This document shows positions 1-64,000 of a DNA stretch of 64,000 nucleotides, one piece after another. The notes under the pieces were generated by a model that saw nothing but the letters and a program-made list of their open reading frames with translations, was not told where the DNA came from and searched no databases. Origin of the DNA: Octopus sinensis (lineage: Eukaryota); contig NW_021824954.1 of assembly GCF_006345805.1 (NCBI RefSeq), positions 310,001 to 374,000 of the forward strand, read 5' to 3'. Both the position numbers and the translations under genes were made by a program. The number at the start of each line of letters is the position of its first letter. Position 1 is the stretch's first letter.

Positions 1-2
1 GT

Positions 3-161
3 TTTTTCATAACTTGCTTTTATGTGTTTTCTACATGGACTTATAAATCCCAATACCAAGATAGCAAGGCTGCTGTTGAAAAACTAACTTGTAATCTATG
101 TGGAATGACTTGTAATTCCCTTGCAGACCTTAAGAACCACATGAGACGTCATCTGCAATAA
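3..161 (+). CDS. Partial (5'-open) coding exon ending in a single C2H2 zinc finger; probable 3' end of a gene that starts upstream of the window
   Basis: Frame 3 is open from the window edge to TAA at 159-161 and reads FFITCFYVFSTWTYKSQYQDSKAAVEKLTCNLCGMTCNSLADLKNHMRRHLQ*. This gives C-x2-C-x12-H-x3-H with the conserved Leu. An AATAAA lies near 538. Confidence 0.6.
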   Translation, partial: FFITCFYVFSTWTYKSQYQDSKAAVEKLTCNLCGMTCNSLADLKNHMRRHLQ

Positions 162-242
162 GGAAACCAAATGTATGGTGATTCATCGAATGAAATGATT
201 ATAAGAAGTGGTCCTACTATTCGGTCACGAATTGACTTCCGC

Positions 243-251
243 TGTGTGTGT

Positions 252-296
<45 letters not shown>

Positions 297-350
297 TGTG
301 TGCGTGCGCGCGAGCGCACGCGTCTGTGTGTCTATGCGTGTGTATGTATA
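243..350. repeat. (GT)n/(GC)n alternating purine-pyrimidine microsatellite
   Basis: Direct reading of the sequence. Confidence 0.95.
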
Positions 351-674
351 CAGCAAACTCCCTCTTATCCGATAACTGGAATTATCAATCAAAATGAAAA
401 TATAGGAAAATGTGTTGTTAATTAGAGTCAAGCGAATTTGTTTTAATTAATTGTCATTGAATGAAAGTTTCTACCATATCTAAAATGGATCGTTGCTTCT
501 CAGTATAGTATTTTATTTTACTGGAATATTATTTGATAAATAAAACTTGTTTCTTACTTAAATTATGCATTTATTTCTTTCTGTTTGGTTTCTAGTGTAT
601 TCGTTAATGAATAATAATTATGTATATATAGAGTTTAAATGAATTTTGAAGGTGCTATCGCAATTTAAAAAGAC

Positions 675-1095
675 GAACATTACAACTCAGGCGTTTTTAT
701 TTTTAAAAAGGTAAGAAAGTGGCGGAAACCAGCAGGAAGATATGCGCTGTATACGGAAAGGATGTTTTTAGGGAACTAGTGTGCCAGAAGTGGTTGTCAT
801 AATTTCGATCGGGAAAAGTTTTCAGTTCATGATGCACCTTGTTCTGGCTGATTAACTGACATTAACGGCAATTCTCTTTATACGACCACGATAATCAGAT
901 ATTCCCCAGATATTCAAATCGAGCGCTGAAAACCATCTGCATCTATTTCATTAATTATGTCACTAGGCTTGATGTTTGGGCCCACATCAACTAAATAGGT
1001 TAACATTGTCCAACGGATTTTCGCCTGCGATTCGTTACAGATAACTTTTATGCGATACCTTTTATGAAGACAGTGGTGAAGGGGACGAAAAATGT
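675..1095 (+). mobile_element. Degenerate mariner transposase N-terminal fragment
   Basis: Broken frames give KGKKVAETSRKICAVYGKDVFRELVCQKW (HTH), RLDVW (WVPHEL-like) and PFMKTVVKGDEKC (first catalytic D, TGDEKW motif). It is truncated by a (TA)n tract. Confidence 0.75.
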
Positions 1096-1154
1096 AATAT
1101 ATATATTCATATAAAAGCTTTTTTATATATGAATATATATATATATATATATAT

Positions 1155-1224
<70 letters not shown>

Positions 1225-1289
1225 TATAAAAGCTTTTGTAAAAGTTTCTTGATTCAGTCATAATAATTAAAGAAAGCTTTTTAAAAAGT

Positions 1290-2760
1290 GATTAATTATT
1301 AAAAAAAGTATTTGACGGAATGTCACTGATCGTTGTGGGAGAATTTTGTATGTAGTGCGTATTTTGTGTCTAACTGCTTTTGTTGTTCAGCTTTTCAAGC
1401 ACACGTGTTCTGGCTAATGCGTGTAGAGGAAGTTGCTTTTAGTAATGGTGATGACTTTCCTGTTTAATCTTGTATTTAGAATACATTTAAAATATCCTTC
1501 TTTTGGTTTTCACAGTTGGTAATTTTCGTTTGACCGCATGTAAGATGTTGTGGTTCCTAGGATTATGGGCGATTACATATGGGTTATTATATTTATATTT
1601 TCGTTTTCATTCTGAGTGTGAGTGTTTCTCTTGGCTATGGCATGATTTATTAGCATTTTGAGGTGATTCTCTTTTATAGGGAATATGTTTAGTTCTACAA
1701 GTCGTTTTTCTCGTTTGTGTCTATAACTATTGTGCAAATAAGTTTTGCTATATTGAATGTTATGTTCCTTTTTGTATGGGAAAGGCGGTAAGATCTAAAA
1801 TCTAAATATCGGTGTATGTCTGTGTCATTTCTGTAGAGATCGGTTGTAACTGTCATATTTTCTTTAATTATCAGAATGTCCAGAAAAGAGAGTTCTCTTT
1901 CATTCATTTCCTTCATTCATTTCATTCATGAATGCTGGTTATTAATTTTAAAAATCTTGCAAGTCCTCTTTGCTTTTGTTTAAAAAAATGAGGCGATCAT
2001 CCAAGAATCTTTTCCAGCACGCTAATAAGAAGGTTAGGAAATGATGGTCAAAAGTAATTCTAGAAAAGGTATAAATATTTTCTTTCAGATATCCTATTAC
2101 TAGTGTCGCAAGCGTAGGTACGACTTTCGTACTCATAGCTGTGCCTTGTATTTATAAGCAATGTTACTTGTTAAAGAAGTAGTTGCTTTCCAGTAATAAC
2201 CACAATCCTTCAAGTATAAACTCTTTTTGGAGTCTTTTTTGAATTGCTTGTGGTATTTGTCTATTCAGTATCCTATTGTTTCTAATCCTAACCCATGGGA
2301 GATATTTGTGTGGAGACTAGTTACGTCAACACTAATGAGGGTCATCTTTTTGTCTACTTTTTCTGGAATGTGGTTTAGGAGGTCTATGTCATCTCTGATG
2401 AAACGAGGAACCAATTTTTAGAAAGGTTTCAAGTTGCTTAATTGTTGGGTGTTAGATGTTGTTCCTACAACGATAGGACGTAATTTTAGTTCAGATGGTT
2501 TAGGAATCTTTACAAATTGATTTCTTTAGATTTATGAATTTTTAGAAGTCCATAAAAATTACTTGTTTACCACAAAGTTAGTGAAATAGTCCAAATCCAT
2601 TTTCATGAAGTAACTTTTGAATCTGTTCATTAATTTACCAACTTTACGTACTGTTCGTAAACGAACGAACAATGAGTAAAATTGGTTTGCACTAGTTTTT
2701 AAAGTCATTACAATGGGTCCTCGTTTTGTCGGCTTCTTTAATGACTATAGAGAAATCTTT
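1290..2760 (-). mobile_element. Degenerate Penelope-like element reverse transcriptase
   Basis: Minus-strand peptides KLRPIVVG, TLISVDVTSL, STKVVPTLATLVIGYL, WKRFLDD, LSFLDILI and TDLYRNDTDIHRYLDFRS match PLE RT palm and thumb motifs. Many stops and frameshifts. Confidence 0.85.
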
Positions 2761-2814
2761 CTGTAGGCATTCCAATGCTTTTTATTTGGTTTTATATGCA
2801 TATTTATGCGTGTG

Positions 2815-2912
2815 TATATAAACAAACACACACGCACGCATACACACACACACACACACACACACACAACACACACACACACACAAAAGCATATACATAT
2901 ACATATACATAT

Positions 2913-2947
<35 letters not shown>

Positions 2948-2948
2948 C

Positions 2949-3035
<87 letters not shown>
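2815..3035. repeat. Compound (CA)n/(TA)n microsatellite
   Basis: Direct reading; explains ORFs 2775-3117. Confidence 0.95.
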
Positions 3036-3038
<3 letters not shown>

Positions 3039-3049
3039 TGTTTATATTA

Positions 3050-3430
3050 GCTTGCTTACCAGCCGCATGGTTCCAGGTTCATTCCCACTGCGTGGCACCT
3101 TGTGTCTTCTACTATAGCCTTGGGCCGACCAAAGCCTTGTGAGTTGATTTGGTAGACGGAAACTGAAAGAAGTCCGTCGTATTTATGTATATGTATATGT
3201 GTGTATATGTTTGTGTGTCTGTGTTTGTCCCCCAACATTGCTTGACAACCCATGGTGGTGTGTTTACGTCCCCGTAACTTAGCGGTTCCGCAAACGAGAC
3301 CGATAGAATAAGTAATAGGCTTCCAAAGAATAAGTCCTAGGGTCGATTTGCTCGACTAAAGGCGGTGATCCAGTATGGCCGCAGTCAAATGACTGAAAAA
3401 GTAAAAGAGAAAAAGAGAAAGAGAAAGAGA
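3050..3430 (+). mobile_element. tRNA-derived SINE, family A (abundant octopus-type SINE with internal TA/TG tract)
   Basis: B-box-like GGTTCCAGGTTCATTCCC, body ACTATAGCC..GGCCGACCAAAGCCTTGTGAG, tail GGCGGTGATCCAGTATGGCCGCAGTCAAATGACTGAAA. At least six other copies in the window. Confidence 0.85.
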
Positions 3431-3462
3431 ATATACTTATATATATTTATACATATTTATGT

Positions 3463-3860
3463 ATTCTTTTATTCTGTTACTTGTTTCAGTTATTTGACTG
3501 CGGCCATGCTGGAGCACCATCTTTAGACGAGCAAATCGACCCCAGAACTTATTCTTTGTAAGCGTAGTACTTATTCTATCGGTATCTTTTGTCGAACCGC
3601 TAAGTTACGGGGACGTAAACCCACCACCATCGGTCGCCAAGTGATGTTGGGGAACAAACATAGACACACAAACATATACACACACATACACATACATATA
3701 TACGACAGGCTTCTTTCAGTGTCCGTCTACCAAATCCACTCACAAGGCTTCGGTCGACCCGAGGCTATAGTAGAAGACACTTGTCCAAGGTGCCACCAAG
3801 TGAGACTGAACCAGGAACCATGTGGTTGGTAAGCAAGCTACTTACCACAGAGCCACGCCA
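3463..3860 (-). mobile_element. SINE family A, near full length, inverted relative to 3050-3430
   Basis: Reverse complement of the same head, body and tail. Confidence 0.85.
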
Positions 3861-3880
3861 TGTATATATATCTATATATC

Positions 3881-3935
<55 letters not shown>

Positions 3936-3973
3936 GTATATATATATATTATATATATATAATATATTATATA

Positions 3974-4007
<34 letters not shown>

Positions 4008-4649
4008 ATGTATATATATGTCTATATATACATATATTTATATATGTTTATATATATATATATATAATATAATAGATGCGAAAACTAATTTCTGTGTGTC
4101 ACTGTGTCACACTTAGATTCCATTTCTCACTATCCAATGACACTACTATTATTCCTCATGATGGGGTGAAAGTAATTGTAAGCATAGAGACGGCGAGTGC
4201 GGTGGCAAAGATAGACAGAGAGGGAGATAGAAAGAAAAAGAGAGGGAGAGATAGAGAGACAAGGAAATTTAGGAAGAGTTAATGTGTTTTTAAAAGTAAT
4301 AATGATGATGGTGGCAATGGGAGTAATAATAAAAGAGAGAGAAGGAGTGGGTATCTGAGAGAATGAGGGATATAATGTCCAACTTTGTTTAACCATGTCT
4401 CTTTGACAGAAATTTCTGTCGCCAACATACTGAACACTATCATTTTTGTTTTATTTTTTGCTTTCTTTAATACACACCAACACAAAATACACTTTAATTG
4501 AAATATTGTTTCCCCAAAATTAAACATATTTAATATAATAAATGTGAATGTCAGTGTGTCACATTTTTATATGTATGTATATGTGCAGATTTGTATGTTT
4601 TGTTTTATAAAACTATTCTATATTTTATAAAAGTATTCTATATTATTTA

Positions 4650-5400
4650 CATCCGTATACGGCAAACCAACCTTCACTGGACAATACCGCAACTTCAGTT
4701 CTCACCATCCATACAGTATAAAGAGAGAGATTGCTCAGTGCCTAAAATATCGAGCAAAGACTATAAGTAGCGATCCTGACACACATCAGGAAGAAATGAT
4801 CAGGCTAAGAAAGAATCTGCTATGCAACAACTATCCACCCCCCAAACAAACAAACAAAATAAAAAAAAAACAAGCTATCCACTCCAATTAGGAAGAGGAG
4901 AGCGGATGAAACTCATAAACTGAACACAGTCTGTCTACCCTATGTCAAAGGCCCCTCAGAAAAGATACAAAAGATATGCGGTCCATATGACGTTAGGACA
5001 GTATTCAGAAGTAATACAACATTTCGCAAATATCTTCGAGTAAAACCACCAATAGAAGAGAATATGACCCCAAACTGCGTGTACTCTATCCCACGCAGTT
5101 GCGGTAGGTTATACAAAGGCGAAACACGCTGCCCTCTTAAAGGGTAGAGGAACATCGTAAAGCTGTGATACGAGATGTGGAAAAATCGGGTATAGCCGAT
5201 CTTGTATGGAAAAGCGGAGACTACCTCCCACTGTGGGATGAAGTTAAAATAATTGATTAAGAACACCTCTGGAAAATCCGAAAATTAAAAGAGGCTGCAC
5301 ATATATACATATACTAGGACACAATAACCTAAGCAGACCTAGTGCAGATATGAATGTAATATGGGAACCAATATTAACAAAAGATAAAATGCTAGGTTTA
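4650..5400 (+). mobile_element. Penelope-like element 3' part: RT thumb, linker and GIY-YIG endonuclease (pseudogenised)
   Basis: SVYGKPTFTGQYRNFSSHHPYSIKR; CLPYVKGPSEKI; NCVYSIPRSCGRLYKGET..RVEEHRKA (GIY-YIG motif); RKLKEAAH. Confidence 0.9.
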
Positions 5401-5429
5401 TAAGTCGTAAAATTCACTTTGTAATTGCC

Positions 5430-5720
5430 CACGGATATATATCGTAGTGGATAAGAACGCGGGCTACTAACTCTCGGATTCTAAGTTCACCCCTAGGTAG
5501 GGACTTGAAAAATAATATTAACTGAAAAATAACATCAGCAACATACATTAGGAATGAGAACAGTGCACCCCATTAGTCAAATAACGGGTTGGATTCTAAA
5601 TTCCTCCAGGATACTTGATGAAGGCTGGAAAGTACATCAGCCGAAGCGTTGTGATAACAACAGACAAGGTGAGGACACCTATCCCTCCATCGTAAATAAT
5701 GTTTTGTTTTATGTATATAT
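5430..5720 (+). mobile_element. Penelope pseudo-LTR remnant with a tRNA-like 5' segment and a degenerate hammerhead motif
   Basis: Directly follows the GIY-YIG ORF. TTGATGA-A-GGCTG..CAGCC-GAAG-CG-TT at 5615-5650. Confidence 0.55.
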
Positions 5721-5769
5721 TTTCATGCATATAATTACATATCTAGACACGTTCGTATATACTTAAATG

Positions 5770-7385
5770 ATAAACTTTTGGAAAGTTTTACAGATTTATA
5801 CAGTTCCAGTGATGGCTTGGCTCTGTAGTCTTCGAATCAGCTTTCTCTTTCTGACATTTAGTGTGTTACATATCTCAGTGCCCCAATAATTACAGGTATA
5901 AACCTGAACTTGTAATTTGGATAGAGTAACTGCAGACTTCTCAATAGTTCAGCATAGGTATTCTCTTCTTCGCTGATCTTTACCTTTATGTTAAACTCCG
6001 TTGATTTCCATAACTGTACACAGTTTCTCTTCTCTATCCTAAATTATTAAACCAGCTCTATTGTGTTTACCTTTTATTGAGGTTTTCACTGGGAGATTCC
6101 ACCAGTGTTTCTTTTTATCATAGCTTCTATTTTACTGAAGACTCTTATTTCTTTGTCCTTGGGACTATTCTTCCGACGGATTTCATTGCATAGTGTCCTA
6201 GCTACAACATCATATCTCATTGGTAGATAATACCTTAATGACATTTTCGGACAATTGCTTACGATGTGGGAGATATCTTCGGTATTAACTCCACAAAGTC
6301 AGCATCGGTTGTCACATTTCATTGCTTTTCCTGCATCTCTATCCTTTATGTGCATCAGGTATTTAGTTGATTGCAAACGCATATCCTTCAAAGTGGGAGA
6401 CTGTAATCTGGTTGTTGGCCCATGATAAACTGCTTTGATGATTAATGTTACTATCATCCCGAAGCTTTCTATTAGCATATCCGTGCATGGTCTTCTGCTC
6501 ATATACGCTCATCCTTTCATCTGATGATATATTGCAGTAGAGTCGTGCGACTTCTTTGGGCATGTATTTAAAGTTATCAGACAAGGACTGCTGCTCAAGG
6601 AATTACCTTCCAAGTCTTATGGTGTTATCAGCCTCATATTTGCAAACTTGGTCAAGAGATGCACTTCGACATTTAATGGTTAAAAGATGTGGCCGAAGGG
6701 ATATGATACGACATTCGAAAGCAGTTTGAATCGATGGAAACCTCTGCTGCTATGCTTTTGATTTAGGTAGAGACGGTCTATGTTATTGTTGATGTGGAAA
6801 TTATGCATGCTTGTTAGTATTTTCCGGGTTCTCACATCAATCACTCAGATCTCATCAAGCGTCCTATCAAGCAGCCCAAACGTTTGTATGAGTACTGGCA
6901 TTGCAAACACATTGTGGGCCAGTTTTATTAAATGCAGAGTTCCGAGGTCCAAATTTTCTTTGTTTGGCTGTAATATTCTTTAGTGACACGTGTTTTGTTA
7001 GAGGTGTCATTGTAAGATATATTTTCATCCATCCCCAGATACCTGTAACATTCCTCAACAGATATAGAGGAAACAGTTAAGTCATTCATGGAGATGTTGC
7101 TAGTCTGGTTTACAGTTTTCATTCTTTTCACAACCATACAGCAACATTTCTCCTGATCAAATTCCAGCCCTATATCCTTTGAGATATATATATTTTGCAT
7201 ATAGTTTCAAGTTATCTGCAAAAAGGCAGTGTGTGATTTTGGTATTTCTTTTTCCTTGTGAACCAGTGAGATATCCTTCAGACTTCTTTAACATGAATGA
7301 CATGTTTACAGAAAATTTAAATATCACAAATATGCCTCTGCGATACTGTATTCTATCAGTGATAATACAGTTACTCCTTGTGTTT
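5770..7385 (-). mobile_element. Degenerate R4/Dong-like non-LTR retrotransposon (RT C-terminus, CCHC knuckle, RLE domain)
   Basis: ITHCLFADNLKLYAK (RT catalytic motif); DIGLEFDQEKC; YRYLG; CDNRC-RLCG..SHIVSNC; RFIPVIIGAL. Confidence 0.8.
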
Positions 7386-7654
7386 AATTTCAAGATGTAT
7401 GTATGTAAGCATGAGGGTGTTTATATATCTATGTATGCGTATACACGCATGTATGGGGCATGCGTGTTTGCGTGACTGTGTATCTATGTGTGAGTATGTT
7501 ATTCATGTGTGTGCTGTTCACATGTGTACTCTTCGTGTGTGTGTGCGCGTATATGATAGAGAATTCAGCGCCACCGAAGCTTCATGAGGTAAAATAGAAA
7601 TATGTACACACACATGTATACACACGCGTGTGCATACATTTTCTTTTCTACTCT

Positions 7655-7850
7655 AAGCACAAGGCCCGAAATTTTTTTTTGGGGGGGCTAGTCGATTAGA
7701 TCGACCCAGTACGCAACTGGTACTTAATTTGAAAGGCAAAGTCGACCTTGGCGGAATTTGAACTCAGAACGTAAAGACAGACGAAATACCGTTAAACATT
7801 TCGCCCGGCGTGCTAATGTTTCTGCCAGCTCGCCGCCTTCCAGTGAGCAT
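7655..7850 (-). mobile_element. SINE family B (head AAGGCGGCGAGCTGGCAGAA..GTTCTGAGTTCAAATTCCGCC)
   Basis: Matches the copies at 9865, 13210, 17342 and 21888. Confidence 0.8.
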
Positions 7851-7909
7851 ACATATTGTATTAGTATATTATTCAAGCGATTAACATATTCCATTACTGG
7901 AGACTTGTG

Positions 7910-8180
7910 AGGAATTTTAGTCGAAGAAATCAACCTCATTCCAAATTATTTGTAAAACCTGATATTTATTGTATCGGTCTCCTTTGCCGAACTGCTAGGT
8001 TACAAGGATGTAAACACACCAACACCGGTTGTCAAGTGGTGGTGGGAGACAAAAACAGACTCAAAGACATCCCCCCGCCACACAAATATATATATGACGA
8101 GCTTCTTTTAGTTTCCGTATATGAAATCCACTTAAAAGGCTTTGGTCGGCCCGAGGCTATAGTAGAAGACACTTGCTTAA
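7910..8180 (-). mobile_element. SINE family A, partial
   Basis: GGCTTTGGTCGGCCCGAGGCTATAGTAGAAGACACTTG and the tail segment. Confidence 0.75.
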
Positions 8181-8659
8181 GGAGAGAAAATAGGCGAAAG
8201 ACTCTGTATCAATACATAACTCTTAGTATGGCTACTTGCATATATTGACAGCAATATCTTGTAAGATACAACTATGTTAAATATAGCTACTGCTGCTGCA
8301 CAACAATGGTATTTGCAGCAATATCAGCATCATCAACGGCAGCTGCAGTTGCTTTAATTCTTGTGGTAACAGTACCAGGCATTGCTGTTTGCAATAGCAA
8401 GTTGAATATTGAAAGATGATTGGACGAGAAGAAAATGAAGTGAAGTGAGAAGAAAAGGTATTAAGAGAATAGAGTATTAGTAGCCTGATCAGCAGCAGGA
8501 ATAGATGAATTTGGAATATGAAAAGGATTAAGAATGTAAAAATGGAGAGGAGTAAGAACGAATAGTTATAGGAGAAGACGATAATAATTACAACAACGAT
8601 GATGATGAAAATAATGATGATCTTAATTAAAACAGCACAACAACAACAACAATGATAAT

Positions 8660-8815
8660 AATCCTTTCTACTATAGGCACAAGGCCTGAAATTTTGAAGG
8701 AGGGAACTCGTCGATTACATATTTTATCAACTCAGAAAGGGATGAAAGGCCAAGTCAGCCTCGGTGGAATTTGAACTCGGAACGTAATGGCAGTCGAAAC
8801 GCCGCTAAGGATAAC
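8660..8815 (-). mobile_element. SINE family B, partial
   Basis: GGAATTTGAACTCGGAACGTAA and tail CCTTTCTACTATAGGCACAAGGCC. Confidence 0.7.
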
Positions 8816-8817
8816 GT

Positions 8818-8939
<122 letters not shown>

Positions 8940-8944
8940 TATGG

Positions 8945-9375
8945 TAATATTTATAGGATTGAGGTAACTCAATCATATGTGTGTATCTGTCTGAGTAACA
9001 ATATGCGTGTGTGAGATTGTGTTTCTCTGTTTCTGGATTTATGTGTGTGTAGGGGTGCATGTGCACGCGTGTGTGATGTATGCTATATGTGTCACAGTGT
9101 GCACGATTTATACGTGACTTATTTGTTCTAGTACATGTAAGTTTGTGTGTAAGTTTGTGTAAGTTTTTGAGTGTATATTTGTTGTACATGTATATATGTA
9201 TATGTAGATATGAATGTATGGTTTGTTTATTTATCAAGCAAACAAAAAAAAAAGAAGAGTGCCATTGTCATCAAGTGAACGATATTTCGATATCTCATGT
9301 GCCGAATGGCACTGTTCTTTTTTTTTTTTGGCTGCTATATCTTCTGGTGGAGTTACCTCAATCCTATAAATATTA
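8945..9375. repeat. 430-bp segment bounded by a perfect 26-bp inverted repeat (MITE-like)
   Basis: TAATATTTATAGGATTGAGGTAACTC (8945-8970) is the exact reverse complement of 9350-9375. Confidence 0.6.
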
Positions 9376-9482
9376 ACCAAAATGAAGTAGATTGACACGT
9401 TTATTTTTTGAACCTGTGGAAGACATACGAGATGTCGAAATATCGTTCACTTGATAACAACGGCACTCCTCTTTTTTTTTGC

Positions 9483-9615
<133 letters not shown>

Positions 9616-9864
9616 TGGATTTAGTTGTAACAACACAATCATCCAGCAACCTCAGCCATGTATATCTAGTATTTTCAGCTTCTTTCTCCACTTCATGAAT
9701 CACTGTTCCTCTGCCATTCATAAGTTCAACGACAGTAGGATCTAGTCACTAACTTACGATTATTCCTCATCAATTTTCATGTACCCGTTTTGGCCTCTCA
9801 ATGGATCGTTGATTTCTTTTTTATCAAGACAGACCTCACCATGAAGTTACGGCGTTAGTAGGTT

Positions 9865-10055
9865 AAAGGTGGCGAGCTGGCAGAGTCGTTAGCACACCGG
9901 GTGAAATGCTTAGCGGTAGTTCGTCTGCTGCTACGTTCTGAGTTCAAATTCCGCCGAGGTCGACTTTGCCTTTCATCCTTTCGGGGTCGATTAAATAAGT
10001 ACCAGTTACGCACTGGGGTGGATATAATCGACTTAATCCGTTTGTCTGTTCCGCT
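9865..10055 (+). mobile_element. SINE family B
   Basis: Head with B-box GAGTTCAAATTCC and body GGGGTCGATTAAATAAGTACCAG. Confidence 0.85.
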
Positions 10056-10713
10056 AAGGATGTAAATTAAACCATTCAAATTGCCTCCCATTCTCTTTGA
10101 GAGTTGCTGACAATTGCCGGAAGCTTTTGTTTTCTTTCTCCAACTAAGAGGGAAATTTGAAGCCATTGAGAAATTTATAAATATGATATTCAACCCTTCA
10201 GTTATTTATACGAATTCATGCTATTGTCTCATTTATTCTCCTTTGTTATTTTCCTTGGCACCAGTGCTTTTACACAGAACTTTTACTGCATACATACACT
10301 CACGCACATATATACAACCATCATAATTACATAAACACAAAGACAAATAAACGAACCATACATTCATTTCTACAAATACATATATACACACACAACAAAT
10401 AAACACTCACAAACTTACACGTACTAAGACAAATAAGTCACGTATAAATCGTGCACACTGTGACACATATAGCATACATCACACACGCGCGGACTTGCAC
10501 CCCCTTCACATACATAGATCCAGAAACAGAGAGACACAATCTCACACACGCATATTGTTACTCAGACAGATATACACATATGATCATACGTACATGTACA
10601 TATAACACAGGTAACTTTCACGCACATAGGGGCCTTAATCTACTATTTATCTTCCTTGTTGCTATGGATTAAGGAAGGATTTAATTTGATAAATAACTTC
10701 CACATCGTTATGG

Positions 10714-10759
<46 letters not shown>

Positions 10760-11025
10760 TCAAGAATCTTGTGCAGACTGTTTCAGAGAAGTGTACAGTA
10801 AGCTGGAATGAGAATTCCGTTTTAATCAATCCGAACAGTTAAGAAACCGTCTTTAAACCCATCAGTGCTTTGTTTATGAGTCTTTGACACTTAACGACCA
10901 GAATTTACTACGACTCACTTTTTTAAATATAGACTTAATACATCATATCTTTATACACTTCATTCGTTTATCTACTCCTTATCAACATCATCTGTACTGG
11001 TTTACCATCTGGTATGTAACGTATG

Positions 11026-11520
<495 letters not shown>

Positions 11521-11539
11521 TATCTATATTTATATCGTT

Positions 11540-13190
11540 ATATTTTGGGACGGTCATATTTTTGTCAATAAACACTCACTATTTATTTGAATAATCGCTT
11601 GAGCTTTCTTATTATTAGTCTATTTGTCAAGCTCTTTCGTCACACATTCTGTGACCTCTTCAACGCCTTTCTCTCCCACGTGTCTCCTTTTCACCCTTTC
11701 TTGACCTGTCTATTCTATTTTGTTTTTCTGTGGTATGTATCACTATCTGCGCATTCGTTTACGTCTCTACCTGTGTGTGTGTGAGTCTATATGTTTAGTA
11801 CGTATGAGTGTGTTTTGTGTGCGTATATATGGATTTGTATATTACAATTTTGTACTTGTGTCTTTATTTATTTATATAGTTACTTATTTACTTTTTTCTT
11901 AGTCCGTCTTTAATGGTCAGGTTGCCTAGTGTGGTGATGTAGGGGTGTTATTACTCCATTCACGTTTTCTGTTGAAGCTCGGTCTATTTTCTATTCTGTG
12001 TGTGGCCTCTGTAATCTGAGTGTCGCGTCTTTTCTATGCGTCGATAAGACCCTAACACGTATATTATCTATCGAGCCTCCATTATCCAATTTAGCATCTT
12101 GGTATAGCGCTGACGATCTTTTCTCCTTAAGTTCTCGCAAGTGTCCATTTATCCTCTTACCTATTTACGCGCTGTCTCGCCAATGTACGTCATTGTCCTG
12201 TTTCCGCACCGTCCTTTGTACACAAACTTTATAGATTACATTCATAGTTTTACAGTTTATTAGTGGGTTTACTGTACACCCCATACATCTCCTATCCGTA
12301 TAGGACTTCTTTTAAATGGGTATGTTCTATGAATTAGGGATTTTATAGGGGGTCCTGGCCTTTCTACTACTGTAATCTGTAGATTTATCTTACCTAAGGA
12401 TTTCTTAAAATGATACGCTAGTTGGCCTCCGGGGGGTAGCATCGATGAACATGACACTGTAGCACTTTTGGTTGTCATACTACGAGCTAGCCTTACCTGT
12501 CTTCCTCTTAGTTCTTTCTATGCTATTCCGAGATGTACTCCTGTATAGCGGATAGATTCCATTTACGTCATTCTCTAAGATGGTCTTGAATTTTGCCATG
12601 GCTCTTTTATACACCCTGATCCTGCTCTTTGGCTGTACCTAGAGAACTGCATGCGGTGGATGAAGTGTTGTATGTGTTTCTAATTCCGTTGGGTCGCATA
12701 TGAGGGAGACGTTTCTCATCATCATTACCAAGTCCGCTATTAGGATATTGAACTTGGTATTATTTGCAATTGCTGCATTCCGGTGGACTAGATATTTGGA
12801 GGTCGTGGGTTTGACATAGTGCGAATGGAAGTTTTGAACTTTGTTATTCTTATTTTTCAGCCAGAGTTCAGTGTCTATAGCAGGTAGACTGTAGTTGGAG
12901 TGCTTATTGGAATAATCTACTGTTACCTTAATACTCTTGTGGATGGAGTTACCTATTTTCTGAATGCCCTCCACGGTACTAGCTTCCATTTCATAGATAT
13001 TGTCTTGTGGAGGTGCTTTTGCTACTCTGTCGATTTTCATCAACGTGCTTAGGGCTATGGAATTCTTTGCTAAGCGTTCTTTGAGTCTCCTATCCCACCA
13101 TAAAGAGGTTGACCACATTGCCTGCAACACTGACATTGATGGAAGCACCCTTTTCTTGGGCTTATATTTTGCTATTGAATTTAGTGTAAC
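11540..13190 (-). mobile_element. Degenerate Penelope-like element (second family): RT thumb, GIY-YIG and pLTR
   Basis: ORF 12639-13148: IHKSIKVTVDY, LPAIDTELW, HYVKPTTSKYLVHRNAAI..KFNILIADLV. Downstream NVIYKVC..TYIGET-like GIY-YIG segment in broken frames. Confidence 0.75.
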
Positions 13191-13209
13191 TTTGGTACTC
13201 GCACCACAT

Positions 13210-13440
13210 GCAGCGAGCTGGCAGAATGTTTAGCACGCAGGGCAAAATGCTTAGCAGCATTTCGTTCGACTTTAAGTTCTGGGTTTAAAATCCGATGGGT
13301 GGACTTTATTTTCAACCTTTCGGGATCGATGAAATAAGTACCAGCTCGTGGGGCTCATGTAATTGACTGGAGTTTGTGTAATCGACTAACCCCCCCCCCA
13401 CCAATTTCTGGCCTTGTGCCTATAGAAGGAAGGATTATTC
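13210..13440 (+). mobile_element. SINE family B
   Basis: GAGCTGGCAGAATGTTTAGCACG head; tail CCTTGTGCCTATAGAAGGAAGGATTATT. Confidence 0.75.
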
Positions 13441-13739
13441 ACTTTGTCCCTCACCCAGAGTTTTGCTAAGCCTGTTCGCGTCTACACACGGAAACTGGGC
13501 AATTTTTGCCACTTGGTAAGGGATCTCAGTGCAGCAGTAAGCCATAGAGGTACAGGGAGACCACTTCGGTGTATATGCCCTGGCATACAGGTAAAACGAT
13601 AAAGACAAATGTTGGAGGTGTACTCTATGAGCGAAAACCAAAGAGGCAGTCGGAATGAAATTGTTTTACGACACACTGGAATTCCACTTAATGAGATACT
13701 GATTGGAATTAGCAGGCAGCTGATAATATTTAGTAATAT

Positions 13740-14480
13740 TTTACAGAGAATAGTCGCTATGTCACGTTACTGAGTGTATATGCAACGACTCCGCTATCTG
13801 ATTGTCAAAACAAAGACAGCATCTATGAAAACAAAGTAATCCCAATGGGAGATTTTAATTCAAGAGAGGGGAAGAATAAAAAAGCGGAAACGAATAATCG
13901 GAAACCATGATGGGAAAACTAACAGTAACAACGTCAGAAGTTTTTCTCTTTATATGGAACAGGAAATCACTTGACATCCCGGATGCATCCCAGATCCCAA
14001 AATATGGCATTTATTGATTATATTATTACCATTGAACAAATATCAAATACCTTTTGTTTACTCGTGTAATGAGAGTAGAGGAGTGAGTGTTTGCTAGTCC
14101 ATCGCATGATACTAACATAGTTTACAGCTAAATTGCACTCCTTATAACGAAACATCGAAGGACTCGACAATCCTGATACTTGTTAGAGCTTTCGTCACTC
14201 TAGCTCTCAGATCAAAACCTTTAGAAGCACTCCTCATCTCAGAAGCTGAAATGTAAGGTAAATAGGTTTTCTTAAGTTCGGATGTTGTTTACAGAATCAT
14301 TAGATTCAAGATGAAGCAAAATCAAAGAAAAAAAAAACAAAACCCCCCAAAAAACAAAACAAACCAAAACAAGACCATATAAAAATTAGTTCGATGGAGA
14401 ACTTCAATACAATCGGAAGAATTCTTAATGACAAGCATAAGACGTCAGAAAATCCATGGACAATCCCTTGTTACACTTAA
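13740..14480 (+). mobile_element. RTE-type LINE remnant (AP endonuclease fragment plus degraded 3' part)
   Basis: TLLSVYAT..KDSIY..IPMGDFNSR (GDFN motif) at 13743-13920, and weaker post-RT similarity near 14150-14470. Confidence 0.5.
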
Positions 14481-14760
14481 AGAAAAAATTAAAAAGTGGC
14501 AAATTTTCGGTTGGGTGCCAAAAAGGATTGTGGATTAAAACTCAGGAACCAAGGTGCATAGAGACAGTATGACATACACAATTTTTGTGATATGAAAAAT
14601 ATACTCTATGAACATGGGAGTCGTTGTTTGGCACGAGTCAAATTTTCAGAGGATACATGTTTTCAGCTATGTTGAGTCGTTCTGATAATTAAGTCTCTTA
14701 GTTCTCATCTCAGCATCCTTGTATAAATGGGCATCCACTTTCATATTTGTGTAGTCTGTC

Positions 14761-14805
<45 letters not shown>

Positions 14806-15455
14806 ATAATCAATAATAATAAAAGGGTAAAATTAATTAATCAATTCATAATTAATAATCTTACCAACTAGTTCAATATGTTAAAAGAACCATTATCGGT
14901 AAACCTATGGTAGTAGAATAGTATTTAACTGCTGTTTCTAAATTTCGGTATGTGGTGAAGCAATTTTGCTAAACCCTAATTATAATTATCTTTATTATAA
15001 TAATAATTTTTGGTATATATATATATCTTTTATATACCTAACAAGATTATATTTCGTTTTTGGATTTGGTTTGCAAGATTCTTTATGTGAGTTCATTGAA
15101 AAGGTTTCAAGGCGCAACGAAAATTTTAGTAAAATAAAAATAAGAAATAAGTGGAAATTTTACCGGTGAGTGTGTTACATTATAAGGCACAAAAAGAAAA
15201 TGACTCTCCCCTGACATAACAAGATTATGAAACAGTTAAAATCTAATGAAATAAACATCTACTCATTCACTTCTTATCTTGTGTCAAAAACTGAAATCAC
15301 TATTATTATCAACACACTCTCACACACATACACACACACACACACATTCTTTGTTTGTCCTGTACTGTCCATAATGTTTTCCTTAATGTAGACCCTTGTG
15401 ATTAATAAAAAAGAACATCATCATCATCATTATTATTATTATTATTATTATTATT

Positions 15456-16007
15456 GAGTGAGAGAGCAGTGCATGCCATCAAAGTGACACTGGGGTAAAA
15501 TATACGAAGCCCAATATACCCATCATGACTACCCGTCTGATAAGGGTACACCAGGCACATGCATCACAACCATATGTGCGCGACATGGTGATCTCATATC
15601 AAGATAAACAGCACATGACCTTGCAGGTGGGGCCCAGTTAGAATTTTCTTCAGGTTGAGTAGCCCATCCCGCTCAAAAGGTCCCTGAATAAGGGTTGTTT
15701 AAGGATGTTGAAAGAACCACCCATGTTTCCAGAGGTGAATTATTCAAACCCCAAAGAATCCCTCTCAACACATGGCTATGATGCTCCCCCACTACTTCTG
15801 CTCGTGATCAGAGATGCACATATCGTCAGCCACTAAGGGACATGCTCAACTGGTTAAGGTCAAACAACTGAAGCAAATCTGTGGTATTGAGCAGAATATT
15901 TGCTGTAGCCCATCTTTTATACCAAGACAAAACAATGTACATGATAACACTTCCAATCAGTTAAGATCAGAAGCCATGAGAGCCACTGCCTGGTACTGCA
16001 TCAGGGC

Positions 16008-16010
<3 letters not shown>
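15456..16010 (-). mobile_element. About 555-bp non-coding element flanked on both sides by (TAA)n; probable non-autonomous retroelement
   Basis: GC-richer, ORF-less block with sharp boundaries against ATT repeats at 15430-15455 and 16011-16087. Confidence 0.6.
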
Positions 16011-16089
<79 letters not shown>

Positions 16090-16099
16090 TTATTTTTTA

Positions 16100-16520
16100 A
16101 ATTCTTATTCTTTTACTTGTTTCAGTTCTTTGACTGTAGCCATGCTGGAGCACCGCCTCGAGAGTTTTAGTCGAAGAAATCGACCCAGGACTTACTTTTA
16201 AGCCAATTACTTATTCTATCATTCTCTTTTGCTGAATCGCTAAGTCACGAGTACGTAAACACACCAACACCAGTGGTTGTCAAGTGCTGCTGGGGGACAA
16301 ACACACACACACACACAAACGCGCGCGCGCGCACGCACACACACACACACACAGACACACACACACACACACATATACGAAAGCCTTCTTTTAGCTTCCG
16401 TCTACCAAATCCACTCACGAGGATTTGGTTGGCCCAAGGATATAGTAGAAGCCACTTGCCCAAGGTGCAACGCAGTGGGACTGATCCCGGAACCATATAC
16501 CACACAGCCATGCATGCGCC
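16100..16520 (-). mobile_element. SINE family A with internal (CA)n
   Basis: Tail GCCATGCTGGAGCACCGCC and head ACCACACAGCCATGC. Confidence 0.8.
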
Positions 16521-16531
16521 TAATATTATAA

Positions 16532-17087
16532 TTCAGTAGTTTTATTTTTATAGTGCTTTCACTTGGGTGCCTTGGGTGCTGTGGTTTGTTGTGTTGCTCT
16601 TATGCTTACTGTATTGAAAGTGTTTTGCGTAGGATGTGTGCAGTGCCCAGTAGTGCAATTTTCTGTATCTTATATATATTTGTAAGTCATGGTGTCTTTG
16701 TTATATATTTGTCTGAATATTTTTTTATCATACCTAATGCGCCTACTATGATAGGAATTGTTTCTGTTTTTAGATTCCACATTCTAGTTAACTCTATTTC
16801 CAGGTCTTTATATTTTGAAAGTTTCTCCATTTCTTCTTCTTCTTCTTCTTCTTCTTCTTCTTCTTCTTCTTCTTCTTCTTCTTCTTCTTCTTCTTCTTCT
16901 TCTTCTTCTTCTTCTTCTTTGTTAGGTAGTATGATTTCTTGTTTGTATTTGTCAGCTCCCTTAAATACGGAGAACAGTTTTTTGTTTTGCTCGTATTTTG
17001 TGGCTATTTGTTTTCCTTGTTTCTGAAGTAGGTACTTTTGCAGTCCTATGGTGGTTATTTTATAATAGTTTTCCCAGCTGTATAAAA
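16532..17087 (-). mobile_element. Internally deleted R4/Dong-like copy (same family as 18645-21600)
   Basis: ENYYKITTIGLQKYLLQK..(E)n..EMEKLSKYKDLEIELTRMW; 3' end ACTACTGAAT shared with the longer copies. Confidence 0.9.
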
Positions 17088-17229
17088 TAAACGCACCAGA
17101 TTGTTCATTTACAGAGTCAAGTGACAGAGGAAACTTTAAAGACAGAGAAAAAAGGAAAATATAAAAAATAGGAAAGTACGCAAATAAAAGAAAGGAGAAA
17201 AAGGAAATAAAATTCACACCGACAATATT

Positions 17230-18110
17230 CTCCTCGCACTTCCTGCATGGATGGTAAGCCAGAGATCATTCTTACATACTTTTCAGTTCCTTTCTTGATC
17301 ATTCCAAGTGCTCCTACAATCACTGGTATTGTAACCGTCTTATTTCTTTATTGCCCACAAGGGGCTAAACATAGAGGGGACAAACAAGGACAGACAAAGG
17401 GATTAAGTCGATTACATCGACCCCAGTACGTAACTGGTACTTAATTTATCGACCCCGAAAGGATGAAATGCAAAGTCGACCTCGGCGGAATTTGAACTCA
17501 GAACGTAACGGCAGGCGAAATACCTATTTCTTTACTACCCACTAGGGGTTAAATACAGAGAGGACAAACAAGGACAGACAAAGGGATTAAGTCGATTATA
17601 TCGACCCCAGTTTGTAACTGGTACTTATTTAATCGACCCCGAAAAGATGAAAGGCAAAGTTGACCTCGGCGGAATTTGAACTCAGAACGTAACCGCAGAC
17701 GAAATACCGCTAAGCATTTCGCCTGGTATGCTAACGTTTCTACCAGCTCGCCACCTTTCTCAAGACGGTATTGTAACCGTCTTGAGATACCACATCTTTT
17801 CGATTAGCAAATCTTTATATATCTGGTTTATTTACCTTGGTGGTCCAGTCTGTACATACTGGGAAGTCCAAAAGTAGAGTTACATATTCTCCATCAGTTA
17901 CAGCCTCAGGGTGGTGCTTGTACCATTTGCCAGCAGTTTTGATTTTATAATGCCGACTCATTATCCAATGTAGATATTAGCTAACTCTGTCATGTCTTGA
18001 TTTGTTCTCTACAGGTGCTAAAATCTTACATCCAGAGATTAGGTGGTCGACTTTTTCTATCCCATCGTTGCAGTATCGGCACTTTGGGTCTACACCATTT
18101 TTCATCACAT
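17230..18110 (-). mobile_element. Second R4/Dong-like family fragment, interrupted by a SINE dimer
   Basis: CRYCNDGIEKVDHLISGC (CCHC), RHDRV, KWYKHHPE, IVGALGMIKK. Confidence 0.75.
17342..17758 (-). mobile_element. SINE family B dimer with a 17-bp target-site duplication
   Basis: GGTATTGTAACCGTCTT at 17325-17341 and at 17767-17783. Full unit 17526-17758 and truncated unit 17342-17525. Confidence 0.85.
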
Positions 18111-18265
18111 TGACTTGATTGTTCCGGGTCAATCAGAGGCTGACTCTGCTTTTTATTATTTCGGGGTTGATAAAATAGGTACCAGTTATACACTGAGGTC
18201 AATCTAATCCACAGTCCCCCTCCCCCAATTTCAAACCTTTTACCTACAGTAGAAAGGATTATTTT

Positions 18266-18444
18266 GCAGAGAATAGTCGCCATGTCACGTTACTGAGTGT
18301 ATATGCAACGACTCTGCTATCTGATAGTCAAAACAAAGACAGCATCTATGAAAACAAAGTCATCCCAACGGGAGATTTTAATTCAAGAGTGGGGAAGAAT
18401 AAAAAAGCAGAAACGAATAGTCGGAAACCCTGATGGGAAAACTA
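18266..18444 (+). mobile_element. RTE-type endonuclease fragment, second copy of 13743-13920
   Basis: Near-identical sequence, including the GDFNSRVG motif. Confidence 0.6.
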
Positions 18445-18490
18445 TTATTATTATTGTTGTTGTTGTTGTCGTTGTCGTTGTCGCTGTTGC

Positions 18491-18555
<65 letters not shown>

Positions 18556-18564
18556 TTGTTGTTG

Positions 18565-18644
<80 letters not shown>
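18445..18644. repeat. Compound (GTT)n/(GCT)n/(ATT)n microsatellite
   Basis: Direct reading; explains the poly-L/V/I ORFs. Confidence 0.95.
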
Positions 18645-18647
<3 letters not shown>

Positions 18648-20090
18648 TAGTTTTATTTTTATAGCGTGCTTTCACTTCACTACCGAGCGCAGCTCTGTGT
18701 GCCTTGGGTATGTGCTGTCATTTGTTGTGATGCTCTGATGGTTATTGTATGGAAAGTGTTCTGCGTAGGATGTGTGCAGTGCCTAGTAGTGCAATTTTCT
18801 GTATGTTATGTGTGTTTGTAAGTCCTGGTGTTTTTGTTATGTATTTGTCTGAATATTTTTTTATCATGCCTAATGCACCTACTATGATAGGAATTGTTTC
18901 TGTTTTCAGATTCCACATTCTAGTTACCTCTATTTCCAGGTCTTTGTATTTTGAGAGTTTCTCCATTTCTTTTAGAGACACGTTGTCATCTGCCGGTATT
19001 GATACATCAATTAGAAAGCATTTTTTTTCTTCATGATCTCTGACAACTATATCTGGTCTGTTGGCCTTAATTTCTCTATCTGTGTGTATCGGCATATCCC
19101 AGAGTATGGTTGCTTTCTCGTTTTCTGTGACCTTTTCTGGTGTGTGCCTATACCATCTTTTTTCTGTTGTTATTCCATAATGTTGGCATAGCTTCCAATG
19201 TATGTAGGTTCCAACTCTGTCATGTCTGTGAATATATTCCTTCTTAGCCAGGACTGGGCAGCTAGAGATAATATGATTTATTGTTTCTTGTCCATCTCCA
19301 CATATTCTGCAGTTACTTGTAATATTTCTTTTCATTACATGTTTTTGGTAATTTCTGGTGGGGAGGCTCTGGTCTTGTGCTGCAATTAAAAATCCCTCTG
19401 TTTCTGCTTTGAGTCCTGAGCTTCTCAACCATTGCTGGGATTTTTCTTTGTCTATTTCTTTTGCGCTTAGTTTAGTGCAGTATTTACCATGAAGGGGCTT
19501 TTCTTGCCATCGTTTTATCATGGCTCGTTGCTGTTCTATTTTTAGTTTGGATTTCATTTGTTTTATAGCTTTTGTTGTTTTTTCATCTTCTTCTTCTTCT
19601 TCTTCTTCTTCTTTGTGTTTATTAGGTGGTATGATTTCTTGTTTGTATTTGTCAGCTTCCTTAAATACTGAGAACAGTTTTTTGTTTTGCTCGTGTTTTG
19701 CTGCTATCTGGATCAGTTTTCCTTCCTTCTGAAGTAGGTATTTTTGCAGTCCTATGGTGGTTATTTTATAGTAGTTTTCCAGCTGTATAAGGCCTCTACC
19801 ACCTTCTATACGTTGTATATATAGTCTTTCTATGTCAGATTTTGGGTGATGCATCCTAGATCCTGTCAGTATTTTTCTTGTTTTCCTATCTATTTTGGAC
19901 AGTTCATTTCATGTCCAGTTAAGGATATTGTAGCTGTAACTTATAACTGGGACAGCTAAAGTGTTGATACCTATTATCTTGTTTTTAGCATTGAGCTCTG
20001 TTTTTAGTATTGATCTAACTCGTCTATAATATTCTTTTTTTATTTTCTGTTTCATTTGTGTGTGTTGTGTCTTATCTAGTTCATTATTAT
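18645..20090 (-). mobile_element. 5'-truncated R4/Dong-like RLE retrotransposon, copy 1 (ORF 18742-19854)
   Basis: RLYIQRIEGGRGL; KPLHGKY; SSGLKAETEGFLIAAQDQSL; CRICGDGQETINHIISSC (CCHC); RPDIVVRD..LIDVSIP..KEMEKLSKYKDL (PD-(D/E)xK nuclease). Both ends abut (TAA)n. Confidence 0.95.
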
Positions 20091-20098
20091 TATTATCA

Positions 20099-20129
<31 letters not shown>

Positions 20130-20132
<3 letters not shown>

Positions 20133-21590
20133 TAGTTTTATTTTTATAGCGTGCTTTCACTTCACTACCGAGCGCAGCTCTGTGTGCCTTGGGTATGTGC
20201 TGTCATTTGTTGTGATGCTCTGATGGTTATTGTATGGAAAGTGTTCTGCGTAGGATGTGTGCAGTGCCTAGTAGTGCAATTTTCTGTATGTTATGTGTGT
20301 TTGTAAGTCCTGGTGTTTTTGTTATGTATTTGTCTGAATATTTTTTTATCATGCCTAATGCACCTACTATGATAGGAATTGTTTCTGTTTTCAGATTCCA
20401 CATTCTAGTTACCTCTATTTCCAGGTCTTTGTATTTTGAGAGTTTCTCCATTTCTTTTAGAGACACGTTGTCATCTGCCGGTATTGATACATCAATTAGA
20501 AAGCATTTTTTTTCTTCATGATCTCTGACAACTATATCTGGTCTGTTGGCCTTAATTTCTCTATCTGTGTGTATCGGCATATCCCAGAGTATGGTTGCTT
20601 TCTCGTTTTCTGTGACCTTTTCTGGTGTGTGCCTATACCATCTTTTTTCTGTTGTTATTCCATAATGTTGGCATAGCTTCCAATGTATGTAGGTTCCAAC
20701 TCTGTCATGTCTGTGAATATATTCCTTCTTAGCCAGGACTGGGCAGCTAGAGATAATATGATTTATTGTTTCTTGTCCATCTCCACATATTCTGCAGTTA
20801 CTTGTAATATTTCTTTTCATTACATGTTTTTGGTAATTTCTGGTGGGGAGGCTCTGGTCTTGTGCTGCAATTAAAAATCCCTCTGTTTCTGCTTTGAGTC
20901 CTGAGCTTCTCAACCATTGCTGGGATTTTTCTTTGTCTATTTCTTTTGCGCTTAGTTTAGTGCAGTATTTACCATGAAGGGGCTTTTCTTGCCATCGTTT
21001 TATCATGGCTCGTTGCTGTTCTATTTTTAGTTTGGATTTCATTTGTTTTATAGCTTTTGTTGTTTCTTCATCATCTTCTTCTTCTTCTTCTTCTTCTTCT
21101 TCTTCTTCTTTGTGTTTATTAGGTGGTATGATTTCTTGTTTGTATTTGTCAGCTTCCTTAAATACTGAGAACAGTTTTTTGTTTTGCTTGTGTTTTGCTG
21201 CTATCTGGATCAGTTTTCCTTCCTTCTGAAGTAGGTATTTTTGCAGTCCTATGGTGGTTATTTTATAGTAGTTTTCCAGCTGTATAAGGCCTCTACCACC
21301 TTCTATACGTTGTATATATAGTCTTTCTATGTCAGATTTTGGGTGATGCATCCTAGATCCTGTCAGTATTTTTCTTGTTTTCCTATCTATTTTGGACAGT
21401 TCATTTCATGTCCAGTTAAGGATATTGTAGCTGTAACTTATAACTGGGACAGCTAAAGTGTTGATACCTATTATCTTGTTTTTAGCATTGAGCTCTGTTT
21501 TTAGTATTGATCTAACTCGTCTATAATATTCTTTTTTTATTTTCTGTTTCATTTGTGTGTGTTGTGTCTTATCTAGTTCATTATTATTAT
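20130..21590 (-). mobile_element. 5'-truncated R4/Dong-like RLE retrotransposon, copy 2 (ORF 20227-21351), tandem duplicate
   Basis: Same protein as copy 1 apart from poly-E length and a few substitutions; same truncation point. Confidence 0.95.
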
Positions 21591-21651
21591 TATCATTTTA
21601 TTATTATTATTATTATTGTTGTTGTTGTTGTTGTTATTATTACTGAGGTAC

Positions 21652-21873
21652 GAGGTGACGATTCTACTGGTAGAATCGTTAGCCCACTGGGCAAAATCTT
21701 TAGCAGCATTTTGTCCGTCTTTATGTTTTTTGTTCAAATTTTATCAAAGTTGACTTGGCCTATCATCCATTCTAAGTCGATAAAATAAGTACCAGTTGAA
21801 CACTGGGGTAGATTTAATCGATTTAGCTCTTCCTTCAAAACTGCTCGTCTTGCACCAATATTTTGAATCAATA
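21652..21873 (+). mobile_element. Diverged SINE family B
   Basis: GGTAGAATCGTTAGC head; AAAATAAGTACCAGTTGAACACTGGGG body. Confidence 0.7.
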
Positions 21874-21887
21874 TCACATTATGGTAC

Positions 21888-22097
21888 TAAGGTGGTGAGT
21901 TGGCAGAATCGTTAGCGCGCCGGGCAAAATGCTTAGCGGCATTTCTTCCGTCATTACGTGTCGAATTCACGTCGTCTTTGTCTTTCATCCTTTCGGGCCG
22001 ATAAAATAAGTACTAGTTGAGCACTGAGGACGATATAATCGACTGACCCCTTGGCTGAACTTGCTGGTTTTGTGCCAAAATTTGAAACCAATATTAT
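21888..22097 (+). mobile_element. SINE family B
   Basis: AAGGTGGTGAGTTGGCAGAATCGTTAGCGCGCCGGGCAAAATGCTTAGCGG. Confidence 0.8.
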
Positions 22098-22724
22098 ACT
22101 GTGGTACGTTCGTCAGCCTCCGTGTTCGCGCTTGCGTGTGCGCGCGCTAATATATATACCTGTCTGCTATCACTTTTGTTCCCTACAACTGACACGTGAC
22201 CTGCGGTCATTCTTTTTTCTTTCTCTCTTTCTCCTTCCTTTACACGCCGGCCACTGAAGCAACCGGTCATATCTCTAGTCTTCACTTCAACCTGTTTCGC
22301 TGTCTCTTGACTTTCTGTTTCTAATCCTTTAGGATTTCCCTATTAGCGTTACCCATACATTCGGCTTCGTCTAGCCCTAAGGCCATATTCTGTTTATTTA
22401 TTTCGTTTTTGTCCCTCGTCCATCCACTAACAGTTTCGTCTTGAATTATATTTATTCATTTGCGTATGTCCACTTCTGTATTGTTTGCTTATCCATTTAT
22501 TGTTTGTCCATTACCGTTTTGTTATGTTTCGGTCCCATTTCCCTGCAGCTCTTGCCGGTCGCTACTAGAAGGAATCAATATTATCGTTAAAGGCGCGAAA
22601 TTGCGTTTCAGCCTCTAGCCGAGGAGTTGGGATTCTTCTGTGTCTGTTTTCTGTTTGTCTGTTCATTTACTATATGTTTTTCAACTTTCCATTCTGTGCC
22701 TGTTCGTTTATGCATTACTATACG

Positions 22725-22771
<47 letters not shown>

Positions 22772-22877
22772 ATATATTATATATATATATATATGAGGAT
22801 AATATCGATATTTAAGTATCAATATTATCAAGTGGCCAGCATGGAAAAAATACCGTACAAAGGTAATAATTTTTAAC

Positions 22878-23442
22878 AATTAAAAATGAGGGTGTCTGAG
22901 AGACACCAACATGCCGAAATAGCAGTCGAAATTCTGCCTATAAAAACCACGTTAAGTGTTCATATCGTACCATGAGATAAGGCAGAGGGACAAAATATAC
23001 AAGCAAAAGTTATTGAATAATTCAAGATCCAGCATTTCTGGTTTTGCTTTAAATAAGCTTTACCGTCATCAATTGAATATATCTATTCACTGCGGTGTTT
23101 ATTTTAACCATATCGTGCTTTTGGCGGGCAATTTAACTGGCCGTGTGCATACGTACATATGTATGTATGTATGGACGTTCGTATATGTAAGTATATCGTT
23201 TGTTCTGCATATATATATCTGTATTTATGTACCCTTGATATATTCAATTGATGACGGTAAAGCTTATTTAAAGCAAAACCAGAAATCCTGGATCTTGAAT
23301 TATTCAATAACTTTTGCTTGTATATTTTGTCCCTCTGCCTTATCTCATGGTACGATATGAACACTTAACGTGGTTTTTATAGTCAGAATTTCGACTGCTA
23401 TTTCGGCATGTTGGTGTCTCTCAGACACCCTCATTTTTAATT
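22878..23442. repeat. 206-bp near-perfect inverted repeat with a 153-bp spacer
   Basis: 22878-23083 versus 23237-23442; two mismatches seen by eye. Confidence 0.9.
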
Positions 23443-23465
23443 ATATATATATATTATATATATAT

Positions 23466-23550
<85 letters not shown>

Positions 23551-23593
23551 GTGTGTGTGTGTGTGTATGTGTGTGTGTGTGTGTATGTATCTG

Positions 23594-23652
<59 letters not shown>

Positions 23653-23680
23653 GTATGTATGTATGTATGTATATATGCAC
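23443..23680. repeat. Compound (TA)n/(GT)n/(CTAT)n/(GTAT)n microsatellite
   Basis: Direct reading. Confidence 0.95.
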
Positions 23681-24639
23681 ACACAAATTTTTACTCACCG
23701 ATATATACACATCTACATGCACACACGCATGCGCGGACACACATTTCAAACGCCCATACACGCACACACACATACGCACACAAACACACGTACACACATA
23801 TACATACACACACATACACACACTCGGCGCACATACTGACAGAGAATGAAAATATTCCAAATATTCAGTGGAAACTACATAAAATGCTAACAAAACAGGT
23901 CAGCATTGTTATATAAACATTGTTTTATGAGAGTCACCTGCCTAAAGGATGTGACCAACTCAGCGGAAGTAATTAACAGAACATTTTTTATTCTTAGAAA
24001 TATTTAATCAGACTTCAGAGCTTCTCTAAACCGATGAGGGATTCGGTTTTTTATTGTCTATTAGGGTCTTTGATTTTGTCTCGGTTAATGTTTATGTAAT
24101 AACCTTAATTAGTTCTTTGGGACTGTTATAACAAGAGAGATTTAATGCGAATCTTGTAAAGTAATTCTGAACGCAAATAACTTAAATAGGCAAAATTTGT
24201 TCTTCAGGTAAGAATCAATTGCATTTAGTTACGACTCATTATATTTTGCGTTCAAATGCTTCTGAAGTCAATTTTATCTGTTACTTTTCCTGGATCGGTA
24301 AAATAAAATACCATTCAAACATTGGATCAATTTAAAATTCTTCTGAATCTATTCTGATATAAAATAAATGGAACTATAATAGAAGATAGGGAGTTATCTA
24401 AATAATTGTTGTTGATATTGTTGTTGATGTTTAAGTTTCAATGAGCCACCCACGTTTCTTTAGTTGGAATCAACTCATTAATTAAACAAAAACCTACCTT
24501 AAGAAACATATATAGATGCATACAGATTTAAATATAAACATATACAGATATAGACTGCATATTACATACTGACATGCTATATATATATTCTTTTATTCTT
24601 TTACTTGTTTCAGTCATTTGACTGCGACCATGCAGCCAT

Positions 24640-26270
24640 ATAGGTGGTTAGAAAAGCAACGAAGAAATGTTTGGTAGCTTCCCACAGCTTTAAATAGCTT
24701 TCGGAAATTTCTTTTTGTAGCCAGAATTCCTGGTATGAGTTTTTGAAGAGGGGATTTAATTCAAAGTCGTTTTGTAAAGTAATTAACTCCTCTTGTATCT
24801 CAGAGTCAGCTTCATTTGTATAATCGTCAATAAACGGGTTTATCAACCAGTCAGGGATTTCCATACTAATGAGGTCTTGACATCTACAGCTCATGTCGTT
24901 ATGCAAAGACTTCAAATGGTCACAATAAATGAAGAGGTCATCATCTGATATAGAGATATCAGCCTCATGATTGTTTTCTAGTTGAGCAAGATTTGGAAAT
25001 TGACATAGCTCCCGACAACTTTTATGCCTAAAGAGTGAAAACTTGTCCATGAATGCGCAAATAACAGATTTTGCTTTGATAAGATTTACATGACTGTCGT
25101 GCAATTGTAAATTCAGATCATTGAATATATTGAATAAATTTGCAAGTTAAGAGATCTTCACTCAAATTATCATATTTTTTCTCCTGAAAAAATTGTGTTG
25201 AAAAGTGAATAAAATCGCTTCAAATACTTGCTTCTCGATAATCATCAGTATGTAAAAGAAGACGATCAAATTCTTCATCGTTGTTGTTGTAGAGTTGTCG
25301 AAATATTCAGGAATTAAGGGAAGACATTCTATTTTATTTATTGCTGTGATAACAATATCAAGCGATTTATGAAGCTGATCGCTCAAGCATCTTGCAACTA
25401 GATATTGATGATAAATTACGCAATGTGTTATAAATACATTGGGTAGAGCCTTCTTTAAAAATGTAAAAAACACCCACCTCTGTACCGCCCTATCAATGCT
25501 GGAGCAACGTCTGTTGCACACGCAAATATATTATTCATAGGGATTTCTTTTTCTTTGAAAATTTGTTCAACTATAGTAAAAATGGATTCATCTTTGGTGT
25601 CTGTTTTAAGTTTCTTTGCAAACAATAATTCTTGCACAATTTTCTGATCTTTAATAAAGCGAACTTATCCAAAAAGCAGTGCTTCGTTGTCTGGGAGAGT
25701 CGACTCGTCCAATTGTAAACTAAATTATTGACTTTTAAGTTTTGTAAATAACATTTCTTCAATGTCCTTAACCATCTCATCAATTCTTCTTTCCAAAGAA
25801 TTATTATTAAGTGGAATCGTTCTGATAATTCCACTTGGGGAAGGATAATGTACTACTGTACGAAGAGCTTCCCCTATAGCTGGCAAAATGAGTTGTTCTC
25901 CGATTGTATGAGGTTTCCCTGATCTGGCAATCATCCTGGAGATATTGTATGCACAAACAAATCTATCATCGCATTTCTGTGATTGGTTTGTCGTAAGGTA
26001 GTGAATAGGATTTTCTGTTGCGAAATTTATCTCGTTGAATTTTAAAGTATGACAAATCTTTGTTTGCTTTATCAGGGAGTATTTTATTTAAATGATCGGA
26101 AAGCATGGATGGCTTCATGGATGGCTTCATTCGAAAAAGCTTTCTCGCAAAAAAGACGCATTGACTGTTGTTCGTTATTTGGAGCAATAATAAATCCAAA
26201 CTTCAAATATGCAACACCATACTGTCTACATTTTCGCTTTAATGAATTTCCTGACATGATTATAGGTGAA
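24640..26270 (-). pseudogene. Near full-length decayed hAT transposase of the Buster/Charlie (ZBED8/SCAND3-like) type
   Basis: BED-finger-like RQY..AYLKFGF..CEKAFSNEAMKPSMLSDHL; IARSGKPHTIGEQLILPA; PLNNNSLERRIDEM; LDES; ACATDVAPA; HCVIYHQYL; EIPDWLINPF; FFVAFLTTYM (dimerisation domain). Many frameshifts; TIRs not found. Confidence 0.9.
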
Positions 26271-26892
26271 CTCACGCACTGAAAAAGAGTAAAAAGAAAA
26301 AAAAAGAGTAAAAAGAAAAAAAAAATACCAATAATGCCAACAACCACTATTAACTCTTCAAGAAGTATTGAGGTACAGGGGTGCTTTTGCTTTTTTTCAT
26401 GAAATAATAGTACTTTTTTGAAACAATAAACCTTTTATGACTGAAAGACCAGTTGTTAATTGAAACCTTTACAATAATTTTTACTACTAAATCAGCTGTT
26501 TCACCATTGTAAGTGTGCACCTATGTAGTCTAAGTAGCATCTCGATAAGTATGGTTAGCGGTGGAAGCACATTAATCTATTTAAAAGAAATTAGTTGAGT
26601 GGCAATAAATATTTGAGACACAAATGAAAGTATATGATAGAGACCCACGGACTTAACGCACGGCAGGGTCACAATAAGCAAGGTGCTAAGTAACCATTTC
26701 TCTATCAGATTTCTCCTATTAAGTTTCATGATTATAACTGAAGTATGAAAAAATAATGGAAAATAAATAATCAGCGGTGGTGCCCCAGCATGGCCGCGAC
26801 CTTCGGGCTAAAACATTTTAAAGGATTTAAGGATCTAAGGATTTAAGAAAAATTTTAAAGCAAAATCACAATATTTAAATAATTCACCGAAT

Positions 26893-26959
<67 letters not shown>

Positions 26960-27199
26960 GAATTTGTTACACTTAAAAAAAGTTCTCAAAATTTATTCTT
27001 AGCCGGATATAATACATGTGGAAATTAATTCGGTACTCCGATAAATAAATAGCAGATGAAAATAAATAAAATAAATGAAAATAAGATAATAACTGTTATC
27101 TTTTTTTCAAAAATACTTATTAATTCTTATAGTAAACTTATTATTTAAAAATAAATTGATCATTTTCCAGAGTTTCATGGTAGTAACTAGATTGGATTT

Positions 27200-27600
27200 A
27201 ACGAAGGCTATACTTTTGTAATCCAAGTGCAGGAGATGGTTAGAAAATATCTAATGAACTAAACAGACACCGAAGCTTTGAAACCCGAAAATGTTAACAA
27301 GGAAGTCTTATGTGGAGACATTACCCATTGCACCAAAATGTCATCAAGAGACTACCTCCCATTGCAACATGATGTTGCTAAAACATTAGATAATGTTATT
27401 AATAGGAAAGACATCCTTAAGATAGATATAGACAATATTTCTGTTATTGAGTATATAGATATGTACCAATACAAGGAGTATTGCTAAAACATTCCTATCA
27501 AAAACATTCTCATCAAAATTTCTACAAAGTGCAAATTTCACGTCTATATCAATAATTATTGGTGCACTTAGCTATGATAGTAAATGTTTAATCTGGAAAA
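27200..27600 (+). mobile_element. Degenerate R4/Dong-like fragment related to 5770-7385
   Basis: LCGDITHCTKMSSRDYLPLQHDVAKT parallels RLCG..ISHIVSNCPKMSLRYYLPMRYDVVART; IIGALSY follows. Confidence 0.6.
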
Positions 27601-29416
27601 ATTAAAATATTCAGGCAAAGAAAGATATAAGCAAACACGCACTTTATATATACAACTTGTAAGCGGAACAGTAAAATACACAAGACTTTACTGAAGTTCA
27701 ACATGTAACATGTATTAGTGTTGTTATTTAAATATCAAAGATGGAGCGTTGTTTCTCTGTTAGAAACCAGCTCCTTTGTGGAGAGAATTCAAATAACTAG
27801 AAAAAGTAAGGCATACGCACATATATATAGATGTATGTATGTACGTACATACATACATACATATACATACATACATACATACATGCATGCATGCATACAT
27901 ACACACAAATATCATGCAGGCTTGCTATATATACGAGCAATCTCTATACGTGTAAGGGTAGCAGAAACACACGTTGAAGAATCAGGAATTTCGTTGCAAG
28001 TCATCTTATCAAATTAAAGACGTCCAATAACTATTTCCATCTTGATACAGTTGCCTCTATGGAGATTTTCTCCCTTTGCAGCTGCTTGTTATAACAAAAC
28101 AAAAAAAGAGAGTTGGGGAGGATTGGTTATATTCTCGAGTGTTCACCAACAAAAAGCAAATTTGTAAATAAAAATAAACTCAAATATATGAATACTATTC
28201 CTTCTTTGTTTGATGACTAAAAACATCTCATACTAACACCATTGGACTCAATAATAAACAACTTCACACATAAATATTATATTCATGTGACATCTGATAG
28301 CATTGGGCCCGGACTAATTTGAATAGAATTTGAGCTGGATTAATTTGAATGGAATTTGATCAGGAATAATGCACCAAATAATTATAATGTATCAACTGGA
28401 AATTGAGAACAAACAAGCTATGAAACATCACTGAAAATAAACATAGCAAAAAAAAAAGACCAAACAAAAAACAAAAACGAAACAAAACCAAAAAACCGGC
28501 TTTGAACAATAAAATATATAAGTATATCTCGTAATTTTATTGTGAATATAGCTACAGCCGTAGTAGTTCCGAATATTTATGACCCAACGAGAGAGCTTTT
28601 AAATACACATTCGAACTCCTCATTTGATCGACTGCATTACTTGCTTGATACTTAGAATATCAATCTTAGCGGCACAAAAGGTTATGGCGATTTGGGCGTA
28701 GAATGATGCGACAAAATACTTTAAGCTGTTTTCTCTGATGCCCTACTGATTCTGTCAAAGTACCCTTGTTTTGATAGGTATAGTGAGGAAGAGTCGATTT
28801 AATACGTGATAGGATTACAGACCGTAGCAGAATTTGAGAAAATATAATGAGAATAAAGACTTTTATGATATCTGTCAGTCATCTGCACCTCTATGCGCAG
28901 ACCTGTCCAGGCCCTTTTATGTGGAAGACTAGAATGCGAATTTTTTCTCTCCCCACCACTGACTTTGTTCAAGGGCAAAACAGTCTTAATGCCGATACAG
29001 TTTGACGTCGTTGTCATGATAGGTGTGGCTGTCAGGATGCGAAGAGGTCGAGACAAGTACAACAAGATATTTCGTTCGATGTTCTAAGAGTTCCGCTCAT
29101 CCAGCCGCTGGATTGATAATTTCTTTTATCGACCCTCGACGGGACTTGAACTAAGTGAGTGCAGGGATCCAGAACAAGTCGACTTGCTAGAAATAGCAAC
29201 CAGTTCTCTTTAGCAACACAGTCCGCTAATAATATTGATACTATTACACACTCACACACGCACACAAACACTCATACACATACACACTCACGCATACATA
29301 TATATTTAAAAATCTTTAAATCATTATGATTTCTCGTTATAATTTTGAAATGTTCTTAATATTTTTGGGCTGCAATTGTCCAATGTTTCATTCTTCTTAT
29401 TTAATAAGTAAGCTTT

Positions 29417-30242
29417 TGTCTAATGCTGGTTTTAATTTAAAATGACTCTGAGGTTTTCATTTCCCTGCCTCTAAGGGAAAAAGAAGTATAAGAAAATCGA
29501 TCGAATATAATTCCTAAAGGTTTTAAATGAATATAGACGAATTAATTTCATGATCTCAAGTTATGTTGTACTGAGGAGCCCATAAGAAGGGCGAAATGGC
29601 GCCATCTACAAAAAGAATAAAATAAAAGGATCATATGGAAATATTATTTCTTATGCTCTCTCACCCAAGAAAACAACCTCTCATAATAATTATAATAAAA
29701 ATCATAAACCCTCTTCTCTTCAATGAAATCTTCACCTTCTCTACTATCTTTCAGTAAACTGTCTCTCCTTTCTTGCTCCGGAAGCAATTGTAGGTGGCAA
29801 CAGCAACAGTTCTCAGTCAAATTTCCGACGCATATATATATGTATCAGGAACGTACCACCTGGGTAGGCAAGGTAGTCAGTGCCTACCCTGAATAAAATA
29901 GATCGATAGTAATATTTTCCTTTTATGGCAAAATATGCACCTAATTCAATAAAATTATGGAGTAACCTTCATAATTTTATTGAATTAGGTGCATATTTGC
30001 CACCTACAATTGCTTCCGGAGCAAGAAAAGAGAGACAGTTTACTGAAAGATAGTAGAGAAGGTGAAGATTTCATTGAAGAGAAGAGTACAACATAACTTG
30101 AGATCATGAAATTAATTCGTCTATATTCGTTTAAAACCTTTAGGAATTATATTCGATCGATTTTCTTATACTTCTTTTTCCCTTACAGAGGCAGGGAAAT
30201 GAAAACCTCAGAGTCATTTTAAATTAAAACCAGCATTAGACA
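29417..30242. repeat. Large interrupted palindrome centred on loop GAGTAACCTT (29960-29969)
   Basis: Perfect 29-bp core stem 29931-29959/29970-29998. The right arm 29999-30242 is the reverse complement of 29711-29799 plus 29417-29572. Confidence 0.9.
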
Positions 30243-30780
30243 CATCAGTAATTGCTTAGGGTAAGCAGTTGGTGACGTTTATGTAATAAAACGCAAAAAA
30301 ATAAGCGAAACACAGGCGCATGACTGAGTTGGAGACAGAATTACTTCTGCCTTTATGGCGCATATGTTGTTGTAAGAATGTACGCAGCACCTGTACTACA
30401 GTCGTACTATACGTAATTTTAATACTGAAACTGAAAGGCAGGGACAAATTATGGCTACCTAATCTACAAAAATTAGGATATTTTGCATTTTATGCATAGT
30501 TATCAGAGTAACCTTTGATAACTATGCATAAAATGCAAAATATCCTAATTTTTGTAGATTAGGTAGCCATAATTTGTCCCTGCCTTTCAGTTTCAGTATT
30601 AAAATTACGTATAGTACGACTGTAGTACACGTGCTGCGTACATTCTTACAACAACGTATGCGCCATAAAGGCAGAAGTAATTCTGTCTCCAACTCAGTCA
30701 TGCGCCTGTGTTTCGCTTATTTTTTTGCGTTTTATTACATAAACGTCACCAACTGCTTACCCTAAGCAATTACTGATGTG
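30241..30780. repeat. 265-bp-arm near-perfect palindrome centred on loop GAGTAACCTT (30506-30515)
   Basis: 30241-30505 versus 30516-30780; two mismatches seen by eye. Confidence 0.95.
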
Positions 30781-31082
30781 CCTTATATATATACTCTGAG
30801 TTTCCCGGCAACGGGAAACTCAGAGTAACAGGTTTTGTTGAATTTTCTGTTGCTTTAAATAAAGTATATATATATATATACCGCACGCTAGGAGGGACTT
30901 TTGCAGTCAAAACTACTAAAATAAACAAATTATACCGAATGCAAAACTTTAAAGCGAGTCATTTAAAAACAGAATTTAGTTACATATCACCTGTGATTTC
31001 GCAATCAATGCAGAATATGCATTCTATGCTCTTCAGTGCAACGAACTCAAGACATGTAAGAAAAAACACAGCATATATATAT

Positions 31083-31139
<57 letters not shown>

Positions 31140-31369
31140 GATGTATGTATATAAATAAATATATATGTATACATACATGTGTGTGGCGTGAGCGTGAATG
31201 AATGCCTGTCAGTCTGTATGTATGTATGTACGTTCTGGACCAGTTCTATATGGTTCAAAGCGTACTTAAATTTTCCTGTCAATGACTTCATTTCAGATTC
31301 ATAAGAGTATCTTTCAAGGCGGTGGTTCCCATTATCTTCGCTGCTGTTACCGCAACAAATCAGATTTTT

Positions 31370-31505
31370 GCAAGCCTAGGTTGTTAGCCCTGTACTCAAT
31401 CCTCAGCCTGAAGAGCCAATAGATAGTTGCTTATCAGACCTCAACCTTTTGACCTATCTACCTTGGGCGGCTTTAGTGGAAACCAAGCTACCACCGGCAG
31501 CTGAA
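31370..31505 (-). mobile_element. Possible RTE-type LINE 5' UTR fragment
   Basis: Reverse strand CTGCCGGTGGTAGC..GGGCTAACAACC resembles RTE 5' UTR motifs. Short and diverged. Confidence 0.35.
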
Positions 31506-31673
31506 ATAATAGCAGAATGATTGGAAATGTTTTGCTCCGTGGATTTTGAAATATGTAAAATAATTTGGAATGTCCTTAATTGCATGGTTCAAGTATTCAT
31601 CTGAGAAAACAGTTTCTATATAATGATATAATGAACTCATATATATATACGTATATATACATACATATATATA

Positions 31674-31739
<66 letters not shown>

Positions 31740-31746
31740 CGTATAT

Positions 31747-31803
<57 letters not shown>

Positions 31804-31821
31804 AACATGCAGATATACATA

Positions 31822-32170
31822 TCTATATATATAAAACTGAGAATGTGAGTCTGTCTGTCTGTGTGCTTCCCTAAAACTTGAGAACTACACAACCAATTTC
31901 ATTCAAATTTTATACATGCCTTACTTTTTCCCTAGGGCGAGCCCACAGCAATATCATATCTTCTCCACGACGATTCCCTAAAACTTGAGAACTACACAAC
32001 CAATTTCATTCAAATTTTACACACGCCTTACTTAGGTTCCATGTAGTTTTATGGGAAAAAATGTTCAACTTCTTGCGCAGGGCGAGCCCATAGCAATAGC
32101 ATATCTTCTCCACTATTTCAGTATTACGTGTTAAAAGTGAAACAAAAACATTTCTCTATTTTTTGTCAGA
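31822..32170 (+). mobile_element. Non-autonomous Helitron/DINE-1-like element, 5' part with an internal ~110-bp duplication
   Basis: TCTATATATATAAAACTGAG start followed by (CTGT)n; same family as 49690-49920. Confidence 0.65.
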
Positions 32171-32929
32171 TACTTAAACTTTGACAATAAAAATTAGAGA
32201 TAATAATAACAATTGAATTATATGTAGTAAGTAATAATTAAAATCAAACTAAAGTATAATATAATCGTAACATGACAAAAGTAAAAATAGCAATTGGTAT
32301 AAAATTGCATCAATGACTTGAACTTGAATAAGTGGTTTCACATGAATGGGAATAAATTAAAAATAAAATTAGTGTGCAGAAATGGAATAGTCCAGATGGA
32401 GCTGTGCACATACCGTTTACCACGGCTTTTACATTAGATTATCTGCTAATTAGCTAACATTAAGTATCTATATGAAGTTTGGCTGTATGTAATGTCTGTT
32501 TTCTCGAACAGCCGCTTCTACTGAGTACTTATACATAAAGGACTATAGCTTCAACTGCGTACTGCTTTTTGATCCACCGTATTACTGTTTAACTATTGTT
32601 ATCATGTTTGTTGGTTCCTCGTAAAGGAAACGTTGTTGTGTTGCATTTGTTAAATAATTGTAAACTGTAATCCCCCTTTGGGAGAAGGAGCTTTGGTTAT
32701 TGTTTAAACATTGAATTGTGTCCCTGTTTGAGGAAATTGACAATATTTTCACCGTTTATACGGAAGCATTTTTGTTAGAATGCCTTCGATAGAAGAAAGT
32801 CCAAAAATGAATTTCTCTGCAGCCATCGGCGGGTGCGAACTCATTAAAATTCAAATGGAAGAAATACAAACCTATTTCGGATTGATCACCGACAAGGAGG
32901 ATAACACCACCAAACGAAATAAAAAATTA

Positions 32930-33290
32930 AATTAAAGAAAAGACTATTGTCTATAAAGTATACAATGTAGAGAAGAAAAAAGATTTGAACACATGGAGGA
33001 AAGCACCATCGAAAAGTGTCTTGGTGCGACTATGAAAGATATCTAACCAGAATGGGTAATTTTGCCACAATAGAAGCAAGGTTCGAGTCAACGGAGCGTG
33101 CAAGGGAGTACTCGACTCGAACCTTGCAAAGTGGAAATATTTTAGTTTTACCTTTATATCTGGGACGTAGGACGTCACGGATAAAAATAAAAAATGTCCC
33201 TCCAGAACTAGAGGTAGGCTGGATTGTAGCCACACTTCTATACAAGAGGGAGGACAAGATACAATTGATCGAAATTGCAAGAGACGGGCC
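32930..33290 (+). mobile_element. Isolated ORF1 fragment of a Tx1/L1-clade LINE
   Basis: TIVYKV..IEKCL..LPLYLGRRTSRIKIKNVP aligns with TIIYKI..IEKCL..LTPSYRGQKVTKITLNNVP at 56485-56811. Confidence 0.7.
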
Positions 33291-34162
33291 TACAATTCCA
33301 GTCTGTTATATATTTTTAGTATTGTTATCACAAGCGATATCAAGATATAACTTTGCATTTTGTATTTTATGTATAGATGTATATATATATATAGATGTAC
33401 ATGTAATATGTACACATATATACATACATATATACATGCACTAGCACTATGACCCGGCAACGACGGGTCATAATGCTATATATATACATGCAGAATGGAA
33501 AGAATAGTAAAGATAAATGAAGAGTACAAATATTTCATACCTAAAACAATGTTTGTTACATAACTTGTAACACTCATAAAAGCTGCTTACCTAGTCCTGA
33601 AGATTAGCTAAGCAGGCTTTATGAGTTACAAGTTATGCGCGCGTGCGTATGTGTGTGTGTGTGTGAGTGTGTGAGTGTGTGAGTGTGTGTATGTGTGTGT
33701 GTGTGTGTGTGTGTATGTGTGTATGTGTGCGTATCTTTGCGTGCATGTATACATTTGTCCCCGCTGTTTAGCTTCAGATAATGCTGATTCGGGAAGATTT
33801 GCGGTTCCGTGTTTTAATGCATCTAGACATTTATTGTCCAGTTTTCAAGAAGCTGCTATTCCTAGCACAGTGAACTAGCATGTAGAATATCCGTGTTACT
33901 CGTGGTGATGGTGATTGTCATATTAGCGGTAGTGGGACTGTAACCATGACGCAGTGTTGTTTGTAGCTGTTCCTGTTGTCGCCGTTGTATTAAATGGAAA
34001 ATAACGAGAAACCGAACAGATGTCGTTGACGCTCAATATATATTTTTCATGTCACGTTAATTCTACATCGATTAATTCGTAGCATAACTTGTAGTCTCAC
34101 AATAAGATATATGCAGACACAAGCACACATACACACACACACGCACACACACACACACACGC

Positions 34163-34200
<38 letters not shown>

Positions 34201-34247
34201 ACACACACACACGCACACACATACACACACACAACACACACACAAAC

Positions 34248-34288
<41 letters not shown>

Positions 34289-34382
34289 AACATACATTTA
34301 TATTCATATATATGAAATATGTATGCACATATGTGCATATATAAATACATATGTATCGTGTTTGTGTGTGTGTGTGTATGTA

Positions 34383-35917
34383 CAGCCTTGGCCAAACGTA
34401 TTATGCCACCCCAATGTTTTGGGATTCTGCTTTCTCAATGGTAATGAAACTCGTGCATATGGTAGATTATGATATATTTCATAATATACATTAGTTTTAA
34501 TATCTGGTTGACCCTCCTTTAGCATCAATTACTGCTTTTATACTGTACATATGCAACCATATGAGTAAGAGCAATGTCCAAAATTAATTTGTTTTCTTGA
34601 TTATATCAGAGTTTTATGCTAAAATACGTTGTAGATACAGTTAATAAGCAGTAAACTGCCTAAAACAAGGGAATTGAGTGAGTGTGAGCGAAGTGAAATC
34701 GTAGCTCATCATGAAGAGGGAATGTCTCAAAGGCAAATTGATGAAATGCTCTCGATGTGCGGTGCAAACGACTCTCAAGCGCTTCATTGAGACGAAAAAG
34801 ATCTGAAAACAATACAAAGAACAGGTAGAAAAAAAGGTTACATCACCTCGTGATGACAGATCCATCATCCGTCGGTCGCTCAGAAACAGGAGAAAAACAT
34901 TGTCGGAGCTCTGTGCGGACTTCAACAAGGCAAGTACTTCACAAATATCAACTAGAACTGTTAGAAGAAGGGATGTAGAGTACGGCCTGAAAGGCTGTAA
35001 AGCCAGGAAGAAGCCATGGGTTTCTAAAGCGAATATGGAAAAATGTCTTCAGTGGACCAAAAACCACTCAAATTGGACCAGTGAGCAATGGTCGAAAGTC
35101 ATAATGTCTGCTGAAAGTAACTATGAAGTAAGATAGTACATGTATTCAATCAACATATAAGCTTAAAGTAACTGGTTTGTTGCTCAAAATATATAAAAAA
35201 TTATCCAACATAATGTTAATATTATTTTTCATGTTTTTACTCAAGTTTTTGGCACAACTGGTGCAACTTTTGTGCATCACAGAGTTGGGGAAGAATTTAA
35301 AGTAGAATGTCTGGTACCAACAGTAAAACATGGGGGTGGTTCCATCATGGTGTGGGCCTGCATGTCTGCCACAGGACCTGGAGAAATGTTTTTTATGTCA
35401 GGAAAGGATGAATTCAGCTACAATTCTTTCTATGTTATCGGATGTTTTAGAGCCATCAAGTGCTAAATTGCATCCAGGAGTGTCGAAATACTGTTATTTT
35501 TCAACAGGACAACGCTCCATGTCATACAGCAAAGAATACTCGTCAATGGTTTGAGACATAGGGTATTGATCCCATGGACTGGCCAGCTCAAAGTCCAGTT
35601 CTTAATCCGATCGGACATCTATGGGGAACTCTTGGTGAAGCTATCAGAAACGCAACAATTAAAAATAAAGAGCATTTGTACTAAAAGTTGAGAGAAGAAT
35701 GGAGTAAAATTGTGCCTAGCACCTGCAAGAAACTAGTTTATTCAATGCCTAACCGTATAAAAGCGGTACTTAATGCTAATGGAGGGTCAACCAGATATTA
35801 AAACTAATGTATATTGTGAAATATACCATAGTCTACCATGTGCACGAGTTTCATTAACATTAAGATAGCAGAACTCCAAAACATTGGTGGGTAGCCTAAT
35901 ACTTTTTACCAAGGCTG
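34383..35917 (+). mobile_element. Full-length decayed Tc1 (DD34E-type) transposon with TIRs, TA TSD and an apparent intron
   Basis: TA|CAGCCTTGGCCAAACGTATT..AATACTTTTTACCAAGGCTG|TA. Peptides PKTRELSECERSEIV, RKKPW, VPTVKHGGGSIMVW, FQQDNAPCHTA, WPAQSPVLNPI, SMPNRIKAVLNANGGSTRY*; 34 residues between the second D and the E position. Confidence 0.92.
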
Positions 35918-35967
<50 letters not shown>

Positions 35968-35968
<1 letters not shown>

Positions 35969-36332
35969 CGTGGCTCTATATAGTGAAGGCGCGTGGCTCT
36001 ATATGTGAAGGCGCGTGGCTCAGTGGTTAGAGCGTCGAGCTTACGATCGTGAGGTTGTGACATCGAGTCCCGGACCGGGCTGCGTGTTGTGTTCTTGAGC
36101 AAGACACTTTATTTCACGTTGCTCCTGTTCACTCAGCTGTAGAAATGAGTTGCGACGTCACAGGTGCCAAGCTGTATCGGCCCTTGCCTTTCCCTTGGAC
36201 AACATCGGTGACGTGGAGAGGGGAGGCCGGTATGCATGATCTTCCATAAAACAACCTTGCCCAGACTTGTGCCTCAGAGGGTAACTCTCTAGGTGCAAAC
36301 CCATGGTCAGTGTCTGACCGAAAGGGGTCATC
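35968..36332 (+). mobile_element. tRNA-derived SINE family C (Meta/CORE-like central domain)
   Basis: A-box TGGCTCAGTGG, B-box-like ATCGAGTCC, central TTGAGCAAGACACTTTATTTCACGTTGCTCC..CACTCAGCTG. Confidence 0.8.
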
Positions 36333-36356
36333 TTATATATAGAGCACGTGAGTCTT

Positions 36357-36399
<43 letters not shown>

Positions 36400-37270
36400 T
36401 AGGTCATCTCATAAGTAATGCAGTTTTTTTCAATTGCATGAGCTTAGAGTAGGAGGGGGATGAGGGACGGGATTAACTACCTGCATCAACTTGCTATAAA
36501 AGCAGGTAATAATTTGACTATGTCCTTATTCTTAGAGCAAGTTTTAAAGATTGCAGTTCGATTTTAACAGTTATTTTTCAAAGCTATAATGGAACTAACA
36601 AAGGAGCATATTCGGCATATTTTACTTTATGAGTTCAATAAAGGTTCTCGATTGGTGGAACGCAACGGAATGTGCGAGAAATAATAATGCAGTATATGGG
36701 GATCGGACACTAAAGCATAAGCCAGTGTCAACGGTGGTTTTAGACATTCTGAGTCGGAAACTACAGCTTAGAAGACAAGCCTCGTCCTGGAAGATCTGTA
36801 GACCTTGACGAGGACGTCTTGCAAATCTTGGTGGAACAAAATCCCATGATAACTATTGAGGAACCAGCGGAGAAGCTTGGATTTGGTCATTCAACCATTC
36901 ATCGACATCTTCGTGTTATCGGAAAAGTCAGCAAATTGGATCAATGGGTTCCTCACAAACTTTCCGAGTCTAATCTTCTTTGCTGTAATATATCACGAAT
37001 GAACCTTTTTGGACCGAATAAGGACTGGTGATGAGAAATGGGTTCTCTATAAAAATGCCAAGCACTGAAGACAGTGGGTAGGGAAAAGAGAAACACCGGC
37101 ACCCCAGACTAAAGAAAGCCTTCACCCACGGAAGATGTCATTTACTTGGTGGGATATGAAAGACCGAGTCCACTTTGAACTTTTTAATCCAAAACAAGCG
37201 ATAACAAAGATCTACTGCGATCAGCTTCAGCGGCTTAAGTCAACACTAGAAGAAAAATGACCATCTTTGT
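36400..37270 (+). mobile_element. Decayed mariner transposon, 3'-truncated
   Basis: MELTKEHIRHILLYEFNKG; LEDKPRPGR; KLDQWVPHKL; TGDEKWVLY; YCDQLQRL. Confidence 0.88.
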
Positions 37271-37408
37271 GTGCAAAGAAGAGATTAACCCATATAAAGC
37301 TTTATAATCTTGTTAACATGAATCAAAATGATTATTGATTTCTAAATAGGTCACAAGGACACAACCGTAAACATACAAACACGTAAAACACCCACAACCG
37401 CTCTTTCC

Positions 37409-37461
<53 letters not shown>

Positions 37462-37524
37462 TGTGTGTGTGTGTGTGTATGTGTGTGTGTGTGTATGTGT
37501 GTGTGTGTATGTGTGTGTGTGTGA

Positions 37525-39240
37525 ATTGAATTGAACTAGTTTCAGCTCACAAGCTGTGGCCGTGCTGGGGCACTGTCATTTGGTGTTGCTACATAATTTT
37601 TACTTCACTAATTCTTTGTAGAACTTCACATTTGGTGCATGAGGGAGTTTGATGCGCTGCCCTCATTTTCACATCTGTGAAACTGGTTTAGCTGGGACAC
37701 TTTACAGTAAGATATCTAGTTTTGCTTTGAAGAAATCTACATCCACTCAATGCAGGTCTCTCAGATCCTTCGGGAAGATATTGAAGAGCTGTGGGCCTTT
37801 AAAGCCCAGGCTACTGCAATAGCTTGTCCTATGTTTTGATGGCAAAATTGGAGTCTTTGGCACTATGTGGTGGTGCCCTGTTCTAGCGTTAGTGTAACTC
37901 TCAATGCCAAACTTTGGGACAAGTCCCTCCAAGATATTCCAGATGTATATTACGGCTTCACTTTCCCGTCTACGTATAGAGTCTCAATCTCTTGAGTCTT
38001 TCCCAGTAGCTTATATGCTGTATTGAGGCTATCTTCTTCGTGTAGCTTCGTTGGATTGCCTCAATTTCTGCAATTAATTTTACACTGCTTGGTGACCATA
38101 GCTGGGAGCAATAGTCAAAGAGGCTAAGGACAAATGTTATTCAAAGGACCATCATGGTTTCCTGCTCTCTCGTTTTAAAAGTTCTAAGAATTCATCCGGT
38201 CAGCCGCCTACATTTAATTGCCAACTTAGAAACATGCACACAGAAGGATGCATCATTACTCATGTAAATACTCAAGTCTCGCACTGACTGTGTCTCTGGG
38301 ATTGCAATCCCTCCAGGTCCAGGATATCTAATTGGTATTGCATTTAGTTTTGCATGCTGATAGTATAGGGCTTGAAACTTTTCAGCATTAAACTGCATGC
38401 TATTCTTCTTAGCATACTTGTATATTTCATCTAACTCACGTTCTGTATCACCTGTGAGACTTTTGTATCATCTGCTTAATTTGTGATCATGGCCATCTGT
38501 GTGGCTGAGGGCATATCTGAGAGGGCCATTATGAACAGTAGTGGTTCCCGAAAAATGCCCCACGGGGCACCACTCACTATTTGCGTGTCATTAGAGGTGG
38601 CCCCATTGGTTACTCCTGCTTGATTTCTATCTTTCAGAAAGTCATGCAGCCATTCTCCCAATTTCTCGACTATGCCGTGATCATGCATTTTGCGACATAT
38701 TCCATGATCGACTTGCAAAGTCGATATATATTACATCCGCATTTGAGTGGTCGAGCAGCTGTTTCAACACTCAGTCATAGTGTTGTAAGAGCTGAGCTAG
38801 GTAGCTTCTTCCTGGTCGGAAACCACGTTGGGTGTCAGTCAGCAAGTCATTTTCCTCAAGGCAGGTGATTAGTTTTCTTCTGACTATTCGTTCTATGATT
38901 TGCTGATGTGCGAGGTCAGAGAGATAGGTCTGTAGTTTTTGGCCTCTGCTCTGATACCTTCTTTATGGATGGGGCATATTTTCCCTTCCTTCAGCTTGTT
39001 TGGCAGTTTGTTGTTGCAAGGAAGCTGTGGAAGAGCGACTGCAGTGGTCTTGCTAGGACTCGCTTACATGGTTTTTGAAGGATTACTGGGAATCCATCAG
39101 GGGGCAGTAGCTGAGTTCGGGTTCATCACATCTATAACCCATTTTACATCATCTACTTTTATATTGATGCAATCAATCATCACTGCCTCTGTTTTTATAT
39201 CTGCTGTGGCATAGTCAGCTGGATTGCTGACTTTCAAGTG
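37525..39240 (-). mobile_element. CR1-type LINE, RT and 3' end (decayed)
   Basis: NYRPISLTSHISK; GEWLHDFLKDR; SGAPWG..PLLF; ADDTK; MQFNAEKFQ; FDYCSQLWSP; 3' tail GTGCCCCAGCACGGCCACAGC..GCTGAAACTAG. Confidence 0.9.
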
Positions 39241-39339
39241 TTTTGGGGTTGGAGTGAAAACACTTTTGGATTACTCTCAGTTGCTCGCATAAATTTCAAG
39301 ATAAAATTTAGGAGGGTCACAGTAGGGAACAAAAAAATG

Positions 39340-40060
39340 ATAGTGATGTTGTTGAATGCTCGAAATGAGGAGTAGATAAACAGCCGACAACTGATGAAGG
39401 GTCCTTTCATTGTGCTATATATATATATTGAATGCGGCGCATCCATTTCCAAGTAAGTTTATCTTCACCTTTTCGATGCCACTTTCTATTTTATACGGTT
39501 TTCTTCATCCTTCTCTAATTTCATTTTTCCCCATCCCTCCTTCACCGTTTTCTATCTGTTTCTCTTCCCCGTCTTTCTCTTTCTCTCTCTTTCTCTCGTT
39601 GCTCACACGTGACTATCGTCCATCTTTCTTTTCCTCACGTGACCATCTTTCTATTCCTGCACGGACGTTTAAACGAACGGACGTGTTTTTCTCTCTCTCT
39701 CTTCTATCTTTTCACTTTTCAAAAAAATGTTCTCCCAGCGTTCACTGTTTTCCTCTCGTTCCGTGTTTGTTTTCGTTCGGGTTCCTTGTATGTCTCTATT
39801 AATTTTTTTTTGTTCCCAACTTTGACACTCCATAAATCCTACATTTTATTTTAGAATTTATGGGAGCAACTGTCCTTGAAGACTCATTGTCGTTGAATGT
39901 TAGAAATGTAGATAGTCAGCCGACAACTGAAGAAGGGTCCTTTCTCTGTGTTAACCTGTCCTGTTTTCCATTTTCTCGTTGTTTACGTATTGAACTCTTT
40001 TTTCCCTCGTTTGTTCATGTATTTCATGTTATTTGCACATTTGGTGACGTCCTTTATCTA
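39340..40060. mobile_element. Probable Penelope pseudo-LTR remnant with a ~60-bp direct repeat
   Basis: CAGCCGACAACTGA(T/A)GAAGGGTCCTTTC occurs near 39381 and 39917 around a pyrimidine-rich block. Confidence 0.4.
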
Positions 40061-40152
40061 TAAATATTATATAATATTATTAAAAATATTATTACTATCC
40101 AGCAAGAATAATGCACCATAAAAGTTAGAATTAGTACGTTCGCTTTGTATGC

Positions 40153-40192
<40 letters not shown>

Positions 40193-40435
40193 CTGTCCAT
40201 AGGCTAAAACCTACGGTGGCTAACAACACAATGTAACAAAACCGAGCCAAACAAGGTTTCTTTACCGAGATACCTCGTATAAAATCACCTCACGATATAT
40301 CTCTCCACCGAAGGATGCACCCCAAGTAGTCGTACAGTATTCTACCCGCGAGGGATCGATGTAAAATAGGGTGAAACGATCATTGTGAGCAATAAAACGT
40401 TTCGTATATTCCATTTCCCGTCTCTATAATTTGTT

Positions 40436-41902
<1,467 letters not shown>

Positions 41903-41924
41903 TATCTATCTATCTATCTATCTG

Positions 41925-42074
<150 letters not shown>

Positions 42075-42160
42075 AATCTATCTATCTGTCTGTCTATCTG
42101 TCTGTCTGTCTGACTGTCTGTCTGTCTGTCTGACTGTCTGCCTGTCTATCTGTCTGTCTA

Positions 42161-42221
<61 letters not shown>

Positions 42222-42938
42222 AATAATTGATGAAGGAAACAGTAGGTAGATTATATCTATGCATACACAGGTGAGTACACAAGTGCCAAACAAGGTGGAA
42301 AAGCATAGTACTGGAATACACACACACACATACACACATACACATACACACACACAAATACATATATACAGATACACACACACACACGCACACATACATG
42401 CATACACCTACGCATGCACGCATGCACACAACTGTATATGCATTCTCACCCCTCAAATACACATACGCACAAAGTTATATTCACCACAGTACATCCAGTG
42501 AAAAGCATTGAAAATCTCTCTCTCTCTCTCTCTGGCTGTTTTTCTCTTTTCCTGTCACTCTATCACTACTTCTCGCCATGGTCACTGTGACCTGCGAGAT
42601 GAAATGGCTGTTAAATTTTCTCAAATTACATTCGATTGACTCATAAAAGGAAGGACAATTTGAACATAATAGTTAAAAACGTATGCAAAAAACCTTTTGA
42701 CCACAGTTGAAATGCTTTTACTATAGGTATATTAGGTCAGGGCTTATTTGGGGTTAAATAAAAACAACAATAACAGCAACGAAAACATCGTCATCATCAA
42801 CAACACTGTACTTAAACACAAATGCATACAAACGCACAAATGTGAAATAACACAACCACAATAAACAGAAACTACTCACACGTATTTCCTTATTCTCTCT
42901 CGACGCCTCTCAATTACGTGCGCGCATGCACGCACACA

Positions 42939-42990
<52 letters not shown>

Positions 42991-43280
42991 ACACACACAC
43001 ACTAATGTATGACATTGCAAACTGGAGTACATATCTACGCAGCCTAGCTAAAAGCAAACGATCAATAAATATTGTATGAAGTCACCGTTCTAGAGTTATT
43101 GATTGTTACCAATTTTAGCTTTCCCTTTTAACAACAGTTGGTTTATTATTTTGATCACTCTCACCAGATATGTAAGGATTCCGATGTCATTTTAATCGTA
43201 TCTTTTGCCTTTGTGGTTACCACCTATATGTCTTATGTCCCTCACTATGTGTGTATCTGCGTTCATTTATATGTATGCTC

Positions 43281-43319
<39 letters not shown>

Positions 43320-44100
43320 ATATCTTTATGTGGGAAAATGTAGGGAGAATATAGAGTGTCGACTATATTGTCCAAAAATTCTCATCGAACGATCTTATTT
43401 GAATTAGCTCCCTAGTTTGATTATTTTATTTTGAATATCTCAAAGGTTAAGTTTTTGTCTACAAATAACCATGATCATTTCAACTGGTCGAAGTTATTCA
43501 GCTCTCTACATTACATATGTAAAATTCTACTGTATTCAGCATATAAAAAGCATTTTTGAAATATTTATTTTCAGTCTTATTGTTATATTTCAACCGTCAA
43601 TATGGCTGGAAGTGAGGCAGAAATGTGGGAAAATGAAGCTCAGAACTTCTCCGATTGGAATCACTTTAGTACCACCGGAACCGACTAAAAAAAAAAAACA
43701 ATAGTAAAACAAAAGTTCTGTGATATAGAGATAAATGTCTGATAATAGGTTTTAGGGTTTTGTTTTGGGGGTGAGGGTCGTAAATCACTTCCTAGTTTCG
43801 GCGGGGGAGGTTGAAATTTGATATTATTGTGATGAGTGGTCAGTCTACATCTATCCATCACTACAGGTTTATAATTTTATGTTTATAGTGTGTGTGTGCG
43901 TGCATATACACACACATACATACATACATACATACATACATACATACATACATACATACATACATACATACATACATACATACACAAGCGTATGTACGTA
44001 CATACATACATACATGCATACATGCGTATATACATACATACACACATACATACATATATATGACGAACTAACTGTTACTTTCTCAGATGCAGCACGGATT

Positions 44101-44150
44101 TTTGTCAGTGAACAGGTCGCGGATTTTAGCGACGAAAATATTTTGACAAA
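44101..44150 (+). ncRNA. Candidate minimal type I hammerhead ribozyme, G3:C8 core variant
   Basis: Stem I TTTGTCA/TGACAAA; core GTGAACA; stem II GTCGC/GCGAC; GAAA; short palindromic stem III AATATT; putative cleavage triplet UUU. Confidence 0.55.
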
Positions 44151-44227
44151 TTGAACTTAAATGTTGAAGTGAATCGAACGGCTTTTGTGTGTTTCTTAAA
44201 TGGCTTACAAACACCTTCCACGCTGCA

Positions 44228-44258
<31 letters not shown>

Positions 44259-44329
44259 TGCATCGATTGCCATTTCCCAGTAAATATTGGTGGCATGTAC
44301 CACTTATCTATTTTTATATGTATAATTCT

Positions 44330-44600
44330 ACCCTTATCGGGCTTTACTTCATTGGAAAGTAATACATTCATTTGTATTGCATTAATATTTTCATTGAAAA
44401 CTTCTTTACTGTTCTCGTTCTGTTAACGGCTAGGCGTTCAGGCGAGTTCACTGGCATTGGTGTGGCAACATTTGAAATATTGTCTAGGTAAATGCAGCTG
44501 ATGAAGACTAATCAAATTTACGTTGTCAAACGTATTTGAAGAGTTAGAAACCGGTCCCGCATTATCCGATTCTAGGTTGTCCATTTATCGAATTTCCTCC
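44330..44600 (+). mobile_element. Probable Penelope pseudo-LTR remnant with a broken hammerhead (CTGATGA at 44498)
   Basis: CTGATGA-A-GAC..GTC-AAAC; the G12 position is missing. Confidence 0.45.
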
Positions 44601-44736
44601 TAAAGGTAAGACAAACTTTTCATATTTGTTGCACATACACGTCTTTGCTAGTAAATACGCAGTGAAGCTAATACAATAGCGTCGTATTTGTATCGATTGC
44701 TATTTTCCAGTAAATGTTGGTGCCTTATCTATTATA

Positions 44737-44823
<87 letters not shown>

Positions 44824-45484
44824 TAAAGTAAAGAAACCACAAAATCCCTCGTGAATAATAACAACCCAGGAATTCGTGAATGAAATACATATCAGATCAA
44901 CTTCAACATAAAAAAAATCGTTGTCTTATGTATAACGAAAATTTACGGGAGTATTAAGAGGTGATGCATCAGTCTAAAATATAAAAAAATTAAAGCAGAG
45001 ACCTAGAAGAGATGAACTGCTACAAAGCAGTTATTAACAGAACGTAGTATTTCTAGCATGTTGAACGAATATATAGAGGCAATGCATTATTCTAAAATTA
45101 AAAAAAATTGAAACAGAGACCTAGAAGATGAACAGAACGTGCATTTATTATTAAAAAAATAACGATGAATTAATAAGATATATTAACTGAAAAAAAATCA
45201 CTCACACAACTAAACATAAGCTTTAATAAAAATAATTCTTTCTACGGAGGAACGATAAAAATAAAATATCTTTAGTATTAAAGAAACAGAGAGTAAATAC
45301 TATGCAATACATATTTTTAGATGTTTTATATCGCAAAAGTAAATCAAATTGTATGAATAGATCGTAAGATTGATCCGCAAAATAAAAATTTCAAATAGCG
45401 TTGACGATAATAAACATGTACTCCAGTCTGGAAAATTCTATACAGTGAAACACCTTTTCTGTTAAATTTATTACTAATGATCTG

Positions 45485-45522
<38 letters not shown>

Positions 45523-45748
45523 CAAAGTAATTCCAACTCTGTTTTTTATGTTTTATTTATATTCTTTATAATATTAATGTAGAATATTGAATATATAGTA
45601 TAAATAATATATATATAGTAAAATTAAATGAAAGATTGATTGTCTTATTGAATAGATGAAATATTGAATATAAAATATTAAGGGAATAGTATACTTTCTT
45701 GCATTATAGCAGTCTTCAATGTCCCAGGTTGTGACAGGAGTGTTTCAA

Positions 45749-45812
<64 letters not shown>

Positions 45813-45961
45813 TATTATATATCATACATATGTATGTGTGTGTATGTAGACATACACACATCTATCATATATTATATATATATATATTATATATCATACA
45901 TATGTATGTGTGTGTGTTTGTAGACATACACACATCTATCATATATTATATATATGATATA

Positions 45962-47565
45962 CTAGCAGAGTTACCCGGCGTTGCCCGTGTTACATACAAT
46001 TGAAGAATTAGACTTTTCTGTTATATTTTCTGTAATGAACTGGAATACCTATGTTTCGAATTTCATCAAAATTGCAGATGCAGGTTATTTCCCTCTTTAC
46101 ACACCCTAAAACATTGTAATCGTGCCACATGTATCCCATATTACTGATTGTTATGCACATATTCCAAAATTCCAGTCTTATAGAACCTGTTAAAAGGATT
46201 TTGTTCCTGAAAAATGGAGGTCATGGAGCTCTAAAATGTGAGAGTTAACGCCTCTATTGGGGGTGGGCATCTTAATGTCAACCAGAGAAGTTGAATTGTT
46301 GAGAATCTTTTTAACTTGGGTCTTATATCTATTGTTTGAATTTCTTTGAAATAGGAAATATATGTTCACTGGGTTTGTAAAAGAGAGCAAAGCTACAGGA
46401 AACCAAAAGACGAATGATCACAATAAGCAGTCAGCTGCTACAGTACCCTAGTCGTTACCACTCCTAATGTAGTATTCCACACCATGCAGGTGACAGGAAC
46501 AGCCGATAGATACATTACGAATTGGAAGAGCGTGACCCAACTGAAATAAACACTAACAACTGTGTGACGTGAGTGCTAAGTAGAAATGAAAGTTGGAGTT
46601 TGCAAATGACCACTATATTGATACGTAACTGGATATAATAAATTTACAATCTATAAATGTCTTTGAATAACCAGTCACTCATCTGGGAAGGCCTTGAAAT
46701 TAATGTTACCATCTGGGGACCCAGTGATAATAAAAAGACTGAAAGGAGGTCTGCAACCAAATAACTTTACTCAACACTTTGCAACTGAATCAGTGGAAGC
46801 AAAGATGCCTCTCATTTACTTGACAATTTATGCAGCACATTGCAAAAATCACAATCTAAGTGTATGTCAAAGCAAACTCTTACACTGTTGTACCATTGAA
46901 TTACAAATAATGCTCATCTTCTATGCTCGGGTGACCCTACAGCTTCTAAGAGTACAACTGCATTCGTCTTTGCTTAGATAAAATGACAAAATTGTGGGTG
47001 TTAAGTCCCCATGAAGGGGTCTTTCTAACTTGTAAGAAGATGAAATTTTATAAATATTACTTCATTTGTATCTAATATCTATGGTTAAAATTTCATCAAC
47101 AGCAAAAGTATATGAATTGTCATGGGGGTTATGGCCCTTATACATAGAATATAATTTCCAAATTTCGTAAAGATCCATTCAGTACTTTTGACTTAGTTTT
47201 GGATCATAAAAGAAATGACTAAAATTTGGGAGTTAAGGCCCCCATTAGGATGTCTTAGAATCCTCATGTGAAATGGAAACTTTGTGGATACTTCTTTCAT
47301 CAACATCTAAAATTTATGAATTTTCATGGGGGTTCTGCCCCCTTTAAGCCATCTGAAATTCAAACCAACCATATTGCATTATACACGCCCTTATGCATTG
47401 AATCTAAGTTTCAAATATGATAAGGATCCATTCAGTAATTTTGGTCCATGAGATTGTATGAAACACACAGCATTACCCTTCTCCTTAGGCTTGGATTTTG
47501 TGTTCCAAATTTCATTATGATCGGTGCAGCAGTTTTCGAATGTATAAGTAATACACCAACACAAA
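45962..47565 (-). mobile_element. Non-autonomous Helitron-like element
   Basis: Minus-strand 3' end CGGGCAACGCCGGGTAACTCTGCTAG (hairpin plus CTAG at 45962-45965). Internal AAATTTCAT/CCCCAT-type subrepeats are shared with other Helitron-like copies. The right boundary is uncertain. Confidence 0.55.
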
Positions 47566-47812
47566 TTTTATCTAAGCAAAGACGAATATAGTTGTACTCT
47601 TAGAAGCTGTAGGGTCACCCGAGCATAGAAGATGAGCATTATTTGTAATTCAATGGAACAACAGTGTAAGAGTTTGCTTTGACATACACGTAGATTGTGA
47701 TTTCTGCAATGTGCTGCATAAATTGTCAAGTAAATGAGAGGCATCTTGCTTCCACTGATTCAGTTGCAAAGTTATTTGATTGCAGACCTCCTTTCAGTGT
47801 TTTTATTATCAC
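46724..47812. repeat. About 250-bp inverted repeat with a 580-bp spacer
   Basis: 46724-46984 versus 47565-47812; high identity with one ~12-bp indel. Confidence 0.9.
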
Positions 47813-47857
47813 ACGATTGATTCTTTAAGTTTCTGTCTACGAAATCCATACACACAC

Positions 47858-47924
<67 letters not shown>

Positions 47925-48069
47925 ACACACACACACATATGTATAGACACACACACACACACATATGTATAGACACACACACACTCACACACATATATGT
48001 ATACACACACAAAGATAAATTGTGTGAGCAAACAAAAATATGAGATACTGCCTAGGGTTTTTTTTTTTT

Positions 48070-48390
48070 ATTTTGATAAGTCTGGTACTTATTCTATCAG
48101 TTTCTTCTTGTGAAACCAGTAAGTTATGGGTATGTAAAGAAATGAACACCAGTTGTGAGGCAGTCATGAGGGAGAAACACAAAGACACGCACATAAACTT
48201 ACATATATATACATACATATATATACAATTGATTTCTTTCAGTTTCTGTCTACAAAATACACTGACAAGGCTTTGGTTGGTCTGAGGCTATAGCAGAAGA
48301 CACATACCAAGTCACCACACAGTGGGACTGAACTCAGGACCATGTGTTTTGGAACGAAGTTTGTTACCACACAGCCACACCTGCACCTAT
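48070..48390 (-). mobile_element. Diverged SINE family A
   Basis: CAAGGCTTTGGTTGGTCTGAGGCTATAGCAGAAGACAC; ACCACACAGCCAC head. Confidence 0.75.
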
Positions 48391-48563
48391 GTATGTGTGT
48401 GTGTATGTGTGTATGGGTGTATATATGTATGCATGTATATATGTGTACTTATTACATGTACATCTCTATATATATACATCTACACATATACATGTATACA
48501 TATACATCTATATGTATAGAAATACATGTATACATATACATGTATATATATACATCCATATAT

Positions 48564-48609
<46 letters not shown>

Positions 48610-48619
48610 ATGATTTGAT

Positions 48620-49415
48620 TGATTCTAGTTTCAGCTTATGAGCTGTGGCCATGCTGGGGCACCGCCATTTGGTGTTGCTACTTGGTTTCACTTCACGAAA
48701 GCTTTCTAGCAACTGCCATTGGGCATGAGAGAGTTAGATGCAGCTGCCCTCATCTGCCCCTCCTGCCGTGAAGTTGGTTCATCTGGACACCTGACAGGAA
48801 GAGATCAGCTTCATTTTAAAGACATCTGCATCCACCCCATGCAGGTCTCTCGGTTCTTCGGGAGGATATTGAAGAGCTGTGGGCCTCGGAAGCCCAGGCT
48901 TCACAGAATCTTGTCCTACATCTTGATGGCAAGTTTGGAGTCCTAGGCACCACGCAGTGGCGCCAGGTTCTGGCATTTGCGTAACTCTCGATGCCAAAGT
49001 TCAGGACACGTCCCTCCAGGATCTTCCAGATTTATATTTGGCATATCTTTCCCGCCTACGCTCCAGGGAATATAGTTTTAATCTCTTGAGTCTTTCCCAG
49101 TAGCTTACATTCTGCATAGAGGCTATCTTCCTTCGTGTAGCTACGTTGGATCACCTCGAGCTCTGTGATCAACTTGACACTGGATGGTGACCATAACTGA
49201 GAGCAGTAGTCAAAGTGGCTTAGGACAAGTGTCCTCCAGAGGACCATCATGGTTTCTTGTTCTCTTGTTCTAAAGGTTCTGAGGATCCATCCGGCCAGTC
49301 GTCTACATTTCATTGCCAATTTAGCAACATGTACACGAAAGGTCGCGTCATCACTCATGTAATACCTAGGTCACGCACTGATTGTGCCTCTGGGATTGCT
49401 ATTCCTCCGGGTCCA

Positions 49416-49418
<3 letters not shown>
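48620..49418 (-). mobile_element. 5'-truncated CR1-type LINE 3' end (same family as 37525-39240)
   Basis: WILRTFRTREQETMMVLWRTLVLSHFDYCSQLWSP; tail GGCGGTGCCCCAGCATGGCCACAGCTCATAAGCTGAAACTAG. Confidence 0.9.
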
Positions 49419-49453
<35 letters not shown>

Positions 49454-49689
49454 ATATATATATACATACATGTATGTATATAAATCTATATACATATACA
49501 TGTAAATGTAAATTTAAAATAATAAGGGTGAAAAATTGAATATTAATTTGATTAATATCAATTTAAAACCAGTGGTGTAGCATACTGAAAAGCCTGAAGT
49601 TTCAGAAAAAATTATATTACATACATATAAGAGGGATGTTCATTTTCAGTTCATGCCACTTATATAATAGTTTCACTATTAAAATGAAA

Positions 49690-49920
49690 GCATTTGACAT
49701 TACAATAGAGAGATGTTTTTGTTTCACTTTTGACACGTAATACTGAAATAGTGAAGAAGATATGATATTGCTGTGGGCTCGCCCTAGGCAAGAAGTTAAA
49801 AATTTCTTTTGCCCATGACAAAGTAAGTAAGGCATGTGTAAAATTTGAATGAAATTGGTTTATGTAGTTCTCAAGTTTAGGGATTCACCACAGACACACA
49901 TTCTCAGTTATATATGTATA
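49690..49920 (-). mobile_element. Helitron/DINE-1-like fragment (family of 31822)
   Basis: Reverse complement of the CCCTAAACTTGAGAACTAC..GGGCGAGCCCACAGCAATATCATATCTTC block. Confidence 0.7.
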
Positions 49921-49966
49921 GATATTGTATCATTATATCATATATATATATATATATAATATATAT

Positions 49967-49997
<31 letters not shown>

Positions 49998-50005
49998 TAT
50001 ATATA

Positions 50006-50385
50006 CACTACTGTCAGAAATTAATTAGCACCCTTGATTTGCTCTTCACTCAAGGTATGTGCTGTCACCTAGTGGCCATATCTCGAACTATTGCTTTGTT
50101 GCGAGTTCACTGTTGCGCAGAACGATGACGTAACTTTGTTTGCAGAGCAGTTTGAGAGTCTACAGCCTTATGATGTTGACATAGCAGTGCAACAACAACT
50201 TGGAGTGCGGATGCAGACAAATCCTCCTTTGTTTAATAGATATAGGTAGCGCCTCGCAAGGACCGAAATCACACCATACTAAGTTTTCTCATCGCGTAAG
50301 ACGTTTTGAACAGCTCATAGGTTAATTGATTTAACCTATTTAATGTAGAAATTTGAGAAGTGCTAATTAATTTCTGACGCAAGTG
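50006..50385. mobile_element. 380-bp non-autonomous Tc1/mariner-type MITE
   Basis: TA|CACTACTGTCAGAAATTAATTAGCAC..GTGCTAATTAATTTCTGACGCAAGTG|TA; ~26-bp imperfect TIR. Confidence 0.8.
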
Positions 50386-50420
<35 letters not shown>

Positions 50421-50593
50421 TAGAGCAGTTAAAAACGTATCTTCCATGCGTGTTGAATGATCAATGTTTAAATAAAACATCGACAATTCTCCTTGATGCA
50501 AAATAAATGTAGAAGGCGACCTTTTAAATAAATAATATTTATCTCTCACCAGATGGAGAACTTTTTGTTGAATTTTCTATCACGGATCAGGAC

Positions 50594-50635
<42 letters not shown>

Positions 50636-50639
50636 ATAA

Positions 50640-50830
50640 ATTAATCCAAAAAAGAAACAAAAAAGACAACAACGCAAGGAGGTGGAACAATTAAAGTATT
50701 ATTAGGCGCTCAGGAAAGAAGGGAAGTATGACGTTTCGAGCGGAGCTTTTCGTCGGAAACATGGGAGAAAGAAAGATCCCGAGGTGGGAGGACAGAGGGA
50801 AAAAAATGCAAGTGGTCTCACGAGGTCAAC
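50640..50830 (-). mobile_element. Penelope pseudo-LTR remnant with a hammerhead-like motif (U4C variant)
   Basis: Minus strand GTTT-CCGACGA-AA-AGC-TCC-GCT-C-GAAA-CG-TC-ATAC at about 50725-50760. Confidence 0.5.
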
Positions 50831-50899
50831 ATATATATATATACACTAGCTTAAGGTGACCCGCTCTACGCGTGGGTAAGAGTGTGGTTGTTACTTTCT

Positions 50900-51222
50900 G
50901 TTGCTTCCTTTCAGCACGTAAAAAGCACCATCCGAACGTGGCCGATTGCAGTGCCGCCTTGACTGGCTTCTGTGCCGGTGGCACGTAAAAAGCACCAACC
51001 GATCGTTGCCGCAAGTGAGTCCCCCTGGCACCTGTGCCGGCGGCACGAAAAAGCACCCACTACACTCACAGAGTGGTTGGCGTTAGGAAGGTCATCCACC
51101 TGTAGAAACACTGCCAGATCAGACTGGAGCCTGGTTCAGCCTCCTGGCTTCCCAGATCCCGGTCACACTGTCCAACCCGTGCTAGCACGGAAAACGGACG
51201 TTAAACGATGATGATGATGATG
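50900..51222 (+). mobile_element. 3' part of a SINE or RTE-type element with a (GAT)n tail
   Basis: Three GCACGTAAAAAGCACC-type subrepeats; GTGGTTGGCGTTAGGAAGG..CATCCA; AACCCGTGCTAGCACGGAAAACGGACGTTAAACGATGATG. Confidence 0.7.
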
Positions 51223-52059
51223 ACTCTCCGTCTTTGTTTCTCTCTCCTTTCTCTCTCACTTTCCCACTCTCTTACTTTTCTTTTCTCTCGGACTCTCCCT
51301 AGCTTTCTCTTACTCTCTATCTTTATCTATCTCTCTCCCATTTATAACCAACAGAAGATCTTGAGTAAGTTGAGAAATAAAATATTTAGAAAGATCAATC
51401 ATAAATATCAGGCAGTGGCAATGGAAAGGTCTGCTTCAAGGCAGACAGCAAAACGCTAACATTTAAAAGGGACAGACGAACTTGCGAGCTGAATAAAAAT
51501 AATAAAAATATTGGAAACCAAGTTTGAAGGGATAGAATCTGAGGATAGTAGAGTCACCATGGCTGGCATTTCTTAACGACGGACAGCAACGTATTGACAG
51601 TTTAACGGCTGGCGTAAAATTTTGAACTTGCTGTAAAAGAAATTCGTAAACAACCAAGTTTTGAAGTGATTCTTTCTCACGACAGTAGACTCACCATGGC
51701 AAGCATTCAAAATTTCTTTATCATGGACGGCAACACATTGACGATTAAAAGGCTGGCGCAAATTTTTTAGCTTGATGTAACAGAGAATTGCTAAACACCC
51801 GCTCCTTTAAATTTTAATCCCCTTCCAGCCCCATTTAGACCCCTTTTCACATTTTGGTTAATATAACCCGATTTCATTCGGGTCTACTGAGGCCACATTT
51901 TATAAGATGAGGATTTTGTCCTAGAGGTGACGCCTTTCATTTGAGGAAAGAAATAGTTGTCATGCAAACTTGCCAGCACTTTTAACATAGGTGTGCATAT
52001 TTTCAGCTGAATCGACCGACTACGTAATGCACACATTATATATATATATATATATTATA

Positions 52060-52102
<43 letters not shown>

Positions 52103-52261
52103 TATATGTATATATATATATGTGTGTGTGTGTGGTGGCACGCATTATATATACAATGTATACAAATGAGATATATATCTGTATAAATTAAATTAGAGAT
52201 AAAACCACTAATAGGCAAATCAAACAGTGAAAAACCAAAAACAAAAACATAAAAAAATATA

Positions 52262-53422
52262 TCTTTATATATAAAAGTGAAGTTGTGTGTCTGTCTTCTA
52301 CGATTTAGATCCTTAACTACTCCCACATTTTGCGGTGCAGTTTAACCAAAACCGGGTATCTTATAGTCGTGATTCATATCGAGCCCTTCTGGGTATTAGC
52401 GCACGTCTACGATGAGTCTACGATTTTTTAAAAAAATTACCATCATTTTTTCCATTTTAATGTTTTCGCTATTATATAAGGGAAGTAACTCTCTAAAAAT
52501 GTCTACGATGAGTCAACGATTTAAAAAAAATTTACCATCATTTTTTTCCATTTTTAGTGCACTTTTTTTGCTATTTTTTGGCTATAACTCTCTAAAAATT
52601 CTTATATAGTTATTTCCCTTACAAACCCGAGCAACGCCGGGCGATACTGCTAGTAGAAAATATATCTTTATATATAAAAGAAAGGTTGTGTGTCTGTCTA
52701 CTCCGATTTAGATTCCTAACTACTCCCACATTTTGCGGTACAGTTTAACCAAAACCGGGTGTCTTATAGTCGTGATTCATATCAAGCCCCTCTGGGTATT
52801 AGCGCGCGTCTACGATGAGTCTACGATTTAAAAAATAATTTACCATCATTTTTTTCCATTTTAATGCATACTTTTTAAATATAAGGGAAGTAACTCTCTA
52901 AAAATGTCTACGATGAGTCAACGATTAAAAAAAAATTACCATAATTTTTTTTCCATTTTTAATGCATTTCTTTGCTATTTTTTGGCTATAACTCTCTTAA
53001 AATGCTTTATAGTTATTTCCCTTACAAACCCGAGCAACGCCGGGCGATACTGCTAGTCTTTATATATAAAAGTAAGGTTGTGTGTCTGTCTCCTACGATT
53101 TAGATTCCTAACTACTCCCACATTTTGCGGTGCAGTTTAACCAAAACCGGGTATCTTATAGTCGTGATTCATATCGAGCCCTTCTGGGTATTAGCGCGCG
53201 TCTACGATGAGTCTACGATTTTAAAAATAATTTACCATCTTTTTTTTCCATTTTAATGCATTTTTTCGCTATTATATAAGGGAAATAACTCTCTAAAAAT
53301 GTCTACGATGAGTCAACGATTTTAAAATGCATTTTTTTGCTATTTTTTGGCTATAACTCTCTAAAAATGCTTATATAGTTATTTCCCTTACAAACCCGAG
53401 CAACGCCGGGCGATACTGCTAG
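52262..53422 (+). mobile_element. Three tandem ~390-bp non-autonomous Helitron-like units
   Basis: Units 52262-52653, 52665-53056 and 53057-53422. Each starts TCTTTATATATAAAAG and ends CCCGAGCAACGCCGGG-CGATACTGCTAG. Confidence 0.88.
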
Positions 53423-53699
53423 TAAAATATAAAATTGAAAAATTTAAATTATTAAAATTGAAAATAAAAATTATTAAATTATATTTATAATTTGTGTAAA
53501 AATATATATAACTATGAAAAAGTATGAAAAAGTTTAATATACATAAATACAGATATATACACTTTGTATATATACATTATATATACATATTTATATATAG
53601 AACACACACACACACATACATTATATATACATATTTATATATAGAACACACACACACACACATATAAATGAACGCAAGAATTTCTGATTCATAATATTT

Positions 53700-54069
53700 G
53701 TTCTCATGCTCGTGTGTTGTTGGTGACAGACAGATACATAAAAGAACGCCGAAGAGATGGGAAGGTAAGGAAACAGAGTGAGTGAAAAAGAGAGGAAATA
53801 GCGAGAGTGACAGATACTTTAAATAACGGTAGTGGAATTGTGAAAGTTATATATGAAGGAGAGTGAGAGGGTAATGGAGGAAATAGCGTGAGTGAGGAAG
53901 ATGGCCCCTAGCAACCACACCTTTTAAGATAGGGATTTCTAAGGTAGCCCACGGGCATCGTCACCTCATTCTACATGACCCTGTAAATTTTGGAGCGAAT
54001 CGGACGGGATGTAGTGGCATTGAAAGCGATCCAAGCGGTAAAAACGCATTTCAGTTTTATATATAGAGA
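53700..54069 (-). mobile_element. Helitron-like element 5' part
   Basis: Minus-strand start TCTCTATATATAAAACTGAAATG at 54069. Confidence 0.6.
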
Positions 54070-55345
54070 CTAGCTAATGTACCCGATAATTCCCGAGAGT
54101 AAAGACGTTCTATTGAAACGTCTTATTACTCTGATATAAGAAAGCAATTTTGTTATAATTGCCACAAAAGGTGTATTTTCCGTCACAAAAACGTACAGAA
54201 AACTGTCAGCTGGAGGAGTGAGAGATTGTTGGAAGTTGGCAAGAGAGGATTTCAGAGGTTGGCGTGAAAGATTGTCGAAAGTTGGTGAGAGAGTTTATAT
54301 AAATATATGTATGAAGTGTTTGAAGAAAGTGCAATAATAACGTTCACTCTCACTGATGGCCGCACTCTGTAACTGTCTTTAGCTTACGGGGTTCTTGTTT
54401 TTATAACTATCGAAAAGCAGCCAGAAGGATAGACATATTATTGAGAACAAATGATTTCGTTGGAGGTCTGTTATCTGCATTCCAGCCACGGTGGCCTAGA
54501 AGTAGTTAGAAGGGTCAATCGGCAAATACATTATTCTGCTTAGCGAATACTATTGTTTTACGGTGAGAAAAGCGCTGTTGAAATGTTAAGTGAAATTTGG
54601 CAATCGAGGATCGAATACGCAATATGCCTGCATGAAGCCACTATAAATACGTTGTGGAATAAAAAAAATCATCTACTGTCATGGAAAAAGTGTAACTGTA
54701 AAAATGCAGTAATGGGCATTCAAAAACGTATATATGTATAGAAATGGTAAATTATTTTAAAAATCAAATTAAGGAAGTGCAATAATAATGTTTAGCAGTC
54801 CAAAACTGTGAGTAGTGAAATGTAGAATTAGGTCGGCTGATCGTGAGAATCAAATATTGATCGCTTTGCTAAAAACTGCAGGTGGTATGGGTTATTTCTT
54901 TAGGGTTATTTAAATAAACTATTAGTAATATGTAGTAGATAGAAGGATCCATTGGAAGAGCCCTTTTATCGATTTTTTCAACGATCTAAATATGTCACGA
55001 GGTTTCTAGACATGAGTTCTACCCACGTGTCAAATAAAATGGTATTGTCTGCAAAAATTAGAAATTGGACACTCAAAAAATCAATATTCAAAGTGATCGA
55101 ACATAAACAATGAAATAGATTATTTCCCTTGAGTGTTTAAAAAATATTGTGTAGATGGTATGGGGTATTTAAAAAATTAGTTATATGAGGTAGGTATAAA
55201 GGTTCCTTCCAGGGGTCATATTATCGATTTTTCAACAATCTAAGTAGGTCACAAGGTTTCCAGACATGAGTTCTACTCACGTGTCAAGTTTCATCGAAAT
55301 CAATAAAACGATGTAGGAGTTAGCTAACAACGCCACAAACACACC
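54070..55345 (-). mobile_element. Helitron-like non-autonomous element with an internal duplication
   Basis: 3' end CGGGAATTATCGGG-TACATTAGCTAG; duplicated blocks near 54960-55030 and 55220-55290. Confidence 0.6.
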
Positions 55346-55447
55346 GATTTTCCACATATGTATGTATGTATGTATGTATTTATGTATGTATGTATGTATT
55401 GTATATATATATATAATATATAATATATATATATTATATATATATAG

Positions 55448-55485
<38 letters not shown>

Positions 55486-55973
55486 ATATATATATCTAAT
55501 ACATCATATATATATCATATTATGTATGTATGTAGTATAATGTATGTCTATCTATCTATCTCTCTCTGACTGACGGATGTGATGTCGTTTCGCTCCGAAG
55601 GTAATCATTTATTTTGACTATTTAAAGTGTATATTGACAAACATTTTTGCTTAAAGTTGTACAACAACATCCACTGTAAACCTTTGATAAATATCACACA
55701 AAATTTTGCCCCTTGTGGGCAAAATTTAAAAGAAAAAATTCTCATAGCCTTCGTGGTTTCATTTAGTAGCCATTTTATTTCCAAAATGGCCACTGGCCAC
55801 CACGAGGCTAGTTGCAAGTGAAGCGTGACGCAGAAACAGAAAAACAGGATGCCCTGTTAGCATACGCCGAACCTGACAACTCCACCACCACCAACACCAA
55901 CAAATACAAAACAAAGGTCGCAAGGCCACACCGTCAACACCATCAGTGAGTCCACCACCACCACCACCACACC

Positions 55974-57883
55974 ATGGCAGAATCTGCTACTAAAACTGCT
56001 ATCCCTACTAAAGATATCGCCACCAATAACATCACCATCACCGTCACCAAAGACCGTGCTGTCAATGCTACTAATACTACCAACACCACCGCCGTCACCA
56101 AGAACGACAATAACAACAACAAACGACGACGACAACAACAATTCCCTTCAACCACTGCTCACTCACTCCATCACCAACAAGTGAAAAAATAACGACGACA
56201 AGCAAACGAAATGTCGAATTTTGCCCTAGTGCAGGACTAAAGTACGCAGGCAATTTCCACCCCTTCCTACTTGCACGATCGAACCAACACACCAATTTTA
56301 CAAACTGCAGCCAACAACAACATCACCACAAGCAACAACAATAACAAAACAACAACAAATTTCGCTGAGGCGATTAAAGAAAAAAAAAACAACAATATAC
56401 TTTACGGCTCAACAATTACAGGACACGAACATCAAAATAACAGAATCAGAAGGTATCGTAAAAATTAACATACCAGAAGATATTTTGGAAAATGAAAAAA
56501 GACGAACAATCATTTATAAAATAGTTAACAAAAAAACAAAAATCCCAGAGAAGGCCAACACAGGCAAAATAGAGAAGTGCTTGAAACCCATCTGGGATCA
56601 CAAAGAATATGTAACCTGGTGGAACAAATTTGCCCACATACAAGTCGTTTTCTACACCGAAGAGTTAGCTAGACATTTCTCAACGCTAACTCTTCACTCA
56701 GATGAACTCCAACTTACACCAAGCTATCGGGGACAGAAAGTGACTAAGATCACTCTAAACAATGTCCCCAAAATAGCCAATAGTCTATGGCTTGTAAAGG
56801 CTTATGCGTAAAAATGGCGAATTATACTATTTTGGAAACCACAGTCACAGAGCATAAAAACTGGGTGGGAAAGAAAATAGAATTTCTTCTACATATACAT
56901 CATGAAGATATAAAAAAAATACCCACCCAGATATGTGTATCAGACGACCACAAGTTATATGTGGTCGTCGATGGCAGAAGACCACGTTGTTACATATGCG
57001 GCAGTGAGCAACATCTCAAAAAAGACTGCAAATCTGCCGCAAGAAAACAACAGCAACAACAACAGCAGCCGGAAACAAAAACAAATAAACAAGGTTTACT
57101 ACCCACACCACTTTTTGCAGGAACAACCTCACCAAACAAACAACCACACCAACTGCAGCACCAAGAACAGAAGCAGCATCACCAACAACAACAACCAAGA
57201 ATATACCAACTCCCAAACCAAGGACATCTGCCAAAAAGACACCCAGCATAAATGAAGAAACAATTACAACTCCAAATCCCCACAAAATTGAGACCCTAAA
57301 CAACACAACAATACCCACAATCACTCAAACAAACACAAATACCCAAACCCCACATCCAAAACCGCATACACCACAACCAAACGCTCACCAACCAACACCA
57401 CAACAAAACCAACACAGTCGACAATAGACCCCAATACTTTCCCTCTTCCAGACTCCGATTCGTCTGATCTGTCATTAGACGAAGAAGACACGGAAGTTTG
57501 GCAAATAGCCACAGGGGGGAGAAGAAAAAGGGGAAAAAAAAGAAAAGAAAAATAACAAACAAAGCGGGAAGATACACCACTCCCGAAACAAAAACATCCA
57601 CAGAAAACACCACATCAACACAAACACACCATCATCAAACCCCCCAAAAATGTTGACAGCCATAAACACAAACAACCACGACCTAATGGAACACATTAGG
57701 TCAAACACTAACATTACTGAAAACGACATAAAAACAAGTAACCACCCACACACAACACCACCACAACACATTAAAATAATACACGTGACACAGAACACAT
57801 ACAGCACCCTGAAATCTCTTTACCCTGATGCAGTAGGGAGATTTCAAAAGTACTCATCAAAAAACTGTACAAAAGCCTCATAG
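55974..57883 (+). pseudogene. LINE ORF1 (RRM-like region plus gag-like zinc knuckle), broken by stops and frameshifts
   Basis: RPRCYICGSEQHLKKDC is CX2CX4HX4C; low-complexity T/N/Q-rich flanks. Confidence 0.75.
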
Positions 57884-57972
57884 AAGAAGACCGTGAGGTG
57901 AAAGACAAAGAACTTTCGAAAGACAAGTAACCTTTTCTCTCTCCTTTTCCTTTTTTGCACTTTTATCGGAAC

Positions 57973-60900
57973 ATGCTCAGAATAGGTAGTATAAATGTAC
58001 GTGGCTTGGGGTCGCCTTGGAAACAAGGCTACCTGTTAAATGACATCAAGTCACTAAATCTGAATATCATAGCCATCAGTGAGACCAGACTCCACAGCTT
58101 GCGGGCACTCCAGCACATTTTCGGTACACATTTCAACATTTATTTTTCTCCGTGTCTACCGAGAATGGGCGGAGGTGGCACCGCGGTGCTCATCCGGAAG
58201 AGTCTGGATCTCAAAGTAAGAGCAAATTTCCTAGACCCGGGGGGTAGGCTGGTCGTTTTGGATGTCGATGGCAGCAATGAGTGTGCTTTTCGACTGATAG
58301 CAGTTTATGCTCCGTCCTTAACAGGCCGACCAGATTTCTTTCGACGTCTAGAGTCTTTCATGGGAACGTCTCGTCCTTTACTTTTAGTGGGGGATTGGAA
58401 TGCCACCCTGGACACGCATCTAGACTACGTGGGCAGAGATAGCAATAGAAGGGGATGCAAATGCCTCAAAGACCTGCTCAGACGTTTCCAACTGTCTGAC
58501 AGGTACCGACTGGACCACCCGAATGTGCCAATGTGGACATGAGTAACCGCATCGGGTCGTCCAGATCATACTTAGATAGAGTATTCTGTAGGACAATAGA
58601 TAAAAATAGTGTAGGTTGTCCACAATTTCATATAGTCAGTTACACAGATCACAAGTTTGTGACTTGTACACTTGACTTAGATAAGACACATAGGCAGGGT
58701 CCTGGTTACTGGAAACTGAACGCGTCTTTTACAGCACGACAGGTTTACAGGGACCGGATCAGCACATTAGTTAAGAGAGCTTTGACGGGTACCATCATCA
58801 ACAACAGATGGTGGTATGCCCTAAAAAAAGCGATTAAAGCAGAATCAGTCAGATACAGTAGAGCCCTAGCATTAGACCGAAATAGAGTAGAGGGAGAATT
58901 AGTTAAGGTTTTAGAAGAGGCACTTAGAACTGGCATCGCGTCCAACGTACTGGCGGCGAGATTGGCCCTCGACCAACACCTCAACGCCAAACACGAGGGA
59001 TGCGTTGTCAGAGCTAGGATGCGTGCTCTGAGGAACGAAGGAGTTGGAGCCGCCCAAGAGGCCCGAGTGGTGGAGACGCAACGAGGCAACAGAGCCACCA
59101 TCAAGTCTCTTATAGATGAACAGGGGCGCGAATTGCTCGAGCCTAAAAGGATGTGTGGGGTTTTTCAACAACACTTCACACCCACTGTTTGGGACAAGTG
59201 GTGAGTCAGAAAGCAGAGTGGACTTTAGTGCCTACCTGCATGCCTTGCCACGACTCTCAGCAAGGAGGTGGAGTCTTGTGAAAAGCCTATCACAGCTGCG
59301 GACGTACAGGATGCGATGGTAGGCTGCGCGAGAGACAAGTCACCAGGCTTGGATGGTCTGCCCTACGAATTTTATTTTCATATGCCAGACTTGTTTGGAG
59401 GCGTCTTGGCAGCTGTCTACTGCAACTGGCAGCAGAACACGGAGTATTCCTGCTTTTGTAAAGCGAGGAGCAGTGGCACTGATCAAGAAAGACCCAAACA
59501 AGGGGGACGTCATAGATAATTTCAGGCCCATCACTCTGCTCAACGCAGATTTGAAAAATTTTGGCCAAGGTGTTAGCCGAGAGGTTGGCGCTTGTCATCA
59601 AGAAACTAATCGACAAGGCGCAAACATGCGCCGTGCCGGGTAGAAGTATTCATGACAACCTCCATCTGATGCGCTACATCATAGACAGGGTAGTTAAAAA
59701 TCCTGGCATGGGTGGGGCGCTGATCAATTTGGATCAATCAAAAGCCTTCGATAGGGTAGACCATCACTACTTGGAGGCTGTCCTCAAAGCGGCTGGTTTC
59801 AGTCCAGTTTTCCGCGGTTGGATCGCTGCCTTATACAGCGGCATCCGCTCAGTAGTTCGCGTAAATGGTCATCTATCCAGACCTTTTAACATCATGCGTT
59901 CGGTTCGTCAGGGATGCCCCCTCTCATCGCTGCTGTATGTACTGACTCTTGAGCACTACTGCGGAAACTGGCGACGCTGAGGGGCATCCCACGAGAGCTG
60001 GGATGCGGGAGGAGCGTGTCTGCATACGCGGATGACGTCACCGTCATAGTGTCGAGCTACGAGCACATCGAGCTGGTCGGCGAGACACTGAAAGAATACG
60101 AAGCGGTAACGGGAGCAAAAATTAACCGGGAAAAGTCAGTGGGCTTGCGGCTCGGCACCTGGAGAAGCAAGCCCATGCCGTCCAACAGCGTCTCCATCGT
60201 GGGACGCTGGACGGACGGACCGGTTAAATTGCTCGGGGTCTGGTTCGGTCCGGACCTCCAAATGGAGAAGACTGGGGCGAGATAACGACTAGGGTGGCTA
60301 CTCTCACCCAGAAATGGACTGAGAGAAAGCTATCCCTAAAGGTCGGGCGGAGGTGGCGAACGCGTACATCGCATCCGTCATCGAGTACCGTCTGACCGTC
60401 GTGCTTGTCCCGACCCTACCATCACCAAACTGGAACGCATACTCTTCCGCTTTTGTGGAAGGGAAACGTTCCGATGGTTAGGCGATCCATTTGCTGCCAA
60501 CACCCGCTAAATGGAGGGCTGGGCATGCCGTGGTTGATGATGCGCAGACATGCGCTGAGACTGCGACATCTCCGGCGCTTCATAGACAACGGTGAACAGG
60601 GTGTCGCCTTTTGTGCGGCGCGCTTTCCCGCAGCTCGTCTCCTTGGACGAACTACAGTCATGGATCAAGCAGAGACCGAGGCTAGGCGAATGGCACCGTG
60701 AGTGTCGCGTTGCTCTCAAGCAACTCTGCCGTCCGGGATCGAACTTGTGCGACTCCATCACAACAAAGGCATTCTATAGAGGATTAGTGGAGGGGAGGTG
60801 CGACGACGAACTCGGGCAGAGTCTGGGCGTCGACGAGGAACACCTGACCCGCCTGTTCAGGACAACTTTCGGGCCGGGACCTATGACAATCACCAAAGAT

Positions 60901-61399
60901 CCCTGGCCTGGCAGTGCTATCGAGAAGCATTACCTGTTCGGGATAAGCTCTACAGACACGGTTCCAGACACACTGGACCGACTTGCCCGAGATGCGGTCA
61001 GAGCGACGAAACCGTCTGCACGCACTCGTGCAATGTCCAACCATTTCCGACCTGTGGGCTTATGCCGAACGGCTGCTGTCACGTGTGGGACGAATCCGCC
61101 TATCGGCCGAGTCTATCGTGAGAATTGCTCCGCCCCCTTCCCTCAACCGGGAAGGCAGGCAGTTTCAATCGTACTGGTGGCCATGGTGAAAGAATGTGTG
61201 TGGTGGACTCGAGCGAAAGGATTAGAGACAAACACTTACCTCTCTGGCCAATCGCTCATCAACTTTTTCAAGTACCACTTGAAAAGGAAGGTGAGAATGG
61301 AGAGGGAAGTTTGTCTCGCGAAAGATTCAAAAAAAGATGGGTGAATGTTGCAAAGATGGTGCGTCTAGTAACGAAACCATTTTGAGCATGATCCTGTAG
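57973..61399 (+). pseudogene. LINE ORF2 (AP endonuclease, reverse transcriptase, CCHC), multiple frameshifts
   Basis: MLRIGSINVRGL; AISETR; VYAPS; VGDWNA; SYLDRV; YTDHK; KSPGLDGLPYEFY; FRPITLLNAD; DQSKAFDRVDH; VRQGCPLS; AYADDV; CPRCGQSDE. Confidence 0.93.
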
Positions 61400-61735
61400 A
61401 TCGTAAAAAAGAAAAAAAGAGAGCATTTTTGACCTCATGTGTTTATTTCCTCCCTGACTGGGGTTCCCGTGGTCTTTTCTGTAGGCTTTTCTTCCCACGG
61501 ATGAACCCAATCTTGTTATATCAATGTTTACACCATTATTTCTGTGATACACGATTTTCTTTTTTTTCCTTTTTTTTTTTTCCTCCTCTCGATCCCTTTT
61601 GATCGCAATCTTACATTTTTTTTTTTTTATTTTTTTCCACCCTCGAAAAGAAAAGCTCTGCATTTGTATTTGTCCCCTCTGTATTCAGCCCTGTGTGGCT
61701 AATAAAAGAAAGTTATCTTTACACAATTGCATACA

Positions 61736-61759
<24 letters not shown>

Positions 61760-61766
<7 letters not shown>

Positions 61767-61987
61767 CTTTTATATTTTACTTATTTCAGAAATTTGACTG
61801 CGGTTATGCTGGAGCACCGCCTTTAGTCGAGCAAATTGACCTCAGTACTTATTCTTTGGAAGCCTAGTACTTATTCTATCGGGCTCTTTTGCCGAACCGC
61901 TAAGTTATGGGGGACGTAAACACACACCATCGGTTGTCAAGCAATGTTGGTGGTGACAAACACAGACACACATATACACACACATAC

Positions 61988-62018
<31 letters not shown>

Positions 62019-62190
62019 CATATATACGACGGGCTTCTTTCAGTTTCCATCCACCAAATCCACTCACAAGGCTTTGGTCGGCACGAGGCTATAGTAGAAG
62101 ACACTTGCCCAAGGTGCGACGTAGTGGGACTGAACCCGGAACCATGTGGTTGGTAAGCAAGTTACTTACCACACAGCCACTCCTGCGCCT
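61760..62190 (-). mobile_element. SINE family A, full length
   Basis: Head GGCGCAGGAGTGGCTGTGTGGTAAG on the minus strand; tail GGCGGTGCTCCAGCATAACCGCAGTCAAA. Confidence 0.88.
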
Positions 62191-62236
62191 AGCTACTTAT
62201 ATACGTATATCTCAGCGCCTCCCACACGCAAACATA

Positions 62237-62751
62237 CGAGTGTTGTACTGAAAGTCATACAAAAGTGGGTGTAACTTTTATTAAGTAACATAGGTCGTTC
62301 AAATTGTACATGTTGGTAGTATAAATGTCAGCATGTAACTCTTGTTTCTGTTGAAGTAACTTTTCTTCCTGTTCTTCTCCATTGAAGGTGAATGATAGGT
62401 TCCAAACAGAAATAATGTGCTGTCATTGAGTTCGTTAAGAACGAATTGGTGGTACATGCTGTCTGACATTCACAGAGTGCTACAAGTTGTTCACTGTAAA
62501 GTCAACATTTACAAAAGCAATGTGCACACAGAGATGAAGTTTCAAGAAAAGAAAATCAACGTTGAGGACATATCCCGTAGTGAGAGACCATCAACAGCGA
62601 ACACTCATACAAATCGCTTGCGAGAGGATAAATTGACTTTCACGGACCGACGAGTCACAATCCCCGACTTTTCCACAGAACAGGACTGTAGTCATAATGC
62701 GTTGCAGAAGATGGTGAAAGATATGGTTGTCAAAAGTGTATGTGTGTGTAT

Positions 62752-62823
<72 letters not shown>

Positions 62824-63480
62824 AAGATGGGTACGTCGGCAGTTGACACCTGATTCGAAGGAGAGAAAGGCAAGCGTTTGTTCTAAGTCACGTCTTTTTT
62901 CGATTTGGTAACAATGTATGAAACGAGGGCGTATCTTAATGATCTGAAAATGAAGACTCAGTTCATAGAATGACGTCACGCCCTTTCTTTGAGTCCTAAG
63001 AAGTTCAACGGTCAGCTATCGGTATAGAAAGTCATGGTGATTATTTTTGGGGATTTCTAGAGCCTCATTCACCTTAAATATCTGAAAAGTGGTTGCACTG
63101 TGAACAGCAAGCGGTACAGTGAGACCCTCAAAAAGCTCAGACAAGCCATTAGGAGGAAGTGACCGAAAAAGAATCTAAAGATGGTCTACAATCAACAGCA
63201 CAATGCGTAACAGCTCACACGTTTAGCCACTAATCACACAATAGGCAAATTAGGTCGGTCAGGGATCCTACATCTACGTTACAGCTAAGATCTAGCGTCC
63301 TTCACCTGTTTGGTCCAATGAAAGACAGAATACGGCGTCAGCGATATGATAAAGTGAAATTAGGAGTGAAGTCATTACAACAATACACACCTGAATATTT
63401 TCCAAAGTGGATTCGTGAGTTGGGTTCAATGATAGCATATATGCCTCGCTTGTGATAGAGATTAAGTTGATAATACCTTT
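62237..63480 (+). mobile_element. Decayed mariner transposon interrupted by (GT)n
   Basis: TA|CGAGTG left end; VEDISRSERPST..DRRVTI; CARWVRRQL; SPKKF; TVNSKRYSETLKKLRQAIRRK; degenerate HDNA and YSPDLA motifs. Confidence 0.8.
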
Positions 63481-63666
63481 GTATAGAGCAAAAACTACTC
63501 TACCAATAAGAGCAGTTTGAACGACCTATATCAGTTAATAAAACTGATGCTCACATTTGCATTTTTTCGGTTCAAGGGTTTATGTGCATGTTTATGTGTA
63601 TATATGTGCTTGCGTGTATGCGCGCGCACGTGTCTGCGTGTGTGCCTGCGCGCGTGTATTTATGTA

Positions 63667-64000
63667 CGAGGTCTGATCAATAAGTATCCGGACTGTTGCT
63701 ATAGTAACGAAGCTAAAGCACGCAGAGTGAAGCCGCTTGGAACAGATTTACCTTGAACTCTGCTGTGCATGCGCACTAAGTTTAACGTTCTAGCTCACTT
63801 CCGTTGTTTACAGCAGTGCTTGGAAGGAAGGTGTGTAGCGTGTGATCGTCGCATTGATCATGACAGAAAAAACTGTCATGGCGATACCTGCTGACAGGCC
63901 TACGCAAAGTCGCAGAAAGTGTTTGGGGAGGAGTGCATGAGCCACACACAAGTGTATGAGTGGGTCAGATGTTTCCAAGATGGCCAAAAATGTTGATATT
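63667..64000 (+). mobile_element. 5' end of another mariner element (runs off the window)
   Basis: TA|CGAGGTCTGATCAATAAGTATCCGGAC TIR-like end; KVFGEECMSHTQVYEWVRCFQDG HTH. Confidence 0.75.

What the first reader, a model, noticed from the sequence alone, without database searches (positions are those of the whole stretch)
29417..30780. Two abutting giant palindromes with the identical 10-nt tip GAGTAACCTT
Seen: palindrome 1 (centre 29960-29969) and palindrome 2 (centre 30506-30515; 265-bp arms, two mismatches) have unrelated outer arms, meet with a 2-bp overlap at 30241-30242, and share exactly the same unpaired loop. Both also carry a similar motif near the tip (AATTTTATTGAATTAGGTGCATATTTGCC versus AATTTTTGTAGATTAGGTAGCCATAATTTGTCC). 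This is the reverse of MITE logic, where ends are conserved and the centre varies. Inference: a sequence-specific hairpin or fold-back reaction, like the concatemer junctions of hairpin-ended replicons or rolling-hairpin products of an HUH/Helitron-type enzyme. It could be an undescribed palindromic element family. A library or assembly fold-back artefact cannot be excluded from sequence alone.
Basis: partly seen in the sequence, partly recalled or inferred. Interest (0 to 1): 0.78.

Follow-up and report, generated by a model that had tools for sequence, protein, structure and literature searches.

The report
Double fold-back palindrome sharing one loop
Two back-to-back DNA palindromes in an animal genome share the same 10-base centre, most likely because one break at that 10-mer was repaired by each broken end copying its own flank backwards; it looks like a rare repair scar, not a new mobile element.

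Summary
The core observation is real. P1 (29417-30242) and P2 (30241-30780) abut with a shared CA. Their arms are unrelated, and both are centred on GAGTAACCTT in the same orientation (chance about 2e-6). Two corrections apply. The "similar near-tip motif" is no better than chance. P1 is lopsided: its outer arm has two blocks (about 140 and 132 nt) that the inner arm lacks.

The window is animal nuclear DNA rich in LINEs and microsatellites. No HUH/Rep, helicase, recombinase or telomere-resolvase gene lies in the 64 kb. The arms have no other copy in the window and no protein relatives. The 10-mer sits at no other palindrome centre, and there is no target-site duplication.

Both palindromes have two substitutions per ~270 bp, half of them CpG transitions. 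So they are equally old and carry real germline mutations, which argues against a read fold-back artefact.

Best reading (about 0.45): one event on an ancestral "outer-left arm, 10-mer, outer-right arm". A staggered break left the 10-mer on both 3' tails. Each tail folded back and copied its own flank, and the ends joined at CA. This explains the identical loop without any sequence-specific enzyme. A hairpin-ended replicon, a palindromic element family or an artefact cannot be excluded from one window.

The parts
29406..29415 (+). Degenerate copy of the 10-mer (8 of 10 bases, same strand), 1 nt outside P1's left end. Its relation to the event is unexplained.
   Evidence: There are 25 other + strand sites with 2 or fewer mismatches in 64 kb, so P is about 0.01 after allowing for boundaries and strands.
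29417..29959 (.). P1 outer (left) arm, called A', 543 nt. It holds two left-only blocks, about 29571-29710 and 29799-29930. In the model it is the ancestral template.
29960..29969 (+). Centre of P1: GAGTAACCTT.
29970..30242 (.). P1 inner (right) arm, called A, 273 nt. It is the reverse complement of A' minus the two blocks, with 269 matches, 2 substitutions and a 2-nt extra at 30186-30187. In the model it is the new copy.
30241..30242 (.). CA shared by the end of P1 and the start of P2. In the model it is the 2-bp microhomology of the final join.
30241..30505 (.). P2 inner (left) arm, called B, 265 nt. In the model it is the new copy.
30506..30515 (+). Centre of P2: GAGTAACCTT, in the same orientation as in P1.
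30516..30780 (.). P2 outer (right) arm, called B', 265 nt, with 263 matches and 2 substitutions against B. In the model it is the ancestral template.
30792..30827 (.). H3, a perfect 16-bp stem with loop GCAA, starting 11 nt beyond P2's outer end. Apart from P1 and P2 it is the only non-simple perfect hairpin of 14 bp or more in the window. It may be the barrier where right-hand copying stopped, or a third small snap-back.
   Evidence: (flank z about -6.6 and -8.3).

Best explanation
This is a one-off scar of a single complex rearrangement, not an element. Inferred ancestral locus: outer-left arm (29417-29959), one copy of GAGTAACCTT, outer-right arm (30516-30780). The duplex broke at the 10-mer with a stagger. 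Alternatively a fork collapsed there and replication switched templates. Either way, both ends kept the 10-mer on the strand that ends 3': the top strand on the left end and the bottom strand on the right end. Each 3' tail folded back with the 10-mer as the loop and was extended on its own strand. On the left it copied the flank but skipped two template blocks, giving 273 nt. On the right it copied 265 nt and stopped 11 nt short of the strong hairpin H3. The two new 3' ends then paired through CA/TG and were filled in and ligated. The result is A'-L-A joined to B-L-B'. The loop is identical and in the same orientation because it is one sequence read from the two strands. There is no target-site duplication, and both palindromes are the same age. 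The staggered break could come from two close nicks, for example from a LINE endonuclease, whose target duplications are about this size. Shown here: the architecture, the identity of the centres, equal divergence, uniqueness in the window, and the absence of linked enzymes. Inferred: the ancestral order, the break, the fold-back copying, and the polymerase and nuclease involved.
For: (1) The architecture is exactly A'-L-A-B-L-B' with a 2-bp overlap at the A/B joint. (2) The same-strand orientation of both centres follows from a single 10-mer kept on the two 3' tails. Hairpins formed from target-site duplicates by transesterification, or from recombinase-type 5' overhangs, would instead give palindromic or mutually inverted centres (reasoning from strand polarity). 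(3) Divergence is equal: 2 substitutions in 271 and in 265 paired bases, as one event predicts. (4) Two of the 4 substitutions are CpG transitions, while CpG columns make up 5.6% of the arms (P = 0.017). That points to real in-vivo decay after a real event. (5) Both large indels and the 2-nt insertion fall in the inner arm of P1, the arm the model calls the copy, and each block border has 2-nt microhomology. That fits non-processive copying. (6) No target-site duplication is present, the arms have no other copy in 64 kb, and arm ORFs have no protein relatives. (7) No HUH, helicase, recombinase or resolvase domain occurs in the window. (8) None of the 25 near-copies of the 10-mer is flanked by complementary sequence. 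(9) P2's copy ends 11 nt before H3, the most structured DNA in the flanks. (10) The process is known: snap-back synthesis at resected ends followed by a microhomology join (PMC5728401, PMC2943611, PMC4912351), and fold-back priming that makes palindromes with a non-palindromic centre (PMC7999016, and the introduction of PMC3734650).
Against: Described snap-back tracts are usually tens of bases, not about 270, and I found no description of both ends of one break doing it symmetrically. The 10-mer has essentially no self-structure (dG about 0). Priming from its 3' end would rest on only 2-3 pairs, with a terminal mismatch on the right end. The near-equal copy lengths (273 and 265 nt) are not predicted. 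The 8/10 copy of the 10-mer 1 nt outside P1 (P about 0.01), the CCTT right after P2, and the TCAGAGTAAC shared between the P2 tip and the H3 flank (P about 0.04) are unexplained. They could point to sequence-specific nicking. The skipped blocks are not unusually structured (z about -1). No outgroup or second haplotype was available, so the ancestral order is untested.
Confidence: 0.45

Rival explanations
1. An integrated unit-length copy of a small hairpin-ended ('dumbbell') DNA, or of its inverted-dimer or rolling-hairpin replication form. The duplex would be A-B (about 540 bp), closed at both ends by the same 10-nt loop, unfolded once and opened opposite the A/B joint.
For: A'-L-A-B-L-B' is formally one turn around such a molecule. 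The loops are identical and in the same orientation, as for two-fold symmetric hairpin telomeres. There is no target-site duplication. A 10-mer-like motif lies at the left insertion border.
Against: Any two abutting palindromes can be written this way, so the fit is not a test. Only 10 nt are shared between the two ends, so there are no terminal repeats. There is no coding capacity, and no Rep, HUH, resolvase or polymerase gene lies in the 64 kb. There is no second copy or relative, and neither centre is in the metagenome collection. The 272 nt of extra sequence in one strand of arm A would have to be added later.
Confidence: 0.12
2. An assembly or library artefact: chimeric fold-back molecules or reads, joined through a short synthetic or recurrent sequence and incorporated into the contig.
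For: Fold-back chimeras are a known failure of long-read and amplification-based libraries. An identical short centre could be a linker remnant. I had no reads to check.
Against: The structure is internal, with unique flanks on both sides, not at a contig end. The arms differ by CpG-type substitutions (P = 0.017) and by 140-nt and 132-nt indels, which is not what two strands of one molecule give. The stems next to the 10-mer differ, so no adapter stem is present. The 10-mer appears in the literature only inside ordinary primers, in either orientation.
Confidence: 0.1
3. Snap-back cDNAs: two small RNAs of about 280 nt that begin with the same 10 nt were reverse-transcribed by LINE machinery. 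Each first strand folded back at the RNA 5' end to prime its second strand, and the two hairpin cDNAs were inserted in tandem.
For: Read on the top strand, L+A (283 nt) and L+B' (275 nt) are similar in size and start with the same 10 bases. The window is LINE-rich. Reverse transcriptases do carry out snap-back synthesis (10.1101/2022.03.14.484287, abstract).
Against: There is no poly(A) or microsatellite tail at the outer ends and no target-site duplication. The shared leader stops at exactly 10 nt. Rfam has no match above threshold. The two left-only blocks are unexplained.
Confidence: 0.05
4. Two members of a palindromic transposon, MITE or hairpin-RNA gene family that happen to sit side by side. 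The centre would be conserved by descent or function, and the arms kept alike by conversion within each copy.
For: Whole-length palindromic MITEs and MITE-derived hairpin RNAs exist. Permissive Rfam hits are all to such hairpin models. The window holds several other long inverted repeats.
Against: The arms are completely unrelated between P1 and P2. There is no target-site duplication, the termini are not conserved, and there are no other copies. The other inverted repeats have unrelated, longer centres. The Rfam hits are far below threshold, go to many unrelated families and occur on both strands.
Confidence: 0.05

Closest known systems
Synthesis-dependent microhomology-mediated end joining (SD-MMEJ) and polymerase-theta snap-back templated insertions (PMC5728401, PMC2943611, PMC4912351)
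   Same: A resected 3' tail folds back on its own strand and copies the adjacent flank in reverse complement. It then unwinds and joins the other end by a short microhomology. Synthesis is non-processive, with template skips, and no target-site duplication results.
   Different: Described tracts are mostly tens of bases, while these are about 270 nt on both ends of one break. The priming pairs inside the 10-mer are minimal. Symmetric double snap-back sharing one overhang as both loops is not something I found described.
Palindrome formation by fold-back priming at a short inverted repeat next to a break (Tetrahymena rDNA, yeast and CHO models; PMC7999016, introduction of PMC3734650)
   Same: The palindrome has a non-palindromic spacer at its centre. 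One arm is the original flank and the other a copy primed by intrastrand annealing.
   Different: Those products run to the chromosome or amplicon end and need a pre-existing short inverted repeat. Here the arms are short, both sides of the break are involved, and a pre-existing inverted repeat is not shown. The resemblance of 28507-28542 to the P1 tip is only borderline.
Inverted duplications from staggered breaks at inversion breakpoints in Drosophila (PMC7584159 among search hits; mechanism cited from general knowledge)
   Same: A staggered break leaves the same short stretch on both ends, and it ends up duplicated in the product.
   Different: There the segment between two breaks is inverted and the duplicates lie far apart. 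Here nothing is inverted as a whole, and each flank is duplicated back on itself.
   Same: Two palindromes share the same unpaired tip, and the unit-length unfolded form reads A'-L-A-B-L-B'.
   Different: There are no terminal repeats beyond 10 nt, no genes, no replication protein nearby, and no other copy. One arm is 272 nt longer than its partner.
DIRS1-type retroelements, which have an internal complementary region matching both termini (general knowledge)
   Same: The internal segment A-B is the reverse complement of the right end joined to the left end, which is the DIRS1 bridging logic.
   Different: There are no inverted terminal repeats and no RT or tyrosine-recombinase genes. The two 10-mers are direct rather than inverted, and complementarity covers the whole structure rather than short terminal extensions.
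Whole-length palindromic MITEs and MITE-derived miRNA hairpins
   Same: A near-perfect hairpin several hundred bases long with a tiny loop. Sub-threshold Rfam hits go to such models.
   Different: There is no target-site duplication, no conserved termini and no family. It is the centre that is shared, not the ends.

Membership tests
Snap-back / fold-back break-repair scar (SD-MMEJ type) | New sequence is the reverse complement of the immediately adjacent flank | tested here: met
   Both palindromes: 269/271 and 263/265 paired bases match.
Snap-back / fold-back break-repair scar (SD-MMEJ type) | Microhomology at the final join and no target-site duplication | tested here: met
   CA is shared at 30241-30242, and the outer flanks show no direct repeat.
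Snap-back / fold-back break-repair scar (SD-MMEJ type) | Short inverted primer repeat at the fold-back point | tested here: inconclusive
   Only G.T, A-T and G-C pairs are possible inside the 10-mer. Predicted dG is about 0, although the full fold uses them to leave a 4-nt loop.
Snap-back / fold-back break-repair scar (SD-MMEJ type) | Short tract of templated synthesis (tens of bases) | tested here: not met
   The copies are 273 and 265 nt. It works like this process but lies outside its usual size range.
Snap-back / fold-back break-repair scar (SD-MMEJ type) | An unrearranged ancestral allele exists (outer arm, 10-mer, outer arm) | not testable with these tools
   No eukaryotic genome collection is available. 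The window's contig is not indexed, and metagenome scans found nothing.
Hairpin-ended replicon / rolling-hairpin product | Terminal repeats: the same sequence at both hairpin ends, beyond the loop | tested here: not met
   Only the 10-mer is shared. Near-tip similarity is at chance (107 of 500 shuffles).
Hairpin-ended replicon / rolling-hairpin product | A linked replication or resolution protein (HUH/Rep, resolvase, polymerase) | tested here: not met
   A Pfam pass over 123 ORFs of 70 aa or more found only LINE and Tc1-type domains. This covers 64 kb only.
Hairpin-ended replicon / rolling-hairpin product | Extrachromosomal hairpin-ended molecules exist | not testable with these tools
   This needs sequencing of the relevant DNA fraction.
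Helitron | Rep/helicase gene, or 5' TC and 3' CTRR ends with a 3' hairpin, inserted between A and T | tested here: not met
   No such domain. The borders read ...CTTT|TGTC and ...GTG|CCTT. H3 is not followed by CTRR on either strand.
MITE / foldback transposon family | Target-site duplication, conserved termini and multiple copies | tested here: not met
   No duplication. P1 and P2 termini are unrelated. No other copy in the window. The rest of the genome could not be searched.
DIRS1-like retroelement | Inverted terminal repeats plus RT and tyrosine-recombinase genes; internal region complementary to both termini | tested here: not met
   Only the complementarity is present. There are no inverted terminal repeats and no recombinase, and the RT ORFs in the window belong to LINEs elsewhere.
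Known hairpin RNA (miRNA or other Rfam family) | Score at or above the family's gathering threshold | tested here: not met
   No hits at gathering thresholds. The best permissive hit scores 65.7 bits against a threshold of 140, and hits go to many unrelated hairpin models on both strands.
Assembly fold-back artefact | Arms identical apart from random read error; adapter at the centre; often at a contig end | tested here: inconclusive
   Against: CpG-biased differences (P = 0.017), 140- and 132-nt indels, an internal position, and no adapter use of the 10-mer in the literature. Reads were not available.

The most novel reading that the evidence does not exclude
The 10-mer is the recognition or nick site of a sequence-specific hairpin-forming system in an animal genome. 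Either a small hairpin-ended DNA has both telomere loops equal to this 10-mer and integrated next to a look-alike site (29406-29415), or a nuclease cuts at RAGTAASCTT-like sites and caps the ends as hairpins. The genome would then hold a family of palindromes with unrelated arms and this one centre.
Probability: 0.08. Interest if true: 0.85.

Novelty: new variant of a known kind. Interest (0 to 1): 0.38.

Why it matters
If the leading reading is right, this locus is a germline-fixed record of one break. The identical loops give the length and polarity of the stagger (10 nt, kept on the 3'-ending strands). The arms show that fold-back copying in vivo can run about 270 nt on both ends of the same break, roughly ten times the tracts seen in reporter assays. 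That would link small snap-back insertions to the large fold-back inversions seen in amplified or unstable genomes. It would also show how long perfect hairpins, which are raw material for hairpin RNAs and fragile sites, can arise in one step from unique sequence. If instead the 10-mer marks a site-specific hairpin system, that would be a new kind of element in animals. One window cannot decide between these.

Tried and rejected
- Introns: I asked whether the two left-only blocks are introns, with the inner arm as a spliced copy. No GT-AG or CT-AC borders fit at any allowed slide. Rejected.
- Insertions: the blocks match each other, arm B and the rest of the window only through low-complexity sequence. 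Rejected as small elements.
- Structure: the blocks are not strongly structured (z about -1). No support for hairpin skipping.
- Near-tip motif shared by P1 and P2: at chance.
- Cryptic ~550-nt tandem unit, suggested by 10-mer spacings of 554 and 546 nt and by the blocks summing to about the length of B: the units are not homologous (U1 vs U3 z = 0.8), and the core GTAAS occurs about every 560 nt anyway. Rejected.
- Older decayed palindromes around the locus: none.
- A repeat crossing an outer boundary, which would show the outer arms are native: none found, so uninformative.
- The 16-mer shared by 30834-30849 and 50563-50578: no hairpin beside the second copy. Dropped.
- Hairpins formed on target-site duplicates by transposase-type transesterification, or from recombinase-type 5' overhangs: strand bookkeeping gives palindromic or mutually inverted centres, not two direct 10-mers. 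Rejected as stated.
- Independent copies of the locus: window ORFs are not indexed, arm ORFs have no relatives, and both centres are absent from the metagenome collection.
- Organism name: cluster look-up gave no names. A cephalopod is my guess, from recalled repeat motifs only, and is not evidence.
- Adapter or linker use of the 10-mer: none in the full-text search.
I did not use the large representative-protein search, because no claim depends on it.

Full report
**What is there.** The window is animal nuclear DNA. It is about 35% G+C and full of CA/TA microsatellites. It carries non-LTR retrotransposon ORFs whose best relatives come from sea stars, corals, shrimp and other marine animals. 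Rfam and tRNA scans find nothing.

At the reported coordinates there are two abutting palindromes. P1 runs 29417-30242 with GAGTAACCTT at 29960-29969. P2 runs 30241-30780 with the same 10-mer at 30506-30515, on the same strand. They share CA at 30241-30242. The exact 10-mer occurs nowhere else in the 64 kb. Two random 10-mers of this composition are identical with probability about 1.9e-6. The arms of P1 and P2 are unrelated to each other and have no other copy in the window. As a single strand, the locus folds into two long hairpins plus a third small one.

**Corrections to the observation.** The near-tip motif said to be shared by P1 and P2 is not above chance: 107 of 500 shuffles reach its score. 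P1 is also asymmetric. Its outer (left) arm is 543 nt and its inner (right) arm 273 nt, because two blocks (about 29571-29710 and 29799-29930) exist only on the left, and the right arm has 2 extra bases at 30186-30187. The blocks are not introns, since no canonical borders fit at any permitted slide. They are not recognisable elements either, and they are not unusually structured.

**Age and reality.** Outside the blocks, P1 has 269 matches and 2 substitutions, and P2 has 263 matches and 2 substitutions. So the two palindromes are equally diverged, at about 0.75%. Two of the four substitutions are CpG-to-TpG changes, although CpG columns make up only 5.6% of the arms (P = 0.017). That is the signature of germline decay in a methylated genome, not of read error. 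The structure also sits inside the contig between unique flanks. A fold-back read artefact is therefore unlikely, though only reads can exclude it. The 10-mer turns up in the literature only inside ordinary primers.

**Is it an element or a system?**
- A Pfam pass over all 123 non-redundant ORFs of 70 aa or more finds only zf-RVT, RVT_1, an AP-type endonuclease, a zinc knuckle and a Tc1/Tc3 transposase HTH. There is no HUH/Rep, helicase, tyrosine or serine recombinase, or telomere resolvase.
- There is no target-site duplication around P1, around P2 or around both together, and there are no Helitron-type ends.
- None of the 25 near-copies of the 10-mer on the + strand has complementary flanks.
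- The other long inverted repeats in the window have longer, unrelated centres.
- ORFs of both arms have no relatives among 5.8 billion protein clusters.
- Neither centre with its stem occurs in the metagenome collection.
- A permissive Rfam scan gives only sub-threshold hits to many unrelated miRNA hairpin models on both strands, which any perfect hairpin would give.

Within reach of these tools, nothing supports a family, a replicon or a linked enzyme.

**Mechanism.** Write the locus as A'-L-A-B-L-B', where A' and B' are the outer arms, A and B the inner arms, and L the 10-mer. The simplest history starts from a unique sequence A'-L-B' with one L.

- Suppose the duplex opens at L with a stagger, so that L stays on the 3'-ending strand of both ends: the top strand on the left and the bottom strand on the right. 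Each 3' tail then folds back and is extended on its own strand.
- The left end becomes A'-L-A. The right end, read on the top strand, becomes B-L-B'. The loops are identical and point the same way because they are the two strands of one 10-mer.
- The new 3' ends (...CA and ...TG) pair through 2 bases and are sealed. This gives the observed overlap, no target-site duplication and equal age.
- A replicative version, with three template switches at a collapsed fork, gives the same product and cannot be told apart here.

By the same strand bookkeeping, hairpins made by transposase-type transesterification on target-site duplicates, or from recombinase-type 5' overhangs, would give palindromic or mutually inverted centres. 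Those routes do not fit as stated.

Three details fit non-processive copying: both large gaps and the 2-nt insertion lie in the arm the model calls the copy; each block border has a 2-nt microhomology; and the right-hand copy ends 11 nt before H3. H3 is a perfect 16-bp hairpin at 30792-30827. It is the only non-simple perfect hairpin of 14 bp or more in the window besides P1 and P2, and the most structured DNA in the flanks.

The process itself is known as snap-back synthesis in SD-MMEJ and polymerase-theta repair (PMC5728401, PMC2943611, PMC4912351), and as fold-back priming in palindrome formation (PMC7999016; introduction of PMC3734650). A LINE endonuclease is a plausible but untested source of a 10-nt staggered break in this LINE-rich region.

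**What does not fit.**
- Described snap-back tracts are tens of bases, not about 270.
- The 10-mer has almost no self-pairing.
- The near-equal copy lengths are unexplained.
- Several borderline coincidences remain. An 8/10 copy of the 10-mer lies 1 nt outside P1 (P about 0.01). CCTT directly follows P2. TCAGAGTAAC is shared by the P2 tip and the H3 flank (P about 0.04). A 36-nt mini-hairpin at 28507-28542 resembles the P1 tip (26/36; 1 of 100 shuffles).

Together these leave some room for sequence-specific nicking or a short hairpin motif family. A suspected ~550-nt periodicity was tested and rejected.

**Comparison and verdict.** It works like a snap-back or fold-back repair scar, but at about ten times the usual length and on both ends of one break. 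I did not find that form described, so I class it as a new variant of a known kind. It fails the membership tests I could run for MITE/foldback transposons, Helitrons, DIRS1-like elements, hairpin-ended replicons and known hairpin RNAs.

My confidence is about 0.45 for the one-event fold-back model and 0.12 for an integrated hairpin-ended or rolling-hairpin unit. It is 0.10 for an artefact and 0.05 each for snap-back cDNAs and a palindromic element or hairpin-RNA family; the rest is unassigned. The decisive evidence is descriptive: the orthologous or allelic locus, spanning reads, and a genome-wide census of palindromes centred on this 10-mer.

I did not scan the viral contig collection with the centres.

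Noticed in passing
window 30792-30827: H3 is a perfect 16-bp hairpin with loop GCAA, 11 nt right of P2. Apart from P1 and P2 it is the only non-simple perfect hairpin of 14 bp or more in the 64 kb. The bases that close and follow it (TCAGAGTAAC, 30820-30829) repeat the P2 tip context at 30503-30512.
   Followed up: partly
window 29406-29415: AAGTAAGCTT matches the palindrome centre at 8 of 10 bases, on the same strand, 1 nt outside P1's left end. Corrected P is about 0.01, and it is unexplained.
   Followed up: partly
window 28507-28542: A 36-nt mini-hairpin with 9-10-bp AT-rich stems matches the P1 tip region in 26 of 36 positions with the same spacing. Only 1 of 100 dinucleotide shuffles of the window reaches this score.
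   Followed up: partly
window 18742-19854 and 20227-21351 (- strand): Two near-identical ORFs of 370 and 374 aa lie about 1.5 kb apart. Both carry the zf-RVT domain and look like the 3' part of a non-LTR retrotransposon ORF2 duplicated in tandem. The best relatives are 54-55% identical proteins of marine invertebrates, plus 78-90% identical fragments from unnamed runs.
   Followed up: partly
window about 56787-62911 (+ strand): A G+C-rich (about 50%) non-LTR retrotransposon is split over several reading frames. It has a zinc knuckle ORF, an AP-type endonuclease ORF and two RVT_1 pieces, so it is degraded. Breaks were not counted in detail.
   Followed up: partly
window 40733-41476 (+ strand): A third zf-RVT ORF of 247 aa, from another LINE fragment.
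   Followed up: no
window, position not determined: One ORF of 70 aa or more matches the Tc1/Tc3 transposase HTH domain (HTH_Tnp_Tc3_2, E = 4.5e-10), so a Tc1/mariner remnant is present somewhere in the window.
   Followed up: no
window 3102-3780, 22864-23456, 46802-47747, 34411-35887, 7730-9975, 9052-10503: These are other long inverted repeats, with arms of 99-297 nt at 87-97% identity and spacers of 85-2026 nt. Their centres are unrelated to the 10-mer. They are probably inverted pairs of dispersed repeats or terminal-inverted-repeat elements.
   Followed up: partly
window 30834-30849 and 50563-50578: The same 16-mer is followed within about 30 nt by a (TA)n tract at both places. The second site has no hairpin beside it.
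   Followed up: yes
window 31073-31175, 31639-31833, 33650-33729, 34124-34313: Long TA, AC and TG/CA microsatellites crowd the region right of the palindromes. They generate many spurious inverted-repeat calls.
   Followed up: no
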